Of a stretch of DNA of 44,825 nucleotides, positions 1 through 44,825 are shown piece by piece. Location of the stretch: the sequence record NC_073087.1; one strand, given 5' to 3'. The position numbers were made by a program, and so were the translations under genes. This DNA is from Escherichia phage Gluttony_ev152. The notes below the pieces were generated by a model. That model did not search any database and had not been told where the DNA came from. It worked only from the letters and a program-made list of their open reading frames with translations. Positions within the stretch are counted from its first letter, which is position 1. Each line of letters opens with the position of its first letter.

Positions 1-381
1 CTCGCGAGCGCAACGCGCCTCAACCAGTCCGCGACGGATGCCGCTGGTGGCTTTTACCTCATAGGTCCAGACGGCATCGATCACATGCTCGCGGAAGTCG
101 GGGCCGGACTTTACCTTGCGCTTGCCGACCATGATGATATCGCCGCGGTCGATGGTATTGGCGCTAAACAAGCCGGTACGCATTAGTAAGCCTTGCGGTA
201 TGCAACTACGCCCGCCCGCCTGCCCCTCAAGGTACATACCTGCAAACATCTCGCCCAGAACACCGACAAGACGGCTTTGCTTGCACGCGTCAGACTTTAA
301 GCGCCACTGGTCAAACTCGATGCTTGCTATCATCGCCGCCAGGTGGAATTGTTTACCGGATATTTCATATTCGCCGTACAT
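1..381 (-). CDS. hypothetical protein, 3' end truncated by window edge
   Basis: Minus-strand frame open from ATG at 379-381 to position 1 (begins MYGEYEISGKQFHLAAMIAS); not in supplied track; the + strand ORF 116..421 lies antisense to it. No family recognised. Confidence 0.45.
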   Translation of the reverse strand, partial: MYGEYEISGKQFHLAAMIASIEFDQWRLKSDACKQSRLVGVLGEMFAGMYLEGQAGGRSCIPQGLLMRTGLFSANTIDRGDIIMVGKRKVKSGPDFREHVIDAVWTYEVKATSGIRRGLVEARCARE

Positions 382-423
382 CGTGTGGTCCTCATTGATG
401 CGGGCCGAAGCCCGCGATTAGAA

Positions 424-918
424 TTATTTCAGTGCGCTACGTACCAGTGTTTTTTCCATGTTGCGGAAGTCTTCCGGCGTCATGAGGATTTTGGATCCGT
501 CTTCGCCGGTGAGCACGACCATAGGCTGGACGTCCTGGGCTACAACTCCGAAATTGGCGGCATTGAAATTAGTGGCTTTGATCTTGATAGGCCAACCTTT
601 AAGGCTGTCGTATTGAGCTGCCGTTGTATCGATCTGAATCTCATCATGCACGGTCATGTAAGACTCGCCCAGCAGGGCGGCATACGCCACCAGGTCCACG
701 ATGTTATCTTCCTGGTGTTTACGGTGCTGGCGTACCAGCTTTAGGCAGATCAAGAAGTTCCAGGCTTCTTGCTCGGTCAGGTCGCGACCGGTAAGCGCGT
801 TAAACACGGCGGCAATTTGTTTCGCGCTGCGTTCCTCTTTCGCGTTGTCATAGCCGTTTTCTTTCCCGCGCTGTTCCATAGTGGTGGCGGCGTTTTTGCA
901 GTATTCGTATGCTTTCAT
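424..918 (-). CDS. hypothetical protein (164 aa)
   Basis: Track ORF; ATG start; promoter-like TTGCAA-N18-TATAGT upstream on minus strand (965-994). Function unknown. Confidence 0.65.
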   Translation of the reverse strand: MKAYEYCKNAATTMEQRGKENGYDNAKEERSAKQIAAVFNALTGRDLTEQEAWNFLICLKLVRQHRKHQEDNIVDLVAYAALLGESYMTVHDEIQIDTTAAQYDSLKGWPIKIKATNFNAANFGVVAQDVQPMVVLTGEDGSKILMTPEDFRNMEKTLVRSALK

Positions 919-964
919 GATGTGGTCCTGTTTATGGGAGGCCGTATTGCCTCCCGACGCGTTA

Positions 965-994
965 ACTATAGTGCAACCAACCTATTGGTTGCAA
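965..994 (-). promoter_or_regulatory. sigma70-like promoter candidate, TTGCAA-N18-TATAGT (minus strand)
   Basis: Minus-strand -35 TTGCAA (989-994) and -10 TATAGT (965-970), 18-nt spacer ending in TTGGTTGCAC. Confidence 0.5.
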
Positions 995-1452
995 GTGAAT
1001 TTTGCAACGTTTATTGAGTAAATTTTCGGGACCAAATCACCACACGCCCGACGAATTGCCGCGATGTTCTTCGGACAGTCTTCAATGATGACCAGTTCCG
1101 ACACGTCCGCATAGCAGACCATTTTGAAAACGGCGCACGCCTTAAACTCAGGCGGCGGGGTGTCGTCCAGCATGTGGCGCATGAACAATCGACCTACGGG
1201 GAAGACCTCCAATTGCTCGGCGGTGGTGTCCCAACATTCGCGCTGCCGGTTGGTCAGATACGCGATCTCGAAGCCTTGCTCTTTGTACATGCGCAGCAGC
1301 GGCAGCATATCCATGTTCAGATCTTCGCGGACGTGCGCTTTGTGCCACTTCGCCCAGAAGGTTGATTTCGTTTTTATCCCCGGCACCAGGTCGGCACGCG
1401 CATCGCTTGAGCCGTTAATAACGCCATCCAAATCGCAAATCAGTAATTTCAT
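982..1452 (-). CDS. HAD-superfamily hydrolase/phosphatase-like protein
   Basis: N-terminal LICDLDGV (DxDGV-type HAD motif I) in 156-aa track ORF; co-oriented with replication module. Confidence 0.7.
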   Translation of the reverse strand: MKLLICDLDGVINGSSDARADLVPGIKTKSTFWAKWHKAHVREDLNMDMLPLLRMYKEQGFEIAYLTNRQRECWDTTAEQLEVFPVGRLFMRHMLDDTPPPEFKACAVFKMVCYADVSELVIIEDCPKNIAAIRRACGDLVPKIYSINVAKFTCNQ

Positions 1453-1673
1453 TTTAAACTCTCAATAAGGGTGTAACGGGCGCTTCGCGCAGTAAAGGAG
1501 TTGCACACGAAATGGCAACGCTGAGTCATGACAAGCCAACCGGTGAGGTCAAGGCCCAGGATGTATTCGGGGCGAGACGCGCGCACCACACGATTGCGTC
1601 GCGGGTCAATACCGTAGTCTTTTTGCATTTGGTCTACTACCGCGGGGTCGCGGTCAACGATTAAGATATTCAA
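1449..1673 (-). CDS. hypothetical protein (74 aa)
   Basis: Track ORF overlapping neighbours by a few nt in an operon-like arrangement; no motif recognised. Confidence 0.45.
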   Translation of the reverse strand: MNILIVDRDPAVVDQMQKDYGIDPRRNRVVRASRPEYILGLDLTGWLVMTQRCHFVCNSFTARSARYTLIESLK

Positions 1674-2139
1674 GGAGTTCTCCTTCGCTCATTATTTCAA
1701 TTTGTGCGCTGCCGATGGGCGGCGCTTCGTCAAATATTATCAATTGCTGGCATTTGTTATTGCTCGGCCCGACTTCACCGGTGACGGCGTGAATGAATCT
1801 AATCCGCCAGTCCAGAAGAATTATCAGGTTTGCAGTCTTCCGGGCCAGCCTCGCCCACTTCGTCGACGTGTCCTGATTCAGCAGCATGACAGTCCGGCGT
1901 CCGTGCGCTGCGCACTCTACCCACGGCAGCGGATCGGAATACGGCGGATTGCACCACTTCCACCCTTTCAACTCGGACCAGTCCACATCAAGCGCGCTGT
2001 GTTCCGCCGTGAAGTAACGCGGTAGCAGGTGGTTTGCATCGCTTGCCGCCATATCGTAACGGAATCGGTACTTCCGACGAAGCGGTTTAAATAAAGCTGG
2101 CGGCGTGCGCCAGCTATCTTTTTGCTCACTCTTCTGCAT
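1654..2139 (-). CDS. DNA N6-adenine methyltransferase (phage Dam family)
   Basis: DSWRTP near N-terminus and NPPYS catalytic motif, hallmark of phage Dam-type MTases; 161 aa. Confidence 0.8.
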   Translation of the reverse strand: MQKSEQKDSWRTPPALFKPLRRKYRFRYDMAASDANHLLPRYFTAEHSALDVDWSELKGWKWCNPPYSDPLPWVECAAHGRRTVMLLNQDTSTKWARLARKTANLIILLDWRIRFIHAVTGEVGPSNNKCQQLIIFDEAPPIGSAQIEIMSEGELLEYLNR

Positions 2140-2584
2140 GATCTGGGTCTATCGCATACAGGGCAATTTTCTTGTCGCTGGACAGAACGCGCCGGACTCG
2201 GGCCATATCCGCCGGACCCAGCGGTCGGCCATCGGAATAGTAGCTGCCGTTCGCACGCCACGCTATCAGCACCAGGTCTTTCCGGTCGATCTTAGACTGG
2301 CGGCCCTTCGGGCGCACGTACGCCTCGGCCCGTTTGCAATGCTCGCGCAAACCTTCGGCTGTGAGTCGATTTAGTGCGACGGTGGTTGTGTACCCGGTGC
2401 GCTGCATAATACCCATCAACTCATACAGCAGATCGAAGCGCTCCTCTAATTCCTTGCGCGCCTTCTCCTCGCCTTCATAGCTCGCCAGGTAGGTGTCTGC
2501 CAGCGCGCTAACACGTTCGACCTGTTCGCGGGCTTCGAGGCATTGCGCGGCCCAGTAATTTTTCTCTTCTTGTAAAATTTTCAT
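2126..2584 (-). CDS. hypothetical protein (152 aa)
   Basis: Track ORF, tight coupling with flanking minus-strand genes. Confidence 0.55.
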   Translation of the reverse strand: MKILQEEKNYWAAQCLEAREQVERVSALADTYLASYEGEEKARKELEERFDLLYELMGIMQRTGYTTTVALNRLTAEGLREHCKRAEAYVRPKGRQSKIDRKDLVLIAWRANGSYYSDGRPLGPADMARVRRVLSSDKKIALYAIDPDHAEE

Positions 2585-2827
2585 TTATTTAATCTCCGTA
2601 GTGCGGATTTCCTTGCGAGGAATAAATTTGCCGTCTTTCTCGACCCAGCAAGTTCCGTAACGCCATTGGGTATTACGGCCTGTTTGCTCGACATATACGG
2701 TCTTGCATTCGTAGCGTTCCGTGTAGTAAATAGCCGCGGTAGGTACGAAAATACAAACGGCGATCATGAGGGTGAGTATCACCCAAAATCGAAGGTCGCC
2801 GTCGTAGTCGAAAAATAATGATTTCAT
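2585..2827 (-). CDS. small membrane protein
   Basis: Internal ATG (M15 of track ORF 2585..2869) preceded by GGAGA at proper spacing; hydrophobic segment WVILTLMIAVCIFVPTAAIYY. Confidence 0.5.
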   Translation of the reverse strand: MKSLFFDYDGDLRFWVILTLMIAVCIFVPTAAIYYTERYECKTVYVEQTGRNTQWRYGTCWVEKDGKFIPRKEIRTTEIK

Positions 2828-2871
2828 CGTGTTGTCTCCAGGTATTAAAAAGGGCGTCCAACCGGACACCC

Positions 2872-2900
2872 TTAAGATAATGCAACCAATCTAATTATGC
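2872..2900 (-). terminator. putative intrinsic terminator (minus strand)
   Basis: Forward AAAAAGGGCGTCCAACCGGACACCCTT; on minus strand a GC hairpin followed by T-run, downstream of gene ending at 2908. Confidence 0.4.
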
Positions 2901-2907
2901 AACCAAT

Positions 2908-3231
2908 TTACGAATAAAAATTTGGGTCGCGTGCAACGTCTACCAGATACAGATTGCTGATTCGGTTGCCGTAGTGGCCTGGTGTTCGCTGGCGGCACAC
3001 AACGGCGTAGCCTGGAGGAATTGTATTGCCGGTCGCGATAATCCACGCCACGCGTGCGCCCGATAGAGTTTTGCCGTTGCATTCGATGCGCGTTCCGCCA
3101 TCGGCAGTGTTAAGGTTGCCGATTTTGCAGCCGGTGGACTTCAGACGAATGACGCCGGTTTTGCTGTCGTAGGAGAATAACTGGTTAGTCATTGCAACCG
3201 AAAAATCAATGGCTTCGAATGTAGTATTCAT
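2908..3231 (-). CDS. putative AP2/HNH-associated DNA-binding protein
   Basis: IECNGKTLSGARVAWIIATG resembles the G-K-x-AHR-AW-x-G pattern of phage AP2-domain/HNH homing-endonuclease accessory domains; by eye only. Confidence 0.4.
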   Translation of the reverse strand: MNTTFEAIDFSVAMTNQLFSYDSKTGVIRLKSTGCKIGNLNTADGGTRIECNGKTLSGARVAWIIATGNTIPPGYAVVCRQRTPGHYGNRISNLYLVDVARDPNFYS

Positions 3232-3938
3232 TTTAAATTTTCCTCATTGACCGCTATCGCGAAGCCGCGCGGGGTGAGCGACCGGATTAATTTTGTGCGT
3301 GCTGATTTGCCTCCGAGGCGACTATACTGCTTCGAGTACCCTTTTTCAACGAAAACAGGTTTCTTCTCTGGCATACGGAAGCCGTTGCCGGTCCATAAGC
3401 AGGTCAGCTTCGGATATGAATCGCGGGCGTTGATGTATTCCGGGAAGAGCGGGTGTACGTCATCCTCCGGCAGATATCCCCCATACTCCCACGGGTCGAA
3501 TGAGTGATCCGGCTTGCGCCACTGGGTGGAAAGCACACTGCGCGGATTCTCAATCATATATGGCACTTCGAAGAAGTCACCCAGGTAAGCGGCGATCTTC
3601 GCGGTGCGCACCGCCTTAAGCTGAAAGGCTGGGTCTTTAGCTCGCTTGCGCGGGAAAGCGGGCGCACCGCTCACTGCCAGATCCGTGCACGGAGGAAACG
3701 CATAGATGATATCTGGCGTACCGAAATCGCCATTCATCGCACGGTCTACAAAGTCCAGATCGATAAACTCATTGCGATACCGGATTCCGCGACCATAAAT
3801 CCGGTAGTCAAGGTAAGACCCGTGGTCGGCTTCGGAGTAGTTGAAGCAATAACACTTATGCCCCATCTCGGCAGCACGCTCAATCATCAAGCCGCTGCCG
3901 TCAAACAATGACCAGATTGTCATTTTAGCAATAGTCAT
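3228..3938 (-). CDS. putative DNA methyltransferase (C5-cytosine-like)
   Basis: LFDGSG (SAM-binding FxGxG-like) and FPPCTDLAVSG (PC catalytic-type motif) plus ENPR; 236 aa is short for a canonical C5-MTase, so the assignment is tentative. Confidence 0.5.
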   Translation of the reverse strand: MTIAKMTIWSLFDGSGLMIERAAEMGHKCYCFNYSEADHGSYLDYRIYGRGIRYRNEFIDLDFVDRAMNGDFGTPDIIYAFPPCTDLAVSGAPAFPRKRAKDPAFQLKAVRTAKIAAYLGDFFEVPYMIENPRSVLSTQWRKPDHSFDPWEYGGYLPEDDVHPLFPEYINARDSYPKLTCLWTGNGFRMPEKKPVFVEKGYSKQYSRLGGKSARTKLIRSLTPRGFAIAVNEENLK

Positions 3939-5359
3939 TTGCGCGCCTTTTTAGCTTTCATGTATTCCATCAAGTCGTCCTGTATATCTTGCTTACTGTC
4001 GCGACGCTCGGCGACCAATTCGTCCAGTGTCCCGCGCGCCTGGATAATGTAGACGAATACCGGTCGAGGGTGTCCGGCCTGCATCTGGCGAACCGGCCCG
4101 ATACGTTCAACGATCTGCGAAAAGTGCTCAAAGTTCCAGGTATCGGAGAAGATTGCCAGGTGATGTCCGCCGTCCTGCAAGTTAAGGCCGTGGCCTGCCG
4201 ATGCCGGGTGTGCAAACATGATGGGGATCTCGCCTCTGTTCCACGCTTCCATATCCTTATTGCCCTGCTTACCCTTACCCAACGCGACGCCGTGCGGAAA
4301 TTTCTTCTTAAGACGTGCCAGGTCATGCTTATACTGATACGCAACGAGCAACGGCGCGCCGTTCAACTCCTCCACGATACTTTCCAGCGCGTCCAGTTTG
4401 GCGTCGTGAATCTTCACCCACTCGTCGGTCCTTTCGCCGTCTTCGTCCACCTTATACACAGCGCCGGAAGCAAGCTGAAGGCACTTAATTGTCTTAGATG
4501 CCGCGTTCGCCGCTTCCACTGTTCCGCTTTCCAGTTCGGCGAATAGCTCCGCTTCGAACTGGTCATAAATCTTGCGGGCTTTCTTCGGCAGGTCCACAAC
4601 AACAGGCGTATAGATTGGCTTGTCGCACCCGAAGTATTCAGCCGCGTCAACGGTGAGGGATACATCTGACAGACGTTGTTGTATTTCTTTCTCGGAGTTC
4701 TTTAGCGGGGCGTGCTGCATAGTGAAGCTGCCAGGCTTAACCGGCTTGCTAATGAACCAGCGATCGGTAAATGCCTTATAGCTACTGCCGAGGCGTTCGC
4801 CACCGTCGACAAACCACGTCTGACCCCATAAGTCTTTAAGCCCGTTTGGCGCTGGTGTGCCGGTAAGGTTAATCCAGCGCTTGACGTGTTTATGTGCAAT
4901 CGCTGCCAGTGCGCGGGCGCGCTTGCTCCCCTGCTTGCTACGATAGCCTTTCAGCTTAGTCGATTCATCGGCAACAACGACCGTAAAGGGCCACGCATCG
5001 CCGTAATAGTCGACCAGCCACTCAACCACATCGTAGTTAACACAAACCACGTTAGCGTCGCTCTCAAGCGCGGCAATACGGTACTTCTCCGGTCCGGTGC
5101 CGTCTACGACCAGCAGGGATGAGAACCGCCATTTCTCCTGTTCCGGGGGCCATGTACCCGACGCAACACGCAGCGGGGCCAGCACCAGTACGCGGTCCTC
5201 ATGATGGGACAGGACGCCAGTCTGGAACATTTTATTCAGCGCCCACATTGTCGCGCCGGTTTTACCGGATCCCATTGTCGCCCAGATATTACATCGCTTA
5301 TGCTTGAGGATGAACGCGGTTATCAACTTCTGATATTCGCGGCGTCGGAATCTTGCCAT
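3935..5359 (-). CDS. SNF2-family (DEAD/DEAH-like) helicase
   Basis: Walker A GSGKTG, DExx-type VVADEST, LTGTPAPN motif typical of SNF2 helicases; start set at internal ATG (M31 of track ORF) abutting upstream stop. Confidence 0.8.
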   Translation of the reverse strand: MARFRRREYQKLITAFILKHKRCNIWATMGSGKTGATMWALNKMFQTGVLSHHEDRVLVLAPLRVASGTWPPEQEKWRFSSLLVVDGTGPEKYRIAALESDANVVCVNYDVVEWLVDYYGDAWPFTVVVADESTKLKGYRSKQGSKRARALAAIAHKHVKRWINLTGTPAPNGLKDLWGQTWFVDGGERLGSSYKAFTDRWFISKPVKPGSFTMQHAPLKNSEKEIQQRLSDVSLTVDAAEYFGCDKPIYTPVVVDLPKKARKIYDQFEAELFAELESGTVEAANAASKTIKCLQLASGAVYKVDEDGERTDEWVKIHDAKLDALESIVEELNGAPLLVAYQYKHDLARLKKKFPHGVALGKGKQGNKDMEAWNRGEIPIMFAHPASAGHGLNLQDGGHHLAIFSDTWNFEHFSQIVERIGPVRQMQAGHPRPVFVYIIQARGTLDELVAERRDSKQDIQDDLMEYMKAKKARK

Positions 5360-5363
5360 GTCG

Positions 5364-5582
5364 TTATTCCGCCTTTTTCCAGACTTCGGTTTCACTGTTC
5401 CAGTTCCTTTTTGTAGCGTCGTAGTTGGTGGCGTGTCCGATGTGCACACCGGTAGCCCGGAAGCTCTTAAATTTTTGCCAGCACACCGTCAACGGCAGCG
5501 GATCATTCATGCCCGCGATAAACCATACGCGATCGCCCGGTTTACATTCGCCCAGCTTGGTGAGTCGGTAATGTTCTTTCAT
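5364..5582 (-). CDS. hypothetical protein
   Basis: Track ORF 5364..5597 begins at a TTG; ATG at 5582 has GGGAGA 7 nt upstream. Confidence 0.45.
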   Translation of the reverse strand: MKEHYRLTKLGECKPGDRVWFIAGMNDPLPLTVCWQKFKSFRATGVHIGHATNYDATKRNWNSETEVWKKAE

Positions 5583-5625
5583 CGTCATGTCTCCCAAAAA
5601 TGGCGGGACAAGCCCGCCGTATTAA

Positions 5626-5799
5626 TTATTTTTGTTCTGCACGGTAGCGGCGCTGCCGTTCGCGCTCTTTCTTATTGCGGCACGATTTGCACTCTGCCCG
5701 ATACCCGTCTGGACTGCGCGCAGTCTTACCGGTGTATTTGTGGAACTGGGATAGCGGCTTTACACAGCCGCAATTACTACAACGTTTTTCTTCAATCAT
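5626..5799 (-). CDS. small zinc-ribbon protein
   Basis: CSNCGC ... CKSCRN (two CxxC pairs) in a 57-aa product starting at internal ATG with AGGA RBS. Confidence 0.45.
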   Translation of the reverse strand: MIEEKRCSNCGCVKPLSQFHKYTGKTARSPDGYRAECKSCRNKKERERQRRYRAEQK

Positions 5800-5839
5800 C
5801 TCTAAAATCCTCGATGTGGCTAACCGGCACACTATACCG

Positions 5840-6118
5840 CTATGCGACCAATTCAGCAACCAATAAATCGCAGTCGGATATGTTGTCGATAACGCGAACG
5901 TCAGCACCGCGGCGGGCCATTCGATCATGTTCACGTACCTGGTGCGGCTTAGGTTTTCCTCCGGGGCGCTTCACTTCGACGAACACTATTTTGCCGTTGA
6001 TGATAATAATCAGGTCGGGCGCACCCGCGCGCCCCTCCCATGCCAGTTTTCGGCAGAATCCGCCGACCTCTTTCACCCGTTTCATCAGGTGACTTTGAAT
6101 CTTGCCTTCTGGTGTCAT
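5840..6118 (-). CDS. VRR-NUC domain nuclease
   Basis: PDLIIIINGKIVFVEVKRPGG fits the PD-(D/E)XK VRR-NUC signature; ATG overlaps the polymerase stop (TAATG). Confidence 0.65.
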   Translation of the reverse strand: MTPEGKIQSHLMKRVKEVGGFCRKLAWEGRAGAPDLIIIINGKIVFVEVKRPGGKPKPHQVREHDRMARRGADVRVIDNISDCDLLVAELVA

Positions 6119-8409
6119 TACTTCCTGTACCTGTACATGATGTCGCCTTCGGCGGCAAGTGGGAAGCCCTTCGCCCAAATAGGCAGGTCGCACATCAGCG
6201 CGCAAAGCTCCTCGGTCGTGTAGTCGTCAGTATCCGGCACTTCGGTGATCAATTCATCATGCACCGACAGGACGATTTTATACCCCGCAGCTTCAACGCC
6301 AGGCATGGACCACGCGAGAATATCGCGACACAACGCCTGTACGATGTTCTCCGTCAGTTTGCCGCCGTAGGTATACTGGAATCCCCACTGGCGCGTCGTC
6401 TGATTCTCGCCCTGATATTTAATGCGTGTGCTGGTGCGCTTCTTGCCGGTGTCTTCGTCAATCTCGGTAGTGACAGACAGCGCGATGCCGGGGTAGCTCA
6501 TGATGCGCCCCGACGGCAACTCAATTTTCAACCACCACCCCGCGGCGTCCGGGTCGTCGCGCTCCTCGTCGAAGGTTGGGTCGTGCTTCGCCTTCGTACG
6601 GACAATCTTGAGCGCTTTTCTACCGTCCGGGCGAACGTTCGCGCCAGCCCAGTATGCTTTGCCAGGATTGCGGATTGCACACAACACCGCGTCCTCAAGC
6701 TCGGCCCAAAAGGCTACCGTCTTCGGGTGCGCCTCACGCCACATACGTTTGATTGCGTCACAAGTAAGCCATACGTTTTTCGGCAGTATGTATGTTGGGC
6801 GCTCGTCTTTCTTACCTGGCTTCGGCGGGCGTTTCGCTTCGTTAATGCGGGCGTACTCATAGCCGCGTTTCGCCGCCGCCCAAATGTGATCCGGGAACGT
6901 GCCTTTCATCACGTCCGCCATAGTGTAAAGGTCGAGGCCCAGGTTTTTAGCGAACTGCAAGAACGCCGCGACGCCGCCACCATAGCCCAGTCCCAATTCG
7001 CACGCCTTACCAATCTGGCGTAAGTCCTTGCGGTTGGCTTTAATGTAATCCGGGTCGAGGCCGAACATCTTACCGGCAGTCTCGCAATAGATATCGCGAC
7101 CGGCCTTAAAGACCATTAACGCTGTTTTCTCGCCAGCGATCCAGGCAAGGCCGCGCCCTTCCACGTTGGAGTAGTCAGCTACGACAAACTTCTTGCCCTT
7201 TGCAGGGATGATGCACCCGCGAACGGTCGAGGCTGTCAGCTTCGATATGTCATACGCCCAGTGCGCTTTCCCACGTAACAGGGAGTTGATTCCGTTGGTG
7301 AGCATGTGCGACCGGACCCAAAAAGCGACGTCGCTCTCGCCTTCGCGGCGCTTAATCTTCCCTTCGTGGTCGTCGCTGTACTCGCCGCGTGCCAGGTTTT
7401 GAGGTTGAAAGCCTTTACCGGCCCAGCGTAGCGTGCGCTTTGCCCCACCATACTGAAGACAACCACGGCGGCGACCATCGGCGGACAGGCCATTGACAAG
7501 CGGATTGTATTTAGTAGATGCCGTTGATGACGCACCGAGGCGCATTTCGATAAGCGCTTTGCCCTCGTCCGGGAAGTCCGGGTCTTCCAGTAGGTCGTTT
7601 AGCGTGGATTTCTGCGCGTTGTGTATCGTGAATGCTGGCGCAATATCACGCAGGATTGGCAGGAAGTCATTGCCGGTCAGCTTACCGCCAAACCGCTCCC
7701 AGGCTTCTTCCTTCAATTCTTCCTTATGCGCCTGCACCGCTTTGATCGCGGCGTTCGCCAGGTCAACGTCAACGTAGAAGCCGCGGTCGTTAATCAACTG
7801 GTCGATGAGCAGGATTTCATCTTCCTTTGGTGAGTTGCCCCAGTCCGGTATGCGCCAGTAGACTTCACGCATGGCAACAATATCCAGCGCGGCATAGCGC
7901 AAGAATTTGGCCCATTCTTCGGGGTGCGTCTCGCGTGTGTAGCGGCGGATTTTGTAGGTCTTAGGGGTGGGCTTACAGAATCGTTTAATCAGCGCCTTGC
8001 CTGCCTTATCCTTCGCGTGCTCTGCGTCAACGCCCAGCACCTGGCACTGCATATCGAGGCTACCGGGCAGCGCGTGGCGAAAGGCCATAATCATGGTGTC
8101 TTCGATCTGGCTTACCGGCAGGTCAATACCCCACTTCTCGCGAATAACCAGGCGGTCAAACAGTAGGCCGTTAGCCATCACGATTTTTGCTTTCTTGCGG
8201 GATACATGGCGGAGCGCTTTGCGCAGTTCACGCGGCATTGTGGGGGATTCAGTGCAATCCCATGTCTGCACGCGGCCCTCGTCGATGGCGTATGTGCAAA
8301 TCATAATCTCGGTGGTTGGGTGCTCTGCGTAGGCGTACGCCCCAACTTTCTTCAGGTCCACCCCGCTAAATGTCTCGGTGTCGAGAAACAGGCGTTCGAA
8401 GTCTTTCAT
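6118..8409 (-). CDS. DNA polymerase, family A (PolI-like) with 3'-5' exonuclease domain
   Basis: 763-aa ORF; N-terminal LFLDTETF exo motif; C-terminal SVHDELITEV polymerase motif; largest minus-strand gene. Confidence 0.9.
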   Translation of the reverse strand: MKDFERLFLDTETFSGVDLKKVGAYAYAEHPTTEIMICTYAIDEGRVQTWDCTESPTMPRELRKALRHVSRKKAKIVMANGLLFDRLVIREKWGIDLPVSQIEDTMIMAFRHALPGSLDMQCQVLGVDAEHAKDKAGKALIKRFCKPTPKTYKIRRYTRETHPEEWAKFLRYAALDIVAMREVYWRIPDWGNSPKEDEILLIDQLINDRGFYVDVDLANAAIKAVQAHKEELKEEAWERFGGKLTGNDFLPILRDIAPAFTIHNAQKSTLNDLLEDPDFPDEGKALIEMRLGASSTASTKYNPLVNGLSADGRRRGCLQYGGAKRTLRWAGKGFQPQNLARGEYSDDHEGKIKRREGESDVAFWVRSHMLTNGINSLLRGKAHWAYDISKLTASTVRGCIIPAKGKKFVVADYSNVEGRGLAWIAGEKTALMVFKAGRDIYCETAGKMFGLDPDYIKANRKDLRQIGKACELGLGYGGGVAAFLQFAKNLGLDLYTMADVMKGTFPDHIWAAAKRGYEYARINEAKRPPKPGKKDERPTYILPKNVWLTCDAIKRMWREAHPKTVAFWAELEDAVLCAIRNPGKAYWAGANVRPDGRKALKIVRTKAKHDPTFDEERDDPDAAGWWLKIELPSGRIMSYPGIALSVTTEIDEDTGKKRTSTRIKYQGENQTTRQWGFQYTYGGKLTENIVQALCRDILAWSMPGVEAAGYKIVLSVHDELITEVPDTDDYTTEELCALMCDLPIWAKGFPLAAEGDIMYRYRK

Positions 8410-8591
8410 TGCTTTATCCTCACTACGGCGTCAGCGCTGCCGATCATGGCGAAGATGCCGTCTGACAGGGCGATCTCTTCGCCGTTGTTGCGAATCTCGG
8501 CAACTGTGAAATATTCCCCCAGTAGCTTGGACCATACTTGCATTCCGACTTTTACTTCGCTGGCTTTAATACGCATTTTTCATTGTCCTAT

Positions 8592-8617
8592 TAAAAAGCC
8601 CGCTTAATGCGGGCTTG
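8592..8617 (-). terminator. intrinsic terminator (minus strand)
   Basis: Forward AAAAAGCCCGCTTAATGCGGGCTT; minus-strand hairpin GCCCGC/GCGGGC plus T-run after SSB-like gene. Confidence 0.6.
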
Positions 8618-8634
8618 AATAGTGGGCTTTGCCC

Positions 8635-9438
8635 TTAACGGCGGCGACGTTTGCGTGGTGCTTCGTCTTCGTCGTCGTCCTCATCTTCGTCATCGCGTGG
8701 CTTACGACGTTTGCGAGGTTTTTCATCTTCCTCATCGTCGTCGTCATCGCGGCGCTTGGATTTCTTGGACTTGCGCGGCTTGTCATCTTCATCATCGTCA
8801 TCACGACGTTTTGACTTCTTAGCCTTGCGCGGTGCTTCGTCTTCGTCGTCGTTGTCCAGGTCTTCATCGGAGCAAGAAGACCCGCCACCGCCGAAGGCTT
8901 CACCGTCATCACGGAAGCGTAAACCCAGCAAGCCAGCGCCGAGTCCCTTGCCGTTGGTGTTGTTCCACGCCCAAATATCAAGGGACACGTTGCAATAACA
9001 ACCAGAGTAGATCTCCTGGCCTTCAATCTCGTCGCCGTCTATGGTCAGACCTTGTTCAGTCTGCTTCTCGCCGAGTGACGTTTGAATGATTGGTTGTTTG
9101 AACGATTTGGCGTTGATATACAACATGCCTTCGAATTCTTCGGTTACTTCATCGCGCTCGTCGCCGTCGCGAACTGCACATTCCTTAGAATCCTGGGCGT
9201 AGTGGCGGTCCATCCACTTATCGGCATTCTTCTCGGATTTCAGCTTATCGGTGAGCACTGCGCGCGCTGCCGCTTCCACTTTGTCCACCTGCGGATCTTC
9301 TTTATCCAGAAGAATCACGGCACGGTATGCCGGTTTTTGTCCATCCTGTTTAGGGGTATCACGTTCCCAAATTTTCAGGAAGCATACGCGCACATTTTTC
9401 AGGTTGACTTTAGCCATTTTCCAATTCCTCATTTTCAC
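8635..9438 (-). CDS. DUF2815-like phage single-stranded DNA-binding protein with charge-block repeat tail
   Basis: Position between polymerase and Cas4-like nuclease as in DUF2815/DUF2800 replication modules; C-terminal 90 aa of alternating poly-acidic and poly-basic blocks; sigma70-like promoter upstream (9483-9511). Confidence 0.6.
   Translation of the reverse strand: MKMRNWKMAKVNLKNVRVCFLKIWERDTPKQDGQKPAYRAVILLDKEDPQVDKVEAAARAVLTDKLKSEKNADKWMDRHYAQDSKECAVRDGDERDEVTEEFEGMLYINAKSFKQPIIQTSLGEKQTEQGLTIDGDEIEGQEIYSGCYCNVSLDIWAWNNTNGKGLGAGLLGLRFRDDGEAFGGGGSSCSDEDLDNDDEDEAPRKAKKSKRRDDDDEDDKPRKSKKSKRRDDDDDEEDEKPRKRRKPRDDEDEDDDEDEAPRKRRRR
8640..8870 (-). repeat. low-complexity GA/GAC-type repeats encoding acidic/basic tail of SSB-like protein
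   Basis: Reiterated TTCGTCTTCGTCGTC and GCGTGGCTT/GCGCGGCTT units on forward strand. Confidence 0.5.
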
Positions 9439-9482
9439 ATGTATCGGGGTTATTGTGAGCCACCCCGTCCGGCTTGGTTGCT

Positions 9483-9511
9483 AATCTACTTGGTTGCGTC
9501 TGAGCGGTCAA
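9483..9511 (-). promoter_or_regulatory. sigma70-like promoter candidate, TTGACC-N17-TAGATT (minus strand)
   Basis: Hexamers read on minus strand upstream of SSB-like gene; GCAACCAAG motif in spacer and just downstream of -10. Confidence 0.45.
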
Positions 9512-9750
9512 GCATTTTTATTAAAAAGATTTCGTGTCACGTAGTTGGTGGCGTTCTCGATCCAGCTTAACGGCGGGCGGTCGATGTTCTTCCCCACCCA
9601 GTCGACGGCAGCGTCGCTATATCCGTCGTCCAGCCAACGGGTTGGATGACGAATCATCCAGGCCACCATCAACACGCCTTGCACGCAATGCAGGATAAAG
9701 CCCAGCGCGCCGAGCAAAAACATCAATAAGATTGCGAATACTTTATTCAT
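9508..9750 (-). CDS. small membrane protein
   Basis: 80 aa with N-terminal hydrophobic helix FAILLMFLLGALGFIL; overlaps start of downstream gene. Confidence 0.45.
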   Translation of the reverse strand: MNKVFAILLMFLLGALGFILHCVQGVLMVAWMIRHPTRWLDDGYSDAAVDWVGKNIDRPPLSWIENATNYVTRNLFNKNA

Positions 9751-11173
9751 TGCTTAAGTCCTCGTCAGTAGCTACAGACCACGCAGGGCGCGGGTCGTCG
9801 ATGGGTGCTAATACCGGTTTAGCTGGTGCGCGCGTGATTTTATCACACAACTTTGCCCACACTTTCGGCTTCTCGTCCTTCAATACCTTCTCGGCATCAG
9901 TAGGGCTGAGTAATGTTTCTTTGTACATAACATCGCGCTTGATCCGGGCCTTCGTGAAGATTTCAATCACTTCGCTTTCGTCCGCCCACTTGCGGATCCC
10001 TTCCTTACCGGCAACCATTTTGAGGCCCAGCGATTCGCCATCGCCAGCCATAACCGCCTTGAATACCGCGGACTCGATAGCCTTGATGTGCTGGCGCATT
10101 GCGTCTAAACCTTCATACGCCTTGCGCAGTTCCGCGGCAGTCATAGCGCCGGAGGCCGCTTCTTTCTTGCCACGCTTCGCACGTCGTGCCGCTTTGCGGG
10201 CTTCGCGGGCCATATTGCGGTCATGATTGGCGCATTCTTCCTCTGTCGCAATACTCACGTCGTCGCCCAGGTCTTCGTCTGTTGCCGTTGGTTGGGTCAT
10301 CGTGTCGATTGCGGCCTTAGCGCGGGCGCTACACTGATCCGCAAATCTGCACCACTGACACGCATCAACGCTCGGTCGGAAGTCGGCACGGGTGAGTCCC
10401 TTTTTGCCGCGGGCGTACGCTTCCAGGGCGGCGATAGCACGCTTGGACGCAAACTTCGCGAATATCTCCAGGGCTTCTACCGAAATATCCCACTCCGACG
10501 CCCCGCCGCAATACGGCTGGAAGATAACCAGGCGCACGGTCGTGATGTCGTACATGGATTGCAGCTTGCGCAGCAGGCCGAGCGCATACAGCATAAGCTG
10601 TTTGTTTTCTTTCGCCTCGACCTTATGCCGCCCCGTCTTCAGGTCGCCAACAATCAGCATGTACGTGCCGTCGGTCTTCTTCATGACCATGACCATATCC
10701 GCAGTGCCGAACGTCTTAACCCGGTTGCCGTCGATCTCGAAGCCAGAGTGTAGGACGCGGGTCAGATCGGCGCGCATCTCAAGCTGAACAAACTCCGCCA
10801 CTTCGAGGAGCGGTCGCCAGTGGTCGATGTACGCGTCGCACTGTTTCACCATGTCGTCGTTGACCAGTACGCCGCCTTTCGGCGCTTTCGGGTGCGCCTT
10901 TACCGGCCCCTTACCTTCGTTCTCGACGTAACACCCTTTGTACGTCTTAGCGGTTATCAGCTTCTCACCGGCGATAATACGGTTTAGCACGACTTCAGAT
11001 ACGGTGTGCATACTCGTACCGTTAATCGCCGCTTGCCCGGATTCGTTCGGGATACCCTGTTCTACCACCAGGGCGGCGGGGCAACCCATCCATTTTTTAG
11101 CACCGGATGGCCCGAGTAATGAATGTTCCGTATTGCTACCGGATTGCGTTTTACGTTTTGGTTTAATCGCCAT
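9743..11173 (-). CDS. PD-(D/E)XK nuclease, Cas4/DUF2800-like
   Basis: 476 aa; cysteine cluster CQWCRFADQC typical of Cas4/RecB-family Fe-S nucleases; conserved neighbourhood with SSB and polymerase. Confidence 0.7.
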   Translation of the reverse strand: MAIKPKRKTQSGSNTEHSLLGPSGAKKWMGCPAALVVEQGIPNESGQAAINGTSMHTVSEVVLNRIIAGEKLITAKTYKGCYVENEGKGPVKAHPKAPKGGVLVNDDMVKQCDAYIDHWRPLLEVAEFVQLEMRADLTRVLHSGFEIDGNRVKTFGTADMVMVMKKTDGTYMLIVGDLKTGRHKVEAKENKQLMLYALGLLRKLQSMYDITTVRLVIFQPYCGGASEWDISVEALEIFAKFASKRAIAALEAYARGKKGLTRADFRPSVDACQWCRFADQCSARAKAAIDTMTQPTATDEDLGDDVSIATEEECANHDRNMAREARKAARRAKRGKKEAASGAMTAAELRKAYEGLDAMRQHIKAIESAVFKAVMAGDGESLGLKMVAGKEGIRKWADESEVIEIFTKARIKRDVMYKETLLSPTDAEKVLKDEKPKVWAKLCDKITRAPAKPVLAPIDDPRPAWSVATDEDLSNE

Positions 11174-11361
11174 TATTCCACCCTTGAAAACTGAGCAATG
11201 TAATAATCATGTTCAACATTGGCCCGCTTAGCGGCATTGTTCATGGTAGCCGCCAGTCCTCGAGCTTGCATCCAGCAGCAATTCCAGTTTTGATTCATAA
11301 TAATTTCTGGTTGCTCGTCGCCGGTAATACGGCAACGAAATAAAACAAAGAAGATAGCCAT
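11173..11361 (-). CDS. hypothetical protein (62 aa)
   Basis: Track ORF in operon context; weak. Confidence 0.35.
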   Translation of the reverse strand: MAIFFVLFRCRITGDEQPEIIMNQNWNCCWMQARGLAATMNNAAKRANVEHDYYIAQFSRVE

Positions 11362-11613
11362 TTATTTTGTCTCCCAGCGGTCAATTGTTCTTGCTTCGGA
11401 TGCAACTGCGAAGCGAACATATTCCAGATTGGAATCCGCCCAAATATAAAAGTCGGGATTAGTAAAGGTGGTGCGCTTGATTTGCGCGGGTGTATTGCGG
11501 CGTTTATCTATTACGGCAACTCGCGACTGAAAGCTGCCGATGCGTTCGAATAGCCAATAATAAGGGCGTTGGTCGCGTGAATCCACCGCCTCGATTAGCG
11601 TGAAGCGTGCCAT
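11362..11613 (-). CDS. hypothetical protein (83 aa)
   Basis: Track ORF directly following terminator-flanked repeat protein gene. Confidence 0.5.
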   Translation of the reverse strand: MARFTLIEAVDSRDQRPYYWLFERIGSFQSRVAVIDKRRNTPAQIKRTTFTNPDFYIWADSNLEYVRFAVASEARTIDRWETK

Positions 11614-11625
11614 TGTCTCGTCCTC

Positions 11626-11654
11626 TAAAAAGAGGCCCGCTAATCTGCGGGCCG
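11626..11654 (-). terminator. intrinsic terminator (minus strand)
   Basis: Forward AAAAAGAGGCCCGCTAATCTGCGGGCC; hairpin plus T-run on minus strand after gene ending 11662. Confidence 0.55.
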
Positions 11655-11661
11655 GAATATA

Positions 11662-12180
11662 TTAATCTTCCAGTTCGAAATAGGTTTCGACGATTTCTTT
11701 TAGCTCTTTGTGGAAGTCTTCGACGTCGTCATCTTCCAGCTTGGCGATTGATTTGATCTCGAACGATTCCAGCAGGTCGTCGAATTCGTCGTTCGCATCG
11801 TCGTCGTCACCACCGGCGATAATCGCGGCATACTGTTTGATCTCGTCGCGCATCTCTGCCAGCGGATCGGCATCTTTCTTACCTTTGCCTTTCGCCGGTG
11901 CTTTTTTAGACTTAGCCGGTTTTTCGTCTTCGGCGTCTTCGTCGTCGTCATCTTCTACGACTTCTTTTTTGGCCTTACCCTTCGCCGGTGCTTTTTTAGC
12001 TTTAGCCGGTTTTTCGTCTTCGGCGTCATCGTCGTCATCTTCGACAACTTCTTTTTTGGCCTTAGACGGCTTCTTGTCTTCCTGTTTACCAACGGCAGCG
12101 CCAACGGTTTCATAATGTTTAGCGATGGTTTCCAGTGCTACTACGCCGCGAGTGATCAGGTTTACGATTTGCTCAAACAT
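11662..12180 (-). CDS. acidic/basic charge-block repeat protein
   Basis: ATG at 12180 with GGAGATATACC upstream; two tandem 31-aa repeats KKEVVEDDDDDAEDEKPAKAKKAPAKGKAKK; first gene after the leftward promoter. Confidence 0.6.
   Translation of the reverse strand: MFEQIVNLITRGVVALETIAKHYETVGAAVGKQEDKKPSKAKKEVVEDDDDDAEDEKPAKAKKAPAKGKAKKEVVEDDDDEDAEDEKPAKSKKAPAKGKGKKDADPLAEMRDEIKQYAAIIAGGDDDDANDEFDDLLESFEIKSIAKLEDDDVEDFHKELKEIVETYFELED
11880..12070 (-). repeat. tandem repeat of about 93 nt in charge-block protein gene
   Basis: Two near-identical units (CCTTCGCCGGTGCTTTTTTAG...TTCTTTTTTGGCC), each encoding one 31-aa repeat. Confidence 0.6.
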
Positions 12181-12376
12181 GGTATATCTCCGATTGGTTA
12201 AGTTTAGGTGTCGGCAGTTAACTTCGTCGGTGGCCTTAACATATTGCCAGGTTACGCGTTCTCCCGTTCGGGTAGTGGACCTGGTTATATAATCACGGTT
12301 GGGAATCCTGACACTTCGATCCGGCCCCTGCGTTGCCCCTCTCCAGTTTGCGTCCTGCATCCTGTCGACGGAGTGA

Positions 12377-12406
12377 ATGATAGATTGGTTGCAGGATGGG
12401 TGTCAA
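12377..12406 (-). promoter_or_regulatory. leftward promoter candidate, TTGACA-N18-TATCAT
   Basis: Consensus -35 and near-consensus -10 on minus strand, TGCAACCAAT in spacer; about 200 nt upstream of first leftward gene. Confidence 0.55.
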
Positions 12407-12416
12407 CAACTAATTT

Positions 12417-12454
12417 CAAAAAAAAAAGCGCCGAGGCAAAATGCGACGGCGCTA
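12417..12454 (-). terminator. intrinsic terminator (minus strand) upstream of leftward promoter
   Basis: Forward A10-AGCGCCG...CGGCGCT; on minus strand hairpin followed by T10. Confidence 0.5.
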
Positions 12455-12523
12455 ACCAATAAGAGACAATGAGACGAGAATTATTATTACACGCGTGCGC
12501 GCCCGTTTCAATATCCAAAGGAT

Positions 12524-12552
12524 TTGACACCGTGCAGTTTTGGGTGTAGTTT
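12524..12552 (+). promoter_or_regulatory. rightward promoter candidate, TTGACA-N17-TAGTTT
   Basis: Consensus -35 with weaker -10; followed by inverted repeat TTGGTcattAACCAA and GAGGG RBS of HTH gene. Confidence 0.45.
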
Positions 12553-12583
12553 CGTTGGTCATTAACCAACTGAGGGCAGAGCA

Positions 12584-12913
12584 ATGAATGTAAACGACGC
12601 AATCGAAATGTTAACGAAGACTGTTTGCAGTGAGACAAGCCGGTCATGGGCATACACCGATGCCGTGGGGGCTGTGTTATTTGAAATCGAACGACTGCGG
12701 CTTACCGAAAAAGAATTGCGCGCCAGGCTGGAACTACTCAACGGTACAGCAGCAAGCAAGCTGCAAAAACACAATGAAGAAATGGAAGAATACAAAAAGC
12801 AGGTTATCCGTTTGCGCGCCGAGGGCAAATCTTGGGCGATGATTGCCGAGTTGACCGGAATTAATCAGAGCACAGTGCGCTCCTGGGTACGCAATAATAA
12901 AACTTCTAAGTAA
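12584..12913 (+). CDS. helix-turn-helix DNA-binding protein (putative regulator)
   Basis: C-terminal GKSWAMIAELTGINQSTVRSWV resembles resolvase/sigma-region-4-type HTH; first rightward gene after divergent promoter. Confidence 0.65.
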   Translation: MNVNDAIEMLTKTVCSETSRSWAYTDAVGAVLFEIERLRLTEKELRARLELLNGTAASKLQKHNEEMEEYKKQVIRLRAEGKSWAMIAELTGINQSTVRSWVRNNKTSK

Positions 12914-12923
12914 GGCCACGGCA

Positions 12924-15188
12924 ATGAGCTTGATTAAATTCGCTGTAACAAAACCCGCTAAAAAAGGCGAAAAAGCCAGGGCGGAAAACTTCCAGATGAC
13001 GACCGATGAGTTTTTCGAATTTATCAAAGATGCGAAAGAAATATCCTCGGTGCATATCAACAAGACGGAAGATAAAGCCGAGTATGCGCGCCGCAAGCGT
13101 AAGGCCGATGGCATCGTGGCGTATACCAGTGACGGATTGCGCCGCAAGACCAGTGCCGTGGACCGCTCGATCCTGTTCTTCGATATTGACCGCACCGACA
13201 CCCGCACCCTGCGCCGCTGCCGTAAGGCGTTCATCGACGCGGGTCTGGAACACGTATTTCACACCACCACCGGCGACCGCCACCCGCTGAAGGGCGGCAC
13301 GCGTTGCGCCCGTTTCCTGGTGCTCACTGACAAGCCTGTACCGGCTGAAGACCTGGGCCGCGTCCAGTATGCACTATTACACCAACTGGGCCTGTCAGAT
13401 GTGGACTTCGACGATTGCACGAAAGACACTAACCGCCTTATGTACCTACCACACCAGCAGTCTGTTATTAAGTGCCACTATGGCAAGCGCGCCCGCGTCC
13501 GTCGTCTGCTCCGCCTGGCTGATAAGCTGGGAGTGGAAAAAGAGGAAGTACGCCGCGAGCTTACCCAGGGCGACGACGCAGTGGCAGACGGCATTCTGGA
13601 CTGGTGCTTCCAGGCCGGATTCGAGGAGTTATCTTCTGGTCGCGGTTATGAAGTGCCGTGCCCGAACGAACATCTGCACAGCGGCGAAGGGTCGACGGCT
13701 ATCATGGTCAAGGATGGCGAGATCCGTTTCAAGTGTATGCACACCGGCAACGAGTGTTGCTCGGAGCTAAATAGACACCAGCACCTTGCGCTACGTCTCA
13801 TCGGGATACCGGACCACCTGAACGTCGAACCGCACAACATGTCACGTAAGCAAATCGCCGCCATCCTCCCAGGGCTGGACGACGAGGAAGTCGAATCCTT
13901 ATATGAACATATTGTTGATGCGGTTGGCGACGGCGAAGAATACGGCGTGTGCACCGATGCGGATCTGGATAACGAGCCGGTTGCGCTGTTCAGTAAGCAC
14001 GACCCGATTATCGAGGGGTTGGTTAACTTTAAATCAACCTGGTATATGGCGGGTGAGTCGAACATCGGTAAATCGTTCTACGTGCTGGGGCAAATGGGTG
14101 CGGTTGCCGCGGGGATTCCGTTCGGTGGCGCGAAGGTCGTCCAGTCTCATTGCTTCTATTTCGACGCGGAAGGTGGCGAAGCCTCTAACCAGCGCAAAGA
14201 AGCATTGCAGATTAAATATGAGCACGACCTGGACAAGCTGCACATTATCGATCTGCAATCACGCGGCTGGGATATCACCAGCAAATCCGGCTTGCGTGAA
14301 GTTATCAGCTTCATCAACCGCACCGCTAACGGCGAGCCGGTTGGCCTGGTGGCGTTCGACTCACTCAACCAGACTGTTGCGCTGCGGTCCGCCGATGCAA
14401 AACCGTTCGACGAGAATAACGCCAGCGATATGGGTGAAGTGGTCAAAGCGCTGAAGGCCATTGCGGAAAATACAGGCGGCAGTGCGGGCGTCATCCACCA
14501 CCCGGCGAAGGGTGCAAACGGCAGCAGATCTCCCCGTGGGTCCGGCGCGCTGCATGGCGCTGTCGATTCTGCGTTCTTCCTGGAGCAACCGGACGACAAT
14601 CAGCCGGGCCAATTGAACCTGTATCACGAAAAGGCACGTAACGGCATCAAGCAAGCGCCGCGCGGCTTCGTCCTGCTCAAGTGCAAGGTTAAGGTGGATC
14701 TCCGCAAGTCCGAAGCGTTCGAATCACACCAGTCCACCAGCACCGGGCCTGACTTCGGCGACGTGGTTGCCGGTTGGGACGTCAAGCCAATTGCATCCAC
14801 GCCACGCGACGAGACTCTTTATCTCGTACCGGTCGCCCTGGCACCGTTCGCCATCGAACAGGCGAAGGCCGCGGGCAAGGCCGCAGTTAAGGATGAGAAC
14901 GCCGCAGGACCGCGCAATGAAAAAGAGAAAGTGCTTTATGCGGCACTGGAAAAACTGATGGAAGATAACCCGGACCATACCGGATTCAGTAAATCGGCAA
15001 TTGTCCGCCAGGCGGGATTGGCAAAAGGTGGCACATCGACGAAGGCAATAGACGATATGGTCGAGCGCGGCGTGCTTGGGTTTTACACAGACCCACACAC
15101 CGGGGCCATCTATGGGTCGTCTAATATCGTCATCAAAACGAATATACCCATCACGCTTTCGGCTACCGATGACGACCTGAAAGATTAA
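12924..15188 (+). CDS. primase/helicase (RecA-like P-loop ATPase domain)
   Basis: 754 aa; Walker A GESNIGKS; IHHPAKG motif typical of RepA/AAA_25-type helicase domains; N-terminal region may be the primase part. Confidence 0.8.
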   Translation: MSLIKFAVTKPAKKGEKARAENFQMTTDEFFEFIKDAKEISSVHINKTEDKAEYARRKRKADGIVAYTSDGLRRKTSAVDRSILFFDIDRTDTRTLRRCRKAFIDAGLEHVFHTTTGDRHPLKGGTRCARFLVLTDKPVPAEDLGRVQYALLHQLGLSDVDFDDCTKDTNRLMYLPHQQSVIKCHYGKRARVRRLLRLADKLGVEKEEVRRELTQGDDAVADGILDWCFQAGFEELSSGRGYEVPCPNEHLHSGEGSTAIMVKDGEIRFKCMHTGNECCSELNRHQHLALRLIGIPDHLNVEPHNMSRKQIAAILPGLDDEEVESLYEHIVDAVGDGEEYGVCTDADLDNEPVALFSKHDPIIEGLVNFKSTWYMAGESNIGKSFYVLGQMGAVAAGIPFGGAKVVQSHCFYFDAEGGEASNQRKEALQIKYEHDLDKLHIIDLQSRGWDITSKSGLREVISFINRTANGEPVGLVAFDSLNQTVALRSADAKPFDENNASDMGEVVKALKAIAENTGGSAGVIHHPAKGANGSRSPRGSGALHGAVDSAFFLEQPDDNQPGQLNLYHEKARNGIKQAPRGFVLLKCKVKVDLRKSEAFESHQSTSTGPDFGDVVAGWDVKPIASTPRDETLYLVPVALAPFAIEQAKAAGKAAVKDENAAGPRNEKEKVLYAALEKLMEDNPDHTGFSKSAIVRQAGLAKGGTSTKAIDDMVERGVLGFYTDPHTGAIYGSSNIVIKTNIPITLSATDDDLKD

Positions 15189-15265
15189 ATCCTGCGCGCA
15201 TTGGTTGCCGATATGGGAATTCCCATATCGCTAAAAGGTTAAATTTTGCGCGCATTGGTTGCCAT
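15189..15265. promoter_or_regulatory. direct repeat - 20-bp perfect palindrome - direct repeat, candidate protein-binding or origin element
   Basis: TGCGCGCATTGGTTGCC twice flanking GATATGGGAATTCCCATATC, immediately after primase/helicase stop. Confidence 0.4.
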
Positions 15266-15348
15266 TTTGAGTGTTTTTATCAGGTCGTATTGGTTGCCGT
15301 GTAGTGTGAATATAGTGAATAGTTATGCAGTTTTGTTGCATAAAGTAA

Positions 15349-15510
15349 GCGGGACAAAAAGCGGGACAAACAAGGGGCGGGACAAAGCGGGACAGCACCC
15401 CCGTCCCGCCCCTGATGGCGCGGCCTGGAGAGGAGCGGGACAGGCGGGACAACCCCCAGTCTTTCAGACTAGACGGGGGTCAATGGCCCCCCTCGTCTGA
15501 GACTGAATAA
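15349..15510 (+). repeat. noncoding cassette A: GCGGGACA direct-repeat array plus conserved 53-nt element
   Basis: Six direct and one inverted copy of GCGGGACA(A/G) within about 100 bp, followed by AGTCTTTCAGACTAGACGGGGGTCAATGGCCCCCCTCGTCTGAGACTGAATAA (15458-15510). Confidence 0.7.
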
Positions 15511-15665
15511 AATCCGGGGATTGCAAAATACACGGCAGCATGATGCGAATTGCGGTCGACGATGAACTAGGCAACCAATGCGAGTTGCATTATGCTGAGT
15601 GAAAAATGCGGTTTGCAGTCGCAGCAGATAGCGATCAACTTTTTCATGCGCGTGATTAATATTGG

Positions 15666-15694
15666 TTGCGCCCAGCCTGGCACCTTGCTATATT
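15666..15694 (+). promoter_or_regulatory. promoter candidate, TTGCGC-N17-TATATT
   Basis: Hexamers with 17-nt spacer; ATTGGTTGC motif overlapping -35 and again immediately after -10; leader TATATTGGTTGCACACCAACATGAGGAC nearly identical to the leader at 26033-26061 on the minus strand. Confidence 0.55.
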
Positions 15695-15722
15695 GGTTGC
15701 ACACCAACATGAGGACTGAACA

Positions 15723-16028
15723 ATGAAAGCAATTATCTGGAATTACGCAATGGCGATGGCGAAGCTGTACGAAGCAAAACACACAAACGGCAACGCAGAC
15801 GACGCGCGCCAGGCTGTCATCCTGGCCCAGCAGGGAATCATGAACGCGTTCGACGATATGTTTGCCAGCCTGGACGAACTGGAACCTCTGCGCGTGGCAA
15901 TCTGCGAATATGCTATGGCATTTGCCCGTGAACGCCTGGCGTATCGCTTCGGGATCGGCGAGACGGCAGTGACAAACGTTGCCCGGATTAAAGCCCAGCG
16001 TGAGCTATTCGCCCAGCTTGCGAAATAA
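15723..16028 (+). CDS. hypothetical protein (101 aa)
   Basis: Track ORF with GAGGAC RBS and upstream TTGCGC-N17-TATATT promoter. Confidence 0.55.
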   Translation: MKAIIWNYAMAMAKLYEAKHTNGNADDARQAVILAQQGIMNAFDDMFASLDELEPLRVAICEYAMAFARERLAYRFGIGETAVTNVARIKAQRELFAQLAK

Positions 16029-16037
16029 GAGGCCAAA

Positions 16038-16307
16038 ATGACCCGTAGACGCGCAAAACAGCTTTCGTGGCATATCCCCCTGCATTGCATACGAATATGG
16101 GCTAAGAATGCGAATGAGGGGGATTCTGTATTCTGGTGCTATCGCGATGATGTGAAGCCGTTAACGCAGACTCGCTACTTGCACCAGTTCGCAGCAAAGC
16201 ACGGATTCTATGTGCGGACCTCCTTGCAACCAATGGGGATCCGTATTACATTACGCCGGAAGCCCGCCGTTGAGCGGGTAGGCAAACACTGGAGACTGAG
16301 AAAATGA
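16038..16307 (+). CDS. hypothetical protein (89 aa)
   Basis: Track ORF, tight spacing with neighbours. Confidence 0.5.
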   Translation: MTRRRAKQLSWHIPLHCIRIWAKNANEGDSVFWCYRDDVKPLTQTRYLHQFAAKHGFYVRTSLQPMGIRITLRRKPAVERVGKHWRLRK

Positions 16308-16852
16308 AATTACTATTCCGCCGCAACCACGACGGCTGTATCGTGGAGCCGGTCCAGGTAATGGCCTTGACTAAGAACGTGCTCCTATGCCACCAGGCAA
16401 GCGGCAAAGTATTCCGCACGCCAACCAGCACGCTGCCGCAGTTCTTCACAGTCCACACCCACGATATTGAGCGCGGCGATGTGCTGCGTGATATTCGCGA
16501 CGGGCAACTGTGGGTCGTCGAGTACACCTCCCAGCACGGCTTGCGTATGCAGACCCGCAAGGGCGGCGTAGTGGGTAACGTTCAGAGGGGTATGACCTAC
16601 TTCGGGCTAATCCACTTTGAGCGAGTGGGTCGCAAGTACAGCCTTCGCGACCGCCAGCCGCATGAGTGCGCTACTTACGACGCGACCCAGGTGCAATCTA
16701 AAATTCGCCGGGCCACGCGTGAGATAGTCAATCGCTTTGATGCCGTGACGAATGCGCAGCGCCATGCGCAGGAATACGGCGTTGGATTCATCCGGGTAGA
16801 ACGAGACGGCAGCATGAACGCCATTGACCCGCGCTCGGTGATTCTGAAATGA
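16304..16852 (+). CDS. hypothetical protein (182 aa)
   Basis: Track ORF with ATGA start overlap to upstream gene. Confidence 0.55.
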   Translation: MKLLFRRNHDGCIVEPVQVMALTKNVLLCHQASGKVFRTPTSTLPQFFTVHTHDIERGDVLRDIRDGQLWVVEYTSQHGLRMQTRKGGVVGNVQRGMTYFGLIHFERVGRKYSLRDRQPHECATYDATQVQSKIRRATREIVNRFDAVTNAQRHAQEYGVGFIRVERDGSMNAIDPRSVILK

Positions 16853-16989
16853 GTGCGGCTATCCGTGATATGCTGATGCACAACCGCTTTGAGATCGGCG
16901 GTCGGGTGTTTCGTAACTACTTCGTGGCGCGTGCCTGGGCGCGCCATATTGGCAAACCAGAGGGGGCAATACGATGCTACACGATTTGA
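16849..16989 (+). CDS. small hypothetical protein (46 aa)
   Basis: ATG overlapping stop of upstream gene (ATGA); not in track (below 60 aa); begins MSAAIRDMLMHNRF. Confidence 0.3.
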   Translation: MSAAIRDMLMHNRFEIGGRVFRNYFVARAWARHIGKPEGAIRCYTI

Positions 16990-17261
16990 TATATTGGTTT
17001 GGATTGGGGTGCGCGACACTCTTTGCTACGGTGCTGGCGCTGTTGGTATGGGTATTCCTGATTTGGCCCGCCGTAGAAGCTGCCAGCATTACCCGGATGA
17101 CGTTCCAGATATACAAGCGCCGGGGCATCACGGAGCACCCTACCAGGTTGCGCATGTGGTGGCTATGGTATCGGGATATGATAGGGGGCAGGATGTTCGA
17201 GGCCGTCCGATCGGAAGGGTGGGAGTGGAAAGGCGTCGGCAAGTGGTCAATTTTCGATTAA
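16974..17261 (+). CDS. small membrane protein
   Basis: 95 aa with long hydrophobic N-terminal helix LGCATLFATVLALLVWVFLIW. Confidence 0.45.
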   Translation: MLHDLIYWFGLGCATLFATVLALLVWVFLIWPAVEAASITRMTFQIYKRRGITEHPTRLRMWWLWYRDMIGGRMFEAVRSEGWEWKGVGKWSIFD

Positions 17262-17312
17262 TTATGCAAGCGTGATATAGTCCCAGTGAGATAAACTTAC
17301 TGGGACTTTTTT

Positions 17313-17603
17313 ATGGATAAGCTAAACGAGTGGTTATTCGCCCTCGCATGTCTGGCTGGCGGCTTCGTAGGCGCACGCATTCACGGCGAGGCTACGAAGG
17401 GGCCATTAAACTTCGTTTTATATATCGTGGTAGGCTTTCTGTGTGCCATATTTGGTGCGCCAGCTATTGCCGAGTGGGCTGGCTTATCTGGCGAGCGCAC
17501 TGTCGCCGGTTTGGGCTTCGTAACTGCAATCTTCTGGATGCCAATCGCCGACCGGATCAGGGAGACTATTGCGTCGTTCCGACTTCCGGGGGGTGCAAAA
17601 TGA
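17313..17603 (+). CDS. putative holin (multi-TM membrane protein)
   Basis: 96 aa with about 3 hydrophobic helices, immediately upstream of the endolysin. Confidence 0.5.
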   Translation: MDKLNEWLFALACLAGGFVGARIHGEATKGPLNFVLYIVVGFLCAIFGAPAIAEWAGLSGERTVAGLGFVTAIFWMPIADRIRETIASFRLPGGAK

Positions 17604-17845
17604 TTATCTCCGTCCTGTTGTTTGTTATCATAGGGGCTTCGTCCCTGTTTAACGTGTATGCGCCGTCCGTACAGGATGGCATTTTAGGCCGGGTGCTGTA
17701 TCTGTTAACGGCAATGGTCTGTATTATCGGATTGTTGCAAACAGGAGACGTATCTGACACCACCTGGACCGCGTTAATCTGGCTGTTTGCATTGCGCACG
17801 CTGCGTAATGCTGTTTTGAATGGGGTAAAACATGCGATTCAGTGA
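17600..17845 (+). CDS. putative holin/antiholin-like membrane protein
   Basis: In-frame ATG at 17600 (ATGA overlap with upstream gene) within track ORF 17330..17845; 81 aa with about 3 hydrophobic helices; overlaps endolysin start. Confidence 0.45.
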   Translation: MIISVLLFVIIGASSLFNVYAPSVQDGILGRVLYLLTAMVCIIGLLQTGDVSDTTWTALIWLFALRTLRNAVLNGVKHAIQ

Positions 17846-18323
17846 CAACGGTCTACGATTTACGGCAGCATGGGAGACGTTTAGCCCGGTGCCGTATTTC
17901 GCGACTAAGAAAGAGCAGGCCCGCGGCCTGTACACCTGGGGTTATGGTCACACTGGCACTAACCCGCCTCGAAGCATTACCCGCGAGGAAGCGCTGGAAC
18001 TGCTCAAGCGCGATGTGGCGTATGCGGAGGATTGGGTGAACAAATACGCACATCCGAGCATTAACCAGGCGCAATTCGACGCGCTGGTGGATCTGGTAAT
18101 CAACGCCGGTCCGGGTCCGATCGTACCGGATGACGTCTCGAACGACTTTGATGATGCGGTGCGACTGGGAGACTGGGAGAAGGTCCGTGCTATTCTGCCG
18201 CAGTTCCGCAAGCAAGGCGGGTCGGTGCTCTTAGGTCTGGTCCGTCGCGCAATTGGCAGACAGGCGTTGTTTGATGGTAAGCAGTGGGACGTTGCCGAGC
18301 GAATCGGGCGTAACGCAGCATAA
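17832..18323 (+). CDS. endolysin, phage lysozyme (GH24-like)
   Basis: AAWETFSPVPYF ... GLYTWGYGHTG matches the E-x8-D/T ... GYGHT core of T4/lambda-type lysozymes; no SAR-type hydrophobic N-terminus. Confidence 0.8.
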   Translation: MRFSDNGLRFTAAWETFSPVPYFATKKEQARGLYTWGYGHTGTNPPRSITREEALELLKRDVAYAEDWVNKYAHPSINQAQFDALVDLVINAGPGPIVPDDVSNDFDDAVRLGDWEKVRAILPQFRKQGGSVLLGLVRRAIGRQALFDGKQWDVAERIGRNAA

Positions 18324-18339
18324 TACGAGGTAACACAGT

Positions 18340-18750
18340 ATGTTAAAAAGCATTCTTGATCATAACGCTGACGCGCTCGCCGCGCTGGCTAAAACCGAAG
18401 ACCCTGGCGCACGCGCTATCATCGCGGACACTATCAGCCACGCCGGGGTCTTCGATGCGAAGCTGCCTAGCGTGCCGGAAAGTAAGCCGGTGGCAAGTGC
18501 GACCATAACCATCACCCCAGTGTCAGCCGCAGTCGGTGCGAAGGCCGCCGCGTCTGTTGCCGTCCTGCCATCCGACGCAACTAACAAGGCGGGGAAGTGG
18601 GTGTCCGCAAACCCGGAATGCGCGGCAATCAATCAGGCTACCGGCGAAATCACAGCAAAATCGGAGGGTGGTGTCCACATCTTTTGGGTGGCATCCGATG
18701 GTAGCGGGGCGATGGCGTCCGCCATCTTCACCGTAACGGAAGCAGGATAA
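18340..18750 (+). CDS. bacterial Ig-like (Big_2-type) domain protein
   Basis: C-terminal VLPSDATNKAGKWVSANPECAAINQATGEITAKSEGGVHIFWVASDG resembles Big_2 fold signature; followed by intrinsic terminator. Confidence 0.55.
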   Translation: MLKSILDHNADALAALAKTEDPGARAIIADTISHAGVFDAKLPSVPESKPVASATITITPVSAAVGAKAAASVAVLPSDATNKAGKWVSANPECAAINQATGEITAKSEGGVHIFWVASDGSGAMASAIFTVTEAG

Positions 18751-18759
18751 TAAAACCAC

Positions 18760-18786
18760 AAGCCCGGTTAATTCCGGGCTTTTTAT
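18760..18786 (+). terminator. intrinsic terminator
   Basis: GCCCGGTTAATTCCGGGC hairpin followed by TTTTTAT after Ig-like gene. Confidence 0.65.
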
Positions 18787-18849
18787 TGCTTGACTTGCAA
18801 CCAACTATCAGACCATACTGCGACCAACCAACGAGAGGAGTAGTAAACT

Positions 18850-18930
18850 ATGGCACGTAATGATATTTGGGTATTGGCAATCTGGTCAGCCGCCGCATTT
18901 ATCGGTATGGTTATTTGCGAATTGCTATAA
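18850..18930 (+). CDS. small hydrophobic peptide (26 aa)
   Basis: Strong RBS GAGAGGAG 8 nt upstream of ATG; MARNDIWVLAIWSAAAFIGMVICELL; not in track. Confidence 0.3.
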   Translation: MARNDIWVLAIWSAAAFIGMVICELL

Positions 18931-18991
18931 CCAGCCGCAGTAGGGACCGTGGTATATTGTCCTCGGACCAATAACCAGGAAGTTAATTAAT

Positions 18992-20134
18992 ATGCACCCG
19001 CAAACTAAAATCACCGACGAGCAATTGATCGACGAGTTGCAATCCGGCACTACCGCGAAAGAGATTGCGAAGAAGTACGGAATTGCTCTTCGAAACGTCT
19101 ACATGCGCAAAGCCCGCCTATCGAAGAAAGGGATTGGTCACGGCAACGATGACGTAATCCGTAAGCGCGTTGCCGATGGCTTTGGGGTTAAGCGCGTATC
19201 GGCCCTGGTGCGCGGTAATGGCGAAGAGGTCATGTCGTGGGTCATCACTGAGCAGGACAAGGAGCGCCAACTCGAAGCTATGCGCGCTGTTGTCGAGGGT
19301 ATGAACAGCGAAATCACACCGGCAGCGCCAGTAAACGCCCCGCCAGTACCGATCCAGGCGCTAGACTTGCTCAACTTGTACACCGTGTCCGACTTCCACC
19401 TGGGCATGTTGGCCTGGGGCGAGGAGACTGGCGAGGATTGGGATATGGCGATTGCCGAAGACCTGTTCTACCGCTGGTTTGTCGAAGCCTTCGCACGCGC
19501 ACCGGACGCAGGCACTGCCGTAATTAATATCCTCGGTGATATGGCGCATTTTGATAGCCTTGATGCCGTCACACCGGCAAGTGGTCACGTACTGGACGCG
19601 GATACCCGCTACCAGAAGCTGGTCCGCTACATGATTCGCATGGTGCGCAACGTGGTGGAACTGGCGCTGCAAAAACACCACAAAGTCAAACTGCTAATCG
19701 TCCAGGGGAATCATGACGAGTCTGGCATGATTTGGCTGGCTGAAATGTTCAATACGCTGTACGAGAACGAGCCGCGCGTCGATGTGGATACATCCCCGGA
19801 CGTATACAAAATGGTGCAGCACGGCAAGACAACGCTGTTCTTCCACCACGGGCACAAAGCGCGATTCGATGTTATCGAGCAGGTTATGATCGCTAAATTC
19901 AGACAGGCGTTCGGGTCGAGCGAATACAGCTACGCGCACGTAGGCCATTTGCACCACCAGAAGATTGTTGAATCCCGCAACATGATTGTTGAACAGCACA
20001 GGACGCTCGCAGCGAAAGACGCCTACGCCAGTCGTGGTGGTTGGATGTCCGGTCGCAGCGCCAACGTCATTACCTACAGCGCCAACTACGGCGAAGTAGC
20101 GCGCTTAACCATTAGCCCGGAAATGTTGAAGTAA
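18992..20134 (+). CDS. HTH domain fused to calcineurin-like metallophosphoesterase
   Basis: N-terminal TAKEIAKKYGIALRNVYMRK HTH-like segment; phosphoesterase motifs SDFHLG, GDMAHFD, GNHDE, HHGH, GHLHH in canonical order. Confidence 0.7.
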   Translation: MHPQTKITDEQLIDELQSGTTAKEIAKKYGIALRNVYMRKARLSKKGIGHGNDDVIRKRVADGFGVKRVSALVRGNGEEVMSWVITEQDKERQLEAMRAVVEGMNSEITPAAPVNAPPVPIQALDLLNLYTVSDFHLGMLAWGEETGEDWDMAIAEDLFYRWFVEAFARAPDAGTAVINILGDMAHFDSLDAVTPASGHVLDADTRYQKLVRYMIRMVRNVVELALQKHHKVKLLIVQGNHDESGMIWLAEMFNTLYENEPRVDVDTSPDVYKMVQHGKTTLFFHHGHKARFDVIEQVMIAKFRQAFGSSEYSYAHVGHLHHQKIVESRNMIVEQHRTLAAKDAYASRGGWMSGRSANVITYSANYGEVARLTISPEMLK

Positions 20135-20146
20135 CGGCAGCCAGTA

Positions 20147-20181
20147 AGCCACCCAGCCTGCCGATTTGGTGGGCTTTTTTG
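20147..20181 (+). terminator. intrinsic terminator
   Basis: GCCACCCA...TTGGTGGGC hairpin followed by TTTTTT after phosphoesterase gene. Confidence 0.55.
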
Positions 20182-20264
20182 TGCCTGTTATAATCCACCT
20201 TAGATGGCAGGGCCGTCTCCTATGTTGCCGATGGTCGGCGCATATGCACAAAAGGGCTTATATC

Positions 20265-20816
20265 ATGGCAGAAATTAAAGTTAAGGGCCGACGCGCCAAA
20301 CTGGACGGACGAGTAGCAGTAACCCCGCGCCGCAAACCAGGCGAGCAAACCGAGCATACCAATCTCGGACCTGAAATCGAGTACGGAAAGCGCCGTAAAG
20401 GCGGCAAATGTGGACGCCCTACTGACTACCGATCCGTTTACTGCGACCAGCTTCGCCGCTATTTTGCCGACGCCGACGCCTGGCAGGTAAACTACTCCGA
20501 TAAAGGCGCTGCGCAAGTAATCCCCCGCAACAAAATGCCAACCTTCGGTCGATTTGCCGCGGAAATCGGCGTGGGCGTAGCTTGCCTGTATCGCTGGGCG
20601 CGCGCACATGAGGAGTTCGCCGAGGCTATGGCTGACGCTATGGAGCTACAGAAAACATTCCTGATGGAAGCTGGCGGCGTGACCATCGCGGCAGGCTTCG
20701 CTACCTTCCTGCTTAAAGCCAACCACGGCGTCCGGGACGATGTGCCGCTGGATGACGACGAAGATGATAACGGCGACGTCGTTGTGGAACCTACCGGCAA
20801 AGGCCAGGGTGATTAA
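20265..20816 (+). CDS. terminase small subunit
   Basis: Immediately upstream of and overlapping terminase large subunit (TAATG); GRPTDY segment and acidic C-terminus typical of TerS; start at internal ATG (M34 of track ORF), first ATG lies in terminator region. Confidence 0.6.
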   Translation: MAEIKVKGRRAKLDGRVAVTPRRKPGEQTEHTNLGPEIEYGKRRKGGKCGRPTDYRSVYCDQLRRYFADADAWQVNYSDKGAAQVIPRNKMPTFGRFAAEIGVGVACLYRWARAHEEFAEAMADAMELQKTFLMEAGGVTIAAGFATFLLKANHGVRDDVPLDDDEDDNGDVVVEPTGKGQGD

Positions 20817-22201
20817 TGCGTAACTATGCGGCAGAACATCGCGCCCTTGAACGAGCGATCGCAAAGCGAAACCGACCGCCGCGCCCGACACGCGTTGCGC
20901 AGGCCGTCCGCCTTTACCAGCCTGATTGCTTGCCGCACCAGGTTGAACTACTGCGCGACACGAAGACTAAAATACTCGGCCTGTGTTCCGGCTTCGGCGG
21001 TGGAAAGTCGTGGGTCGCTGCGCGTAAGGTCATCCAGCTTTTAACCCTGAACCCAGGTCATGACGGCATCGTTACAGAACCGACTATTCCGCTCCTGGTT
21101 AAAATCATGTATCCGGAACTGGAGAAGGCATTCGACGAGGCTGGATTCCGGTGGAAGTTCAATAAGCAGGACAAGATTTATAGCGTGCTGGTGAAAGGGA
21201 AATGGACCCGCGTTATCTGTGAATCAATGGAGAACTATACCCGCCTGATCGGGGTCAACGCCGCATGGATTGTCGCCGATGAATTCGACACTACTAAGCA
21301 AGACGTCGCGCTGGCGGCGTATCACAAATTGCTCGGTCGTCTGCGTGCGGGCTTTGTCCGCCAGTTCGTCATCGTGTCCACCCCGGAAGGCTACCGGGCG
21401 ATGTATCAGATTTTCGAAGTGGAGAAGGATAGCCAGAAACGTTTGATCCGGGCGAAGACTACCGATAATCACCACTTACCGCCAGACTTTATCGACACGC
21501 TGCGCAGTCAGTATCCCGCTAACCTGATCGATGCGTACCTGAACGGCCTGTTTGTAAACCTTACGTCGGGCGCGGTATACAAGATGTTCAACCGGGAGGA
21601 GAACGCAAGCACCGAAGAAGTGCAGCCCGACGACACGCTGATTATCGGTATGGACTTTAACGTCACGAAAATGGCGGCGGTCGTGTACGTCAGACGGCAG
21701 CGCATCACCGAAAACAAGGAGTTCCGCGACGAGATACACGCAGTGGATGAATTTGTGGACCTGTTTGACACCCCAGCTATGATTGAGGCGATCGAGGAGC
21801 GCTACCCGGAACATTGTGCCGCCGGTAGGGTCGTCGTTTACCCGGATAGCAGCGGCAAATCCCGCAAGACGGTCAACGCGTCGTCGTCCGATATCGCACA
21901 ACTGGAAGACGCGGGCTTCGAGGTGGAGTATGACAGCGTTAACCCGCCTGTGAAAGACCGACTGATCGCGATGAATACGATGATGTGCAACTCGAAGGGC
22001 GTGCGCCAGTATTTTGTCAACCTGGATAAATGCCCTACACTAGCGAAATGTCTGGAACAGCAGGTTTACGACCTGAAGAAAGGCGAGCCGGATAAAACCG
22101 CCGGGGTGGACCACATGAACGATGCCGCGGGTTATCCAATTGCGCACCTGTTCCCTGTGATTCGTCCAATCGCCGTTGTTCCTACCGTAGATTTCTACTA
22201 A
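20816..22201 (+). CDS. terminase large subunit
   Basis: 461 aa; Walker A-like GFGGGKS; ATPase plus C-terminal nuclease region; canonical position before portal. Confidence 0.85.
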   Translation: MRNYAAEHRALERAIAKRNRPPRPTRVAQAVRLYQPDCLPHQVELLRDTKTKILGLCSGFGGGKSWVAARKVIQLLTLNPGHDGIVTEPTIPLLVKIMYPELEKAFDEAGFRWKFNKQDKIYSVLVKGKWTRVICESMENYTRLIGVNAAWIVADEFDTTKQDVALAAYHKLLGRLRAGFVRQFVIVSTPEGYRAMYQIFEVEKDSQKRLIRAKTTDNHHLPPDFIDTLRSQYPANLIDAYLNGLFVNLTSGAVYKMFNREENASTEEVQPDDTLIIGMDFNVTKMAAVVYVRRQRITENKEFRDEIHAVDEFVDLFDTPAMIEAIEERYPEHCAAGRVVVYPDSSGKSRKTVNASSSDIAQLEDAGFEVEYDSVNPPVKDRLIAMNTMMCNSKGVRQYFVNLDKCPTLAKCLEQQVYDLKKGEPDKTAGVDHMNDAAGYPIAHLFPVIRPIAVVPTVDFY

Positions 22202-22212
22202 GGAAACCGACC

Positions 22213-23733
22213 ATGACCGTTAACGTTGACAACCAGCACCCGCTCTATGCGCGCATCGCGCCAGAGTGGAAAATGATCCGTGACTGCGTAGCAGGGGAGC
22301 GCGCCGTGAAGGCGTGCGGGCCATTGTACCTGCCACACCCAGCCAGCGGCGACACTACCGACACGAAATCGCGGGCGCGGTATAAGGCGTACAAGCAACG
22401 CGCTGTATTCCTGAACGCCACCGCCCGCACACTTAACGCGCTGTTAGGCGTCGCCTTTGCAAAACCTGTAAGTCTGGACCTTTCCGGGGCGATGGCTGAC
22501 CTGATTGACGACGTAGACGGCAGCGGTATGCCATTGCCGCAACTTCTGCGCGGTGCTATGTCGGAAGTTCTGCAATCGGGACGCGCGGGCTTTATGGTGG
22601 ACTACGACCGCCAGGCTAACTTTGATGAACTGGGTAACGTAGTGCCACAGACAGCCGCCGAGATGGCGGCACACCGACCGCTTATCCGCCTGTATACGGC
22701 AGAGCAGATCATCAACTGGCGGCAGACACACGGCGTCGATACGCTAATTGTGCTGAAGGAAACGGACGAAATCAGCACCGAAGACCCGGACGATTTCGCA
22801 AACCACGAAGTAACAATCTGGACCGAGCTTCGCATGATTGACGGCAAGGCACACGCCCGCCGCTGGTTTTACAACGCGGACACGTCCGAAGTGAAGATGG
22901 ACTTGCCGCGAGGATTCACCAGAACCGATCTTGTGCCGTTGGTGGATGCTTCCGGTAATGCGCTTACGCAACTACCGTTTTGCTGGTGCGGTGCGGTGGA
23001 CAACAACGCAACGCCTGACGCCGCTCCGCTGGCGGATATCGCATCCATCAACATTAAGCACTACAACGCCGAAGCGGACGTCGCCGAGATCGCGCACATC
23101 GTGGGTCAGCCTACCCTGGTTGCGACGGGCTTGACTCAATCATGGGCTGACAAGAACCTGAAGGGAGGCATTGCCCTCGGTGCGACTAAGGGCGTTATCC
23201 TGGGCCAGAACATGGACGCTAAACTGATCCAGGCGGAGGAGCGCAACTTGTCGGTTGCACTGTGTGAGCGTCGCGAATTGCAAATGGCTAAACTAGGCGC
23301 AGCCCTGGTCGAGAAGGGGACCGCACCTAAGACGGCAACCGAGGCGGCCTACGATGCGCAGACTGATAACAGTATCCTGTCGCTTATCGCCGGTAACGTT
23401 GAGAAGGCTTTCAACCGTGCGCTGCAAATCGTGCAGCTATTCACGGGCGACACCGCCGACCAGCGCGTGACGCTGAACAAGTTCTACACTGAAATCACGG
23501 TTGATGCGCAGCTTATGACCGCGATGATGTCGGGTGTGCAGACTGGCACGGTCCGCCTAGCTGACTTCATCAAGTGGATGATGGCGCAGGGCGTCATCGA
23601 CGACTCGCAAACCGTCGAGCAGGTGGAAGACGAATTGCGAAATCAGAATCCATTGCCTCAAATGTCCCCGGATGCGGTAGAATCGACCGAAGAAGACCCG
23701 GACAAGGTAGCGGACAATGGCGAAGACAATTAA
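22213..23733 (+). CDS. portal protein
   Basis: 506 aa following terminase; acidic C-terminus; gene order. Confidence 0.8.
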   Translation: MTVNVDNQHPLYARIAPEWKMIRDCVAGERAVKACGPLYLPHPASGDTTDTKSRARYKAYKQRAVFLNATARTLNALLGVAFAKPVSLDLSGAMADLIDDVDGSGMPLPQLLRGAMSEVLQSGRAGFMVDYDRQANFDELGNVVPQTAAEMAAHRPLIRLYTAEQIINWRQTHGVDTLIVLKETDEISTEDPDDFANHEVTIWTELRMIDGKAHARRWFYNADTSEVKMDLPRGFTRTDLVPLVDASGNALTQLPFCWCGAVDNNATPDAAPLADIASINIKHYNAEADVAEIAHIVGQPTLVATGLTQSWADKNLKGGIALGATKGVILGQNMDAKLIQAEERNLSVALCERRELQMAKLGAALVEKGTAPKTATEAAYDAQTDNSILSLIAGNVEKAFNRALQIVQLFTGDTADQRVTLNKFYTEITVDAQLMTAMMSGVQTGTVRLADFIKWMMAQGVIDDSQTVEQVEDELRNQNPLPQMSPDAVESTEEDPDKVADNGEDN

Positions 23734-24820
23734 TCAAGATATGGCGGATCGAATGATTCGCCGTCACATCTTCACCCAGCGCCTGAGCAATGACCAGGCG
23801 CGAAGGGTGCTGGCTATGTGGGAGAAGTTCCGGCCCGCTTTACTGGGTAAGCTGACCGAGTTACTTGATGGTAAAAAGTCCATGAGCAACAAGGCACTTA
23901 CCACACTTTTAACGCAACTCGACAAGACCGTCAAAACGGAACTGCGCACCGAGTTTAAGGCGCTGGCTGAAAGCCTTCAGGAGTTCGCCGACACCGAGGC
24001 TGATTATCTCGCCGACACATTAACGGCAGCGATCCAGCCAGCGGTCGCCGTACCAGCGGTTGAGGTGGTGAGCGTAGTGACGGGCGCGCAGATTGCAGCG
24101 ACGGCAATGAAAAACCCGTTCCAGGGGAACACCATGATGCAATGGCCTGATTCACTTTCCGAGTGGACCAGGACGCAGATCGGCAATCAGGTGCGCGCCG
24201 GATTCATCCAGGGCAAGCCAACGATGGAAATTATTGCGGACGTGAGGCGCGCGCTAGGCGGTCGTAGTGCGCAAGCAATCTCAAGCGTTGTTAAGTCCGC
24301 GGTCAACCACTATGCGGCGACCGCCCGCGAATTAATGGTAAAAGCTAATGACGATATTCTCGAAGGTCGCCAATGGTTGGCCACATTGGACACGCACACT
24401 TCTCCCATGTGCCAGCTACGCGACCGCCTGTTCTATCCGGTTGATGTTACTCCCGCGACAAAAGGGAAGCGCGGCGGGAAAGTGGTGGCTGGATCACAAT
24501 ATGGCGCTGGTCCTGGCAAGCTGCATTATTGCTGCCGTTCTACGGAGACGTGGAAAGTCAAAGGCATGGAAGATTGGCCCAGTGGTAAGCGTCCGGCACT
24601 GAAGGCTGACGCAGGCAGATTGCTGAGTGAGCAGGTCGACGCGCAGACTGATTTCTTCTCATGGGTGCAGCGCCAGCCGCGCCATATCCTGGAAGAATTA
24701 TATGGAGTGCAACGCGCCGACCAGATTATGCGCGGCATGAAAGTGCCGAAGATGTTCACCGATTCTGGCGAACTGATGACTATTGCACAGCTTAAAAACC
24801 GGGGGTTATGGCGTGATTAA
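23717..24820 (+). CDS. head morphogenesis protein (SPP1 gp7 / Mu F-like)
   Basis: 367 aa directly after portal, overlapping it; typical position and size of minor capsid/head morphogenesis protein. Confidence 0.7.
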   Translation: MAKTINQDMADRMIRRHIFTQRLSNDQARRVLAMWEKFRPALLGKLTELLDGKKSMSNKALTTLLTQLDKTVKTELRTEFKALAESLQEFADTEADYLADTLTAAIQPAVAVPAVEVVSVVTGAQIAATAMKNPFQGNTMMQWPDSLSEWTRTQIGNQVRAGFIQGKPTMEIIADVRRALGGRSAQAISSVVKSAVNHYAATARELMVKANDDILEGRQWLATLDTHTSPMCQLRDRLFYPVDVTPATKGKRGGKVVAGSQYGAGPGKLHYCCRSTETWKVKGMEDWPSGKRPALKADAGRLLSEQVDAQTDFFSWVQRQPRHILEELYGVQRADQIMRGMKVPKMFTDSGELMTIAQLKNRGLWRD

Positions 24821-25142
24821 ATATGCAGCGATTGGACTGGTTATCGGTCTGGCGGTAGGATTCTGGCTAGGTGACTCCTATCGCGCTGGCGTAGTGGCGG
24901 AGGCGGCGCAAGAAGCGCAAGCCCAAGCCCAACGGCAGCAAACTAAAGTAATCGAGCGCTCCGTGCAGGCAGAACAAGCCCGCGACGTGGAATACCGGAC
25001 TATCACAAAAGAGGTTGTTAAATATGTTACGCGCCCTAACCGCCCTGATTGTAGTTTTGACGCTGAGCGCGTGCGGATCAAGCAGCGTGCCGTTGATGCC
25101 GCTAACGGAGTCGGCACTGCGACCGCCGTGCAAGTTCGATAA
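24783..25142 (+). CDS. i-spanin (Rz-like)
   Basis: N-terminal TM helix AAIGLVIGLAVGFWL followed by QA-rich coiled-coil; completely contains the o-spanin ORF in another frame. Alternative start GTG 24813 with GGGGG RBS. Confidence 0.6.
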   Translation: MHSLKTGGYGVIKYAAIGLVIGLAVGFWLGDSYRAGVVAEAAQEAQAQAQRQQTKVIERSVQAEQARDVEYRTITKEVVKYVTRPNRPDCSFDAERVRIKQRAVDAANGVGTATAVQVR

Positions 25143-25254
25143 CCCGTCTGCGGACCCCGACGAAGATTTGATGATTGACGTGAAAAATATGGAATGCGGG
25201 GCGAAGCTGAGGGCGCAGGTGTTGGAGTTGCAGCAAATAATTAAGGGGCCGTAA
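25015..25254 (+). CDS. o-spanin (Rz1-like outer-membrane lipoprotein)
   Basis: Signal peptide with lipobox LTLSAC, Pro-rich mature part; embedded in +1 frame of i-spanin gene; AGAGG RBS. Confidence 0.6.
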   Translation: MLNMLRALTALIVVLTLSACGSSSVPLMPLTESALRPPCKFDNPSADPDEDLMIDVKNMECGAKLRAQVLELQQIIKGP

Positions 25255-25266
25255 TGGCCCCTTTTC
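25243..25266 (+). terminator. intrinsic terminator
   Basis: GGGGCCGTAATGGCCCC plus TTTT overlapping o-spanin stop. Confidence 0.6.
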
Positions 25267-25268
25267 CG

Positions 25269-26033
25269 TTAGCGAGGAATGCCGCAAATCTCGTTGAGTG
25301 TTTTCACATCCAGCGCCACCGCCGTGGATTTTGGCTTGTCCGGGTAAGGGATGAATTGCTCAACTTCAGGCCATGCCTTGATCAGCTTCTTATCGGTATT
25401 GTGCATATCCAGCACGCCGGTAACAGTTAGTTTGAACGCGTCATACTTAGCTCGCAACTCGCGTCGGGCCTTGTCGTTACGGTCCAGGCGCTTGCAGAAA
25501 TCATGATCCGCCGGAAAATCAGCACGGCAGCGGGGCTTATAGATCGGCAGCGCTTTCCCATCCTCGTCCAATTCGCACACAGAAGCCAGCATAACTTCTT
25601 CGTACCCAGGCACAATATCGCCGAGATCGGGAGACAGCTTATTCATGTATTTATATTCCCAGTATCCGCGATGTACGCGGTATCGGAGACCGTCACCGCT
25701 CAAGGACAAGGTGCGAACATTTCCTCCTGCGTTGATTTCGAAAGTGGCGTCGTAAACTCGGTCGATACCTTTTGGGCGGTCGTGGTTATAGTAATACGTC
25801 GCCTTGTTGGTGTAGACGCTTACGCCGTACATCTGCGACTTGTCGTCGTGGATTAACTGTATATGCTCGCGTAGCGCGGCGAACGTGCGAATGCCTTTTG
25901 GCATACAGTCCATCGTAATTGCGTACGCCAGGTCGCGAGAGTCCATCATGATGGATTTGGCTTCGGTCGCGATTTCGTGGTCGCGCAGGATGTTAGCCAG
26001 AATCTGGTTTTTAATGTCTTTCGTCAGTCTCAT
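25269..26033 (-). CDS. hypothetical protein, reverse-oriented moron candidate
   Basis: 254-aa product from internal ATG with GAGGA RBS; own minus-strand promoter TTGCAA-N18-TATATT (26056-26085); lies between rightward spanin terminator and rightward scaffold gene. Confidence 0.55.
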   Translation of the reverse strand: MRLTKDIKNQILANILRDHEIATEAKSIMMDSRDLAYAITMDCMPKGIRTFAALREHIQLIHDDKSQMYGVSVYTNKATYYYNHDRPKGIDRVYDATFEINAGGNVRTLSLSGDGLRYRVHRGYWEYKYMNKLSPDLGDIVPGYEEVMLASVCELDEDGKALPIYKPRCRADFPADHDFCKRLDRNDKARRELRAKYDAFKLTVTGVLDMHNTDKKLIKAWPEVEQFIPYPDKPKSTAVALDVKTLNEICGIPR

Positions 26034-26055
26034 TTGTGTGTCCTCATGGTTGGTG

Positions 26056-26085
26056 TGCAACCAATATAGTGCAACCAATATGCGG
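26056..26085 (-). promoter_or_regulatory. promoter candidate for reverse-oriented ORF, TTGCAA-N18-TATATT
   Basis: Minus-strand hexamers with TTGGTTGCAC abutting -10 and repeated after it; drives ORF 25269..26033. Confidence 0.55.
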
Positions 26086-26182
26086 ATTGCAAGCGAATTT
26101 TGCGATTATTTTTATCACTGATAATATTAGAAGCGTGAAGTCGAGCGGGAGGCCTGCTCTGCCACAATCCCAGGGGGATAGC

Positions 26183-26887
26183 ATGAAACTTACTAAAGCA
26201 GAATATGACGCGTTGCCGGAAGGTATGAAGGCGCTTTTTGTTGCCGATGGTGACGGGTATAAATCAACGTTCATGACCGCAGAAGAAGTACAGGCGGAAA
26301 TCAAGGGTCTGAAAGACAACAACGCGAAGCTGGTGAGCGAGAAGAAAGCAGAAGCCGAACGCCGCGCCGAAGCTGAGCGCCTTGCGAAAGAGAAAGAGGA
26401 AGCCGCCGCGCGCAAAAACGGCGACCTCGAAGCGATCGATAAGTCCTGGAAGGATAAGTTTGCGAAACACGAAGCAGACACATCGGGAAAAATCGAAGCC
26501 TACCGCAAGCAGATCCACGATCTAACCATCGGCAGCGCTGCCAAAGACCTGGCATCGAAGCTATTCGGTAAGAATGCGGGCATCATGCAACGCCACGTAA
26601 TGGACCGCCTCACTCTGGAAGACGGCGAAGACGGCAGCTTGAAAGTGCGTGTCTTGCAGGATGGCAAACCGTCAGCGCTGACTATGGAAGAGCTTGAAAA
26701 AGAGTTCCGTAATAACGCCGATTTTGCATCCGTCCTGGCTGGCACGCCAGCCGGTGGCGCGCCTAGCAAACCGACGCAGGTTGTCGAAGATGTGAAGTCG
26801 AAAATCACTATGGGCCACAGCTTCGGTATCACTGACCTTACGAAACAGGCAGGTGAAATCATCGCTAAGATGGGCGACGACGAGTAA
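26183..26887 (+). CDS. head scaffolding protein
   Basis: Internal ATG with GGGGG RBS; KAEAERRAEAERLAKEKEEAAARK coiled-coil-rich sequence; directly upstream of major capsid gene; terminator follows. Confidence 0.65.
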   Translation: MKLTKAEYDALPEGMKALFVADGDGYKSTFMTAEEVQAEIKGLKDNNAKLVSEKKAEAERRAEAERLAKEKEEAAARKNGDLEAIDKSWKDKFAKHEADTSGKIEAYRKQIHDLTIGSAAKDLASKLFGKNAGIMQRHVMDRLTLEDGEDGSLKVRVLQDGKPSALTMEELEKEFRNNADFASVLAGTPAGGAPSKPTQVVEDVKSKITMGHSFGITDLTKQAGEIIAKMGDDE

Positions 26888-26891
26888 GCCG

Positions 26892-26917
26892 ATTGCCCGC
26901 GAAAGCGGGCAATTTTG
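26892..26917 (+). terminator. intrinsic terminator
   Basis: TTGCCCGCGAAAGCGGGCAA plus TTTT after scaffold gene. Confidence 0.6.
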
Positions 26918-26984
26918 CGAGCGCGTAAATCTAAGGTAACATTAACGTCACTGGGCGAATGCTCACAACTCAAAGGATTTCGAT

Positions 26985-28085
26985 ATGTCTTTAACAGTGT
27001 TCCAGCGTAAACTCGTTACCGCGGTTACGCAAATGATCCCCGACAACCTGAACGTTTTCAACGCCGCCGCCAATGGCGCTGTTGTTCTCGGTACTGGTGA
27101 AGTGCTGAAGGATGTTATTGAGAAAATGTCCGTAGGCTTGATCGCCAACCTCGTTACCGACCGTAACGCCTACGCCCCTGTCGGCACTCCGGCAACCGCG
27201 AAAGTTCTGGCGCGTATGCTGACCAACTCGGTTAACCTTTCCGCAAAAGTGGGTCCGGTAGCAATCACTAAGGCTATGATGGCTAAGATCGAAACCAACG
27301 TTAACAGCGTTGCGGCTGAGATTGCGGCACAGGCTACTCAAGCGATTATGCTGCATTACCTGAAGGCTGGTATTGGCGCAAGTAAAGCGGCGATCGAAAG
27401 CAACGCAGCGGCAAAATACACCCAACCGGCGCGCGTTGACGGCGTTGGCGGTCGTACCTTCCCGACCCTGGCAGACTTCCCGCTGGCGGCATCCAAGTTC
27501 GGCGATCAGGCGTCTTTGATTAAATCCTGGTTTATGGACGGCGTTACCTGGGCAAACTTCATTGCGTACCAGGCACTCCCTTCCGCTGAACAGGTATTCG
27601 CAATTGGCGATCTACAGGTAATGGGTGATGGCCTGGGCCGTCGATTCATTATCTCCGATGCCGCTGCCGATGCTATGGGCGCTGGTAACATGCTGGGTCT
27701 GGTTCCTGGCGCGGTTGCAGTTACCACCAACGGCCTCGATATGCTGGCGCAGGAGAAAGGCGGTAACGAGAACATCGAACGCTGGTGGCAGGGCGAGTTC
27801 GACTTCAACGTGGCCGTTAAAGGCTACCGTCTGAAGGCGTCCGCTCGTACCCCGATCGAAGGTGTGCGCTCGTTCAAGCTGGACGATATCACCACTTCCG
27901 CTAACTGGGAACTGGACCAGGGCCAGGTAGACAACGCACCGGCAACCGTGCAGGATGTTGGCGCTGTGGGGGATGGCGATACTAAAGGCCGTCGTAAGAC
28001 CCAGGCCGCACAGGCAGTGCCTACCCGCCACATCAAGGAAACGGCTGGCGTACTGGTTACGCTGACTGCGACTACCGCGTCTTAA
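26985..28085 (+). CDS. major capsid protein
   Basis: 366 aa after scaffold gene; followed by strong intrinsic terminator (high-expression gene pattern). Confidence 0.8.
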   Translation: MSLTVFQRKLVTAVTQMIPDNLNVFNAAANGAVVLGTGEVLKDVIEKMSVGLIANLVTDRNAYAPVGTPATAKVLARMLTNSVNLSAKVGPVAITKAMMAKIETNVNSVAAEIAAQATQAIMLHYLKAGIGASKAAIESNAAAKYTQPARVDGVGGRTFPTLADFPLAASKFGDQASLIKSWFMDGVTWANFIAYQALPSAEQVFAIGDLQVMGDGLGRRFIISDAAADAMGAGNMLGLVPGAVAVTTNGLDMLAQEKGGNENIERWWQGEFDFNVAVKGYRLKASARTPIEGVRSFKLDDITTSANWELDQGQVDNAPATVQDVGAVGDGDTKGRRKTQAAQAVPTRHIKETAGVLVTLTATTAS

Positions 28086-28101
28086 CGGGCGCAAATCCCA
28101 A

Positions 28102-28128
28102 AGGGGCGGGCTTATGCCCGCCTTTTTT
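28102..28128 (+). terminator. intrinsic terminator
   Basis: GGGGCGGGCTTATGCCCGCC plus TTTTTT after major capsid gene. Confidence 0.65.
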
Positions 28129-28143
28129 ATAGGAGTGAATACA

Positions 28144-28644
28144 ATGTATGGCGACCCGCAAACCTTTATTGATTATGCCGCTGCGCGAGGCGTTGAAGTC
28201 ACGCTGAGCGATGCAACGCGACACCTTACCGTCGCTAATGACTTCCTTAACGGCATCAACTGGATCGGAGAACCCGCAGACCAGACTGGCATCGACGCAT
28301 GGCCCCGCATCAATTACCCATCGGACGGTAAGCCGGTGCGCGACACGCTCACTGAAGTTGTGGCAGTAGTGCCTGCAGGGCAGATCGTAGATTTTGCATC
28401 AATCCCCATTGCCGTCGAGCAAGCCGTTTACAGGTTGGCGATGTTGGTGGCGGACGAGGTCGATATTTCTCCTGTTGGCAGTGGTAAGGAGACTATCCGC
28501 GAAACTGTTGGCCCGATCACGATGGAATATGACCCTGCGACGATTGGTAGCGGTGTCTCGTTCCCGTGGTGGGATGGCTTGCTGGGCCACTGGATTGACT
28601 CAGACGGCAACGCAGCGGGTAATTTTGATGTATTCCGGGGGTAA
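28144..28644 (+). CDS. putative head-tail connector/head completion protein
   Basis: ATG with AGGAG RBS (first ATG of track ORF sits inside terminator hairpin); gene order after capsid. Confidence 0.55.
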   Translation: MYGDPQTFIDYAAARGVEVTLSDATRHLTVANDFLNGINWIGEPADQTGIDAWPRINYPSDGKPVRDTLTEVVAVVPAGQIVDFASIPIAVEQAVYRLAMLVADEVDISPVGSGKETIRETVGPITMEYDPATIGSGVSFPWWDGLLGHWIDSDGNAAGNFDVFRG

Positions 28645-28645
28645 T

Positions 28646-28762
28646 ATGAATCCTGCATTACTGGCGGCTATTATCGCCGCAAATACTAAACGCCAACCAG
28701 AACCGGAACCAGCGCCAGAACCGGAACCACCGGTACAGGAGGATGATAATGGCGGGCTTTAA
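28646..28762 (+). CDS. small Pro/Glu-rich protein (38 aa)
   Basis: ATG 1 nt after upstream stop with GGGGG RBS; in-frame tail of track ORF 28394..28762; MNPALLAAIIAANTKRQPEPEPAPEPEPP. Confidence 0.3.
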   Translation: MNPALLAAIIAANTKRQPEPEPAPEPEPPVQEDDNGGL

Positions 28763-29102
28763 TTACGCGGGGTTAAAGCGGAAAGTCAATACGCTGATTA
28801 AAAAGTTCGGCATGATGGCTACGGTGACGCGTCCGGGGTCGGTTGACCGCGTAGACGGCGACGAAGTGATAATCCCGCCAACGTCGTTCGACGTCATCGG
28901 TCTTCGAGAGGAGTACAAGCCGAGCGAGATCGACGGGACGCGTATCGTTGCCGGTGATGTGAAGTTTTTGTGTCAGGCCGTCAAGCAGGTAAAGGTCGGG
29001 GATTTGGTTAGCCTGAACAATACAGACTACCGGGTTATCAATCCCAACCCCCTGCAACCGGCGGGCCAGACCATGCTGTTTCAACTACAGCTAAGGGGCT
29101 AA
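28749..29102 (+). CDS. putative head-tail joining protein
   Basis: ATG at 28749 has AGGAGG at optimal spacing (track start 28743 is too close to the RBS); gene order. Confidence 0.55.
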   Translation: MAGFNYAGLKRKVNTLIKKFGMMATVTRPGSVDRVDGDEVIIPPTSFDVIGLREEYKPSEIDGTRIVAGDVKFLCQAVKQVKVGDLVSLNNTDYRVINPNPLQPAGQTMLFQLQLRG

Positions 29103-29103
29103 C

Positions 29104-29697
29104 GTGGCTGAAGTCTACTCGTTCGCCGCCACTATTGCTACGTGGGTGGATAAGACGAAGGAGAACAACGACAAGGCGGTGCGGGCGTACGGTATGCAAA
29201 TACTCGGACGCCTGATCGAGATCTCCCCAGTGGGCGACCCCCGCCGGTGGAAAATTAACAGGGCTTACGCGCTCGCCCGCCAGCACGCAAACAAGGTGAA
29301 CGCCGCACAGCGTCGCAAGAATGGCGGCAAACTGAAGCGTGGACAGAAGAAGCACGCAAGTGTGCTGGTATCGTTCAAGACTAAAAACGGCAATGTAACA
29401 TTTCGCCAGCGTGGCTGGGCCGCGAAGAATTACACCGGCGGGCGCTTCCGGGGGAACTGGCAGGTGACATTTGATCGCCCGGCTGTCGGTGCTATTGACC
29501 GCGTTGACAAGGCCGGAACGGCAACATTAGCCGCGGGGCGTGAAGTGCTGGCGCATTACGATTCGAGTGAATACGGGTCGATCTGGTTTACTAACAACGT
29601 GCCATACGCGCAGCGACTTGAGTATGGCTGGAGTAAACAAGCGCCCGCGGGGATTGTTCGCGTCGTAGCGGCAGAAATTAATTCGAAGGTGAAATAA
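29104..29697 (+). CDS. putative tail/neck component (HK97 gp10-like position)
   Basis: GTG start with AAGGGG RBS; gene order between connector and tail terminator. Confidence 0.55.
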   Translation: MAEVYSFAATIATWVDKTKENNDKAVRAYGMQILGRLIEISPVGDPRRWKINRAYALARQHANKVNAAQRRKNGGKLKRGQKKHASVLVSFKTKNGNVTFRQRGWAAKNYTGGRFRGNWQVTFDRPAVGAIDRVDKAGTATLAAGREVLAHYDSSEYGSIWFTNNVPYAQRLEYGWSKQAPAGIVRVVAAEINSKVK

Positions 29698-30119
29698 TGA
29701 GCAATACCGCAATCCGCAAAGCGCTTAACAGCGTGGTAGAAGAGTTATCGGTAAGCCTGAGCACTAGCCAGCGCCCGATCCAGGTTAACTGGGAGAACGT
29801 GAGCGGCGACCACGCAAACGGCAGCGGTGTCTACCTGGAGCCGTACCTGCTACCGGCCCCGACCCAGTTTGTGGGCTTCCAGCAGAAGGGCCGGATCTAT
29901 GCTGGCGTATATCAAGTTGCCGTAGTGTTTCCCGCGGGCACTGGTACACAGTATGCGAGCGAACTGGCGGACGCCATCGCGACGTCGGATAAATGGCAGG
30001 CCGTAGGGATTTCCGGAGCGGCCTTCCAGCTTCAGGACTCGCCTTATACCAGTTCGGTGGTCGAGGACGTTGATCGCGCCCGCATCGTGGTTACAGTACC
30101 CTACACCTGTTGCGCCTGA
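29697..30119 (+). CDS. putative tail terminator/completion protein (gpU-like position)
   Basis: 140 aa, ATGA overlap with upstream gene, immediately precedes major tail protein gene. Confidence 0.55.
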   Translation: MSNTAIRKALNSVVEELSVSLSTSQRPIQVNWENVSGDHANGSGVYLEPYLLPAPTQFVGFQQKGRIYAGVYQVAVVFPAGTGTQYASELADAIATSDKWQAVGISGAAFQLQDSPYTSSVVEDVDRARIVVTVPYTCCA

Positions 30120-30179
30120 TTTGGCGCAATTCTGCGCGTGCTGTATCATTAAACCGTATATCTAAACAGGAGCTTTATT

Positions 30180-30905
30180 ATGGGTTATCAACTTCCCAAC
30201 GGGTCCAGCGTCCAGATCGGGTCCGTATTAGGCAGCGGCATCGCGGTTACGGCAGCTACCAACGCCGCCGCGTCGATCTCCGACCTTACGCAAGGTTGCG
30301 TAATTACCTGCGCGGCTTCGCATGGTCTGGTTGTTGGCGACGTTGTTATGTTCACTAAAACCCCGTGGGTCCGAGCGCTTAACCGCGCGTTCATCGTGGG
30401 TAAAGTGGATACTAACGACGTGACGCTGGCGCGCTTCGATACTCAAGACGTCACAAAATACCCTACCGGCGCTTTCGGCGTAGGCACGCCGGGCGAAGTG
30501 GTGAAGGTGTCGAGCTTTATCGACTTCCCGTTTATCACTAACGTTGCCGTGTCTGGTGGCGACCAGCAGACCACCACCTTCCAGCCGTTGCAGGTGAATA
30601 CCGCGATCAGTCTGAACACCACGAAAAACCCGTTGGTACAGACTTACACCTTCACCCACGACGAAGAAGACCCGATCCGCCCAATCCTGGAAGACCTGGA
30701 CGACACACAGAAAACCACTGTGATTAAGTTCACTAACCCAGCGGCAGCAAGCGGCAAAGGTGAGATTCGTATTTACCCAGCTAAGGTATCTTTCCAGAAG
30801 ATTCCGTCCGCTGAAGTAAACAACGTGGAAACGGTACAATCCACTCTGACCATGCAGTCTGATATGGTTATCTACCGTAAGGATCTGGTCGAGGCATTGT
30901 CTTGA
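30180..30905 (+). CDS. major tail (tube) protein
   Basis: 241 aa between tail terminator and G/GT chaperone; followed by strong terminator; gene order as lambda V. Confidence 0.7.
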   Translation: MGYQLPNGSSVQIGSVLGSGIAVTAATNAAASISDLTQGCVITCAASHGLVVGDVVMFTKTPWVRALNRAFIVGKVDTNDVTLARFDTQDVTKYPTGAFGVGTPGEVVKVSSFIDFPFITNVAVSGGDQQTTTFQPLQVNTAISLNTTKNPLVQTYTFTHDEEDPIRPILEDLDDTQKTTVIKFTNPAAASGKGEIRIYPAKVSFQKIPSAEVNNVETVQSTLTMQSDMVIYRKDLVEALS

Positions 30906-30933
30906 TTTGGTCGCTTAAATAGCGAGTGATAAT

Positions 30934-30959
30934 ATGGGGCCAGCACGGCCCCTTTTTTA
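30934..30959 (+). terminator. intrinsic terminator
   Basis: GGGGCCAGCACGGCCCC plus TTTTTT after major tail gene. Confidence 0.65.
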
Positions 30960-30974
30960 TTGGAGAATACTACA

Positions 30975-31337
30975 ATGGCTAAAGCACCACTCTTCACACT
31001 TGACCCTAAGCCAACCTTTAAGCTGCCGATTGAGATCCCGCGCCCTGGTGAGAACGAACCAGGCAAGATGACTTTCACCGTCCGCCACCGCCCTATCGAC
31101 GAATTTTCGCAGACCATGCAGGACACCGAACGCAAGTTGTCGGAATATGACGACAATGACCCGGACGGCTTTAACGTTATGGTCGAGGCCATCATGCACG
31201 TCGCAGAAGGCTGGAATCTGCCGGACGAATTTAACGCGGAGAACGTCCGCCGCCTGGTGGTCAACTATCCACGCGCGTTCGGTGTGTTCCACACGTCGTA
31301 CTATCTCGAACTGATGGGGTTGCGTGAAAAAAACTAA
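30975..31337 (+). CDS. tail assembly chaperone G
   Basis: ATG at 30975 with GGAG RBS (track ORF begins at a TTG at 30960); acidic protein between major tail and tape measure; slippery heptamer at 3' end. Confidence 0.65.
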   Translation: MAKAPLFTLDPKPTFKLPIEIPRPGENEPGKMTFTVRHRPIDEFSQTMQDTERKLSEYDDNDPDGFNVMVEAIMHVAEGWNLPDEFNAENVRRLVVNYPRAFGVFHTSYYLELMGLREKN

Positions 31338-31651
31338 TTGAGGCGGCGCGACGCTTTTATGGGCCGCCGCCACCCTCCGAAGATTTAGCCGCAAGTTTAT
31401 GGGGTGCGACCCCCGAAGATGTTTGTCCGCCTGTTGCGCTGTGGCCTGACAACGCGAAGATAGTCGCAGTCTTCACAGATTGCGCTACACAATGGCGCAC
31501 CGGATTTGGTGGCGCATACGGCATCGACTACGGCGTGCTGGAGTGGTTATTTAAGATGCACGGTATCGAAAACGAGCAGCGCGCGTTTAAAGATATCAAG
31601 CTAATGGAACGAATCGCGCTTGATGAGATGGCGCAGCAGAACCCCGCATAA
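30975..31651 (+). CDS. tail assembly chaperone GT, predicted -1 programmed frameshift product
   Basis: Heptamer A_AAA_AAC at 31328-31334 just before the G stop; the -1 frame is open for 105 codons from 31334 (LIEAARRFYGPPPP...) to TAA at 31649-31651 with no ATG start; matches lambda G/GT paradigm. Confidence 0.5.
31328..31334 (+). other. -1 ribosomal frameshift slippery heptamer A_AAA_AAC
   Basis: Located 1 codon before G stop; downstream -1 frame open without start codon. Confidence 0.5.
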
Positions 31652-31655
31652 TGAA

Positions 31656-31973
31656 GCGGGACAAAACGGGACGTCCCGTTTTGTCCCACCCCTGTGAAAC
31701 TGCATACCTACTCACTTCCATTGCATAATCTAAAAGCGGGACAAGCGGGACGTCCCGTTTTGTCCCACCCCACAAAAGTGCATACGTATTCGGTTTTCGT
31801 GCATAAAACAAACGGGACAAAAAGCGGGACAAACACTAGGCGGGACAAAGCGGGACAGCACCCCGTCCCCGCCAGTGCTGCCGCGGTTTTCAGCCGATCG
31901 GGACAGCGGGACAGCACCCCAGTCTTTCAGACTAGACGGGGGTCAACGGCCCCCCTCGTCTGAGACTGAATAA
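31656..31973 (+). repeat. noncoding cassette B: GGGACA repeat array with two 30-bp palindromes plus conserved 53-nt element
   Basis: Perfect palindrome GGGACAAAACGGGACGTCCCGTTTTGTCCC (31658-31687), near-copy at 31738-31766, about 10 direct GCGGGACA copies, then the same 53-nt element as cassette A with one substitution (31921-31973). Confidence 0.7.
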
Positions 31974-32036
31974 GGTTTGTTTTGAAATCGCTGATACAAT
32001 ATCCATCGGCAACTGCATAAAAAAGGGGACTGCATA

Positions 32037-34679
32037 ATGGCAGATCAGGCAGCAGGCATCACGCTAAAGGCTGATGTTGCACAAATCAGAACGGCAAATA
32101 CTGTGCTGGACTCCTTCGCACAGAAATCCGAGAACACAGAAAACAAGGTTAAGAAATTAAACGACACCCTCGGCAAATCCAAAAAGGTGACGAGTGACGC
32201 CGCGGGCGGAATGGAAAAGCTGGCAAACGAATCGCAGCGCGCCGCCGATGGCATGACGAAACAGGAGCGACTCGCCAACAGGTTAGGCATGTCGACTAAA
32301 AACCTGGGCTTTGCCTCGCGTAACGCCGCATTCCAGCTACAGGATATTGCGGTAACGCTTGAGATGGGGATGCCGGTTCACCGCGTCATGCTTCAGCAGT
32401 TACCGCAGCTAACTGGGGCGTTCGGTGGACTGGGTAACACGCTGCGTTATGTTGCGGGCTTCCTCGGCCCAGTAGGGATCGGCCTCGCCGCCGTAACGGC
32501 AACGTTAGGCGTGGGCGTGGCAATTACGTCCCGCGCAGAGAACCAGGTCGCCGCGCTTAACAAGACGCTGGCGCTGTCAGGTAACATTTCCGGCCTCACT
32601 GCAAACCAGATCCTGGTGTTATCCGAGAACGCCGAGCGCATGGGCGGATCATTCCGCAAGACGCGTGACACAATCCAGGCGCTGGCGGCGGCGGGTGTGA
32701 AAGCGGGTGGTGACTTCGGCGCATTGGCTAAGGTAGTTAATGACTTTGCGAAGGTGTCCAGCCAGCCGATCGAGGATGTGGTAGCGGCGGTGGCGAAGCT
32801 GTCAACCGACCCCGTTGGCGGACTGCGTGCGCTGGCGGATAAGTATCACGTCGTAAACGAAGCGCAGATCCAGCAGGTGCAGTCACTAGTGACGGCTGGT
32901 CGCGAAACCGAAGCGGTGGCGCTGGCTAACAAAACAGCCGCAGCGTCGTTTACCACTATGACCAATGAGATCAAGTCCAACATGGGTACGCTTGAGCGGT
33001 CGATGAACGTCGTTACATCGGCAGCTAAATCTATGTGGGATGCCATCCTGGATGTCGGGCGCGCGCAGTCCTCGAATGAGTCAGAGATGAAAGCGCGTGA
33101 ATCATTGCAGCGACTGACCACGGCTTACTATGCCGAGATGAAAGCGGTAAACGCTGCCGGTGGGGTGATGACCGAAGCGCAGAAAGCGCGTATTAACATG
33201 CTTTACAGCGAACTGGTAGCCCAGGAAAAAGTAGTGGCGTCGCTCACCCTGCGCAACCGTGCAGAGCGAGACAACGCAAGTGCCGCTGACGAAGCAGCAA
33301 AGGCGAACGAAGAGGCAAACCGCACCGCCCGCGACCGCGCCGCGTTCGAGAAGGAGTACGCAACCAACGCGAAGAGGCGCGCCGACGAGATCGCCCGCCT
33401 CAATTTGCTTAATAAGCGCGGCGTTATTGATGAGAAAGAACTAGCCGAGGCGGTTAAGCAGGTCAACGAGCGTTACAAAGACCCGGCACCGAAGAAGGCC
33501 GCCGCTGTTCGAGTCGATGCCGGGCTGAAAATGCTGGAGGTCGCACGGAGCGAACTGGCACAGCTTCGAGAATCAGGCAAGCAGATCGAGGCCAACTCTT
33601 CGACGCAGACCAGAACGCAACGCGCGCAAGCGGCCCTTAACAAGCTGATTGCCGACAACGAGCAGTTAATCGCTGCGAGCAAAGAAAGGGCGCTGACGGC
33701 AGCAGAGAAGCAGCAATTAGTCGAGTTCGGGCGCGTGAAGGAAGTCCGCGAGCAGATCGTCGAAGAAGCCAAATTGCTGGACGCGAAAGAGAAGCAGGTC
33801 AAGGCGCACGCGCAGATCGACGCCTTCGTTAAGAACCAGAACGCCGAGCTAAAAGCCACCGCGGCGGGCTATGCGCTTTCCACTCGCGAAGCGGCTAACC
33901 TGCGCGAAGAATTGCAGCTAATTGACCGCCTTAAGCGGGTGGGCGCTAGTGATACCGATATTGATCTGGCGGTGTCTAAACTGCGCGAAGTGCAGGAAGC
34001 ACAGACCGGTGCTAACGCCTCACTATGGGATGGATTCAGCCGTGGGCTTAAGGATAGCGTGGATGAAATGGGTAACGGCTATACGCAGATGGCGTCACTC
34101 ACAAAATTCACGTTCGGCGCTATGCAGGACACGATGAACGAGTTTTTCGAGACTGGCAAGCTGAACGCAAAGGATATGGTTAAGTCCATCCTGAGCGAAT
34201 TAATCAAGCTGGCTACCTCGCAGGCGTTCAAGTCCATCGTTAGCGCTTTCGGTGGCGACGGCGGCAAAAACGGATTGTTCGGCGCTATCTTCTCCGGCCT
34301 CACTAAGAATGCGGACGGCGGAGCGTACTCAGGGGGCAATCTCGCGGCCTATTCAGGGAAAGTGGTAAGCCAGCCTACCTTTTTCAGTTATGGCGTCCAG
34401 GCGTTCGCTAAGGGCGCAGGATTGATGGGCGAGGCTGGTCCTGAGGCCATCATGCCACTGAAGCGCGGGCCGGACGGGAAACTGGGCGTTGCCGCGTCTG
34501 GCGCAGGCGGAGGTATGGTCGTGACGACTAACGTTTACACGGGGACCGGTAAAACGGATACCAGTGTCAGCGGGCCGGACCCCCGTACTGCGCAGGCGTT
34601 CGGCAAGCAAATCACCGAGGCGGTGAAGGCCGAGATCGTGAAGGCGACGAAACCGGGTGGTGTACTTTACAAACGATGA
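32037..34679 (+). CDS. tail tape measure protein
   Basis: 880 aa, long alpha-helical Ala/Gln/Lys-rich central region, Gly-rich C-terminal part; canonical position. Confidence 0.85.
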   Translation: MADQAAGITLKADVAQIRTANTVLDSFAQKSENTENKVKKLNDTLGKSKKVTSDAAGGMEKLANESQRAADGMTKQERLANRLGMSTKNLGFASRNAAFQLQDIAVTLEMGMPVHRVMLQQLPQLTGAFGGLGNTLRYVAGFLGPVGIGLAAVTATLGVGVAITSRAENQVAALNKTLALSGNISGLTANQILVLSENAERMGGSFRKTRDTIQALAAAGVKAGGDFGALAKVVNDFAKVSSQPIEDVVAAVAKLSTDPVGGLRALADKYHVVNEAQIQQVQSLVTAGRETEAVALANKTAAASFTTMTNEIKSNMGTLERSMNVVTSAAKSMWDAILDVGRAQSSNESEMKARESLQRLTTAYYAEMKAVNAAGGVMTEAQKARINMLYSELVAQEKVVASLTLRNRAERDNASAADEAAKANEEANRTARDRAAFEKEYATNAKRRADEIARLNLLNKRGVIDEKELAEAVKQVNERYKDPAPKKAAAVRVDAGLKMLEVARSELAQLRESGKQIEANSSTQTRTQRAQAALNKLIADNEQLIAASKERALTAAEKQQLVEFGRVKEVREQIVEEAKLLDAKEKQVKAHAQIDAFVKNQNAELKATAAGYALSTREAANLREELQLIDRLKRVGASDTDIDLAVSKLREVQEAQTGANASLWDGFSRGLKDSVDEMGNGYTQMASLTKFTFGAMQDTMNEFFETGKLNAKDMVKSILSELIKLATSQAFKSIVSAFGGDGGKNGLFGAIFSGLTKNADGGAYSGGNLAAYSGKVVSQPTFFSYGVQAFAKGAGLMGEAGPEAIMPLKRGPDGKLGVAASGAGGGMVVTTNVYTGTGKTDTSVSGPDPRTAQAFGKQITEAVKAEIVKATKPGGVLYKR

Positions 34680-34685
34680 TAAAAT

Positions 34686-34716
34686 GGCCCTCACATCCAT
34701 CGTGGGGGCTTTTTTA
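34686..34716 (+). terminator. putative intrinsic terminator
   Basis: CCCTCAC-loop-GTGGGGG followed by TTTTTT directly after tape measure stop. Confidence 0.5.
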
Positions 34717-35315
34717 TGTCACAAGGTACAATCACTTTAACTAAGGGTAGTAAGACCGTTACAGGAGCGGGGACGGCGTTCCTTAGCGAGATCGGGAAGG
34801 TACTCGTATTCGCCCGCATCGACGGCAACGACTACACCGGCAAAATTGCGGCGTTCAACTCGAACACGGTCATTACACTGAAAGATAACTGGGCTGGCCC
34901 GACGAAATCCGGTGCGGCATATGAGCTAATCGAAGCACACGACCCGCGATCAAACGAATGGCCTTATTACTGGCACATGCAATTGCAGGGCGGTGGCGAC
35001 GTGCAGTTGGCTTTCCGGTCCGAGGAATTGCAATTCGGTAATGGCTACGGGCAGAACATCGCGGACGGCCCGAACGCCGAAACGAAACAATTCCCCGTGC
35101 AATTCGTCGGGCTAACTACTGATAAGTGGTGCGACCCCAAACTGGTTTATAACTTCCTTCGCGGGCACTTCGTCAAGCCGTTTGTCGTCACCGCGCCGGA
35201 TGGTGAAACAGGTTTATTCGTGGTCGAGCGTTCGAGCTTGTCGTACACGGACAACGGGCACTACACGGCAACGGTATCCGCCACCCTTAAGACTGCTATT
35301 GGATTCGTAAGATGA
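34716..35315 (+). CDS. minor tail protein (gpM-like C-terminal half, N-terminal extension)
   Basis: C-terminal FG-GYGQ ... FLRGH ... PDGETG resembles lambda gpM; N-terminal 25 aa share about 11/22 identities with the N-terminus of tail fiber ORF 42191. Confidence 0.6.
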   Translation: MSQGTITLTKGSKTVTGAGTAFLSEIGKVLVFARIDGNDYTGKIAAFNSNTVITLKDNWAGPTKSGAAYELIEAHDPRSNEWPYYWHMQLQGGGDVQLAFRSEELQFGNGYGQNIADGPNAETKQFPVQFVGLTTDKWCDPKLVYNFLRGHFVKPFVVTAPDGETGLFVVERSSLSYTDNGHYTATVSATLKTAIGFVR

Positions 35316-36100
35316 ATAAACTATATCGCGAGGCGACACGCTTCGACCCATCGGGCCGCGTTCGCCTGATTCACATTGACGCTCAGGACGTGGAACCTGG
35401 AGACGGCGCGATCGGAGCGGGGCATCACTATTTTCACTACTGCTTTATTCCGCACACTGCGGAGGATATTGCTGCCGCTGGGGGTGACGAGGATAAGCTG
35501 AAGCCAAAATCCATCTTCTTCGGCGGGCAGGAGTTCGAATTCTGGCCCTTCGATCTGTCTGGCCTTAACTTCTCCACATCGACGGCAGCAGAACCGCAAC
35601 TAACAATCGTCGATATTGGCGGCATAATAACCCGGCTGTCGCTGAACCACGACCAGCTACTTGGCGCGAAGGTTGAGATCATTGATACGTTCGCGAAGTT
35701 CCTGGACAACGGGACAGATCCAGACCCGACGCAGAAACGAGTTCAGGAGTATTACATCGACTCGCAGGTCGGGCGCAATCCGGGCAAGCAAATTACCTTC
35801 GCACTATCCTCGCCTGCGGATATGGAAGGGCAGGTCGTTCCCCGTCGCCAAATCATGAATATGTGCGAATGGGCGCTCAACGGGAAGTACGCCAGCGGGG
35901 ACGGTTGCACCTGGAACCTTGCGAAGCCCGGTATAAAGTATTACGACGAGCGAGGTAATGAAGTCATTGCGATGAATATGGACCGATGCGGCGGCTGTTT
36001 GTCCGACTGTTATCTTCGATTTGGGCAAGGGCTTGCGGACCCGAAAGCGGCGGTGCTGGACTTCGGCGGCTTTCCTGGGTCCAGATTAATTAAGGGGTAG
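35312..36100 (+). CDS. minor tail protein L
   Basis: C-terminal CGGCLSDC ... FGGF parallels the Cys cluster and FGGF motif at the C-terminus of lambda gpL. Confidence 0.75.
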   Translation: MNKLYREATRFDPSGRVRLIHIDAQDVEPGDGAIGAGHHYFHYCFIPHTAEDIAAAGGDEDKLKPKSIFFGGQEFEFWPFDLSGLNFSTSTAAEPQLTIVDIGGIITRLSLNHDQLLGAKVEIIDTFAKFLDNGTDPDPTQKRVQEYYIDSQVGRNPGKQITFALSSPADMEGQVVPRRQIMNMCEWALNGKYASGDGCTWNLAKPGIKYYDERGNEVIAMNMDRCGGCLSDCYLRFGQGLADPKAAVLDFGGFPGSRLIKG

Positions 36101-36102
36101 CC

Positions 36103-36843
36103 ATGTTAACGAAAAAGGTTAAAAGCGATATCGCCGCGCACGTTGCGGCATGTCTGCCGGAAGAAGCCTGTGGGTTGGTAGTCATGGTGGGTCGCAAGCA
36201 AGTATTCGTACCATGTCAGAACGTATTCGAAGACCCGACCGGCGTGCGTTCACGCAAAGACGCGTTTACGATTAGTGATATGGCCTGGATGGATGCCGAG
36301 GATATGGGCGACGTCGTGCGCGTAGTCCACTCGCATCCGGGCCAGCGAGAGCTTACCCCCTCACTGGGCGACGTTAACGGATGCAACGGCAGCGGCGTAG
36401 TCTGGACCATCACTAACGAATATGGCGACTTTATCGAGATCGACCCCGAAGACCCTCCGCTGGTGGGGCGTCGATTTGTTCTCGGAATTACGGATTGTTA
36501 CGGCCTCGTCATGGACTGGCACAAAAAGCAGGGTGTAAACCTGCCAGACTTCCGCGTGCCGTATAACTGGTGGGAGACAGGCGAAAATCTGTATATGGAT
36601 AATTGGTACGGCGCGGGCTTCAGGGAGTGTGAGGAAAATACTCCGGGGGCAATGGTCATCATGCAGATTAGCGCGCCAGTGCCTAACCACGCTGGGATAT
36701 TCCTTCCGGGCAACCAACTACTACACCATATCTACGGCAGCCTGTCGAGCGTGATCCCCTTCCGGGCAGGATTTTTCCGCGACAATGTGGTTAAATGGGT
36801 CCGGCATAAAGACCTACCGGGGAATATCACAGAATGGCAATGA
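36103..36843 (+). CDS. tail assembly protein K (JAMM/MPN + NlpC/P60 domains)
   Basis: HSHP (JAMM-type metal site) in N-terminal half and DCYGLV ... H (NlpC/P60 Cys-His) in C-terminal half, as in lambda gpK. Confidence 0.75.
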   Translation: MLTKKVKSDIAAHVAACLPEEACGLVVMVGRKQVFVPCQNVFEDPTGVRSRKDAFTISDMAWMDAEDMGDVVRVVHSHPGQRELTPSLGDVNGCNGSGVVWTITNEYGDFIEIDPEDPPLVGRRFVLGITDCYGLVMDWHKKQGVNLPDFRVPYNWWETGENLYMDNWYGAGFRECEENTPGAMVIMQISAPVPNHAGIFLPGNQLLHHIYGSLSSVIPFRAGFFRDNVVKWVRHKDLPGNITEWQ

Positions 36844-37451
36844 CAACGTTTAAATTGTACGGCGTCTTAGGACGTCGATTCGGTAAAGTGCATAAGCTGG
36901 ACTGCTTCACACCGGGCGAAGGAATCACCGGCTTGTGTGTGAAGTTGCCAGGGTTACAAGACTTTTTAATGTCAGCCCACCTGGACAACATGATGTTCAA
37001 AGTGCGCAAGGGCAATCACACCATGACCGGCTACGATGAGCTGGGCGAGTTCCACGGCGACCGCGTAGTGACCATCGCGCCGGTTATGACGGGCGCAAAA
37101 AGCGGACTGGGCCAATTGCTGGCGGGTGTAGCGATCGTGGTGGCGTCGTTCTATACCGGAGGGCTTGCAACTGCCGCTTTCGGAGCTTCAGCGGCTACCG
37201 CGGCCTCTATCGGCGCAGCGACGTTTTCGTTCGGGATGTCGATGGCGCTGGGTGGCGTTATGCAATTGTTATCACCGCAACCGAAAGGATTGCAGACACG
37301 GCAGGACGTGGATAACAAGGCGTCGTACGCGTTCGGCGGGCCGGTGAACACAACCGCGCAAGGCACGGCACTTGGTGTATTATGGGGCGAGCGTGAGATC
37401 GGCGGCGCTATTATTTCCGCCGGAATCGTAACCGAGGACTTGAACGAATGA
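36834..37451 (+). CDS. tail assembly protein I
   Basis: 205 aa with Gly/Ala-rich hydrophobic C-terminal part, overlapping both neighbours; position between K and J. Confidence 0.65.
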   Translation: MAMTTFKLYGVLGRRFGKVHKLDCFTPGEGITGLCVKLPGLQDFLMSAHLDNMMFKVRKGNHTMTGYDELGEFHGDRVVTIAPVMTGAKSGLGQLLAGVAIVVASFYTGGLATAAFGASAATAASIGAATFSFGMSMALGGVMQLLSPQPKGLQTRQDVDNKASYAFGGPVNTTAQGTALGVLWGEREIGGAIISAGIVTEDLNE

Positions 37452-40400
37452 CGATTATCTACGACGTCACGGGCCATAAAGGCGGCGGCGGAAAACAGCA
37501 CACCCCACAGGAGACGCCAGACAGCCTGCATTCGCTGGCTAAAATCCGCATCTTGCTCGCACTGGGCGAAGGGGAGTTCGAAAGTATTACGAGCGCCAGC
37601 GAATTACGGCAGCGCGTCTACCTGGACGGAACACCGATCCAGAACGCCGACCTGTCGGAAAACTTCCCCGGCGCGCGCGTGGAGTTCCGCCCGGGCACAC
37701 AGCACCAGGATGTGATCCACGGATTTTCAGCGGTGGAAAGTGAGCAATCTGTCGGCGTAAAACTGGAAAACGGCACGCCGTGGGTGCGCCAGGTTAACGA
37801 CACCAGTCTTGACGCCGTGCGCATTCGAATCGGCATTCCGGCCCTGTACACTAACGAAGATAATGGCGACCTGGTGGGCGGGCGCATCGACTATAAGATC
37901 GTTGTGTATACGGATAACGCCGACCCGCGTGAGTTCAGATTCGCCGCCGTTGGTAAAACAATGTCGCTATATGAGCGCGACCACCGCATCGAATTACCGC
38001 CGAACGTGAATACCGGCTGGCGAGTGGAGGTGCACCGCATAACGGCAGACTCCACATCGGCGAAAGTGGTTAATGATATCCAGGTGCAATCCATCACTGA
38101 GATTATCGACGCCCGCCTGCGTAACCCGCTAACCGCGCTGTTGTTTGTGGAGTTCGACGCCAAAGCGTTCCAGAACATCCCGCGCGTGTCCATCAAGTGC
38201 AAAGGCCGCAAAGTTCTAATACCGAACAACTACGACCCGATTAATCATACCTATTCCGGGGACTGGGACGGCACGTTTAAACGCGCATGGACGGATAACC
38301 CCGCGTGGCACTGGTACGATATTTGTATTACTGAGCGCTTCGGCCTCGGTCGGCGTATCAAACCGCAAATGTTAAACCGGTACGCGCTCTACCAGATTGC
38401 GCAGCGCTGCGATCAGTTGGTCAGCGACGGCAACGGTGGTCGAGAAATCCGCTTTAAGAATGATATGTACATTCAGTCACAGACGGATGCTTGGACCGTG
38501 CTTAAGGATTTAGCCGCTATCTTTGCCGGTATGACCTGGTGGGGAAATCAGATGTTGAATATCGTCAGTGACCAGCCGGTCGCAGCGGTATCGCACACCA
38601 TCACCAACGCTTCGGTCATTGATGGTCGATTCGACTACGCGTCCGGTAGCCAGAAAACTCGGTATTCCACATTCGCGGTAGCATACGGCAACACGAAGAA
38701 CCACTATGAAGATGCCATTGCTACGGGGCAGCGTGTCGAACTGGTACGCCGCCATAAGATTAACCGTCTGGATATAACGGCGATCGGCTGTACGCGTGAG
38801 TCAGAAGCGCAACGACGTGGGCACTGGGCGCTAATCTCCAACCAGCTTGACCAGCAAGTTAGCTTTAAGGTTGGCATGGAGGGACTTTTCTTTATTCCGG
38901 GTAGCGTAGTCGCGATCGCCGATACAAACATTTCTGGCGGCTTCGAGACACGCGGCGGTCGCCTGTTGCCGGACCCTGGCACGCGTACCGTGCTTAACAC
39001 GGACAGCGAAATCACGTTCCGCCCAGGTGATAAATTCCTGGTACGCACCGATAGCGGTAATGTGGAGACTCGCGAGATCGCCAGCGTCAACGGCAACAAG
39101 GTTACGCTAAAAACCGCACTGGACGCCGACCCGATTCCTGATCAGCCGTTTTGCGTCGATGGCAACGATATCCAGTTGCAGAAGTTCCGCATCACCGACC
39201 TGGAATATGACGACTCTACCAGCACTTTTTCAGTGCGCGGGATCGAGTACAACGATAGCAAATATGATGCCGTTGATAATGGCGCTCGCCTTGATCCGGG
39301 CATCTTTACTCAAGTGCCGGACGGCGTAATGAAGGGGCCGGAGTCCGTGACCATAACCCCGTCGCAGATTTCATCGCAAGGCCAGCTAATCACCAACGTG
39401 GATATTGTTTTCCCGCCGGTTAAGGACGCCGTGGTGTATGAAATCCAGTGGCGACGTACCAGCTTGCAGAATATGGAAATCCAGTGGGGTAACGACTGGG
39501 TGAACATCCCCCGCACGGCATCGAACGGCGCGCACATCCCTAACGTGTTCTCCGGTAACTACCAGGCACGCGTCCGCGCAATCGGTATGGGCGAGATTTC
39601 ATCCCCGTGGGTGTCGTCTGCCATCACGCCGATAGAAGGTCGTCTCGGCGGGCTTAACGCGCCTATCATCACCAACGCGATTTCGGGCCTCCACCAAATT
39701 TTGTGGAAGTGGAACCACAACAACGCCGCGACGGATATTTCGTACACCGAGCTTGAAGTGCGCAAGACCGGTGAAACGGAGTGGAAATTTCTTACCAACG
39801 TCCCATATCCGGGGGCGGAGTATGCGCAAACGTCACTGGAGTTCGGGATCTATCAGCAGTTGCGCGCCCGTGTAGCGGATAAAATCGGCAACCTGTCGGA
39901 CTGGTCGGCCCCGTTTGAAGGGCAGGTGAGTGACAAAGTTGACGAATACATGAAGGGGCTTGATGACGAGTTCTTGACTTCCGAGGACGGTAAACGCTTC
40001 CAGGAAGCGATCGACACCATGCCGCAAGGTATCTATGAGTCTATGCTTACGGACGCCCAGCAGCTATTCAATGCCCGCGCCGAGTATAAAGGGATTTATG
40101 CGGAAATCACGGTGGCGTATAACGTGGCGGCGGACGCGCATAAAGCCGTAGCGCAACTGGAAACGTTGATCGGCACGCGCCTTGATGACGCTGAAGCATC
40201 AATCCACACGTTGCAGACTGCGCAAAGCACACATGAACAAGCGTTCGCCCAGTACCAGCAAACTGTTGCCGCTAAGTTTTCGGGACAGGAAGCCGCCATC
40301 CAGCAGGTACAAACGGCAACGGCGGACGTGGCTGGCGCACTGGCGGAGTATAAGACCCAGGTCGCGGCGCAGTTCGGACAGCAGTCCGCAGCTATCGAGC

Positions 40401-40894
40401 AGAAGATGACGTCTTCGTTTAACCATGCTGGTGGCAGCGCCACGTACAGTCTTAAGGCTGGCGTGACGTATAACGGGACTTACTATGACGCCGGTATGCA
40501 GCTTTCAGTTGTGACGTCTGGCAACGCAGTTAAATCGCGTATTGCGTTCAAAGCCGACCAGTTCTATATCATGCACCCATCTAATGGGTCGCTTTCGTCC
40601 GCGTTTATCGTTGACGGCGGGCAGGTGTATATTGACACGGCACGCATCAAGGACGCGTCAATCAACTTTGCGCAGATCACGGACACGCTGCAATCAAATA
40701 ACTACGCTTCAGGGTCACGCGGCTGGCGTATCCAGAAAGGCGGCGCTGCGGAGTTCAACGAAGTAACGGTCCGCGGCAACCTGTACGCCACATCCGGTAA
40801 CTTCGGATTCTCCGGTGGGACCGTGACGATTGACAAGACAGGAGTAAACGTGCCGTTACCTGGCGGGGGAAGGGTTAAAGTCGGGACGTGGTAA
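37448..40894 (+). CDS. central tail fiber / host specificity protein J
   Basis: 1148 aa; N-terminus HKGGGGKQHTPQETPDSLHS resembles lambda J N-terminus (GKGSSKGHTPREAKDNL); follows M-L-K-I order. Confidence 0.85.
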   Translation: MTIIYDVTGHKGGGGKQHTPQETPDSLHSLAKIRILLALGEGEFESITSASELRQRVYLDGTPIQNADLSENFPGARVEFRPGTQHQDVIHGFSAVESEQSVGVKLENGTPWVRQVNDTSLDAVRIRIGIPALYTNEDNGDLVGGRIDYKIVVYTDNADPREFRFAAVGKTMSLYERDHRIELPPNVNTGWRVEVHRITADSTSAKVVNDIQVQSITEIIDARLRNPLTALLFVEFDAKAFQNIPRVSIKCKGRKVLIPNNYDPINHTYSGDWDGTFKRAWTDNPAWHWYDICITERFGLGRRIKPQMLNRYALYQIAQRCDQLVSDGNGGREIRFKNDMYIQSQTDAWTVLKDLAAIFAGMTWWGNQMLNIVSDQPVAAVSHTITNASVIDGRFDYASGSQKTRYSTFAVAYGNTKNHYEDAIATGQRVELVRRHKINRLDITAIGCTRESEAQRRGHWALISNQLDQQVSFKVGMEGLFFIPGSVVAIADTNISGGFETRGGRLLPDPGTRTVLNTDSEITFRPGDKFLVRTDSGNVETREIASVNGNKVTLKTALDADPIPDQPFCVDGNDIQLQKFRITDLEYDDSTSTFSVRGIEYNDSKYDAVDNGARLDPGIFTQVPDGVMKGPESVTITPSQISSQGQLITNVDIVFPPVKDAVVYEIQWRRTSLQNMEIQWGNDWVNIPRTASNGAHIPNVFSGNYQARVRAIGMGEISSPWVSSAITPIEGRLGGLNAPIITNAISGLHQILWKWNHNNAATDISYTELEVRKTGETEWKFLTNVPYPGAEYAQTSLEFGIYQQLRARVADKIGNLSDWSAPFEGQVSDKVDEYMKGLDDEFLTSEDGKRFQEAIDTMPQGIYESMLTDAQQLFNARAEYKGIYAEITVAYNVAADAHKAVAQLETLIGTRLDDAEASIHTLQTAQSTHEQAFAQYQQTVAAKFSGQEAAIQQVQTATADVAGALAEYKTQVAAQFGQQSAAIEQKMTSSFNHAGGSATYSLKAGVTYNGTYYDAGMQLSVVTSGNAVKSRIAFKADQFYIMHPSNGSLSSAFIVDGGQVYIDTARIKDASINFAQITDTLQSNNYASGSRGWRIQKGGAAEFNEVTVRGNLYATSGNFGFSGGTVTIDKTGVNVPLPGGGRVKVGTW

Positions 40895-40899
40895 ATGCG

Positions 40900-40924
40900 A
40901 TGGGGCCAGATGGCCCCATTTTCA
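40900..40924 (+). terminator. putative terminator between convergent genes
   Basis: GGGGCCAGATGGCCCC followed by ATTTTC; lies between J (+) and minus-strand ORF end. Confidence 0.45.
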
Positions 40925-41887
40925 ATACATATTCGGGATGACGAGTAGCGGTGTTGGTACTGCAATATTTTTACTTGGCATCTGGAATTGCTGCCGTGAG
41001 TAGTTGCCGATGACGCGGTTTTTAGCGACGCGCACATTATTACCCGCCATGCGTATGCCGTTCATGCGGACGTGGTTATAGCCACCGTTGTTCTGAATCA
41101 GTGCGCCGGTGTATGAAAGCTGGATCAGGCTGTTTCCAATATTCTGGTCGCCCGTTCCGATGTTAATAGTGCGGTCATATACGAACGGCTTGTTCACCGT
41201 CGAGAACGTAACCTGATTCTGGTTATTCGTCATGGTGATTCCGGCCCCCGGAGTGGGTGGTGTGTTGTTGAATATCACCAAATCCATGTCCACCGAAGCC
41301 GCCACATCGTCGATGCCTCCATAGGACGCGTTGCGGACGATAATACTGCCGCCATCGAAGCCTACTGATACGTTGCCATCATCCCATCGGGCGAACGGAA
41401 CACCGCCAACCGGCAAGGCCATACTACCGTTGACGCGCACGCGCTGTGCGTATCGGCAGGTCATTAGCTTAGACACGTTGGATATGGCGGTGAAGTCCGT
41501 CGAGTTAGCCACCAGTAAACCTGCGTTGCGCGAACCAACCGGCAGCACTTCCATTATGACGCCCGCCCATTGTGGTAAACCAGAGTACGCGCCATACGCA
41601 TCCTCCCCGCGCAGGGTGATACCACTATTACCGTTGCGAGTAACCGACGTAACGTAAAACGGGTCGGGAATTACCAGGGTCTGGTCAAACACCTCAATCA
41701 CTTCTACCGGGCGAGTGAGCGCGACGATGACCTGCGACCCATCCGTAAGCGGGGTGTTAATGGTTAGCGTCTTGTTGGACTGTGCCCGCTGGTTAAAGCT
41801 GGTGCAGTATGACGGCGCGCGGAGTCCCGCGGTTATCTCCATGCGCGGCCTTCCGTCGTTATAGTCGATAAGTATTCCAGCGCCCAT
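40922..41887 (-). CDS. hypothetical Asn/Gly/Thr-rich protein (beta-helix-like)
   Basis: Reverse-oriented; starts right after the lipoprotein gene stop (ATG 41887 with GGGAG RBS, alternative GTG 41896); repeated N/G/T-rich segments; no signal peptide. Confidence 0.5.
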   Translation of the reverse strand: MGAGILIDYNDGRPRMEITAGLRAPSYCTSFNQRAQSNKTLTINTPLTDGSQVIVALTRPVEVIEVFDQTLVIPDPFYVTSVTRNGNSGITLRGEDAYGAYSGLPQWAGVIMEVLPVGSRNAGLLVANSTDFTAISNVSKLMTCRYAQRVRVNGSMALPVGGVPFARWDDGNVSVGFDGGSIIVRNASYGGIDDVAASVDMDLVIFNNTPPTPGAGITMTNNQNQVTFSTVNKPFVYDRTINIGTGDQNIGNSLIQLSYTGALIQNNGGYNHVRMNGIRMAGNNVRVAKNRVIGNYSRQQFQMPSKNIAVPTPLLVIPNMY

Positions 41888-41889
41888 TA

Positions 41890-42111
41890 TTACCACTCCC
41901 GTGATTTAACTGATACTGTGCCTGAGAAATTGCCGTCGCTATCTGAAGACAGCCCAGTGAATCGCATGTCTACATCTCCTGCCGGTACTTTTTGCCCGTC
42001 AACGTAGCGCAACATGCAGCTACCGTAAGCAACCGTAACGCAATCGCCATTGTTGCGTTCTACGGCGCAACCGGACAAAAGAACCGCACAAATCATAATT
42101 AAAGTTTTCAT
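41890..42111 (-). CDS. small outer-membrane lipoprotein (Cor/Llp-like superinfection-exclusion candidate)
   Basis: 73 aa from internal ATG with AGGGGA RBS; signal peptide MKTLIMICAVLLSGC with lipobox LSGC; reverse-oriented between J and tail fiber genes. Confidence 0.55.
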   Translation of the reverse strand: MKTLIMICAVLLSGCAVERNNGDCVTVAYGSCMLRYVDGQKVPAGDVDMRFTGLSSDSDGNFSGTVSVKSREW

Positions 42112-42190
42112 GGTATCATCCCCTATATTTGGTTGAGTTTTAGTATTACACCGCTCAACCAGGATTGCAACCAATTACGAGGATTTAGCT

Positions 42191-44602
42191 ATGGCAGCGG
42201 GTACGCTATCCGTAACGAACAATAGCAAGGCGGTAGTAGGGGTCGGCACCACGTTTACCGCGTTTAAAGCTGGCGACTTCTTAACGTTGGTGGTAGGACA
42301 AGTCCCATACACCGTGGCAATCGCGTCCATTGAAAGCGCAACCGCGCTTACGCTGGTGCTGCCGTTCGACGGCCCAACGGCAACCGGCCTTGCGTGGGAC
42401 GGCGTTAAGCGCGATACCATGTCACTGGCAACGATGGGCGTTACCGTACAGGCACAGAAAGCGTTGCGATTGATGATCGCAGATGAAAACAACTGGCGCG
42501 CTATCTTCGGCGAAGAAGAAGAAATCTCGGTCACGCTACCGAACGGTCAAGTGGTGCAGGGTATGTCGTGGGGCTACCTGTCAAAACTGCTTAAAGACGT
42601 AGATCCTGTTGAATTGCAGGCTATCGCGGACCAGACCATCACGGCTAAAAACCAGGCGCAAGGATTCCGTAACGAGGCGGAAGGCTTCAAGAACACCGCG
42701 AATACCGCGAAAGATGCCGCAGTAGCTGCGAAGACAGCGGCGGAGACAGCTAAGTCGCAGGCCGTAACCGCTAAAGCGAAGACAGCGGCGGAGACAGCTA
42801 AGTCGCAGGCCGTAACCGCTAAAGACCAGGCCAAAGGATTTCGCGACGAGGCTGAAGGCTTCGCCAACAGCGCGGACGCGTCAAAGAAAGTGCCGTATGC
42901 TGGCGTAACATTACCGGCACCGACTGGAGTAAGGGATATGCTCAAGCGGTTGCGCGATTCGGTTAAGGGCGGCTTCTGGCGCGTCGATGATATTGCGCAG
43001 TTTCCATCTGGCGAGATGACCCCTTTCAGATACGGACCTGGCGTATGTGGCGGCGCGGGGGATACATTCTTTGCAATCAACGTTGACTGGCAAACCTCGC
43101 GCGTTAAAGTTTTCTCGGGAAACAACAACGCGATCAACGGTGCGTCGGGAAGTGTTAGCGCTATCGAACTGGCTAAGCTGGGGGCTAACGGGGACGTGGC
43201 GATCGGGGACGGCGGGACCGGTGCATCGAACGACCAGGGCGCGAGAAAAAACCTTCAGGCAATGCACGAGCGACAGGCATCGTTGGATACTGAAGATCTT
43301 AACGTCCTTCAGGGTGATAAGGCTGGGTTTTATTATCAGTCCCTGTCGGCTAACGCCACCCCCGAACGTAACTATCCTATTAACCAGGCGGGTTGTTTAC
43401 TGGTGCAAAGATCCGGTGCTAACGATCCGAAAAGCTGCATACAAACGTACACCTCATACCTTAACGGTCGGCGCTGGATTCGATGGCTGAGCAACGCGAC
43501 TACTGGCACTTGGTCCCAATGGTACGAATTATATAACGCAGGGTCGTCGCCGACTTTTTCTGGAGTAATTACTGGATCTGCGGTGCGCGCTTCCGTTGAC
43601 GGAAAGATCATAACTATTAAACCTGGCGTCAATGATGTAGTTATTCACAACTCGGCATCTAATAAATTTTTGCAATTAAAGGACGATGGCGGTCTTTCGT
43701 ATGACAACAAGCTGATCGCGTATAACGGCCTTGCCGCCAGTGGCACATTTGCTATGACCGTCCCTAGCATTAAAGTTACAACAGCCAATGGCGGATTTCG
43801 TATCGACGGAACAACGTCGACAAACAACCAGCCACTTCACGTAACAGGCTACAACTCCGCAGGCACGCGTCTTTGGTTTTTAGGGAAGGACACCGGGACG
43901 AACGCGCTATTCCTGAACGATGTTACATCGTCTAAGGTTGAGCTGATCACAGACGGCGTTGTGCTTGGTACAAAGAATTTTGCGGGCAAGGCATACGTCC
44001 AGGCCGCAAGTTTAGAGATCGACCGACCGAGCGGCAAGTATTTCAAAATGCAGAACGACGGCACCTCGTCGCACCCTGCAACCTTCAAATTATGGGGTAA
44101 CGGGTCTGAGAGGGCGTCGGTTATTGAGTGTGGTTTTGATAACGGCCCTGGGTGGGTGTTTTACGCGCAATATAACAGCAACGGCACGCGCCAGATGAAC
44201 GTTAACGGTACGGTAAACTGCACGACGGTAAACCAGTCGTCTGACCGCGAGTTGAAGGATAACATCAAGCCGATCGAGAACGCTCGCGCGGGCCTTGCTA
44301 AGATGGGCGGTTATACCTACACCCTGAAAAAAGACGGTATGCCGTACGCCGGGGTGATTGCACAGGAAGTAATGGACGTTGTGCCGGAAGCGGTGAGCAC
44401 GTTCGAAGACTACGAACACCTTGCGGGGCCAACGCAAGACGGCGAGGAACTGGTAGGGCGTCAGCGCTTCTTCCAGGTGGACTACGGCGCTATTGCGGCG
44501 TACGCGGTGCAAGTGTGTAAAGAACAGGAAGAGGAACTGGTGTCATTACGCAGCGAACTGGAGGAATTAAAAGCTGCCGTAGCGGCACTGACTAAAGCAT
44601 AA
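42191..44602 (+). CDS. tail fiber protein with C-terminal intramolecular chaperone (peptidase S74-like) domain
   Basis: 803 aa; C-terminus SDRELKDNIKPIENA ... GGYTYTLKKDG ... GVIAQEV ... QVDYGAIAAY ... coiled-coil matches the autoproteolytic chaperone domain of endosialidase and T5 L-shaped fiber type; internal 48-nt tandem duplication. Confidence 0.8.
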   Translation: MAAGTLSVTNNSKAVVGVGTTFTAFKAGDFLTLVVGQVPYTVAIASIESATALTLVLPFDGPTATGLAWDGVKRDTMSLATMGVTVQAQKALRLMIADENNWRAIFGEEEEISVTLPNGQVVQGMSWGYLSKLLKDVDPVELQAIADQTITAKNQAQGFRNEAEGFKNTANTAKDAAVAAKTAAETAKSQAVTAKAKTAAETAKSQAVTAKDQAKGFRDEAEGFANSADASKKVPYAGVTLPAPTGVRDMLKRLRDSVKGGFWRVDDIAQFPSGEMTPFRYGPGVCGGAGDTFFAINVDWQTSRVKVFSGNNNAINGASGSVSAIELAKLGANGDVAIGDGGTGASNDQGARKNLQAMHERQASLDTEDLNVLQGDKAGFYYQSLSANATPERNYPINQAGCLLVQRSGANDPKSCIQTYTSYLNGRRWIRWLSNATTGTWSQWYELYNAGSSPTFSGVITGSAVRASVDGKIITIKPGVNDVVIHNSASNKFLQLKDDGGLSYDNKLIAYNGLAASGTFAMTVPSIKVTTANGGFRIDGTTSTNNQPLHVTGYNSAGTRLWFLGKDTGTNALFLNDVTSSKVELITDGVVLGTKNFAGKAYVQAASLEIDRPSGKYFKMQNDGTSSHPATFKLWGNGSERASVIECGFDNGPGWVFYAQYNSNGTRQMNVNGTVNCTTVNQSSDRELKDNIKPIENARAGLAKMGGYTYTLKKDGMPYAGVIAQEVMDVVPEAVSTFEDYEHLAGPTQDGEELVGRQRFFQVDYGAIAAYAVQVCKEQEEELVSLRSELEELKAAVAALTKA
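42730..42825 (+). repeat. 48-nt tandem duplication inside tail fiber gene
   Basis: GAAGACAGCGGCGGAGACAGCTAAGTCGCAGGCCGTAACCGCTAAAG occurs twice back to back, encoding KTAAETAKSQAVTAK twice. Confidence 0.7.
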
Positions 44603-44605
44603 CGA

Positions 44606-44632
44606 GAAGGGGCCGCACGGCCCCTTTTTTTT
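44606..44632 (+). terminator. intrinsic terminator
   Basis: GGGGCCGCACGGCCCC plus T8 after tail fiber gene. Confidence 0.7.
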
Positions 44633-44825
44633 AGTTTGAGTTTTCCCAGTCCATTTTGCGCCTAACCAGCGGGCTTTCGTAATATTCCTTTCCTTCCACT
44701 TCCACTAAGGGCCAATCATTAACAATCACGTATGGCTCTGCGATATCCTCAATCACGCCGTGCGCGCTTTGCGGCCCTAACGATACACCCACCAGGATAA
44801 CACCGGCAACGCGACGTAACAGATA
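44631..44825 (-). CDS. hypothetical protein, 5' end outside window
   Basis: Minus-strand frame open from window edge to TAA at 44631-44633 (ends ...KEYYESPLVRRKMDWENSN); terminator hairpin directly downstream. Confidence 0.35.
   Translation of the reverse strand, partial: YLLRRVAGVILVGVSLGPQSAHGVIEDIAEPYVIVNDWPLVEVEGKEYYESPLVRRKMDWENSN

Follow-up and report, generated by a model that had tools for sequence, protein, structure and literature searches.

The recurrent word and its distribution

The sequence analysed, referred to below as the window, is the whole 44,825-nt stretch of Escherichia phage Gluttony_ev152 (NC_073087.1), a virulent E. coli siphophage of the Dhillonvirus (HK578/SO-1-like) type. 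The predicted promoters, the motif copies that lie on them and the adjacent genes are collected in Table 1. A first-pass annotation had listed a 9-10-mer recurring between genes, and each of the listed sites was found to hold an exact or one-mismatch copy; an additional one-mismatch pair at 5843-5863 was absent from that list. The exact word TTGGTTGCA occurs 11 times in the window against 0.47 expected, a number reached in 0 of 100 shuffled sequences, and ATTGGTTGCA is the top over-represented 10-mer.

Table 1. Predicted promoters, motif copies and associated features of the window. Exact copies of TTGGTTGCA are given with their strand; 1 mm, one mismatch; direct and reversed refer to the direction of the promoter.
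Feature	Position	Strand	Hexamers or sequence	Motif copies and placement	Downstream genes or context
P1	965..994	-	TTGCAA-18-TATAGT	Inverted pair: 985-993 (+, exact), reads TGCAACCAA at -34..-27, gives -35; 972-980 (-, exact), spacer, -22..-15, abuts -10	Genes 918..424 and 381..1
P2	2874..2907	-	TTGCAT-17-TATCTT	Direct, 17 bp apart: 2898-2906 (-, exact), -39..-32, gives -35; 2881-2889 (-, exact), -22..-15, abuts -10	2827..2585, Dam and others
P3	5831..5864	-	TTGCTG-17-TATAGT	5855-5863 (TTGGTTGCT), gives -35; 5843-5851 (TTGGTCGCA), spacer; both within last codons of gene 6118..5840	5799..5626, SNF2 helicase, Dcm
P4	9474..9511	-	TTGACC-17-TAGATT	Reversed: 9490-9498 (1 mm), spacer, abuts -10; 9474-9482 (1 mm), directly past -10, about -5..+2	ssDNA-binding protein, DNA polymerase
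P5	12377..12406	-	TTGACA-18-TATCAT	One, reversed: 12385-12393 (+, exact), spacer, -22..-15	Leftward operon 12360..9508
PR	12524..12569	+	TTGACA-17-TAGTTT	No full motif; half-site palindrome TTGGT-N5-ACCAA at 12555-12569, just past -10	Rightward promoter of HTH gene
Candidate regulator gene	12584..12913	+			109 aa; long helix, C-terminal helix-turn-helix
P6 region	15201..15298	+		Direct: 15201-15209, 15255-15263, 15290-15298 (1 mm), each TTGGTTGCC	Between helicase-primase stop and GCGGGACA iterons
Iteron-like clusters	15350-15452 and 31657-31915		GCGGGACA		Word different from the motif
Isolated copy	15570..15578	-	TTGGTTGCC	Reversed (1 mm)	Region B; no convincing promoter
P7	15661..15707	+	TTGCGC-17-TATATT	Direct: 15662-15670 (1 mm), gives -35; 15693-15701 (+, exact), over -10 and +1, in palindrome TTGGTTGCACACCAA	15723.. 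and small genes upstream of lysis cassette
Internal promoter-like site	16224..16252	+	TTGCAA-17-TACATT	Reversed: 16225-16233 (-, exact), register as in P1	Inside gene 16038..16307; status uncertain
P8	18790..18827	+	TTGACT-18-CATACT	Reversed: 18796-18804 (-, exact), just past -35; 18819-18827 (TTGGTCGCA, 1 mm), over -10 end and +1	Directly past terminator hairpin; 26-codon ORF, then HTH-phosphoesterase gene 18992..20134
P9	26050..26092	-	TTGCAA-18-TATATT	Direct: 26070-26078 (-, exact), spacer, abuts -10; 26056-26064 (-, exact), over -10 and +1, in palindrome 26050-26064	Gene 26033..25269
P10	42142..42175	-	TTGCAA-17-AATACT	One, direct: 42166-42174 (-, exact), gives -35	Lipoprotein and membrane-protein genes 42111..40922

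The 8-mer core TTGGTTGC was found 21 times. With the intergenic/coding split taken from a homology-based gene map, 16 of these copies were wholly intergenic, intergenic DNA making up 6.6% of the window (binomial p=2e-15). The motif density was 5.4 per kb in intergenic and 0.12 per kb in coding DNA, and dinucleotide shuffles of the intergenic DNA gave 0.19 copies. The copies at 985 and 5856 overlap the final codons of a gene, yet they are part of the next promoter. The coding copy at 16225 is conserved and falls within an internal promoter-like site, and the two at 33360 and 36710 are at the chance level (about 2 expected).

The half-site palindrome TTGGT-N5-ACCAA occurs three times in the window against 0.02 expected; one lies in the PR leader and the other two inside the P7 and P9 copies. 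Paired copies lie at irregular distances from each other (9, 12, 13, 14, 16, 17, 22-23 and 31 bp), without helical phasing. The motif is scattered over 42 kb and is not gathered, as iterons are, in tandem clusters at one or two loci by replication genes.

Placement of the motif on predicted promoters

All intergenic copies with an assignable promoter were located within -40..+4 of a sigma-70-like promoter, in either orientation; these promoters were recognized solely by match to consensus, and where a direct copy stands at -40..-31 the assignment of the -35 hexamer rests on the motif itself. At these promoters approximately 10 copies are direct (at -40..-31, -28..-19, -23..-14 or -9..+1) and approximately 7 are reversed (at -35..-26, -30..-21, -23..-13 or -7..+4). 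A direct copy at -40..-31 contributes the -35 hexamer (TTGCAN), and the other copies lie in the spacer or over the -10/+1 region. In P4, P5 and P8 the -35 and -10 hexamers are both close to consensus without any contribution from the motif, whose reversed copies are found there in the spacer or over +1; no sequence in the window matches a sigma-70 promoter better than P5. No convincing promoter could be placed at the region-B copies (15201-15298 and 15570), but a weak promoter P6 reading into the iterons, with AATAGT at 15318, could use the copy at 15290-15298 as its -35 (TTGCCG).

The details of register given in the first-pass annotation held. The motif directly abuts the -10 as TTGGTTGCAC followed by TATAGT (-10 at 970..965) and as TTGGTTGCAC followed by TATATT (-10 at 26068..26063), it recurs right after the -10 in the TATATTGGTTGCACACC copy at 15689-15705, and the leaders at 15689-15722 and 26061-26033 (minus strand) are nearly identical. 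The statement that the word is embedded in nearly every intergenic promoter was too broad, because the promoter-like sites preceding structural genes lack the motif, and the divergent pair at 12483-12552 is likewise without a full copy. All 9 motif-bearing sense promoters precede non-structural genes (replication, modification, accessory), whereas structural genes follow 6 of the 8 motif-free ones (Fisher p=0.002).

A role of the word at the RNA level was rejected, since its orientation is mixed and most copies precede the predicted starts; in the TTGGT-N5-ACCAA palindromes the 5' arm reaches into the -10 and would stay untranscribed. An Rfam search of the window gave no match. The sequence TGGCAC..TTGC at 15677-15688 was considered as a sigma-54 element and dismissed by eye, the GG-GC spacing being wrong.

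Conservation and turnover of the motif in related phages

Approximately 20 copies per genome were found in each of five complete relatives, and the motif was kept in all relatives examined, including phages just 70-80% identical in which the flanks have diverged and copies have been flipped or gained. In the comparison with LM40P1 the motif columns were 95.6% identical, versus 65.7% for the other intergenic columns (p=1.6e-20). The per-position footprint of conservation is exactly A-TTGGTTGC, i.e. 9 positions, so the word first described as a 9-10-mer is real but its final A is conserved no better than the background. In metagenomic relatives of about 71% identity the motif was again the top over-represented word, with 10 of 13 copies intergenic.

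Individual promoters display both persistence and turnover in relatives of 71-81% identity. In LM40P1 the upstream copy of P1 is direct instead of inverted, with TTGCAA retained at -35, and another copy has arisen within the P10 spacer (ATTGGTTGCAatcacgtATTGGTTGCAC followed by TATATT). The 71%-identical relative L084 has the same P2 architecture and P8 layout, conserves the P3 motif pair and has gained a copy at P5, which there carries two overlapping reversed copies; in L083 and L084 a full reversed copy occupies the place of the PR palindrome. The P6-region copies vary: HK578, SO-1 and CHD5UKE2 lack one of them, and in L084 they are reversed. CHD5UKE2 keeps the copies corresponding to 15570 and 16225.

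These data bear on the question whether any dedicated protein reads the word. It is quite unlikely, in our estimation, that the motif merely reflects paralogous promoter cassettes that share a -35 context through duplication or recombination and are kept as good sigma-70 promoters. The TTGCA of the motif does form the -35 in several promoters, P1 and P9 share the upstream sequence GCAAAATTC(A/G)CTTGCAA, P7 and P9 share the leader TATATTGGTTGCACACCAAC..ATGAGGAC, and these longer common stretches show that promoters have been duplicated. However, the strongest constraint extends to ATTGG, a sequence without function in sigma-70 recognition, reversed copies sit in the spacers of P4, P5 and P8, whose -35 hexamers are unrelated, and outside the 9-mer the promoters are unlike one another. 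Moreover, copies were gained and flipped independently in diverged lineages while the flanks changed.

The motif is invariant in phages isolated on E. coli, Shigella, Salmonella and Sodalis, as would be expected if it were read by a conserved host protein of Enterobacterales, for example of the GntR family, coupling phage expression to host physiology. The box of the GntR-family regulator PdhR is ATTGGT-N3-ACCAAT, with ATTGGT as its half-site, and the motif resembles this half-site; three TTGGT-N5-ACCAA palindromes are present. Such a host factor is nevertheless given a low probability. The palindromes have N5 and not the N3 of PdhR, and a PdhR-type box was not found in the window, where the single match to ATTGGT-N3-ACCAAT with 2 mismatches fell in coding DNA (1.37 expected). 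The conserved 3' TTGC is not part of the PdhR box, and most copies are single and asymmetric, so that a dimeric GntR protein would bind them poorly.

The occurrence of the motif beyond these phages was surveyed in two collections. An exact 15-mer scan of IMG/VR (ATTGGTTGCACTATA) returned 76 loci, among which above-chance copies or an alignment to the window were confined to Dhillonvirus loci, and so no other lineage was found this way. A search for the paired motif ATTGGTTGCA-N5-9-ATTGGTTGCA in one genome per bacterial species gave 103 matches, none in an enterobacterial host or prophage; all 103 were 9-nt tandem coding-type repeats in unrelated phyla.

The candidate regulator

The gene 12584..12913 is the first of the rightward operon and lies directly upstream of the helicase-primase gene. 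The first-pass annotation had pointed to two HTH proteins, this one and the N-terminal domain of 18992..20134, and the former proved to be a credible candidate. Its product matched Pfam HTH_23 (2e-7) and Sigma70_r4_2 (2e-6), both above the cut-off. Residues 47-106 are almost invariant among 18 clusters and residues 1-45 are hypervariable; the flanking helicase-primase is just 68% identical in relatives in which the DNA-binding half of the candidate is nearly invariant. The HTH and its recognition helix are also kept in the alternative allele of HK578 and CHD5UKE2, phages that share the motif, and the few relatives found for both alleles are all Dhillonvirus-like and all carry the same motif. 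The AF2 model had a mean pLDDT of 82. A PDB sequence search and Foldseek comparison of the AF2 model with PDB and BFVD revealed generic HTH matches only (LuxR/GerE, IS21 and serine-recombinase HTH, E about 0.1-1), and therefore no specific family can be assigned.

For the second protein the HTH matches of the N-terminus were below threshold, and a divergent relative that retains the motif lacks this gene at the syntenic locus. When 20 small proteins were scanned against Pfam and PHROGs, no further annotated transcription regulator was identified, and none of the proteins scanned resembled MotA or AsiA. The most likely binder of the motif would be the 12584..12913 product. Its own promoter bears the half-site palindrome, replaced by a full copy in relatives, which suggests autoregulation. 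The irregular spacing of the copies requires binding as a monomer or a flexible mode of binding, which would be unusual for a coiled-coil HTH dimer.

The candidate gene also occupies the usual place of a replication initiator, and its product could instead bind the equally invariant GCGGGACA iterons, in which case the motif would be left without a named binder. The same position favours a role of the motif itself in replication, as loading or binding sites for an initiator or the helicase-primase, with the seven copies in the 534-bp region B, beside the iterons and the helicase-primase gene, as the core. This appears highly improbable: region A has iterons and no motif, and replication loading does not explain at least 11 copies distributed over 42 kb in precise -35/-10 registers.

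The Sigma70_r4_2 match, above the cut-off for the sigma-70 region 4 HTH family, is relevant to another alternative, considered rather unlikely, in which a phage protein such as this one would recruit or re-target the host polymerase and the copy at -40..-31 would be a substitute -35. At least five promoters (P2, P3, P7, P10, possibly P6, and P1 of LM40P1) carry a direct copy in an identical register, -40..-31, the seat of sigma region 4, and a single class of genes is marked by the motif. A fixed-position element cannot account, however, for the copies that are reversed or located in the spacer or over -10/+1 (P1, P4, P5, P8, P9 and the second copy of P7), and a protein bound there would block polymerase and not recruit it. 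The promoters already possess good -35 and -10 hexamers; those bearing the motif score no worse than the motif-free ones, hence they do not look activator-dependent. The Sigma70_r4_2 match is also one among several generic HTH matches. The phage-specific promoter element put forward in the first-pass annotation survives in so far as the direct copy at -40..-31 has TTGCA as -35; it leaves the reversed, spacer and -10/+1 copies unexplained.

Comparison with known regulatory systems

The C1 protein of phages P1 and P7 binds a dispersed, asymmetric 17-bp operator, ATTGCTCTAATAAATTT; P1 is temperate and C1 is its immunity repressor. The Dhillonvirus word resembles these operators in being short and asymmetric, present in many copies in non-coding DNA, singly or in pairs, over the -35 or -10 of predicted promoter cores and partly hexamer-like, and in the selection acting on the word. 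A further likeness would be the control of many unlinked operons by one small phage protein, a feature of C1 for which the binder is here a candidate. In contrast to the C1 system, the phage is virulent, the site has 9 bp and an unrelated sequence, and C1 has a different fold.

Lambda Cro, a dimer, acts at three adjacent palindromic 17-bp operators at two loci and turns down the early promoters during lytic growth. As for cro, the small HTH gene comes first after a strong early promoter in a divergent region, with replication genes next to it and an operator-like sequence at its own promoter, and down-regulation of early transcription is predicted. Unlike the Cro operators, the motif forms about 20 mostly asymmetric copies at about 10 loci, and there is no CI partner or lysogeny module. 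The PDB and Foldseek searches showed no sequence or specific fold relationship between Cro and the 12584-12913 protein.

The MotA box of T4 has a fixed position (about -30) and a single orientation, and replaces a missing -35. Both are phage-specific words in the -35 region beside a sigma-70 -10, and the MotA box defines a temporal class; the Dhillonvirus motif differs in its varying position and orientation and in the good -35 hexamers that accompany it.

The stoperators bound by gp71 of mycobacteriophage L5 are a short asymmetric site in 20-30 copies, mainly in short intergenic regions, recognized by one HTH repressor (cited in PMC11447400). Those sites lie in transcribed DNA in a single orientation relative to transcription and stop elongation, and L5 is temperate; the copies in the window are of mixed orientation and lie on promoter cores, not downstream of promoters in one orientation. 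In TLS, T1 and Rtp a 21-nt direct repeat, aaATAGCACnnnTTGnTAAAA, is present in about 20 intergenic copies, for which a function as operator, stoperator or enhancer has been discussed; the TLS repeats all point along transcription, about 76 nt upstream of start codons (PMC11447400). The T1-like phages are related virulent siphophages that also depend on host RNA polymerase throughout and carry a phage-specific intergenic word, whereas the Dhillonvirus word is shorter, of other sequence, present in both orientations and located within -40..+4. The T1/TLS repeat consensus ATAGCACnnnTTGnTAAAA is absent from the window (one match at 3 mismatches versus 0.89 expected).

Proposed function and significance

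The explanation towards which we lean, with considerable reserve, is that A-TTGGTTGC is the operator of a phage-encoded regulator, probably the 12584-12913 protein, and forms dispersed repressor sites on about 10 predicted sigma-70 promoters. From the sequence we infer that the hexamers would be real promoters, that this protein would bind the copies, and that binding would mean repression. The operator at early/middle promoters proposed in the first-pass annotation fits the placement within -40..+4, the use of both orientations, the conservation above that of the flanks and the restriction to non-structural genes, its function being deduced from these features. Since the copies lie over the -35, the spacer or the -10/+1 region, host RNA polymerase would have to compete with a protein bound there, and such competition would make the copies dispersed repressor sites turning the promoters down together. 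Because a direct copy at -40..-31 also provides the -35 (TTGCAN), promoter and operator would be fused there.

The modules regulated in this way would be the early/middle replication, DNA-modification and accessory genes. The HTH protein, made from the first gene of the rightward early operon, would bind the copies, autoregulate through its own leader and bring about a coordinated, Cro-like shut-down of the motif-bearing promoters, from which the structural-gene promoters would escape. A repressor acting on almost all non-structural promoters, those of accessory genes included, requires an explanation of timing.

A bolder version of this scheme, to which we assign little probability, regards the HTH protein of this strictly virulent siphophage as a stand-alone module that resembles sigma region 4 and plays two parts. 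At -40..-31 it would replace sigma region 4 and mark the promoters for host polymerase, in the spacer or over +1 it would shut them, and its N-terminal 45 residues would be an arms-race surface facing a host factor or defence system. If true, this would be a new route to a temporal programme, open to a phage that encodes neither a polymerase nor a sigma factor.

Full-text literature searches with the motif in both orientations yielded primers and unrelated matches only, and no description of it was found; likewise, the Dhillonvirus literature searched, including the papers on HK578, SSL-2009a, JL1 and EP23, yielded neither an analysis of promoters or motifs nor transcriptomics of the phages, and no mapped transcription starts, expression kinetics or binding assays for any of them. 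Dhillonviruses rank among the E. coli siphophages most often met in collections (BASEL) and in screens for therapy and biocontrol, and the motif bears on how they, using host polymerase alone as the related T1-like phages do, time their expression. It gives a predicted regulon of about 10 promoters with exact coordinates, a mutable 9-bp site and one short-listed protein, by which the question of timing is turned into simple experiments. The motif may further serve as an annotation aid that marks promoters and separates early/middle from structural modules in about 190 sequenced genomes, and it represents a design constraint for the engineering of Dhillonviruses.

Motif abundance in the genome

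The window, 44.8 kb long, is a near-complete genome of a Dhillonvirus, one of the virulent siphophages grouped with HK578, SSL-2009a and Sodalis phage SO-1. More than 150 E. coli phage records match it at 90-94% identity. Annotated GeorgBuechner proteins were projected on the window and compared with the ORF list to give the gene map; 6.6% of the window is intergenic. Within the first codons of leftward gene 12360..11662, 52 bp show 92-94% identity with unannotated DNA of the 51-kb T1-like phages tunus, slyngel and Phunderstruck, which elsewhere have no nucleotide similarity to the window.

The recurrence seen in the first-pass annotation was well above chance: TTGGTTGCA occurs 11 times versus 0.47 expected from dinucleotide-preserving shuffles (29 versus 11.3 with one mismatch) and ATTGGTTGCA is the top over-represented 10-mer. 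The 8-mer TTGGTTGC is present in 21 copies, 16 of them fully intergenic (binomial p=2e-15); intergenic DNA shuffled on its own gave 0.19 copies. The copies at 985 and 5856 lie inside the last codons of one gene and form part of the next gene's promoter. Three are coding, one (16225) conserved and within an internal promoter-like site, the remaining two (33360, 36710) corresponding to the chance expectation of about 2. All sites listed earlier exist and their scarcity in coding sequence was borne out, the pair at 5843-5863 having been overlooked.

The promoter-like site around the coding copy (TTGCAA-17-TACATT, exact motif) is a good one, is aimed at the next gene (16304..) and may be an internal promoter. 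At 15188-15296 the motif is carried on a 54-bp direct duplication (TAAAT(C/T)(C/T)TGCGCGCATTGGTTGCC; 20/24 positions identical) with the perfect 20-bp palindrome GATATGGGAATTCCCATATC in the first unit; HK578, SO-1 and CHD5UKE2 have one unit fewer. ATTGGTTGCA-N5-9-ATTGGTTGCA pairs common in Chloroflexota, Bacteroidota, Paenibacillus and cyanobacteria (loci L086-L165) are unrelated: they consist of (ATTGGTTGC)n and its variants, tandem repeats of 9 nt that are apparently coding.

Features of the window; P1-P10 are predicted sigma-70-type promoters with the motif, whose position is given relative to the start
Feature	Coordinates	Details
P1	965..994	direct -23..-14; reversed -35..-26; LM40P1, direct -40..-31
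P2	2874..2907	direct -40..-31 (also L084), -23..-14
P3	5831..5864	direct -40..-31 (also L084)
P4	9474..9511	reversed -23..-13, -7..+4
P5	12377..12406	reversed -23..-13
P6	15201..15298	three direct copies at these coordinates, the last at the -35 of a possible weak promoter
P7	15661..15707	direct -40..-31 (also L084), -9..+1
P8	18790..18827	reversed -30..-21, -7..+4
P9	26050..26092	direct -23..-14, -9..+1
P10	42142..42175	direct -40..-31 (also LM40P1)
Leftward genes	1-12360	DNA metabolism and modification: Dam, Dcm, SNF2 helicase, PolA, ssDNA-binding protein, PD-(D/E)XK nuclease
52-bp stretch	12293-12344	shared with T1-like phages
Motif-free divergent promoter pair	12483-12552	
Small HTH gene	12584-12913	starts the rightward genes, with helicase-primase
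Other rightward genes		function-unknown small genes, lysis cassette, HTH-phosphoesterase (18992-20134), terminase, head and tail genes
Palindrome in duplication	15210-15229	
GCGGGACA modules	15350-15510, 31657-31973	hairpin-rich ends start at 15454, 31917
Internal promoter-like site	16224-16252	within gene 16038..16307
26-codon ORF	18850-18930	
Structural-gene promoter-like sites	20163-20194, 30118-30149, 30904-30935; also 26096-26127, 26911-26942	

The motif marks one promoter class

Sigma-70 promoters were predicted by a weight-matrix scan, with which a second independent scan agreed for the strongest sites. Every copy with an assignable predicted promoter lies within -40..+4 and, as noticed earlier, both orientations occur, the direct one in three registers: TTGCA of the motif serves as the -35 hexamer (-40..-31), the motif abuts the -10 (-23..-14) or it overlaps the -10 and start (-9..+1). 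At P4 (TTGACC/TAGATT), P5 (TTGACA/TATCAT) and P8 (TTGACT/CATACT) the near-consensus hexamers are independent of the motif; their overlap with it involves no circularity. Paired copies are separated by irregular distances of 9 to 31 bp. Three TTGGT-N5-ACCAA palindromes were found versus 0.02 expected, one of which, just downstream of the HTH gene promoter, is a palindrome of half-sites only.

Among intergenic sense-oriented promoter candidates scoring at least 8.8, all nine with the motif precede replication, modification or accessory genes, and six of the eight without it precede structural genes (terS, scaffold, capsid, a head-tail gene, tail tube and tail chaperone; Fisher p=0.002), the other two forming a divergent pair. 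The motif thus marks one promoter class and is not embedded in nearly every promoter, as had been supposed. Promoters with the motif match the consensus just as closely as those without it, and therefore do not look activator-dependent.

Promoter-like sites before structural genes have their own -35 contexts, GATTTGG(T/C)(G/C) three times (hexamers TTGGTG, TTGGCG, TTGGTC) and AATTTTGCGA twice, which may indicate a separate late class; overall, 14 copies of GATTTGG were counted versus 6.2 expected. Between P8 and the phosphoesterase gene lies a conserved 26-codon ORF (MARNDIWVLAIWSAAAFIGMVICELL) with a good ribosome-binding site and a hydrophobic, membrane-peptide-like product, present in GeorgBuechner, HK578 and SO-1 (5' part) and deleted in LM40P1.

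Conservation across relatives

Alignment of 18 non-coding copies gave A-TTGGTTGC-(A), the invariant core of which is a product of site selection. As an independent measure of constraint, nine motif-bearing regions were aligned to five complete genomes (GeorgBuechner, LM40P1, HK578, SO-1, CHD5UKE2) and one metagenomic relative. Against the 81%-identical LM40P1 genome, motif columns were 95.6% and other intergenic columns 65.7% identical (p=1.6e-20). Per-position identity peaks exactly over A-TTGGTTGC (0.89-0.95 versus a background of ~0.75-0.8) and drops to that background again at the last A. The 8-mer is present in 19-23 copies in each of the complete relatives. In L083 and L084, metagenomic contigs found via the HTH protein and only ~71% identical to the window (helicase-primase protein, 68%), ATTGGTTGC still ranks among the most over-represented words; of its 13 copies, 10 are intergenic, and they occupy the same promoters.

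The upstream copy at P1 is inverted in the window and direct in LM40P1, within unalignable sequence but with TTGCAA at -35 in both; at P10 of LM40P1 a second copy has been acquired, which lies in the spacer; L084 has two overlapping copies at P5 and a full copy in the HTH gene's own promoter. Retention of the word while its flanks change shows selection for the word itself, not mere inheritance.

Dispersed operators as the preferred reading

A conserved word that lies in several registers of the polymerase footprint and points either way is the hallmark of a repressor operator. An RNA-level role is ruled out by the mixed orientation and by the position of most copies, upstream of predicted starts. 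The 'phage-specific promoter element' of the first-pass annotation describes the direct -40..-31 copies; as a pure promoter element the motif is excluded by the reversed and spacer/+1 copies and by constraint on ATTGG. Activator or sigma-appropriation would likewise fit the -40..-31 class but none of the others. Dispersed operators are therefore proposed, through which, we infer, one phage protein would turn down early/middle promoters jointly, the word also serving as a -35 element in direct -40..-31 copies. The earlier suggestion of an operator agrees with the computable features of an operator regulon found in the window (word enrichment, promoter overlap, constraint), binding by the regulator being predicted.

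Defining features of stoperators, MotA boxes and iterons, and the defining feature of TLS repeats and of PdhR boxes, were absent when tested in the window. Functionally, the closest analogues include the C1 operators of phage P1 (dispersed, asymmetric), the stoperators of L5, and the 21-nt repeat of T1-like phages, itself unexplained (PMC11447400). Earlier descriptions of the motif did not turn up in the literature searched, nor did TSS, kinetic or binding data for any Dhillonvirus; in GenBank, HK578 is annotated with consensus promoters only and SO-1 with 'repeat regions A and B'. The finding is solid and useful if unsurprising in principle, and the temporal programme of a common, unstudied phage genus becomes testable.

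Candidate binder and the replication alternative

Of 20 small proteins scanned against Pfam and PHROGs, a single one was clearly DNA-binding: the small HTH gene's 109-aa product, with HTH_23, HTH_28 and Sigma70_r4_2 all above cut-offs. In its AF2 model (mean pLDDT 82) a long helix precedes a three-helix HTH; the structural neighbours are generic HTHs only. Across 18 clusters residues 1-45 are hypervariable and residues 47-106 almost invariant, more conserved than helicase-primase (68%) or DNA polymerase (81%) in the same relatives. HK578 and CHD5UKE2, which have the same motif, carry an alternative allele with the N-terminal part replaced outright and the HTH core LR.EG.SW..IAE.TGIN.ST.R.W kept. 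The frozen DNA-binding domain matches a multi-copy site that is frozen too; the N-terminus fused to this domain may be a surface for an arms race or for specific partners. As the first gene of the rightward early operon, with operator-like sequence in its own leader, the gene is by analogy in a Cro-like position; lambda Cro is an analogue by position and logic. The protein is a putative binder of the motif, a tentative assignment with chances short of even. The other regulator suggested earlier, the HTH-phosphoesterase, has sub-threshold HTH matches only, and its homologue is absent from the syntenic place in L084, where the motif is kept; since 20 kb of that 42-kb contig was examined, its exclusion is less than strict.

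The HTH protein could instead read GCGGGACA, a second invariant word in iteron-like clusters in two regions, its gene being positioned where replication initiators sit. By analogy with phage P4, in which the alpha primase-helicase is paired with ori/crr repeats, the helicase-primase itself may bind these iterons. No Rfam match was found in the two ~200-bp modules, ~16 kb apart, in which (A)GCGGGACA(A) forms tandem and inverted clusters. One follows the helicase-primase gene, the other precedes the tape-measure gene, and both end in the same hairpin-rich CCCCAGTCTTTCAGACTAGACGGGGGTCAA.. sequence. They correspond to what the SO-1 record calls 'regions B and A' and persist in the 71%-identical L083/L084. 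They look like origin iterons accompanied by a second cis site, an arrangement that recalls ori/crr of P4 and its primase-helicase.

What the first reader, a model, noticed from the sequence alone, without database searches (positions are those of the whole stretch)
1654..3938. Two DNA methyltransferase genes flanking an AP2/HNH-like gene
A Dam-type adenine MTase (DSWRTP/NPPYS) and a short putative C5-like MTase (FDGSG, PPC) lie 1 kb apart with a putative AP2-type DNA-binding protein between them. This is consistent with a genome-protection (anti-restriction) strategy by self-methylation; the short MTase is atypical in length.
Basis: partly seen in the sequence, partly recalled or inferred. 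Interest (0 to 1): 0.4.

Follow-up and report, generated by a model that had tools for sequence, protein, structure and literature searches.

The report
Two known phage DNA methyltransferase genes
This stretch of an E. coli Dhillonvirus phage genome carries two DNA-methylating enzymes that are already annotated in more than 100 related phages, and the small gene between them is a conserved, apparently inactivated relic of a nuclease, so the finding is real but ordinary.

The parts
1654..2139 (-). Dam-family (PF05869) orphan N6-adenine DNA methyltransferase, 161 aa
   Evidence: Pfam PF05869 at E 2.4e-35 and PHROG 111 at E 3.5e-55. TIGR01712 scores 85.8 bits, below its 97.05 equivalog cut-off. 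D8xW10xT12P13, D29xAAS33 and N64PPYS68 are invariant in an alignment with the 933W-type Stx2 phage ORF-64 (35% identity) and the KarlJaspers Dam (34% identity). dN/dS is 0.02-0.16.
3228..3938 (-). Compact 'Dcm-like' C5-cytosine DNA methyltransferase, 236 aa. Motif I is F12xGSG16, the motif IV catalytic Cys is PPC84, motif VI is E130-N-P, and the C-terminal motif IX/X-like stretch is LGGKS..IRSLTPRGFAxAV.
2908..3231 (-). 107-aa HNH_3-derived protein. It lacks the catalytic Asp-His pair, the distal Asn and an AP2 domain. Its start overlaps the dcm stop (ATGA).
   Evidence: PHROG 99 at E 2e-16; Pfam HNH_3 only 13.2 bits; no AP2 match. An alignment with bona fide HNH_3(+AP2) relatives shows V78-C79 in place of D-H and the protein ending before the 'EN..N' stretch. 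It is present at >=80% identity in about 156 Dhillonvirus records. dN/dS is 0.025-0.076. ATGA overlap confirmed. AF2 model unusable, pLDDT 44.5.
2585..2827 (-). 80-aa ORF of unknown function between the two methyltransferase genes (94 aa if read from the GTG at 2869). It has a hydrophobic stretch that may span the membrane.
   Evidence: PHROG 18961 matches residues 15-94 of the long ORF. Oekolampad annotates the 243-nt version. GGAG lies 8 nt upstream of the ATG at 2827.
2126..2584 (-). 152-aa ORF of unknown function between the two methyltransferase genes. The 'DNA ligase' label on PHROG 10530 is unsupported here.
   Evidence: PHROG 10530 at E 1.6e-90, but no Pfam or NCBIfam hit even at E<=10. 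It is the most divergent gene of the block, at 61-90% aa identity.
3935..5359 (-). SNF2-family DNA helicase. Its stop overlaps the dcm start (ATGA). It heads the helicase-dcm-HNH-like unit.
   Evidence: Pfam SNF2-rel_dom at E 2e-10 and PHROG 62 at E 3e-157. Start set at M31 following the Oekolampad annotation. ATGA overlap confirmed.
2846..2907 (-). Intergenic spacer holding two direct copies of ATTGGTTGCA (2907-2898 and 2890-2881) and a terminator-like hairpin plus U-run (about 2872-2846). It probably divides the block into two transcription units.
   Evidence: Sequence read. The motif gives 18 hits against 3.0 +/- 1.6 expected. RNA fold -20.2 kcal/mol, z -2.2. The consensus scan did not list the hairpin.

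Best explanation
The region is part of the minus-strand replication module of a Dhillonvirus coliphage. It carries two independent orphan DNA methyltransferases that use S-adenosylmethionine to mark newly replicated phage DNA.

1. A PF05869 Dam-family enzyme, which makes N6-methyladenine, most likely at GATC.
2. A compact (236 aa) C5-cytosine methyltransferase of the widespread phage 'Dcm-like' family, which makes 5-methylcytosine, probably at CCWGG-type sites.

Shown here: family membership, intact catalytic motifs, the C5-methyltransferase fold, strong purifying selection, and tight translational coupling of dcm to the upstream helicase.

Shown elsewhere for homologues: the 54%-identical K42 Dcm raises 5mC on DNA. 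Virions of phage KP36, which carries members of both families, hold DpnI-sensitive and EcoRII-resistant DNA.

Inferred: the benefit is full methylation of fast-replicating DNA. This would protect against GATC- and CCWGG-cutting restriction systems, especially in hosts or moments where host Dam or Dcm is absent or limiting. The cost is that the cytosine methyltransferase can be sensed by retron Ec86.

The 107-aa gene between them does not appear to belong to the methylation function. It is an HNH_3-family derivative that has lost the nuclease catalytic pair and the AP2 domain. It is ancestrally linked to the helicase and is kept by selection for an unknown, probably non-nucleolytic, role.
For: - Dam: Pfam E 2.4e-35, with NPPY and DxWxTP motifs conserved against the 933W-type and KarlJaspers Dam.
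- Dcm-like family: more than 2,880 clusters, with invariant FxGSG, PPC, ENP and C-terminal motifs.
- 20 of 33 family members weakly hit PF00145, and at most one member hits any other Pfam family.
- 54% identity over 234 of 236 residues to Bas06_0055. That protein carries exactly the K42 Dcm residues C82/E128/K175/K176.
- In K42, Dcm expression raised 5mC on msDNA by LC-MS, and escaper phages had disrupted dcm (bioRxiv 10.1101/2023.08.16.553469).
- KP36 encodes homologues of both enzymes, at 44% and 28% identity. Its DNA is cut by DpnI and resistant to EcoRII (PMC3620542).
- dN/dS is 0.01-0.16 for both methyltransferases.
- GATC and CCWGG are not avoided: 161 against 165 expected for GATC, and a Markov ratio of 0.93 for CCWGG.
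- HNH-like gene: D-H is replaced by V-C, there is no AP2 domain, it is fixed in the genus, and dN/dS is 0.03-0.08.
- Loci L011 and L012 place it directly after the helicase. The 8.6-kb L012 locus holds no Dam or Dcm, and no Dcm sits between the helicase and the HNH-like gene on the 1-kb L011 contig.
Against: - No methylation data exist for this phage or, as far as I could find, for any Dhillonvirus.
- Specificity (GATC, CCWGG) is by analogy only. The K42 study did not map the methylated site directly.
- The K42 study used dcm+ MG1655, where host Dcm did not give the same msDNA methylation. The phage enzyme may therefore differ from host Dcm in specificity or substrate.
- The KP36 result is confounded by host Dam and Dcm, and its authors credited the host.
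- BASEL phenotyping found Dhillonvirus comparatively sensitive to the restriction-modification systems tested, so any protection is narrow.
- The window protein itself has no significant Pfam PF00145 hit.
- The second Lys of the K42 'KK' pair is Leu178 here.
- At least one Dhillonvirus record (mckay) carries a frameshifted dcm, so the gene is dispensable in the laboratory.
Confidence: 0.78

Rival explanations
1. The methyltransferases serve the phage's own DNA transactions rather than anti-restriction. Rapid full Dam methylation could keep MutHLS mismatch repair from cutting recombining or replicating phage DNA, or it could time replication, packaging or gene expression. Cytosine methylation could tune similar processes.
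For: - Both genes sit inside the replication module and are translationally coupled to replication genes.
- E. coli hosts already have Dam and usually Dcm, so extra protection seems partly redundant.
- BASEL saw no simple link between methyltransferase genes and restriction resistance in the related Drexlerviridae.
Against: - No regulatory GATC or CCWGG clustering was looked for or seen.
- A syntenic relative (L012) runs the same replication module with no Dam or Dcm in the 8.6 kb examined, so they are not needed for replication.
- A dcm frameshift is tolerated in mckay.
Confidence: 0.15
2. The 236-aa enzyme is a cytosine-C5 transferase, but its specificity, substrate or cofactor differs from host Dcm. 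It might recognise a shorter or different site, prefer hairpin or single-stranded DNA, or transfer a group other than methyl.
For: - The region between motif VIII and the C-terminal motifs is only about 75 residues and is unrelated in sequence to known target-recognition domains.
- In the K42 work, msDNA was poorly methylated in dcm+ MG1655 until the phage enzyme was expressed.
Against: - LC-MS in the K42 study detected 5mC.
- Mutating the CCTGG motif of the msDNA abolished defence.
- KP36 DNA is fully EcoRII-resistant.
- Phages with this gene plaque on K-12 MG1655. K-12 carries McrBC and Mrr (my own knowledge), which would restrict many non-Dcm 5mC patterns.
Confidence: 0.2
3. The three genes form one unit. 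One version is a methyltransferase-protected homing or restriction-like nuclease cassette, with HNH as the nuclease and Dcm or Dam as its antidote. The other is the 107-aa protein acting as a DNA-recognition partner of the mini-methyltransferase.
For: - dcm and the HNH-like gene overlap by ATGA, and both are fixed in the genus.
- Public records annotate the ORF as an HNH or homing endonuclease.
Against: - The D-H catalytic pair and the distal Asn are missing, and there is no AP2 domain.
- The HNH-like gene follows the helicase without any dcm between them in L011 and L012.
- The Dcm-like family occurs in about 1,500 phage records, while the HNH-like protein occurs only in Dhillonvirus.
- K42 Dcm alone sufficed for methylation.
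- A terminator-like hairpin separates the HNH-like gene from the Dam-containing unit.
Confidence: 0.04
4. The 107-aa ORF is a decaying pseudogene remnant of a mobile HNH homing endonuclease and has no function.
For: - It is truncated relative to HNH_3+AP2 relatives and lacks catalytic residues.
- One record (SSL-2009a, P0125) has a frameshifted C-terminus.
Against: - dN/dS is 0.025-0.076 at dS up to 1.8. That is as constrained as the helicase and the methyltransferases.
- It is intact in about 156 records.
- Relatives are conserved at the same position in more distant phages.
Confidence: 0.05

Closest known systems
Phage K42 / KarlJaspers (Bas06_0055) 'Dcm-like C5 cytosine methyltransferase', the reported trigger of retron Ec86 (Eco1)
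   Same: - Same length (236 aa, 711-bp gene).
- 54% identity over 234 of 236 residues.
- Same catalytic Cys (C82 there, C84 here), Glu of ENP (E128 there, E130 here) and first Lys (K175 there, K177 here).
- Same PHROG family.
   Different: - It comes from a different phage family (Drexlerviridae, Hanrivervirus) and a different gene neighbourhood.
- The second Lys (K176) is Leu178 here.
- No experiment has been done on the Dhillonvirus protein.
Canonical C5-cytosine DNA methyltransferases (Pfam PF00145: M.HhaI, M.HaeIII, DNMT3A/3B catalytic domain)
   Same: - Motif I FxGxG, motif IV Pro-Cys, motif VI Glu-Asn-x and a C-terminal helix equivalent to motif X, all in the same order.
   Different: - It is about 50-90 residues shorter than the smallest solved domains (the solved DNMT3 chains are 267-291 residues, M.HhaI 327).
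- It has no significant PF00145 score.
- ENP replaces ENV, only a single Arg (WRKP) sits where QxRxR is expected, and a short unrelated insert replaces the target-recognition domain.
Phage Dam family PF05869. From my own knowledge the members studied experimentally are the HP1, T1 and VT2/933W Dam enzymes.
   Same: HMM match above the cut-off, with NPPY, DxWxTP and DxAAS motifs conserved against the 933W-type ORF-64 and the KarlJaspers Dam.
   Different: - At 161 aa it lacks the roughly 50-residue N-terminal extension and the internal insertion of the T1-like/KarlJaspers/KP36 versions (233-243 aa).
- It is below the TIGR01712 equivalog cut-off.
- GATC specificity is untested.
Klebsiella phage KP36 (Webervirus) gp59 Dam plus gp74 methyltransferase
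   Same: - It carries one member of each of the two families (28% and 44% identity).
- Its virion DNA behaves as Dam- and Dcm-methylated (DpnI cuts, EcoRII does not).
   Different: - The genes are far apart on opposite strands.
- The 2013 authors did not recognise gp74 as a cytosine methyltransferase and credited host Dcm.
HNH_3 (+AP2) phage homing endonucleases (Pfam PF13392 + PF00847; PHROG 99)
   Same: The N-terminal beta-rich region and the '..RVAW..G..P.G....NR..NL' core align with bona fide members.
   Different: - Catalytic D-H is replaced by V78-C79, with a two-residue insertion next to His86 (…PGHYG…).
- The protein ends before the metal-binding 'EN..N' stretch.
- There is no AP2 domain.
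- It is not sporadic: it is fixed in the genus and under purifying selection.

Membership tests
Phage Dam, Pfam PF05869 | Score above the Pfam gathering threshold over most of the model | tested here: met
   122.1 bits against a 28.1-bit cut-off; residues 3-142 match model positions 5-151 of 169.
Phage Dam, Pfam PF05869 | Catalytic (D/N)PPY motif and the N-terminal DxWxTP motif | tested here: met
   N64PPY67 and D8xW10xT12P13 are invariant in the alignment with the Stx2 phage ORF-64 and the KarlJaspers Dam.
Phage Dam, NCBIfam TIGR01712 equivalog | Score above the equivalog cut-off | tested here: not met
   85.8 bits against a 97.05-bit cut-off. It is a family member but not a certified equivalog.
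Phage Dam, Pfam PF05869 | m6A formation at GATC | not testable with these tools
   Needs methylome data or DpnI/MboI digests of DNA grown in a dam- host.
C5-cytosine DNA methyltransferase (PF00145 superfamily) | Significant match to the PF00145 HMM | tested here: not met
   The window protein has no hit even at E<=10. 20 of 33 family members hit weakly, best E 1.3e-6.
C5-cytosine DNA methyltransferase (PF00145 superfamily) | Motif I FxGxG, motif IV Pro-Cys nucleophile and motif VI ENV-type Glu, in canonical order | tested here: met
   F12-G14-S15-G16, P82-P83-C84 and E130-N131-P132 are invariant in 33 sequences. ENP is seen instead of ENV.
C5-cytosine DNA methyltransferase (PF00145 superfamily) | C5-methyltransferase fold | tested here: met
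   [not shown]
C5-cytosine DNA methyltransferase (PF00145 superfamily) | Recognisable target-recognition domain between motifs VIII and IX | tested here: inconclusive
   Only about 75 residues (148-222) with family-specific conserved motifs (PWEYGGYLPxxD, RDxYPK, LGGKS) and no similarity to known target-recognition domains.
C5-cytosine DNA methyltransferase (PF00145 superfamily) | 5mC formation in DNA | not testable with these tools
   Reported for the 54%-identical K42 Dcm by LC-MS. Not tested for this protein.
Phage compact 'Dcm-like' family (PHROG 757; K42 Dcm) | Full-length similarity and a length of about 226-250 aa | tested here: met
   PHROG 757 at E 7.4e-84. 54% identity over 234 of 236 aa to Bas06_0055. 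The best 120 family matches are 226-259 aa apart from five shorter entries.
Phage compact 'Dcm-like' family (PHROG 757; K42 Dcm) | Residues mutated in the inactive K42 quadruple mutant (C82, E128, K175, K176) | tested here: inconclusive
   C84, E130 and K177 are conserved. The K176 equivalent is L178 here, and that column is variable across the family.
HNH_3 homing endonuclease (PF13392, usually with AP2 PF00847) | Score above the Pfam threshold | tested here: not met
   13.2 bits against 24.8, covering only model positions 5-21 of 46. PHROG 99 at E 2e-16 shows the relationship.
HNH_3 homing endonuclease (PF13392, usually with AP2 PF00847) | Catalytic Asp-His pair and a distal metal-binding Asn of the beta-beta-alpha-Me site | tested here: not met
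   The alignment with bona fide HNH_3 proteins puts V78-C79 at the D-H position, and the protein ends before 'EN..N'.
HNH_3 homing endonuclease (PF13392, usually with AP2 PF00847) | AP2 DNA-binding domain | tested here: not met
   No AP2 hit at E<=10. Relatives P0133 and P0134 carry AP2 C-terminal to HNH_3, where this protein has already ended.
HNH_3 homing endonuclease (PF13392, usually with AP2 PF00847) | Sporadic (mobile) distribution among close relatives | tested here: not met
   Present at >=80% identity in about 156 of about 161 matching Dhillonvirus records, at the same position. dN/dS is 0.025-0.076.
Restriction-modification system | A cognate active endonuclease next to the methyltransferase | tested here: not met
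   The only nuclease-like neighbour lacks its catalytic residues. Both methyltransferases are therefore orphans.

The most novel reading that the evidence does not exclude
The compact 236-aa cytosine methyltransferase may not be a simple copy of host Dcm function. With only a roughly 75-residue non-canonical insert in place of a target-recognition domain, it may have a different or relaxed site preference. It may also prefer DNA hairpins or replication intermediates. That would explain why the phage enzyme, and not the host Dcm of MG1655, methylates retron msDNA and sets off Ec86. A secondary possibility is that the selected, catalytically stripped HNH_3 derivative is a domesticated DNA-binding accessory of the SNF2 helicase.
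Probability: 0.2. Interest if true: 0.45.

Novelty: already known. Interest (0 to 1): 0.18.

Why it matters
It matters little as a discovery. The same three genes are annotated as a Dam-like methyltransferase, a homing or HNH endonuclease and a Dcm-like methyltransferase in more than 100 deposited Dhillonvirus genomes. One record encodes a 100%-identical cytosine methyltransferase.

Three practical points follow:
- Phage-therapy and defence-system studies should expect Dhillonvirus DNA to carry extra m6A and 5mC.
- The cytosine methyltransferase is a likely liability against retron Ec86-type defences.
- The compact C5-methyltransferase family is very abundant (more than 2,800 clusters, about 1,500 phage genomes) but is missed by Pfam and NCBIfam. 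It also has no directly mapped specificity or solved structure.

Tried and rejected
- Sequence searches of the 236-aa protein and of its family profile against PDB gave only non-significant hits (E 0.47 and 1.1-1.5). The Dam ORF gave none.
- NCBIfam had nothing for the 236-aa, 107-aa, 152-aa or 94-aa ORFs.
- AlphaFold2 of the 107-aa protein on a 6-sequence alignment gave pLDDT 44.5, so no fold search was attempted.
- CCWGG looked 2.4-fold enriched against dinucleotide shuffles (157 against 66 +/- 8). A third-order Markov expectation explains it (ratio 0.93), so I dropped it as evidence of specificity.
- The word-indexed homologue search for the 107-aa protein found only Dhillonvirus copies. 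The exhaustive search was needed to reach true HNH_3 relatives.
- Literature searches found no methylome or restriction-digest data for any Dhillonvirus. Searches for the classic HP1, T1 and 933W Dam papers returned only citations.
- I considered and rejected the idea that the HNH-like gene is a mobile insertion between the methyltransferases. Distribution, selection and synteny all argue against it.
Full report
**Identity of the window.** A megablast of 1400-5500 against the phage collection finds 161 records. Nearly all are Escherichia or Shigella phages, and the records I examined are classified in the genus Dhillonvirus (HK578-like siphoviruses). The best match is phage welsh, at 96.0% identity over 100% of the query. 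The window (44,825 bp) is the size of a whole Dhillonvirus genome. Its gene content parallels the 65-gene annotation of phage Oekolampad (Bas18). In those public records the region is already annotated as helicase, 'Dcm-like C5 cytosine methyltransferase', 'putative homing/HNH endonuclease', two hypothetical proteins and 'Dam-like N6-adenine methyltransferase'. One record, vB_EcoS-UDS3lw, encodes a cytosine methyltransferase 100% identical to the one in the window.

**Checking the observation.** All the genes lie on the minus strand.
- ORF 1654-2139 (161 aa) contains DSWRTP (residues 8-13) and NPPYS (residues 64-68).
- ORF 3228-3938 (236 aa) contains FDGSG (residues 12-16) and PPC (residues 82-84).
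- The two ORFs are 1,088 bp apart.
- Three ORFs lie between them, not one: 2908-3231 (107 aa), 2585-2827 (80 aa; 94 aa from an upstream GTG) and 2126-2584 (152 aa).
- The block is tightly packed. The helicase stop and the dcm start share ATGA (3938-3935), and the dcm stop and the 107-aa ORF start share ATGA (3231-3228).
- The only real gap is 2828-2907. It holds two direct copies of ATTGGTTGCA and a hairpin followed by a U-run (-20.2 kcal/mol, z -2.2).
- The two methyltransferase genes therefore probably belong to two successive transcription units. This is an inference.

**The adenine methyltransferase.**
- It matches Pfam PF05869 (Dam) at E 2.4e-35, well above the cut-off, and PHROG 111 at E 3.5e-55.
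- It is below the NCBIfam equivalog cut-off for TIGR01712 (85.8 against 97.05 bits).
- It aligns with the 933W-type Stx2 phage ORF-64 (35% identity) and the KarlJaspers Dam (34% identity). D8xW10xT12P13, D29xAAS33 and N64PPYS68 are invariant.
- It is a short version of the family. It lacks the N-terminal extension and an internal insertion seen in T1-like phages.
- tblastn finds relatives in 1,747 phage records.
- That family members from HP1, T1 and VT2/933W methylate GATC rests on my own knowledge of the older literature. I could only retrieve citations to it.

**The cytosine methyltransferase.**
- The protein has no Pfam, NCBIfam or PDB sequence match.
- It matches PHROG 757 at E 7e-84.
- It has more than 2,880 homologous clusters in the 5.8-billion-protein collection. 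The best 120 are 226-259 aa long apart from five shorter entries.
- It has relatives in 1,510 phage records, from coliphages to Klebsiella, Salmonella and Vibrio phages.
- Twenty of 33 diverse members hit PF00145 weakly (best E 1.3e-6), and at most one member hits any other Pfam family.
- In a 33-sequence alignment the invariant residues are motif I (F12, G14, S15, G16), motif IV (P82-P83-C84-T85), motif VI (E130-N131-P132), W140-R141 and a C-terminal LGGK...IRSLxPR block.
- The AlphaFold2 model is confident (pLDDT 90.4, pTM 0.89).
- The first 50 Foldseek matches in PDB are all C5-cytosine methyltransferases (E about 1e-6).
- The enzyme is compact because the segment between motif VIII and the C-terminal helices is only about 75 residues. 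That segment is unrelated to known target-recognition domains.

**Experimental anchor.** A preprint on retron Ec86 (bioRxiv 10.1101/2023.08.16.553469) reports the following.
- Escapers of phage K42 (a KarlJaspers strain) disrupt a 711-bp 'Dcm-like' gene.
- Expression of that protein is toxic only with the retron present.
- It raises 5mC on the msDNA by LC-MS.
- A C82A/E128A/K175A/K176A mutant is inert.
- 34 of 35 Ec86-sensitive phages encode such a Dcm.

I fetched KarlJaspers (Bas06). Its Bas06_0055 is 236 aa and has C82, E128, K175 and K176 at exactly those positions. It is 54% identical to the window protein over 234 of 236 residues. The equivalents here are C84, E130, K177 and L178.

A second, weaker anchor is Klebsiella phage KP36. 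It encodes a PF05869 Dam (28% identity) and gp74, a 44%-identical member of the compact family. Its virion DNA was cut by DpnI and was completely resistant to EcoRII at 155 predicted sites (PMC3620542). The authors did not recognise gp74 and attributed the cytosine methylation to the host, so the result is confounded.

**Purpose.**
- Self-methylation is well supported. Anti-restriction is inferred.
- GATC is not depleted: 161 observed against 165 +/- 11 by dinucleotide shuffling, and 0.75 of the Markov expectation.
- CCWGG is at 0.93 of its third-order Markov expectation. The apparent 2.4-fold excess over dinucleotide shuffles reflects CCAG/CTGG richness.
- The absence of site avoidance fits protection by methylation but is not proof.
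- The BASEL paper found Dhillonvirus phages comparatively sensitive to the type I and type II systems it tested. [quoted passage not shown] Any protection must therefore be limited to enzymes blocked by these particular marks.
- Both genes are under strong purifying selection: dN/dS is 0.02-0.16 for dam and 0.011-0.053 for dcm, against four Dhillonviruses.
- The genes are nonetheless accessory. A metagenomic relative whose helicase is 69% identical (L012) has the same module of polymerase, helicase, small ORF, HNH-like, further ORFs and HAD phosphatase. It has no Dam or Dcm in the 8.6 kb examined.
- Phage mckay has a 1-nt deletion in an A5 run that truncates Dcm before its conserved C-terminus. 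This is either a sequencing error or a natural loss.
- Several truncated clusters also exist, for example P0015 (148 aa, 24 member sequences).

**The gene in the middle.**
- The 107-aa ORF has no AP2 signal at all, and only a sub-threshold partial HNH_3 match. PHROG 99 (HNH endonuclease) matches at E 2e-16.
- Close homologues exist only in Dhillonvirus, where about 156 records carry it at >=80% identity in the same position.
- An exhaustive phmmer search of 1.84 billion representatives found 16 hits.
- The more distant hits are bona fide HNH_3 proteins, two of them with a C-terminal AP2 domain.
- In the alignment these relatives show the pattern aHRvAW...(I/L)DH.N..DNRI.NLR...EN..N. The window protein has GARVAW...V78-C79...G88-N89-R90-ISNL and then ends.
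- The Asp-His pair that binds metal and activates water in HNH nucleases is therefore gone. That role rests on established knowledge of the beta-beta-alpha-Me site, for example in I-HmuI. The distal Asn and the AP2 domain are absent as well.
- The ORF is nevertheless as constrained as the helicase, with dN/dS 0.025-0.076 at dS up to 1.8.
- In L011 and L012 its relatives sit directly after the SNF2 helicase with no methyltransferase between them.
- I conclude that it is a domesticated, probably non-nucleolytic HNH_3 derivative that belongs with the helicase. The dcm gene appears to have been inserted between them. Its actual role is unknown, and the structure prediction failed (pLDDT 44.5).

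**Comparison and verdict.**
- Both methyltransferases are members of known families, and the gene arrangement is already in public annotation. The finding is correct in its core and not new.
- The 'AP2' label and the idea of a three-gene unit are not supported.
- Two modest open points remain: the unmapped specificity of the very compact C5-methyltransferase family, and the function of the selected, catalytically stripped HNH_3 derivative.
- On specificity, the phage enzyme, but apparently not host Dcm in MG1655, methylated retron msDNA.

Noticed in passing
window 972-993, 2881-2907, 5843-5864, 12384, 15200-15701, 16225, 18796, 26056-26079, 42166: The 10-mer ATTGGTTGCA occurs 18 times (<=1 mismatch) against 3.0 +/- 1.6 expected. 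It is often found in pairs 12-17 bp apart in intergenic gaps, including the gap between the HNH-like gene and the next ORF. It is probably the operator or promoter element of a phage regulator.
   Followed up: partly
window 2846-2872 (minus strand): An intrinsic-terminator-like hairpin (10-bp stem, GGUU loop, U5 tail; -20.2 kcal/mol, z -2.2) sits between the HNH-like gene and the 80-aa ORF. It would split the block into two transcription units. The consensus scan did not list it.
   Followed up: partly
L008 (phage mckay) about 3395-3450, corresponding to window about 3345: The mckay dcm has a 1-nt deletion in an A5 run (GAAAAAGG to GAAAAGG). The resulting frameshift removes the conserved C-terminal LGGKS...IRSLTPRGFA block. 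Truncated clusters (148-195 aa) also appear among the homologues. This could be sequencing error, or natural loss of a gene that retron Ec86 can sense.
   Followed up: partly
whole window: CTTGG/CCAAG is at 0.37 of its third-order Markov expectation (z -4.5), while CCWGG is at 0.93. CTAG is at 0.32. The CTWGG deficit resembles the very-short-patch-repair signature known from E. coli.
   Followed up: no
window 2126-2584 (minus strand): The 152-aa ORF matches PHROG 10530, which is labelled 'DNA ligase', and some GenBank records copy that name. It has no Pfam or NCBIfam ligase signal and is far too small, so the label looks like annotation drift.
   Followed up: partly
L010 (Klebsiella phage KP36) 47552-48244: KP36 gp74 is a 44%-identical member of the compact C5-methyltransferase family. 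The 2013 paper reported that KP36 lacks a cytosine methyltransferase and credited host Dcm for the complete EcoRII resistance. The phage enzyme is a simpler explanation.
   Followed up: yes
L012 1513-4682 and L011 2-612: Metagenomic relatives (helicase 69% and 78% identical) keep the order helicase, then HNH-like. In L012 the module continues to the HAD phosphatase and holds no Dam or Dcm in the 8.6 kb examined. L012 has a 60-aa DUF7167 ORF where dcm sits in Dhillonvirus.
   Followed up: yes
literature, bioRxiv 10.1101/2023.08.16.553469: The retron Ec86 experiments were done in MG1655, which from my own knowledge is dcm+. The msDNA nevertheless had low 5mC until the phage enzyme was expressed. 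The CCWGG specificity of the phage enzyme was assumed rather than mapped.
   Followed up: no
window 2585-2869 and 3935-5449 (minus strand): The mechanical ORF calls overextend two genes. The 94-aa ORF most likely starts at the ATG at 2827 (80 aa, with GGAG 8 nt upstream). The helicase most likely starts at Met31 (474 aa), as annotated in Oekolampad.
   Followed up: yes

Follow-up and report, generated by a model that had tools for sequence, protein, structure and literature searches.

An iterated acidic-to-basic C-terminal tail on the gp2.5/Enc34-type single-stranded DNA-binding protein of a Dhillonvirus phage

[quoted passage not shown] A group of coliphages and Salmonella phages departs from this plan, in that their SSBs have no tip, end in poly-Arg and carry iterated blocks of opposite charge, with the net charge unchanged. 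The locus studied here, in a stretch of 44,825 nucleotides from Escherichia phage Gluttony_ev152 (NC_073087.1; hereafter the window), raises the question of what such a tail is made of, how it relates to the tails of its family, and what it may do on a replication protein. A preliminary description of this DNA had pointed out an SSB-like protein with an alternating poly-acidic and poly-basic C-terminus, and had suggested a phase-separation-like or mimic behavior. The protein family is known; the long alternating-charge tail ending in poly-Arg is undescribed and sets the protein apart from nearly all related SSBs, whose tails are short and acidic and have a hydrophobic tip, as our search of the literature on DUF2815, Dhillonvirus, SSB polyampholytes and phage charge blocks found no discussion of it.

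The protein and its gene

On the evidence of sequence profiles and a predicted structure, the protein is a replicative SSB of the T7 gp2.5/Enc34 type, encoded by an E. coli Dhillonvirus phage, and it is probably a strand-annealing protein as well. The DUF2815 core named in the preliminary description was confirmed by HMM search: PF10991 (Enc34_ssDNA-bd, formerly DUF2815) scored 109 bits (E = 2.8e-31), well over its cut-off of 26, with residues 3-193 aligned to profile positions 2-173 of 176, and phrog_112 ('Gp2.5-like ssDNA binding and annealing protein') matched at E = 6e-55. A phmmer search of the PDB gave E ~1e-11, and NCBIfam had no match for the SSB. In the AlphaFold model the core has a pLDDT above 89 up to about residue 172, with 154 residues at 90 or more. 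The best Foldseek matches of this model in the PDB, each with a probability of 1.00, were 4klk (E = 3.6e-12), the Enc34 SSB structures 5odl (SSB-ssDNA; E = 1.4e-11), 5odj and 5odk, 4jg2, and 1je5 (T7 gp2.5; E = 2.3e-6). The bacterial SSBs 1qvc and 1eqq appeared in that search only at E >0.9, with no significant sequence or fold match, and the E. coli-type SSB-Ct tip (DDDIPF) is absent from the window SSB. The gene and its surroundings are as follows.

8635..9417, minus strand: SSB gene, 260 aa plus stop (PF10991, phrog_112; ORF translation)
8893..9417, minus strand: OB-fold core of gp2.5/Enc34 type, residues 1-175 (AlphaFold and Foldseek)
9483..9511, minus strand: sigma-70-like SSB promoter, TTGACC / 17-nt spacer / TAGATT (consensus scan)
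8590..8616, minus strand: terminator-like hairpin past the SSB stop, AAGCCCGC-ATTAA-GCGGGCTT then TTTAAT (direct reading)
9743..11173, minus strand: DUF2800 / PD-(D/E)XK exonuclease (PF10926, 226 bits; phrog_69), C-terminus ...SVATDEDLSNE, then stop
12924..15188, plus strand: replicative helicase-primase (phrog_3228, AAA_25), C-terminus ...LSATDDDLKD, then stop

The gene had originally been given the span 8635-9438, which is a genuine minus-strand ORF and would code for 267 aa if counted from its GTG. That GTG is probably not the start, however; the ATG at 9417 is the likelier one, because a GAGGA Shine-Dalgarno sequence (9426-9430) precedes it and because the orthologues of SECphi4 and SECphi18 begin with MAKVNL in their published listing. 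The promoter sequence is identical in SECphi18, where one Retron-Eco8 escape mutation (record position 41725) falls at the 3' end of the -10 hexamer and another (41752) within the -35 hexamer, a mapping that is good to ~1 nt, as the published table is ambiguous on base orientation. The downstream hairpin failed the T-run rule of the terminator scan; in phage CS16, the annotation of the matching stretch includes a 'terminator' feature. Rfam (gathering thresholds) and ARAGORN gave zero matches over the whole window, and thus no RNA element accounts for the region. Two further ORFs run across the tail, a poly-Ser one on the plus strand (8651-8998) and one in another frame of the minus strand (8604-9026); both were set aside as by-products of the GAN/AAR/CGN repeat, and the annotated SSB frame is favored by the synonymous-to-nonsynonymous pattern.

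The SSB belongs to a replication module that also includes the exonuclease, the helicase-primase and PolA (6118-8409). The order of helicase-primase, DUF2800 exonuclease, SSB and family-A DNA polymerase is kept in 10 related loci, down to ~37% SSB identity. When the core sequence alone served as query, all loci retrieved were near-identical ones of Dhillonvirus; the diverged relatives were reached through a search for encoding contigs and through tblastn.

Two characterized SSBs offer a frame of reference. The ORF6 protein of Enc34, an Enterobacter/Hafnia phage, is of the same Pfam family, fold and replication-module type. A HMMER alignment, uncertain in loops, places its ssDNA-contact residues Tyr30, Arg112 and Tyr37 at F13, K103 and T21 of the window SSB, Trp150 in the segment W148-A-W150, and the DNA-stacking Tyr156 in an NTNGKG loop that has no aromatic; F13, K103 and W148/W150 are plausible counterparts. 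The window core is ~18 residues longer and net acidic. The Enc34 hinge (...DDEPFGE...) resembles that of the window SSB (...DDGEAFGGGG...), and both lead into a disordered C-terminal segment. In Enc34 this segment sits in a groove of the neighboring molecule and enforces binding to ssDNA over dsDNA, and its removal results in dsDNA binding. Among proteins studied by experiment, Enc34 ORF6 is the best model of how the acidic part of the window tail may work. The two tails nonetheless differ: acidic residues account for 16 of the final 29 in Enc34, basic blocks are absent and the end is ...WDEDEV, whereas the window tail has 78 residues, 28 of them K/R, and the terminus RKRRRR. The second reference, T7 gp2.5, has the same OB-fold variant, although its structure-based identity to the window SSB is only 12-13%. 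Its tail and ssDNA compete for the OB fold, and the tail also binds the polymerase and helicase. It contains acidic blocks only, with the terminus ...DEDGDF, in contrast to the window SSB, which lacks a terminal hydrophobic residue.

Both gp2.5 and the Dhillonvirus-type SSB are annotated as annealing proteins, and both carry Retron-Eco8/ShosTA escape mutations in the OB core. The orthologues of SECphi4, SECphi6 and SECphi18, annotated as gp2.5-family SSBs, are an escape locus for the two defense systems. Expressing Retron-Eco8 together with the SECphi4 SSB, whose core is near-identical to that of the window SSB, is toxic, and according to a citing statement in a later paper this SSB binds the retron msdDNA. 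The published escape substitutions (T21P, D25_P29dup, T56P, F95L, F106V, N152H) all lie within the core, and no published defense-escape mutation lies in the tail. For T7 gp2.5, deletion of the tail was without effect on Retron-Eco8 activation, the OB fold being what is sensed.

Anatomy and iteration of the tail

Beyond the core, the protein was divided into the following elements, all on the minus strand.

8872..8892, minus strand: Gly-rich hinge GGGGSSC, residues 176-182, after the family-wide DGEAF
8857..8871, minus strand: SDEDL, residues 183-187, the acidic-Leu motif with which the family tail begins, conserved
8803..8871, minus strand: unit 1, SDEDLDNDDEDE-AP-RKAKKSKRR, residues 183-205 (direct reading)
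8749..8802, minus strand: unit 2, DDDDEDD-KP-RKSKKSKRR, residues 206-223; inner, dispensable
8695..8748, minus strand: unit 3, DDDDDEEDE-KP-RKRRKPR, residues 224-241; inner, dispensable
8638..8694, minus strand: unit 4 and terminus, DDEDEDDDEDE-AP-RKRRRR, then stop, residues 242-260

The charged tail thus comprises residues 183-260, i.e., 78 aa (nt 8638-8871), or 85 aa with the Gly hinge; its alternation had been described correctly, and the length of 90 aa given at first was approximate. It contains 36 D/E, 28 K/R and 5 P, so that 64 of the 78 residues (82%) are charged with a net charge of -8, and it reads as four acidic-to-basic units, SDEDLDNDDEDEAPRKAKKSKRR, DDDDEDDKPRKSKKSKRR, DDDDDEEDEKPRKRRKPR and DDEDEDDDEDEAPRKRRRR. 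The charges are strongly segregated: the segregation statistic was 0.43, against 0.08 +/- 0.03 in shuffles of the same composition (z = 10.2; 0 of 10,000 reached it), only 8 runs of charge sign were observed against 32 +/- 4 expected, and kappa was 0.54. The last hydrophobic residue of the protein is L187. In the AlphaFold model pLDDT falls below 50 from residue 176 and is below 60 throughout the tail, which is accordingly predicted to be disordered; residues 184-187, within the acidic-Leu motif, form the sole helical turn in the tail and the sole gap in the sub-50 run of residues 176-199. In charged fraction, segregation of charges and predicted disorder, the tail belongs with the blocky polyampholytes.

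The units are also repeats at the nucleotide level, as the preliminary description had proposed. Tandem Repeats Finder reported a 54-nt period (2.3 copies, 72% identity, 8727-8852); the inner units are 72% identical (8729-8782 vs 8783-8836), and the first and last are 82% identical over 45 nt (8825-8869 vs 8651-8695). The region is matched by 153 phage records at 80-99% nucleotide identity, and all 16 further Dhillonvirus copies that were translated have an in-frame tail of the same type, with 2-4 units in proteins of 224-261 aa. Differences in unit number are clean whole-unit indels at repeat boundaries, between proteins whose cores are at least 95% identical. Unit 2 is missing from the natural variants L009, L011, L012 and L013; L012 also lacks unit 3, and L002 has a partial deletion of it. 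None of the Dhillonvirus variants has lost the first or the last unit. Unit 1 is kept in 16/16, although the shortest variant (224 aa) retains only the acidic part and the beginning of the basic block, and the end DEAPRKRRRR likewise in all 16 close copies. Since phages with 2 units (224 aa) exist in nature, the unit number is not critical. The units go back to tandem duplication of one ancestral unit, and recombination between the 45-54-nt repeats alters their number.

The sequence of the tail is nevertheless constrained. On aligned codons, the tail had a dN/dS of 0.13 and the core one of 0.065 (dS about 0.4-0.45), and the tail is therefore under purifying selection nearly as strong as that on the core. 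A proline was found at 66 acidic-to-basic junctions but at 0 of 44 basic-to-acidic junctions. A derivation of the acidic and basic blocks from each other by frameshift was considered and rejected, as the other frames read Thr/Met/Lys-rich or Ser-rich and not the opposite charge. Frameshifted tails do occur in a few database copies (P0002, P0006 and phage vB_EcoS-101114B2), from which it appears that the repeat is error-prone or mutation-prone.

The tail in its family and the motif on partner proteins

Comparison across the family documents that the tail keeps the family hinge, the acidic-Leu motif and the canonical net charge (about -7), while the hydrophobic tip is lost. Residues F175 and G177 are invariant in a 38-sequence alignment. 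All 63 clade proteins checked have x-D-x-D-L, one with Val replacing Leu, and the motif lies 12-15 residues past the hinge Phe (median 12; 57 proteins measured), at a position where canonical members have DDF/EEF. The premise that such SSBs normally end in a short acidic tip proved sound for the canonical members, as 122 of 123 representatives have a hydrophobic residue among their last three. Across the clade poly-Arg is the commonest terminus and is kept in most lineages; one subclade ends in acid. Net tail charge was -7.4 +/- 3.4 in 64 mixed-charge tails vs -7.2 +/- 2.2 in 32 canonical ones (Mann-Whitney p = 0.20), and the acidic and basic counts rise together (r = 0.80, slope 0.80).

The SSBs of Ent1 (gp38), K1H (ORF33), phiEap-2 and eiAU-183 are of the same subfamily, with core insertions, an acidic core, the hinge and S-x-D-D-L. 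The Guernseyvirinae, phiEap-2 and eiAU-183 proteins share the acidic, x-Pro, basic syntax and the loss of the tip, and their helicase-primases and exonucleases share the motif; some SSBs of Guernseyvirinae, phiEap-2 and Eiauvirus add a short acidic end after the last basic block (...RRRRNRDED). One unit is present in Jerseyvirus Ent1 (tail end ...SVDDLEDDEDETPRRERRRNR, then stop) and Kagunavirus K1H (...VNDLEDDEEDEAPRRERRRR, then stop), where the tail has 29 residues, two in phiEap-2, three in eiAU-183 and up to four in Dhillonvirus, and at least one acidic-to-basic unit is found in Dhillonvirus, Eiauvirus and Guernseyvirinae down to ~37% core identity. On sequence comparison, the tail is an iteration of the single unit still found in Guernseyvirinae. 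Mixed-charge tails of other sequence (RD/RG, RS or KP-rich) also occur in at least six other DUF2815 lineages, and several of these expanded tails (P0119, P0194, P0245) retain a terminal hydrophobic tip; a role at the level of composition, or as a spacer, thus fits as well as a specific one. The cores of the mixed-charge clade have a net charge of -6.1 vs +2.4 for canonical cores. The idea that the basic blocks compensate an acidic OB core was downgraded, because the contrast goes back to one event at the level of the clade, and in P0088 a mixed-charge tail follows a core of +2.

The acidic-Leu motif is common to the SSB, the helicase-primase and the exonuclease. In the window and 9 diverged loci together, a regex for a C-terminal acidic-DL matched 18 of the 933 ORFs that have 60 aa or more, and 17 of these matches were helicase-primases (9/10 loci) or exonucleases (8/10 loci). 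An internal insertion of the exonuclease, QPTATDEDLGDD..., also bears the motif and is followed by a basic stretch, REARKAARRAKRGKK. In canonical modules, bipartite tails with DDF...DL[VA] at the terminus are shared by SSB and exonuclease (BPP-1) or by SSB, exonuclease and primase (BcepC6B). The terminal aromatic of T7 gp2.5 is its key contact, and the acidic, Phe-terminated tail of the T7 helicase-primase gp4 binds the same polymerase sites; this sharing parallels the SDEDL common to the replication proteins of the window. The analogy suggests that the motif is a shared docking site.

In the same module, the phrog_3127 protein (11662-12180) carries similar EDEKPAKAKK... blocks. It had no NCBIfam match, and its single-sequence AlphaFold model (pLDDT 52) was too low for a fold search. 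Comparison of the tail with the phrog_3127 gene and the exonuclease gene by blastn and blastp gave only short low-complexity matches, and thus no evidence of exchange of a charge-block module.

What the tail may do

The explanation that we favor, and hold with about as much doubt as belief, is that the hinge, SDEDL, 2-4 duplicated units and poly-Arg end form a tail in which self-masked basic blocks promote cooperativity, annealing and assembly. The tail itself is an elaboration of the acidic regulatory tail of the family, maintained by selection and predicted to be disordered. Extra acid would match each added basic block, keeping the net charge at about -7, so that the tail could still occupy or gate the OB groove and present SDEDL to a shared partner, which by analogy to T7 gp2.5 and gp4 would most likely be the polymerase. 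As long as the protein is free, the adjoining acidic blocks would neutralize the basic ones. Displacement of the tail by ssDNA would then expose the basic blocks, allowing non-specific contacts with DNA phosphates or with the acidic tails of neighboring SSBs or partners, and the outcome would be more cooperative coating, strand bridging, annealing and multivalent assembly of replication-recombination proteins. The function that we infer is thus a masked electrostatic valence serving cooperativity or annealing, and possibly condensates, the mechanism being drawn from anatomy and analogy. T4 gp32 combines comparable elements, a basic KRKST 'LAST' motif for cooperative binding and an acidic C-terminal domain that gates DNA and recruits partners. 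In composition the LAST motif is reminiscent of the PRKSKKSKRR blocks; the fold is unrelated and there is no homology, and gp32 has its basic and its acidic element at opposite termini, without the iteration of the window tail.

It is possible, although we consider it unlikely, that the tail is a low-complexity spacer, i.e., that the inner units are largely neutral filler from slippage or recombination, required only for solubility and rough charge balance, with function confined to the hinge and SDEDL and perhaps the last unit. Variation from 2 to 4 units among near-identical cores by whole-unit indels, the unrelated mixed-charge expansions at the same place in other lineages, several of them still tipped, and the lack of escape mutations in the tail are all as this account would have it. 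The constraint on the tail codons, near that of the core, argues against it, as do the retention of at least one unit across the three phage groups, the conserved x-Pro junction, the poly-Arg end in most lineages (one subclade being acid-ended), and the first and last units that are never lost.

A role as a condensate scaffold, in which the polyampholyte tail drives complex coacervation of the SSB with ssDNA and charged replication proteins, appears doubtful. E. coli SSB forms condensates via its disordered linker, and in Caulobacter RNase E alternating charge blocks drive BR-body formation; the window tail is like that linker and the RNase E C-terminal domain in being predicted to be disordered, highly charged and segregated into blocks of opposite charge. 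The high charge, the kappa value and the predicted disorder would suit such a role, as would the blocks of the phrog_3127 protein, the acidic-to-basic insertion of the exonuclease and the multivalency that a docking motif on three proteins provides. Unlike condensate-forming regions, however, the tail is net negative and very short in close relatives: the single-unit tail of Jerseyvirus would have little valence for coacervation in the same architecture, and the strong net negative charge of the entire protein (about -6 in the core and about -8 in the tail) disfavors homotypic coacervation without a counter-ion partner. We found no literature on condensates of gp2.5-type SSBs.

We regard as more doubtful still a reversal of polarity, in which the acidic SDEDL tails of three partners (helicase-primase, exonuclease and phrog_3127 protein) would find their receptor in the SSB's basic blocks, these being masked by the SSB's own SDEDL and acidic blocks until ssDNA is bound. 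The acidic-Leu tails of the partners are conserved in exactly the clade with basic SSB blocks, and the acidic OB core of that clade would be a poorer receptor for acidic tails than the canonical cores. BPP-1 and BcepC6B, however, share acidic tails yet have SSBs without basic blocks, which implies another receptor there; the SSB itself bears the motif, which argues for its being a ligand like the others; and the core-charge contrast is a single phylogenetic event.

That the tail is a DNA mimic or anti-defense decoy, imitating DNA to sequester host DNA-binding or defense proteins, is very improbable, and the suggestion of mimicry in the preliminary description found no support. The high Asp/Glu density and the dealings of these SSBs with defense systems are all that speak for it. 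An Ocr-like mimic has a long regular carboxylate array on a folded scaffold, whereas the acidic runs here span 7-10 residues, alternate with basic runs of like length and lie where disorder is predicted; the escape mutations all map to the OB core or promoter, and retron sensing of the T7 protein likewise concerns the OB fold and not the tail. A sequencing or assembly artefact of the repeat, or a mis-called frame, has a negligible chance despite the few frameshifted copies, because the 153 matching records are independent, all other translated copies keep the frame and share the motifs at its start and end, the synonymous-to-nonsynonymous pattern fits the annotated frame, and comparison of tail length among homologs (2-4 units in Dhillonvirus, fewer in relatives) has the tail conserved in distant genera.

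A wider picture, which is a long shot, would join the single acidic-Leu peptide that SSB, helicase-primase and exonuclease carry for a common hub, the self-masked, multivalent acidic/basic 'velcro' of the SSB tail, the phrog_3127 protein and the exonuclease insertion, and so assemble the replication-recombination proteins into a cooperative, possibly condensate-like body on ssDNA in Dhillonvirus, Eiauvirus and Guernseyvirinae, with the unit number tuning its assembly.

The group concerned is large and experimentally tractable. To it belong Dhillonvirus phages from two collections, BASEL and SECphi, and Guernseyvirinae with several hundred records, and its SSBs are the very triggers sensed by Retron-Eco8 and ShosTA. 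The natural 2-, 3- and 4-unit variants amount to an allelic series for relating charge patterning to cooperativity, annealing and partner recruitment, and the acidic-Leu motif on three replication proteins offers a testable handle on replisome organization. If the wider picture is true, the rule that phage and bacterial SSBs use a hydrophobic-tipped acidic tail to recruit their partners would have been rewired in Dhillonvirus, Eiauvirus and Guernseyvirinae.

The SSB gene, its protein and its tail

Phage records matching the SSB region in a database search numbered 153; their nucleotide identity ran from 80 to 99%, with Escherichia phages Zumzum, slur06 and jat at the head (97.8%). Nearly all of these records were E. 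coli Dhillonvirus siphophages of ~44 kb; therefore, the 44.8-kb window is essentially a whole Dhillonvirus genome. The SSB gene and the features around it are the following.

6118-8409: family-A polymerase, neighbour of the SSB
8406-8576, minus strand: 56-aa ORF (phrog_10102) between the SSB and the polymerase
8635-9438, minus strand: SSB ORF, counted from GTG in the ORF listing
9511-9483, minus strand: sigma-70-like promoter of the SSB gene (TTGACC, 17 nt, TAGATT)
9743-11173, minus strand: DUF2800/PD-(D/E)XK exonuclease, neighbour of the SSB
11662-12180, minus strand: 172-aa charge-block protein (phrog_3127)
12924-15188, plus strand: helicase-primase, neighbour of the SSB

The SSB gene is followed on its 3' side by a GC hairpin and a T-run. 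Since GAGGA (9426-9430) lies upstream of ATG 9417 and the orthologues of phages SECphi4 and SECphi18 begin MAKVNL, this ATG is most likely the start, which gives a protein of 260 amino acids. The preliminary description was thus correct about the ORF and its tail, but the start that it gave probably lies 21 nt too far upstream, and its tail of 90 residues is reduced to ~78-85.

The DUF2815 core named in that description was recovered as a profile match to PF10991 (Enc34_ssDNA-bd, formerly DUF2815; 109 bits, cut-off 26), and the core also matched PHROG 112, 'Gp2.5-like ssDNA binding and annealing protein'. By phmmer, the PDB matches were the DUF2815 structures 4klk and 4jg2 and the Enc34 SSB 5odj (E 1e-9 to 1e-11), and the only significant Foldseek folds were 4klk, the Enc34 SSB with ssDNA (5odl) and T7 gp2.5 (1je5). 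The identity of the protein as a gp2.5-type SSB is therefore virtually certain. When modelled by AlphaFold from an alignment of 38 sequences, the protein had a pLDDT above 89 up to about residue 172 and below 60 beyond it, and a helical turn at 184-187 was the sole secondary structure in the tail.

Residues 183-260 read SDEDLDNDDEDEAPRKAKKSKRR / DDDDEDDKPRKSKKSKRR / DDDDDEEDEKPRKRRKPR / DDEDEDDDEDEAPRKRRRR, i.e., four units, each an acidic run, x-Pro and a basic run; of the 78 residues, 36 are D/E, 28 K/R and 5 Pro. The tail has eight charge-sign runs against 32 +/- 4 (minimum 18) in 10,000 shuffles of the same composition, a charge-segregation statistic of 0.43 against 0.08 +/- 0.03 (z = 10.2), and a kappa of 0.54. 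The reiterated nucleotide units noticed earlier were also found by computation, as a 54-nt tandem period (Tandem Repeats Finder; 2.3 copies, 72%) and, in a repeat search, as 72% nucleotide identity between the two inner units and 82% over 45 nt between the first and the last. Overall, this is a gp2.5-type SSB with a disordered, conserved and blocky polyampholyte tail of variable unit number.

Conservation and origin of the tail

A core-only search returned 176 homologues. Among the 120 of them that were listed, the alternating tail was present in every full-length, non-frameshifted homologue at least 43% identical (213-290 aa), and those at most 38% identical were mostly 170-190 aa, their short acidic tail having a hydrophobic tip (e.g., DDSFFD, AEDFV or DDDIAF). 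Comparison of tail lengths, as proposed earlier, showed a conserved tail: in 16 further Dhillonvirus copies with cores 85-100% identical, the proteins had 224-261 aa and 2-4 units, all in frame, and the tail opened with SDEDL/TDDDL in 16/16 and ended in DEAPRKRRRR in the 15 close copies. The differences among Dhillonvirus copies were indels of whole units. Over aligned codons (Nei-Gojobori; dS ~0.4-0.45), the tail had a dN/dS of 0.13 and the core one of 0.065; therefore, the residues present in the tail are constrained.

One unit was found in Jerseyvirus Ent1 (ending SVDDLEDDEDETPRRERRRNR) and Kagunavirus K1H (ending VNDLEDDEEDEAPRRERRRR), two followed by an acidic end in phiEap-2, three in Eiauvirus eiAU-183 and up to four in Dhillonvirus. 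Thus, the Dhillonvirus tail is a tandem iteration of an older, Guernseyvirinae-type [acidic – x-Pro – poly-basic] unit. Its syntax is polar, Pro occurring at 66 acidic-to-basic junctions as against 0/44 basic-to-acidic ones.

Frameshifts within the tail, at differing positions, were seen in some database copies (P0002, P0006 and, at 1180-1995 of locus L027, that of phage vB_EcoS-101114B2), which read a Thr/Met/Lys-rich alternative frame beyond the normal stop (ending VKGKAHYSSPLIAGFLLGQ), the normal ending DEAPRKRRRR surviving in a different frame. Either the repeat was misread in sequencing or such phages are natural mutants that lack the tail; in the latter case, the distal tail would be dispensable.

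Among 1.84 billion representatives searched, 2,409 PF10991 members reached E <=1e-3, and tails were classed in the best 150. Of these, 123 were canonical, in line with the expectation of a short acidic end, and 122 of the 123 had a hydrophobic residue within the last three positions. Two features were family-wide in the alignment, namely the hinge (DGEAFGGG) and, ~12 residues after it, a motif that reads x-D-(D/E)-D-L in the Dhillonvirus/Eiauvirus/Guernseyvirinae clade as against DDF/EEF-D-L in canonical members, where a second acidic-hydrophobic tip ends the tail within ~10 residues. Mixed-charge tails numbered ~11 among the best 150, five of them from the Dhillonvirus/Guernseyvirinae clade and six from independent lineages with canonical cores (P0169, P0174, P0194, P0200, P0226 and P0245); P0088, P0108 and P0119 of the first search were of the same kind. 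In this family, mixed-charge sequence has thus expanded repeatedly between the first motif and the tip. The acidic-hydrophobic ending was kept in several independent lineages and lost throughout the Dhillonvirus/Guernseyvirinae clade. Very long mixed-charge tails with such an ending occur in the metagenomic proteins P0194 (a 171-residue RD/RG/SR repeat ending DDLV), P0245 and P0119; further examples are DDDDDRGSRSRSR repeats ending SDLVD and five DEDD-RPRRRRSR units with the end DEDDDI.

Tail net charge was the same in both classes, −7.4 +/- 3.4 in mixed-charge tails (n=64) vs −7.2 +/- 2.2 in canonical ones (n=32; p = 0.20), and acidic and basic counts rose together (r = 0.80). The SSB tail has kept three canonical traits, namely hinge, first motif and net charge. 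The OB core carried −6.1 in the clade vs +2.4 in canonical members, a contrast that amounts to one phylogenetic event and has a counter-example in P0088.

An acidic-leucine motif on three replication proteins

A scan of the window with the SSB motif gave only four matches: the SSB itself, the extreme C-terminus of the helicase-primase (LSATDDDLKD) and two in the exonuclease, one internal (QPTATDEDLGDD) and one C-terminal (SVATDEDLSNE). Acidic-D-L, followed by 0-4 residues, is also the C-terminus of helicase-primase and exonuclease in nine diverged loci, i.e., three metagenomic ones (47-50% SSB identity), eiAU-183, phiEap-2, Ent1, K1H and two further metagenomic ones (all nine together: L018-L024, L030, L031). 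A control scan of 933 ORFs (60 aa or longer) from the window and these loci gave only 18 C-terminal matches, of which 17 were helicase-primases (9/10 sequences) or exonucleases (8/10); the other was a small ORF between SSB and polymerase in locus L018, ending ATDEDLE. In the canonical modules of BPP-1 and BcepC6B (L025, L026), bipartite tails are common to SSB, exonuclease and, in BcepC6B, primase; GSDLA ends both primase and exonuclease of the latter. The shared motif has a parallel in T7, where gp2.5 and gp4 both contact the polymerase at the same surfaces through their acidic tails. By this likeness, we infer that SDEDL would dock these proteins on one shared partner, the polymerase being the likeliest.

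Most relatives have an exonuclease of 417-465 aa; that of Dhillonvirus has 476 aa and contains an internal insertion (10150-10260, minus strand) that reads like one SSB-tail unit, with TATDEDLGDD, an acidic stretch and REARKAARRAKRGKKE. The phrog_3127 protein, a second charge-block protein of the replication module, modelled at low confidence (single-sequence AlphaFold, pLDDT 52), has an N-terminal helix, two EDEKPAK(A/S)KKAPAKGK(A/G)KK repeats and, at the C-terminus, a conserved domain, helical and acidic, whose DEFDDLLESF is similar to the motif that opens canonical SSB tails; its homologues in related loci keep both ends and vary in the charged linkers. In the Jerseyvirus relative vB_SenS-Ent1, polymerase and SNF2-type helicase of the same module are annotated as intein-interrupted (7676-10774 and 11368-13833 of locus L023); such inteins were not seen in the window.

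Defence escape and the proposed role of the tail

Neither the protein nor its family is new, and an orthologue has been studied experimentally. In Dhillonviruses SECphi4, SECphi6 and SECphi18 it is a predicted gp2.5-family SSB; 10/12 Retron-Eco8 escapers were mutated in its promoter or coding sequence, and co-expression of the SECphi4 SSB with Retron-Eco8 was toxic (Stokar-Avihail et al., bioRxiv 10.1101/2022.08.27.505566). In Table S2 of that work, the Retron-Eco8 entries are T56P, D25_P29dup and promoter changes, and those of the next block, by table order that of ShosTA, are T21P, F95L, F106V and N152H. Every listed coding change lies in the OB core; the tail has none. Activation of Retron-Eco8 by T7 gp2.5 needs the OB fold and not the C-tail (2026 paper on Retron-Eco8).

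The SSB promoter (9483-9511, minus strand) coincides with published Retron-Eco8 escape mutations of SECphi18: to within ~1 nt, and with the strand convention of the table ambiguous, record position 41725 falls at the 3' end of the -10 hexamer and 41752 on base two of the -35 hexamer. The latter was scored as stop-loss of an upstream 80-aa ORF, whose TGA the -35 hexamer overlaps; therefore, this escaper may act through lowered SSB expression. A protein near-identical to the 56-aa ORF has E21fs escape frameshifts in the block directly before the Retron-Eco8 rows (Stokar-Avihail et al.).

By the precedent of Enc34 and T7, the acidic parts of the tail would control access to the OB groove and make binding specific for ssDNA, while a partner would be recruited by the first motif. 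Judging from the anatomy of the tail, the basic blocks of free SSB would be neutralised by adjacent acidic blocks and become available when ssDNA displaces the tail; once exposed, they may add contacts to DNA or acidic tails, increasing cooperativity, strand bridging, annealing and multivalent assembly. We regard this whole package of a tailed gp2.5-type SSB with gating, recruitment and masked basic blocks as an even proposition. The main rival is that the inner units are tolerated, charge-balanced filler; the viability of two-unit phages and the recurrent, sequence-dissimilar expansions elsewhere in the family speak for it. Against it stand the low tail dN/dS (0.13) and a unit syntax and poly-Arg end that have been conserved across deep divergence, and we consider it rather unlikely. 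Improbable, to about the same degree, are condensate formation by the tail and a hub of reversed polarity, in which the basic blocks are the receptor for the acidic SDEDL tails of partners. DNA mimicry by the tail and a sequencing or assembly artefact are effectively excluded.

In the literature searched, we found no discussion of the alternating-charge tail, and no description of how it is built, of its origin from an iterated Guernseyvirinae-type unit, of a hydrophobic tip lost while net charge stayed constant, of the recurrence in the family, or of the acidic-Leu motif common to SSB, helicase-primase and exonuclease. The copies with 2-4 units constitute a natural allelic series in tractable phages for a tail whose function we infer, and the tail contradicts a widely repeated generalisation on SSB tails.

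Follow-up and report, generated by a model that had tools for sequence, protein, structure and literature searches.

In the Rad52-like annealase Sak, the C-terminal domain is a helical bundle carried on a flexible loop, and the annealing of SSB-coated DNA needs both this domain and the C-tail of the SSB (PMC11846896). Functionally, the domain is comparable to the C-terminal domain of Red-beta. A second kind of described system comprises the RecBCD inhibitors lambda Gam and T7 gp5.9, small acidic early proteins encoded just upstream of a recombination exonuclease; gam adjoins bet and exo in lambda, and gene 5.9 adjoins gene 6 in T7. T7 Ocr, a DNA-mimic anti-restriction protein, is likewise acidic and made first from an early promoter; it is an elongated, fully folded dimer whose acidic side chains follow the phosphates of B-DNA, and it is not tied to a recombination module. 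Closest by sequence are the members of phrog_3127, which include Jerseyvirus Ent1 gp41, the Kagunavirus/MB78 "13.88 kDa late protein" and Gp46 of Edwardsiella phage eiAU, and none of which, as far as literature searches show, has been the subject of a functional study.

The window analyzed here, a stretch of 44,825 nt from Escherichia phage Gluttony_ev152 (NC_073087.1), belongs to a Dhillonvirus, an E. coli siphovirus. Its segment 11000-13500 is 95-97% identical to many Dhillonvirus genomes and matches 174 phage records, including vB_EcoD_Over9000, welsh, GeorgBuechner/Bas and Sodalis phage SO-1. The leftward gene considered below (Table 1) encodes an ordinary phrog_3127 member with two linker repeat units and no substantive difference from the rest of the family, sharing both the three-part architecture and the same place ahead of a DUF2800 exonuclease. 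Small size, acidity and a position just upstream of the exonuclease are shared with Gam and gp5.9, while acidity and rank as first product of an early promoter are shared with Ocr. As in Sak, a small helical bundle is predicted on a flexible linker within a phage recombination module; a moderate profile similarity to Sak, short of proof of homology, spans the whole domain. In contrast to Sak, the protein lacks an annealase N-terminal domain, having only one helix, its domain is far more acidic, and the SSB tail proposed as its partner ends in a basic rather than an acidic block.

Table 1. Features of the locus, in coordinates of the 44,825-nt window
Feature	Coordinates	Strand	Evidence
CDS, 172 aa, phrog_3127 member (function unknown)	11662..12180	-	ORF call and full-length profile match
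Shine-Dalgarno GGAG, 7 nt upstream of ATG	12188..12191	-	Read from sequence; segment 98% conserved
Sigma-70-like leftward promoter, TTGACA-18-TATCAT	12377..12406	-	11/12 consensus positions
5' leader, ~190 nt, with variable central ~140 nt (12221-12360)	12192..12370	-	Locus alignment
Intrinsic terminator, GGCCCGC-AGATTA-GCGGGCC then TCTTTTT	11634..11653	-	Directly after stop codon
N-terminal amphipathic helix, residues 2-29	12094..12177	-	AlphaFold2 helix (low pLDDT, ~52), alignment
Disordered polyampholyte linker, about residues 30-102	11875..12093	-	pLDDT, charge statistics, homologue lengths
Tandem repeat, 2 copies of 93/96 nt	11891..12064	-	Tandem Repeats Finder and second repeat search
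C-terminal acidic three-helix bundle, residues 103-172	11665..11874	-	AlphaFold2, alignment, dN/dS, hhalign
DUF2800 / PD-(D/E)XK exonuclease, constant downstream neighbor	9743..11173	-	Annotation in relatives
Enc34/gp2.5-like SSB-annealase, candidate partner	8635..9438	-	PF10991, E = 3e-31; phrog_112

The gene and its transcription signals

The open reading frame is real, as the first-pass annotation had proposed: the ATG at 12180, the GGAG and the stop at 11664-11662 were all located, and the product is the one quoted there. Residues 1-172 match positions 1-178 of the 178-position phrog_3127 profile (E = 1.1e-53), and searches of Pfam and NCBIfam gave no match. The annotation of this gene in phage welsh reads "hypothetical protein" and places a repeat_region feature within it. 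A longer in-frame ORF of 232 aa, from an ATG at 12360, was rejected as the gene because its extension is not conserved in relatives, ~140 nt of the leader being an indel.

Expression appears to start from the strong sigma-70-like site, which is 93-95% conserved across 15 Dhillonvirus loci. The leader between this site and the gene is conserved at only 70-76%, and its ~140-nt segment is missing in loci L005, L006, L008, L013 and L015. The window carries this segment, which several Dhillonviruses lack although they are otherwise nearly identical. The idea of a riboswitch or some other RNA element in the leader was rejected, because the leader folds no better than shuffled sequences (z = +1.08) and part of it is an indel; a search of Rfam gave no match to the leader. 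The terminator, with seven GC pairs and a T run, is 97% conserved in the 15 Dhillonvirus loci, and Jerseyvirus Ent1 has a terminator annotated at the corresponding position. Since this strong terminator lies directly 3' of the gene, the gene is a semi-autonomous unit and more than just the first gene of a leftward operon, as it had originally been described; the part of that description that stands is its place directly after the strong promoter. That Dhillonvirus and Jerseyvirus both have a terminator behind the gene fits expression above that of the downstream enzymes.

Several further features were observed around the gene. Just upstream of its promoter lies a small conserved transcription unit (12413-12511, minus strand), with a promoter-like TTGAAA-17-(TG)TAATAAT, a putative transcript of ~55-60 nt and a hairpin GCGCCG-N13-CGGCGC with T10 after it. 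Across the 15 Dhillonvirus loci the unit is 93-98% conserved, with two compensatory stem changes in L015, and it has no match among Rfam families. Its 5' part, UCUCUUAUUGGUUA, is complementary to the ribosome-binding region of the gene, UAACCAAUCGGAGA (12200-12187), a pairing that is unproven because chance alone should give about two such pairs in the region. In phage welsh (L001 2163-2276), an insert of ~120 nt between the stop codon of the gene and the next gene, equivalent to a position just after 11662 in the window, carries an extra ORF of 37 codons, which points to the terminator region as an insertion hot spot. The first rightward gene (12584-12913, plus strand) is widely annotated as a "transposase" or "resolvase"; since its product is only a 109-aa helix-turn-helix protein (HTH_23/HTH_28, phrog_9366), regulation of the divergent promoters is a likelier role than transposition. 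Elsewhere in the window, tandem arrays at 15347-15394 and 31657-31830 are built on GGGACAAAAGCGGGAC-type motifs, the second including an inverted copy, GGGACGTCCCGTTTTGTCCC, and these could be regulatory or terminator elements.

A narrow family of three-part proteins

Homologues of the protein form 166 clusters at 90% identity and 66 at 50%, and the family is narrow, given that these 66 were all that came from 1.84 billion proteins searched. They come from Dhillonvirus, Jerseyvirus, Kagunavirus, from Serratia, Edwardsiella and Klebsiella phages, and from metagenomic relatives. Alignments and an AlphaFold2 model divide the protein into an N-terminal helix, a disordered linker and a C-terminal three-helix bundle. 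Purifying selection on both ends is strong, with dN/dS among Dhillonviruses of 0.09 for the N-terminal helix and 0.04 for the C-terminal domain.

The N-terminal helix has invariant residues at L8, R11, V13, A15, E17, I19 and A20 and a hydrophobic moment of 0.52. A transmembrane segment was rejected, since the highest 19-residue Kyte-Doolittle average is 1.05. In a model of P0098, a near-linkerless homologue in which packing of the helix onto the C-terminal domain might have been seen, mean pLDDT was 50, a low confidence. The C-terminal domain is predicted with much higher confidence (pLDDT 85-92), with helices at residues 106-123, 127-139 and 150-168 that follow a disordered linker of 72 residues, which is the Sak-type arrangement of a small alpha-helical bundle on a flexible linker. 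It carries a net charge of -21 over 70 aa and ends in an aromatic-acidic YFELED, and 25 of its positions, many of them Asp, are invariant in sequences down to ~41% identity. The repeats had been described as lying between acidic segments; this is true of the C-terminal flank, while on the N-terminal side the flank is a helix, hydrophobic and amphipathic, whose net charge is -1. Some members (P0121, P0123 and P0134) carry two C-terminal domains in tandem, a modularity expected of a binding module. The acidic loop GGDDDDANDEFDD was compared by eye with the EF-hand consensus and does not fit it.

The linker and its repeat

Between these conserved ends, pLDDT is below 50 for residues 26-101, and the linker arranges 22 K/R and 23 D/E in blocks, a segregation of charge (z = 6.3) that none of 5000 shuffles reached. 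The two tandem repeats reported in the first-pass annotation were recovered both by Tandem Repeats Finder (period 90, 2.0 copies, 90% matches, score 286) and by a second repeat search, which confirmed two 90-nt copies; the corresponding protein units are 31 and 32 aa long, of the form KKEVVEDDDD(E)DAEDEKPAK(A/S)KKAPAKGK(A/G)KK.

The importance originally attached to the repeat did not survive comparison with relatives. It is the least conserved stretch of the CDS (75-89% in the 15 Dhillonvirus loci), and among 98 Dhillonvirus-type homologues the linker ranges from 16 to 80 residues, always in frame, with a number of repeat units in relatives that runs from none to two (and possibly a third in some). 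Comparing repeat copy number among related phages had been proposed as a check, with homologues that lack the charged repeats and keep their function as the outcome that would count against the repeat. Such natural homologues exist at the level of sequence: P0098 (115 aa, with a 16-residue linker) and P0083 (122 aa) are without the repeat and retain both the N-terminal helix and the C-terminal domain almost unchanged. Because linker length varies this widely, some relatives are repeat-free and the ends stay conserved, the repeat is, judging by these comparisons, a variable and apparently dispensable charged spacer, and the functional core would lie elsewhere in the protein.

What is conserved in the linker across the family is composition only, namely basic patches between acid tracts, without conservation of sequence; distant members have AT-hook-like motifs (KRGRPAK, SRGRPKK). 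The blocky alternation of acid tracts with K/A/P-rich stretches is shared with eukaryotic nucleolar regions of BUD22, UTP23 and nucleoplasmin, and with the lysine-rich tails of H1/Hc1; for BUD22, UTP23 and nucleoplasmin this likeness is compositional only, and the matches fall below all thresholds. PF07382 (HC2) matched 1 of 45 family members (E = 0.01). Histone-like proteins are net basic and rich in K/A/P, whereas this one is strongly acidic as a whole (30 K/R vs. 53 D/E). The likeness to histone-like or DNA-mimic proteins was thus rightly presented from the outset as one of composition, with no domain match in Pfam or NCBIfam and neither Ocr (PF08684) nor ArdA among the sequence and fold matches.

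Genomic neighborhood

In every lineage whose sequence could be read past the family member (L002, L024, L025, L026, L028, L029/L030, L031, L037, L039 and L040), a gene for a DUF2800 nuclease follows downstream. The two genes are immediately adjacent, overlapping or separated by 2 nt, in L028, L029/L030, L039 and L040, and only the terminator separates them in Jerseyvirus Ent1; one to three small ORFs or homing endonucleases intervene in Dhillonvirus, Kagunavirus, L002, L026 and L037. An Enc34-type SSB and PolA usually follow the nuclease. Primase type (AAA_25 vs. PrimPol/VapE) and the layout of the divergent promoters, on the other hand, are not constant across lineages. Because the DUF2800 nuclease is the only constant neighbor while primase type and promoter layout change, the gene is best assigned, from its gene context, to a recombination/replication module rather than to a generic "early, host take-over" set.

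Proteins with a helix, a linker and a helical domain are also found ahead of DUF2800 in Chi-like phages and in Yersinia phage YeP6. These were not counted as members, with weak support from the YeP6 protein (15.7 bits) and from hhalign with the Chi family (P = 1.6e-3, probability 16%). The UniRef label of the Chi-like protein is "RecT protein," and the Chi family showed no similarity to the Sak C-terminal domain. In the phage of a distant relative (L029/L030), a gene just upstream of the family member (5755-5988) encodes an Acb2/Tad1-hairpin domain, of the anti-CBASS/Thoeris sponge family, and adjoins the recombination module.

A possible relationship to the Sak C-terminal domain and the phage SSB

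One structure, PDB 8qe9 (the Sak annealase of phage 80alpha bound to SaPI2 Stl), came up in three independent searches, always over the C-terminal domain of Sak: it ranked seventh in Foldseek and was found by two profile searches with E-values of 0.37 and 0.73, the PDB-wide E-values for these matches being 0.37-1. A profile of Sak C-terminal domains was built and compared by hhalign with that of the C-terminal domain of the family, giving an alignment of 58 columns with a score of 24.3 (P = 1.3e-4, probability 54%). Sixty column-shuffled controls averaged 8.95 (sd 1.6, maximum 15.5), and reversed controls scored 12-13. Together these comparisons are moderate, not conclusive, evidence that the two domains may be remotely related. 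The ring-forming Rad52-like annealase domain is absent from the protein, whose N-terminal part is a single helix of ~28 residues with no match to PF06378.

The first-pass annotation had counted this protein as the second of two charge-block proteins, and the first of them, its counterpart, proves to be the Enc34/gp2.5-like SSB. The tail of this SSB is built of four units of acid tract and basic block (...DDDDEDDKPRKSKKSKRR...) and ends in PRKRRRR, unlike the classical acidic, aromatic-ended tail; it contains a 54-nt repeat at 8727-8852, and its charge segregation reaches z = 9.8. The SSBs of Jerseyvirus and Kagunavirus relatives have one such unit (PRRERRRNR), and those of more distant phages have ordinary acidic tails. 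C-terminal domains with a net charge of -9 to -20 occur with SSB tails that end in an arginine/lysine block (Dhillonvirus, the L023 type, the L002/L018 group, Jerseyvirus and Kagunavirus), whereas near-neutral domains (-2 or -3) occur with classical acidic SSB tails (L029/L030 and L040). This co-variation, drawn from about five vs. two phylogenetically clustered lineages, has the direction expected if the C-terminal domain contacts the SSB tail.

A possible adaptor of the recombination/replication module

Our preferred reading, offered tentatively, is that the protein might be a small, abundant accessory or adaptor of the module formed by the DUF2800 exonuclease, the gp2.5/Enc34-type SSB-annealase and PolA. 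The C-terminal bundle would be a free-standing relative of the Sak C-terminal domain, which couples the annealase to the SSB tail, and would bind the basic PRKRRRR end of the phage SSB tail in a charge-reversed version of the usual contact between a basic domain and an acidic tail. The N-terminal helix could, at a guess, serve either for oligomerization or for docking to the nuclease or some other component of the replisome. Between the two ends, the polyampholyte linker would be a flexible spacer whose length can be adjusted, with lysine blocks that may contribute weak contacts to DNA or to an acidic tail. In this way SSB-coated single-stranded DNA would be tethered to end resection, annealing or replication. 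Against such an adaptor stands the name of the homologue in Salmonella phage MB78, a "late protein," which is unexpected for a replication accessory protein.

Alternative functions

The acidity of the C-terminal domain also suggests a DNA mimic that fills the DNA-binding site of a host nuclease, most plausibly RecBCD, and so shields the linear phage genome and recombination intermediates, a function that we consider unlikely. By analogy with lambda gam and T7 5.9, the position of the gene upstream of an exonuclease/annealase pair in all lineages would suit such an inhibitor, as would the extreme acidity of the domain and its invariant Asp residues, and a strong early promoter with a terminator after the gene is what a stoichiometric inhibitor would be expected to have. 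P2 OLD, which is triggered by RecBCD inhibitors, defends against Dhillonviruses, which implies, without showing it, that these phages interfere with RecBCD (bioRxiv 10.64898/2026.07.10.737580). However, searches of Pfam, the PDB and folds gave no resemblance in sequence or fold to Gam, gp5.9, Abc2 or Ocr; the near-neutral domains of distant members would make poor DNA mimics; and the long polyampholyte linker, absent from Gam and gp5.9, brings lysine-rich blocks that are not typical of known DNA mimics. The family is, moreover, core and slowly evolving, unlike most counter-defense genes. A Dhillonvirus anti-Tmn protein was also considered and set aside as the product of a different, accessory gene, the present protein being encoded by a core, separate CDS (0050 in SM_S22) and being all-helical with a 72-aa linker.

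Attention to the linker leads instead to a DNA-binding or condensate scaffold, in which K/A/P blocks (H1-like, and AT-hook-like in relatives) would bind DNA while acid tracts and the SSB tail drive the multivalent assembly of a replication/recombination focus. The highly non-random charge pattern of both the protein and the SSB, the family-wide recurrence of acid-flanked basic patches, including the AT-hook-like motifs, and the fact that the only weak database matches are nucleolar K-block/acid-tract proteins all point in this direction. Yet P0098 manages with a 16-residue linker, and because near-linkerless variants occur naturally a long multivalent disordered region is not required; the excess of acidic over basic residues likewise argues against a histone-like DNA coat. 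On balance we regard a scaffold as distinctly unlikely. A combined form, in which the protein and the SSB, both charge-block proteins, would make a multivalent electrostatic assembly or condensate with single-stranded DNA that organizes a recombination/replication focus in small siphoviruses, with the bundle reading the charge-reversed tail and repeat copy number tuning valency, is more speculative, and we think it improbable.

An Ocr-like protein that blocks type I restriction-modification, the possibility raised in the first-pass annotation, is very improbable. Acidity and its place as the first protein from an early promoter speak for it, but there is no homology to Ocr or ArdA, and the gene is a core one whose link with the nuclease/SSB/PolA module persists in phages that arrange their genes differently. 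The BASEL Dhillonviruses TheodorHerzl and GeorgBuechner, which carry the gene, are reported to be comparatively sensitive to type I and type II RM systems (PMC8594841). Nor does the protein resemble a fully folded elongated dimer: it is ~40% disordered, its compact bundle is confined to residues 106-168, and the disordered residues 26-101 hold 22 basic residues.

Least credible of all is that the repeat matters as DNA, for instance as a set of origin iterons inside the gene (as lambda ori lies in gene O) with the protein repeat as a by-product: tandem DNA repeats do lie beside the divergent control region of replication genes, and near 12 kb both GC skew and AT skew switch sign, but viable relatives have from none to two copies (possibly three in some), the repeat is the least conserved part of the gene and its indels keep the reading frame, and the skew changes sign there because the direction of transcription switches.

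Implications for Dhillonvirus and related phages

This core "hypothetical protein" is encoded at the start of the replication/recombination genes in hundreds of sequenced Dhillonvirus, Jerseyvirus and Kagunavirus phages of E. coli and Salmonella, which serve in therapy and biocontrol. The comparisons above re-center its interpretation: it looks like an accessory protein, conserved and built of three parts, that belongs to the phage recombination/replication module, and the repeat that first drew attention appears to be a dispensable spacer within it. With the repeat as a mere spacer, experimental focus moves to the conserved N-terminal helix and the C-terminal bundle. If it acts as a RecBCD-type inhibitor instead, the protein becomes a candidate trigger of OLD-like defenses against these phages. 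If the bundle is a free-standing reader of SSB tails, it would be the missing coupling factor for the DUF2800/Enc34-SSB/PolA module, and such reading would amount to a charge-reversed SSB-tail interaction that would explain why the SSBs of these phages end in arginine blocks.

Follow-up and report, generated by a model that had tools for sequence, protein, structure and literature searches.

The PL, PR, and PRM regions of lambdoid phages place back-to-back early promoters between a leftward recombination or replication arm and a rightward arm that starts with a small helix-turn-helix (HTH) protein, and they combine a palindromic site that overlaps a promoter with a terminator after the first leftward gene. 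The locus described here, in the genome sequence of Escherichia phage Gluttony_ev152 (NC_073087.1; 44,825 nt, analyzed over its full length and referred to as the window), has the same layout; however, this phage is virulent, and no repressor/Cro pair, integrase, or homologues of N or Q were detected. Furthermore, the motif GCAACCAAT is scattered genome-wide and clustered at an origin-like region, which brings the locus nearer to iteron-type autoregulation. The combination expected of operator- or iteron-type control, a repeated motif together with a palindrome over the promoter of the HTH-gene operon (P_R), is present.

Short control-region RNAs are a second point of comparison. The c4 RNA of P1 and P7, sar of P22, and OOP of lambda each have their own constitutive-looking promoter and an intrinsic terminator and are complementary to an early gene at its ribosome-binding region. 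A candidate small RNA at this locus resembles them in its own promoter, its terminator, its location in the control region, and its complementarity to ribosome-binding sites. Unlike them, it is encoded in trans to both of its putative targets (less than 300 bp away) and would act on two diverging operons, and this predicted RNA is unrelated in sequence to all three.

The leader of the leftward early transcript invites comparison with the putL and putR RNAs of phage HK022. In both cases a cis-encoded RNA lies directly behind an early promoter, folds from the first nucleotides of the transcript, and heads a long operon containing terminators, with no dedicated phage protein apparent. However, the leader has no homology to put in sequence or structure: it comprises approximately 160 nt, with helices P0 to P6 and a three-way junction, whereas put has approximately 70 nt and two stem-loops, and a search of the whole HK022 genome, which carries the put RNAs, with the leader covariance model (cmsearch, model R1, filters off) gave a best score of 8.8 bits (E = 0.42), in the tail genes. 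The leader occurs once per genome (put occurs twice) and is dispensable in natural relatives; put suppresses termination and binds the zinc-binding domain of the RNA polymerase beta' subunit. The ompA 5' stem-loop and the flhDC leader, which are 5'-terminal stabilizing or CsrA-bound leaders, share with the phage leader a 5' end held in a helix and GGA motifs near the mRNA 5' end; compared with a simple protective hairpin, the phage leader is much larger and much more strongly conserved.

Few coliphages are isolated as often as Dhillonvirus and T1-like (Drexlerviridae) phages, which serve as components of therapy cocktails and in work on bacterial defence systems. The literature that we searched on transcription control in these phages contained nothing except consensus-predicted host-type promoters, and searches by topic and by sequence string returned no description of either RNA. 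Compared with previous annotation and with an earlier note on this DNA, the present analysis adds a proposed role for a third promoter and a conserved RNA in what might pass for a spacer; this leader is absent from the RNA database searched (Rfam). The analysis documents the sequence features and their conservation, the RNA fold, and the spread, presence, and absence of the leader. We favor an explanation with four layers (three promoters, a small RNA, a leader RNA domain, and operators), in which we infer the start sites, the production of both RNAs, and all function from the DNA; taken as a whole, it has in our estimation a probability of roughly 0.55.

Promoters and operator candidates between the early arms

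The window is a Dhillonvirus (HK578-like) genome, with 96 to 98% identity to Dhillonvirus genomes. Its protein-gene-free gap (12181-12583) is flanked by a leftward ATG at 12180 and a rightward ATG at 12584, and both arms begin here: the leftward arm contains genes for a PD-(D/E)XK nuclease and an SSB-like protein (and, in the related phage Envy, a DNA polymerase), and the rightward arm contains genes for the HTH protein and a primase-helicase. The earlier note had proposed a divergent control region between these arms, and the proposal holds: each feature that it named (leftward promoter, rightward promoter, inverted repeat, and terminator) is present in place and is kept across the 22 distinct Dhillonvirus sequences (variants) that formed our conservation set for the gap features, with a single loss of the inverted repeat. 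Its description of the segment as gene-free is correct for proteins, and ARAGORN found no tRNA, tmRNA, or tRNA-like genes in the window; however, approximately 160 of the 403 bp encode a structured RNA that is common to other phage families. The architecture of the gap is well supported as that of a bidirectional early promoter region in a virulent, HK578-like Escherichia coli siphophage. It may be the main early regulatory switch that the earlier note suspected.

The first leftward gene has its translation initiation region at 12178..12201 on the minus strand (UUAACCAAUCGGAGAUAUACCAUG), with the SD sequence GGAGA at 12191..12187 and the ATG at 12180..12178. Directly 3' of this gene, 20 nt ahead of the next, is an intrinsic terminator (11634..11653, minus strand) in which seven G-C pairs are followed by a U-rich tail; the terminator after the first leftward gene is annotated in PTXU06 and WF5505 at -17.2 kcal/mol.

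The leftward early promoter, P_L (12377..12406, minus strand), has the -35 hexamer TTGACA (12406..12401), an 18-nt spacer, and the -10 hexamer TATCAT (12382..12377), with a predicted start at about 12369-12371. It had been called near-consensus, and it does match at 11 of 12 positions and is the top sigma70-like match within the first 19 kb. Among the 22 variants, its -35 is TTGACA or TTGACT, and its -10 is only TATCAT, TATTAT, or TAATAT. A 7-bp inverted repeat surrounds the P_L -10 and is not kept in HK578-type phages; a weak Rfam match to DUF2693-FD (12359-12397) reflects this repeat and was discarded. The rightward early promoter, P_R (12524..12552, plus strand; TTGACA-17-TAGTTT; predicted start at about 12558-12560), is also present as proposed. 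It matches the consensus at six of six -35 positions and three of six -10 positions, falls below the threshold of the consensus scan, and is kept in all 22 variants, with TTGACAC invariant and the -10 reading TAGTTT in all but HK578 (TAGTAT).

Two promoters had been recognized, and both stand; a third, P_s, had been overlooked, so that the region has three sigma70-type promoters rather than two. P_s (12483..12511, minus strand) lies back-to-back with P_R and comprises the -35 hexamer TTGAAA (12511..12506), a 17-nt spacer, and an extended -10, TGt-AATAAT (12488..12483). It has 10 of 12 consensus matches plus the TG, and both of its hexamers are invariant or nearly so among the variants. In the GenBank record of HK578, promoters predicted from the consensus are already annotated where all three (P_L, P_s, and P_R) lie. 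The scan returned 3 promoter-like matches, compared with 3.1 expected from shuffles, and a pattern match alone therefore proves nothing; it is the conservation of the hexamers beside variable flanks in 22 distinct Dhillonvirus sequences that supports promoter function. We propose that the region is driven by three host-type promoters, of which P_L and P_s read leftward and P_R reads rightward. A further weak leftward promoter-like site was seen at 12614..12587.

An inverted repeat, GTTGGT-N5-ACCAAC (12554..12570), lies across the predicted P_R start. It was previously described as following P_R; its full form is GTTGGT-cattA-ACCAAC, with 6-bp arms that are 1 bp longer per side than had been given. 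It is kept in 21 of 22 variants and is absent only from HK578, which has a different rightward gene. Because the repeat spans the P_R start, no full hairpin is possible in the mRNA, and the element looks like a DNA operator, which it probably is. Its arms contain the AACCAA core of the genome-wide motif GCAACCAAT, a copy of which (12384..12392, minus strand) forms a candidate protein-binding site inside the P_L spacer, abutting the -10; at this site ATTGGTTGCA is invariant in 22 of 22 variants. The window contains 19 copies of AACCAAT where 5.4 would be expected, a count reached in 0 of 100 shuffles, and the long form GCAACCAAT is mainly intergenic. Six copies of the motif are clustered in the origin-like region at 15189-15722. 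One phage DNA-binding protein, which would also have sites at 15189-15722, probably uses both the inverted repeat and the GCAACCAAT copy of the P_L spacer as operators. The candidate binder is the product of the first rightward gene (12584..12913, plus strand; PHROG 9366), a 109-amino-acid protein with a C-terminal helix-turn-helix; its earlier assignment as an HTH protein agrees with matches to Pfam HTH_23, HTH_28, and Sigma70_r4_2 (E = 2e-7 to 2e-6).

The P_s-terminator unit and a candidate small RNA

An intrinsic terminator (12418..12452, minus strand; GCGCCG-UC-GCA-UUU-UGC-CU-CGGCGC then U10) lies between P_s and P_L. It had been identified in the earlier note, and its elements are all in place: the stem GCGCCG/CGGCGC (12433..12428 with 12452..12447), an inner 3-bp stem (GCA/UGC), and U10 (12427..12418), with no T-run on the plus strand. 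An automated scan missed the hairpin, reading its loop as 13 nt, and Rfam matches over the terminator were far under their gathering scores. In Ioannina and LM40P1 the stem is changed to UCCCCG/CGGGGA, with two compensatory pairs, and the U-tract has 8 to 13 nt in 22 of 22 variants. The proposal that this terminator blocks read-through was right as to position, since it sits between leftward transcription from the right and P_L; however, the reading that fits best is that it ends a short transcription unit starting at P_s, 55 to 58 nt upstream, with the shielding of P_L from upstream transcription as a by-product of the small RNA terminator.

The unit bounded by P_s and the terminator is a probable regulatory RNA of approximately 57 nt (12419..12476, minus strand), with the form 5'-(C)GUCUCAUUGUCUCUUAUUGGUUAG-terminator-U(n). 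The unit has a promoter of its own, a conserved seed that is left unpaired, and an intrinsic terminator ending in a long U-tail: in the RNAfold structure of the 62-nt P_s transcript (-16.7 kcal/mol), the terminator hairpin is the sole structure, and 20 of the 22 Dhillonvirus variants have an identical seed (plus strand CTAACCAATAAGAGACAATGAGAC). The P_s -35 and -10, the seed, and the U-tract are invariant or nearly invariant among the variants, and variation, including 1- to 4-nt indels, occurs in the few bases that separate the -10 from the seed. A 26-codon plus-strand open reading frame at 12470-12550 (ATG at 12470, with a sequence resembling a translation initiation region before it) was rejected, as indels of 1 to 4 nt in relatives break its frame.

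Two translation initiation regions are complementary to the seed. The predicted duplex with that of the first leftward gene (-19.9 kcal/mol; 16 bp plus one mismatch, 12201..12185) covers the SD sequence, and that with the initiation region of the HTH gene (12562..12586, plus strand; UUAACCAACUGAGGGCAGAGCAAUG) has an energy of -20.0 kcal/mol in the window. The homologous initiation region of WF5505 forms 17 contiguous bp with the seed (-24.2 kcal/mol); in HK578, with its different rightward gene, the duplex falls to -14.2 kcal/mol. Compared with 40-nt tiles of the genome (mean of -9.9 kcal/mol, standard deviation of 3.5), the two targets lie approximately 2.9 standard deviations below the mean, but about 10 other genome sites pair with the seed as strongly as both, and the targets have a TAACCAA box in common and hence are not independent. 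When the seed was taken as 32 nt, including the terminator arm, its duplex was no better than those of shuffles (336 of 1,000 at least as good).

We postulate that the single-stranded 5' part of the small RNA, which has two blocks (UGUCUC and UUGGUUAG), pairs with the SD region and with the UUAACCAA box just upstream of the SD in the first gene of each arm, and that, acting as a trans-antisense RNA like c4 of P1 or sar of P22, it damps the translation of both first genes. If this is true, it would be a compact case of a single antisense RNA that tunes two diverging operons. The conservation of the unit might also be explained if there were no functional small RNA: P_s would be kept for another reason, such as protein binding beside P_R, the terminator would merely insulate P_L from stray leftward transcription, in line with the earlier note, and the TAACCAA boxes would be protein sites like GCAACCAAT. 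The AACCAA core does belong to a DNA motif that is overrepresented genome-wide, the duplex energies are good yet not unique within the genome, and the site at 12614..12587 is another weak leftward promoter-like sequence. However, conservation peaks in the parts that an RNA gene needs and loosens only around the start site, and the complementarity extends past the common box into both SD sequences, with its 17 contiguous bp in WF5505 and its lower value in HK578. We regard the absence of a functional small RNA as somewhat unlikely. If neither RNA of this locus has a measurable effect, the region would be an ordinary divergent promoter region.

Structure and distribution of the leader RNA

The stretch of 196 nt that separates P_L from the first leftward gene is not a spacer, since it encodes a conserved structured RNA beginning at the predicted transcription start. 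This leader domain (12210..12370, minus strand; approximately 160 nt) is a multihelix fold, P0 to P6, at the 5' end of the P_L transcript. The closing helix P0 pairs 12369..12362 with 12217..12210; P1 (12359..12349) is the GGA-loop hairpin; P2 is a long-range helix (12339..12335 with 12234..12229); and the P3 arm (12333..12295) includes the hairpin GAU-CGAAGU-GUC (12321..12310). P4 pairs 12291..12287 with 12244..12240, P5 pairs 12284..12279 with 12252..12247, and P6 pairs 12272..12270 with 12265..12263. There are two branch points, with P3 and P4-P6 as arms of the three-way junction, and the sequence between P0 and the start codon is an unstructured C/A-rich linker. The GGA of the P1 loop is invariant and sits on a covarying stem; further invariant GGA motifs are found in GGAGAGG and AGGAUU. 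The many G-U pairs indicate that the sense of the leader is that of the window minus strand.

A core of approximately 50 nt is almost invariant, and compensatory changes occur at 15 base pairs. RNAalifold applied to a MAFFT alignment gave 29 pairs, 12 of them with compensatory changes. In the model-fitted alignment, 87.9% of cells were paired, compared with 24 to 48% with slid partners, 15 pairs had double changes (2 to 5 with slid partners), and the covariation score was 0.296 (at most 0.081 with slid partners); these values come from sequences of low diversity (effective number, 1.4), and the core helices 3 and 4 are largely invariant and thus outside the reach of the covariation test. P0 covaries between groups (GUCGAC/GUCGAC, GGGCG/CGCCC, GACGGGC/GCCCGUC, and AGACGG/CCGUCU). 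The covariance model scored 147 to 181 bits, with a single match per genome. Folded as single sequences, the leader was no more stable than shuffles (z = +0.5 and +0.7).

Several other features were considered for this segment and rejected. A pseudoknot between AGUGU in the P3 loop and ACACU was invariant in the first 18 sequences, but changes in KA2-1, MQ-4, and IME279 break this pairing and compensate within the local hairpin GAU-CGWAGU-GUC; a GAUC/GAUU helix from RNAalifold was dropped because the changes in the same three phages fit the local hairpin instead. As a coding sequence, the leader has frames that differ between phages, no conserved start codon, and a core without synonymous-type variation. 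An in-frame extension of the leftward open reading frame to an ATG at 12360 and the short open reading frames of Motto and slyngel share neither a frame nor a start, and the AUG in P1, which Drexlerviridae lack, opens a frame of 10 codons in certain phages.

Within Dhillonvirus, the leader is the best-conserved part of the gap (over 161 nt, 78 records show an identity of at least 99%), and it is the only part matched by blastn outside Dhillonvirus. There, approximately 40 phage records (Drexlerviridae, Sortsnevirus, Murrayvirus, Jilinvirus, and others) carry it directly behind early promoters; it is spread across at least six phage groups, with one copy per genome, and a metagenome scan added 16 copies, all of known subtypes. 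At every annotated locus examined, the leader was intergenic or overlapped solely by short hypothetical-protein calls and had the same sense as the downstream genes. A -10-like hexamer ends 7 to 12 nt before P0 in 32 of 32 variants, i.e., P0 lies within approximately 5 nt of the predicted start. From phage to phage, the leader is followed by unrelated genes, and the early regions are full of small accessory genes. A clean indel removes the leader in Envy, WF5505, Ioannina, and LM40P1, and we estimate from match counts that about a quarter of the Dhillonvirus records are without it. Since these natural leaderless phages retain the same promoter, downstream terminator, and genes, the leader is dispensable.

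No Rfam match overlapped 12210-12370 at E values up to 10 (431-nt query). A blastn search of 5,426 E. coli genomes likewise gave no match at E values up to 10, and a host origin of the leader, or host mimicry, was rejected on this basis. When 185,579 genomes were scanned with a 16-mer, there were at least 120 matches, a number near chance (approximately 280 estimated in 596 Gb); the one real match was a phage contig.

Possible roles of the leader RNA

We propose that the P_L transcript opens with a compact domain of approximately 160 nt, with P0 formed from the extreme 5' end, P1 with its invariant GGA loop, P2, and the three-way junction, and that this leader is a self-contained, exchangeable module, present in one copy behind an early promoter and ahead of unrelated small early genes in several enterobacterial siphophage families. 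It would act in cis on its own transcript, sequestering the 5' triphosphate end and offering a near-invariant surface to a conserved host component, for which RNA polymerase, CsrA, and the ribosome are candidates; the outcome would be an early mRNA that is longer-lived or more processive. Because about a quarter of the Dhillonvirus records are without it, the leader would be a booster rather than a necessity. For early-gene control, an RNA domain that is conserved, exchangeable, and located at the extreme 5' end of early transcripts offers a concrete and easily tested handle, and the natural "deletion" relatives Envy and WF5505 can be compared with leader-bearing phages. It can also be envisioned, as a more specific and doubtful version, that the leader is a mobile, protein-independent RNA module of a new class that is exchanged by enterobacterial siphophages and inserted at early transcript starts, where its near-invariant core would bind a conserved host machine (as an antiterminator or anti-Rho RNA unrelated to put, or as a decoy against a host factor or defence), accompanied by a trans-antisense small RNA that corepresses the first gene of both early operons.

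Other functions for the leader can be weighed against the same observations. If it were an RNA-only processive antiterminator that works like HK022 put, folding at and staying on RNA polymerase, it would carry the polymerase past the terminators at 11653..11634, 5618..5602, and 2115..2095, and past Rho sites, in a leftward operon of approximately 12 kb. The leader begins within a few nucleotides of the early-promoter start, as does putL, the first base pair of which is at A3 (PMC9378689). Behind the first leftward gene is a strong intrinsic terminator, too close to the next gene for a promoter to fit between them, the near-invariant core across families fits a conserved target such as the beta' zinc-binding domain, and no recognizable N- or Q-like gene lies near the leader. 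The absence of put homology and the different architecture outlined above argue against a put-like mechanism, as does the retention of the terminator and operon in Dhillonviruses without the leader. Furthermore, strong intrinsic terminators downstream of the leader were found in Dhillonvirus only; there are none in slyngel, MQ-4, or sortkaff, which counts against antitermination at intrinsic terminators as a general role, and the idea that such terminators are general companions of the leader was abandoned on the evidence of these three other phage families. We therefore consider a put-like role distinctly unlikely; should RNA polymerase be its target, the leader would join put as only the second known kind of RNA-only antiterminator.

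A trans-acting decoy or sponge, cut from the mRNA 5' end and sequestering a host factor (e.g., CsrA via GGA) or neutralizing an RNA-sensing or nucleotide-signalling defence, would explain both the accessory status of the leader and its travel between phage families. Its presence/absence polymorphism in one genus, its spread over at least six phage groups, its location in early regions rich in small accessory genes, and its compact form, closed by P0 and followed by the unstructured linker, are all consistent with such a role. So are the invariant GGA motifs, including the one in the loop of P1, a covarying hairpin; the form CAGGAUG may resemble the CsrA SELEX consensus. However, there is no terminator or recognizable processing site between the leader and the mRNA, four GGA motifs are few compared with CsrB, and no defence system or partner is implicated, so that we view a decoy as unlikely; if it were one, the leader would add to the short list of phage RNA countermeasures. 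New ribozyme and riboswitch classes are often associated with phages, and aptamers and ribozymes typically share the size of the leader, its closing helix, its multihelix junction, and its highly conserved junction nucleotides that stay unpaired. Membership in a new class of riboswitch or self-cleaving ribozyme is nevertheless very unlikely, given the lack of any Rfam family match even at E values up to 10, of an expression platform (neither a terminator/antiterminator pair nor an SD-sequestering structure between P0 and the start codon), and of a metabolic logic shared by the unrelated downstream genes.

Dhillonviruses without the leader have a different sequence at the same position. Judged by eye, that of Envy could form a simple 5' hairpin, which would suggest an extra function for the complex leader fold.

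Signals of the divergent junction

The protein-gene-free segment at 12181-12583 separates leftward genes running from 12180 downwards from rightward genes beginning at 12584; it is therefore the divergent junction of two early arms, as the earlier note had placed it. Many coliphage genomes of the genus Dhillonvirus (HK578-like), each about 44 to 45 kb long, match the surrounding 1.4 kb at 96 to 98% identity. The leftward arm (minus strand) encodes a 172-aa charged repeat protein, small open reading frames, a PD-(D/E)XK nuclease, and an SSB-like protein, and in the related phage Envy it also carries a DNA polymerase. The rightward arm opens at 12584 (plus strand) with a 109-aa protein that has a C-terminal helix-turn-helix (HTH; Pfam HTH_23, HTH_28, and Sigma70_r4_2), followed by the gene for a 754-aa primase-helicase. 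Near-identical sequences of Dhillonvirus or Drexlerviridae type also appear under the names Acinetobacter phage NJ01, Campylobacter phage A144, Pseudomonas phage Motto, and Sodalis phage SO-1; contamination or artefacts of propagation may account for these host labels.

The first leftward gene (11662-12180, minus strand) encodes the 172-aa protein, which consists of tandem acidic and basic repeats (KKAPAKGKxKK..EDDDDEDAEDEKPAK), belongs to PHROG 3127 (function unknown), and had no match in a Pfam search. Its repeat copy number seems to differ between phages, because nucleotide matches split into two pieces in this gene; in the phage welsh record a repeat_region is annotated within the homologue. 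Directly after the gene, and only 20 nt before the next one, stands a strong intrinsic terminator with seven G-C pairs (11634-11653, minus strand), so transcription must pass through it to reach the replication and recombination genes beyond. Other minus-strand candidates lie at 5618..5602 and 2115..2095.

The two promoters, the inverted repeat, and the minus-strand terminator that had been described in the junction were all found in the sequence and are kept across Dhillonvirus alignments, which comprised 22 distinct versions of 12376-12600 and six of the whole gap. The leftward early promoter, P_L (12406..12377, minus strand, TTGACA-18-TATCAT), agrees with the consensus at 11 of 12 positions and was the best sigma70-like match in 19 kb in a consensus scan; the rightward promoter, P_R (12524-12552, plus strand, TTGACA-17-TAGTTT), was missing from the scan list because its -10 hexamer is weak. 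The terminator (12452..12418, minus strand) has the stem GCGCCG..CGGCGC, an inner 3-bp stem, and U10. That inventory was incomplete, however: the scan returned a third promoter, P_s (12511..12483, minus strand, TTGAAA-17-(TG)AATAAT), which is directed at the terminator and has its -35 at a distance of 12 bp from the P_R -35, and part of what had passed for spacer is predicted to encode RNA. Since promoter-like sites were no more numerous than in shuffled sequence, the argument for these promoters rests on conservation: among the 22 versions, the hexamers are invariant or changed only among good hexamers. In Ioannina and LM40P1, two base pairs of the terminator stem have changed in a compensatory way. 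The observation was thus confirmed, and its interpretation was right in part. By itself, the junction is a divergent promoter region of the ordinary kind, and part of it is already annotated: the HK578 GenBank record marks three consensus promoters here. What is added is a plausible small regulatory RNA and an undescribed structured RNA family of unusual distribution.

On either side of the P_L -10 hexamer and start site lie the arms of a 7-bp inverted repeat, CATCCTG..CAGGATG (12358-12364 and 12392-12398), which gives rise to a weak Rfam match to DUF2693-FD (E = 0.056). HK578-type relatives do not conserve this repeat, so it is probably fortuitous.

A structured leader RNA in the predicted leftward transcript

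The leader RNA is a folded domain at the 5' end of the predicted P_L transcript (about 12370..12210, minus strand). Alignment of 32 distinct copies revealed a nearly invariant core of about 50 nt, GGAGAGGRGCAACGCAGGGGC..GAUCGWAGUGUCAGGAUUCCCAACCGUGA, flanked by variable, covarying arms. RNAalifold, applied to a MAFFT alignment, predicted 29 pairs, with compensatory changes in 12. After two helices had been corrected by eye, a covariance model, R1, was built, which scored all copies at 147 to 181 bits and matched nothing else. On the R1 alignment, 87.9% of cells were paired, versus 24 to 48% with slid partners, both-sided changes occurred in 15 pairs, versus 2 to 5, and the covariation score was 0.296, versus at most 0.081; the fitting of this alignment to the model biases these figures in favor of the structure, and the MAFFT-based result agrees in direction. 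Frequent G-U pairs place the RNA sense on the minus strand. In all 32 copies, the first transcript nucleotides pair with a segment 2 to 11 nt beyond a conserved GACGAAG, forming a closing helix, P0, whose sequence differs between groups. In sortkaff, Lumpael, IME279, and PT1, the 5' strand of P0 is extendable to 8 bp (GGGCGGCG/CGCCGCCC; predicted energy, about -20 kcal/mol) and then takes in the lower half of P1, the GGA-loop hairpin; the extension could be an alternative pairing or a switch between P0 and P1.

When the gap was compared by blastn with 50,697 phage records, about 12222-12358 also matched phages outside Dhillonvirus. The leader RNA occurs in 170 records, about 40 of them non-Dhillonvirus, including Drexlerviridae (slyngel, tunus, swan01, JK16, JLBYU07, PHB17, Motto, and KMI8), Sortsnevirus (sortkaff and IME279), Murrayvirus Lumpael, Jilinvirus PT1, and unclassified phages (Arya, KA2-1, Serratia MQ-4, BUCT618, HeidiAbel, and Alux-21). 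Each record has one copy, except for an 88.6-kb record with three matching places. At every annotated locus examined, nothing is annotated over the element or at most a short hypothetical protein, and the element has the same sense as small downstream genes that are unrelated between groups. A -10-like hexamer always ends 7 to 12 nt 5' of it. Scans of viral, genome, and metagenome sequences recovered just further copies of known subtypes, mostly on contigs of phage size (30 to 52 kb), with short fragments accounting for a few. One such copy, on the 42.8-kb scaffold QFQS01000013.1 of a "Cereibacter sphaeroides" metagenome-assembled genome, is identical to that of sortkaff; this scaffold is almost certainly the genome of an enterobacterial phage that was binned wrongly. 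In several groups, the promoters ahead of the element bear conserved upstream boxes of their own, which may be regulator sites: AATAGCAC-N5-TTGTTAAAAC in Drexlerviridae, the palindrome AGCACGAATTGCT in Motto and Lumpael, and TTGATAGGTATAAACG in MQ-4, KA2-1, Arya, and Alux-21.

The leader RNA is accessory and dispensable. Envy, WF5505, Ioannina, and LM40P1 show a clean swap of its 160 nt or so for about 20 nt, with no copy elsewhere in the complete Envy genome, and match coverage indicates the same absence in YD-2008.s, JLBYU37, and SP1. The phages named here retain both early promoters, P_L and P_R, together with the palindrome and the small-RNA unit. About a quarter of Dhillonvirus records, as estimated from hit counts, are without the element.

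No family in Rfam 15 matched the leader RNA (431-nt query, E up to 10), it was not found in 5,426 Escherichia coli genomes, and literature searches by topic and sequence string returned no description of it. Coding sequence, tRNA, and kinship with the HK022 antiterminator (put) RNAs were each considered and rejected. Any account of its role has to cover several facts: the element starts flush with the predicted transcript start, P0 closes it, phage families with little else in common have nearly the same core, its GGA motifs are invariant, one of them inside a covarying hairpin loop, and it heads unrelated early genes yet is dispensable. We favor a role in cis in boosting the early transcript, which would rest on 5'-end protection and the binding of a conserved host component. 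For Dhillonvirus, the strong terminator behind the first leftward gene makes antitermination by a put-like mechanism attractive. Two points weaken this model: relatives without the leader RNA retain that terminator, and no such terminators were found downstream in three other phage families. The element may instead be processed into a trans-acting decoy, or it may be a new riboswitch or ribozyme.

A candidate small RNA

Transcription from P_s to the minus-strand terminator would yield an RNA of 55 to 58 nt (about 12476 to about 12420, minus strand), with 25 unpaired nucleotides, the terminator hairpin, and a U-tail. Four parts of this unit show no or almost no change among the 22 Dhillonvirus variants: the -35, extended -10, U-tract, and 24-nt seed (CTAACCAATAAGAGACAATGAGAC, plus strand). 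Around the predicted start, a few bases vary, with 1- to 4-nt indels. Such a pattern is as would be expected for an RNA gene, and we consider it probable that the small RNA is made. The sole plus-strand open reading frame over it was rejected, its frame being broken by these indels in relatives.

The seed contains two blocks, UGUCUC and UUGGUUAG. Its duplex with the leftward initiation region, UUAACCAAU-C-GGAGAUA, spans 16 bp with one mismatch and covers the Shine-Dalgarno (SD) sequence; the rightward region has UUAACCAAC followed by the SD. Predicted energies are -19.9 (leftward) and -20.0 kcal/mol (rightward), versus a genome mean of -9.9 (standard deviation, 3.5) for 40-nt tiles. The rightward site of WF5505 forms 17 contiguous pairs (-24.2 kcal/mol), and HK578, in which the rightward gene is replaced, reaches only -14.2 kcal/mol. 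About ten further genome sites score equally to the two targets, which have a TAACCAA box in common, and a cruder test of seed complementarity was not significant. Repression of the first gene of both arms is a tentative suggestion from this complementarity.

A repeated motif and an origin-like block

The inverted repeat beside P_R is a palindrome, GTTGGT-N5-ACCAAC (12554-12570), whose arms contain an AACCAA core and which is kept in all Dhillonvirus versions except HK578, whose rightward gene differs. AACCAAT occurs 19 times in the window, versus 5.4 expected, a count reached in none of 100 shuffles. Most copies take the form GCAACCAAT and are mostly intergenic (e.g., 975/984, 2884, 2901, 5858, 16228, 18799, 26059, 26073, and 42169). 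One fills the P_L spacer beside the -10 and is invariant in the 22 variants, the motif forms the palindrome TGCAACCAAcctaTTGGTTGCA at 972-993, and the copy at 42169 precedes the SD of an 803-aa open reading frame (42191-44602).

Directly after the primase-helicase gene lies a gene-free block of 530 bp (15189-15722). It repeats GCGGGACA about seven to eight times, in part in inverted orientation; six GCAACCAAT sites flank these repeats, and one palindrome, CGATATGGGAATTCCCATATCG, is perfect over 22 bp. From its sequence, this block looks like a replication origin with iterons. The placing of the motif or its core in the P_L spacer, the P_R palindrome, and the origin-like block resembles that of a system in which a protein binding the origin or iterons regulates its own gene, and the 109-aa HTH protein is a candidate for binding the motif and the putative operators.
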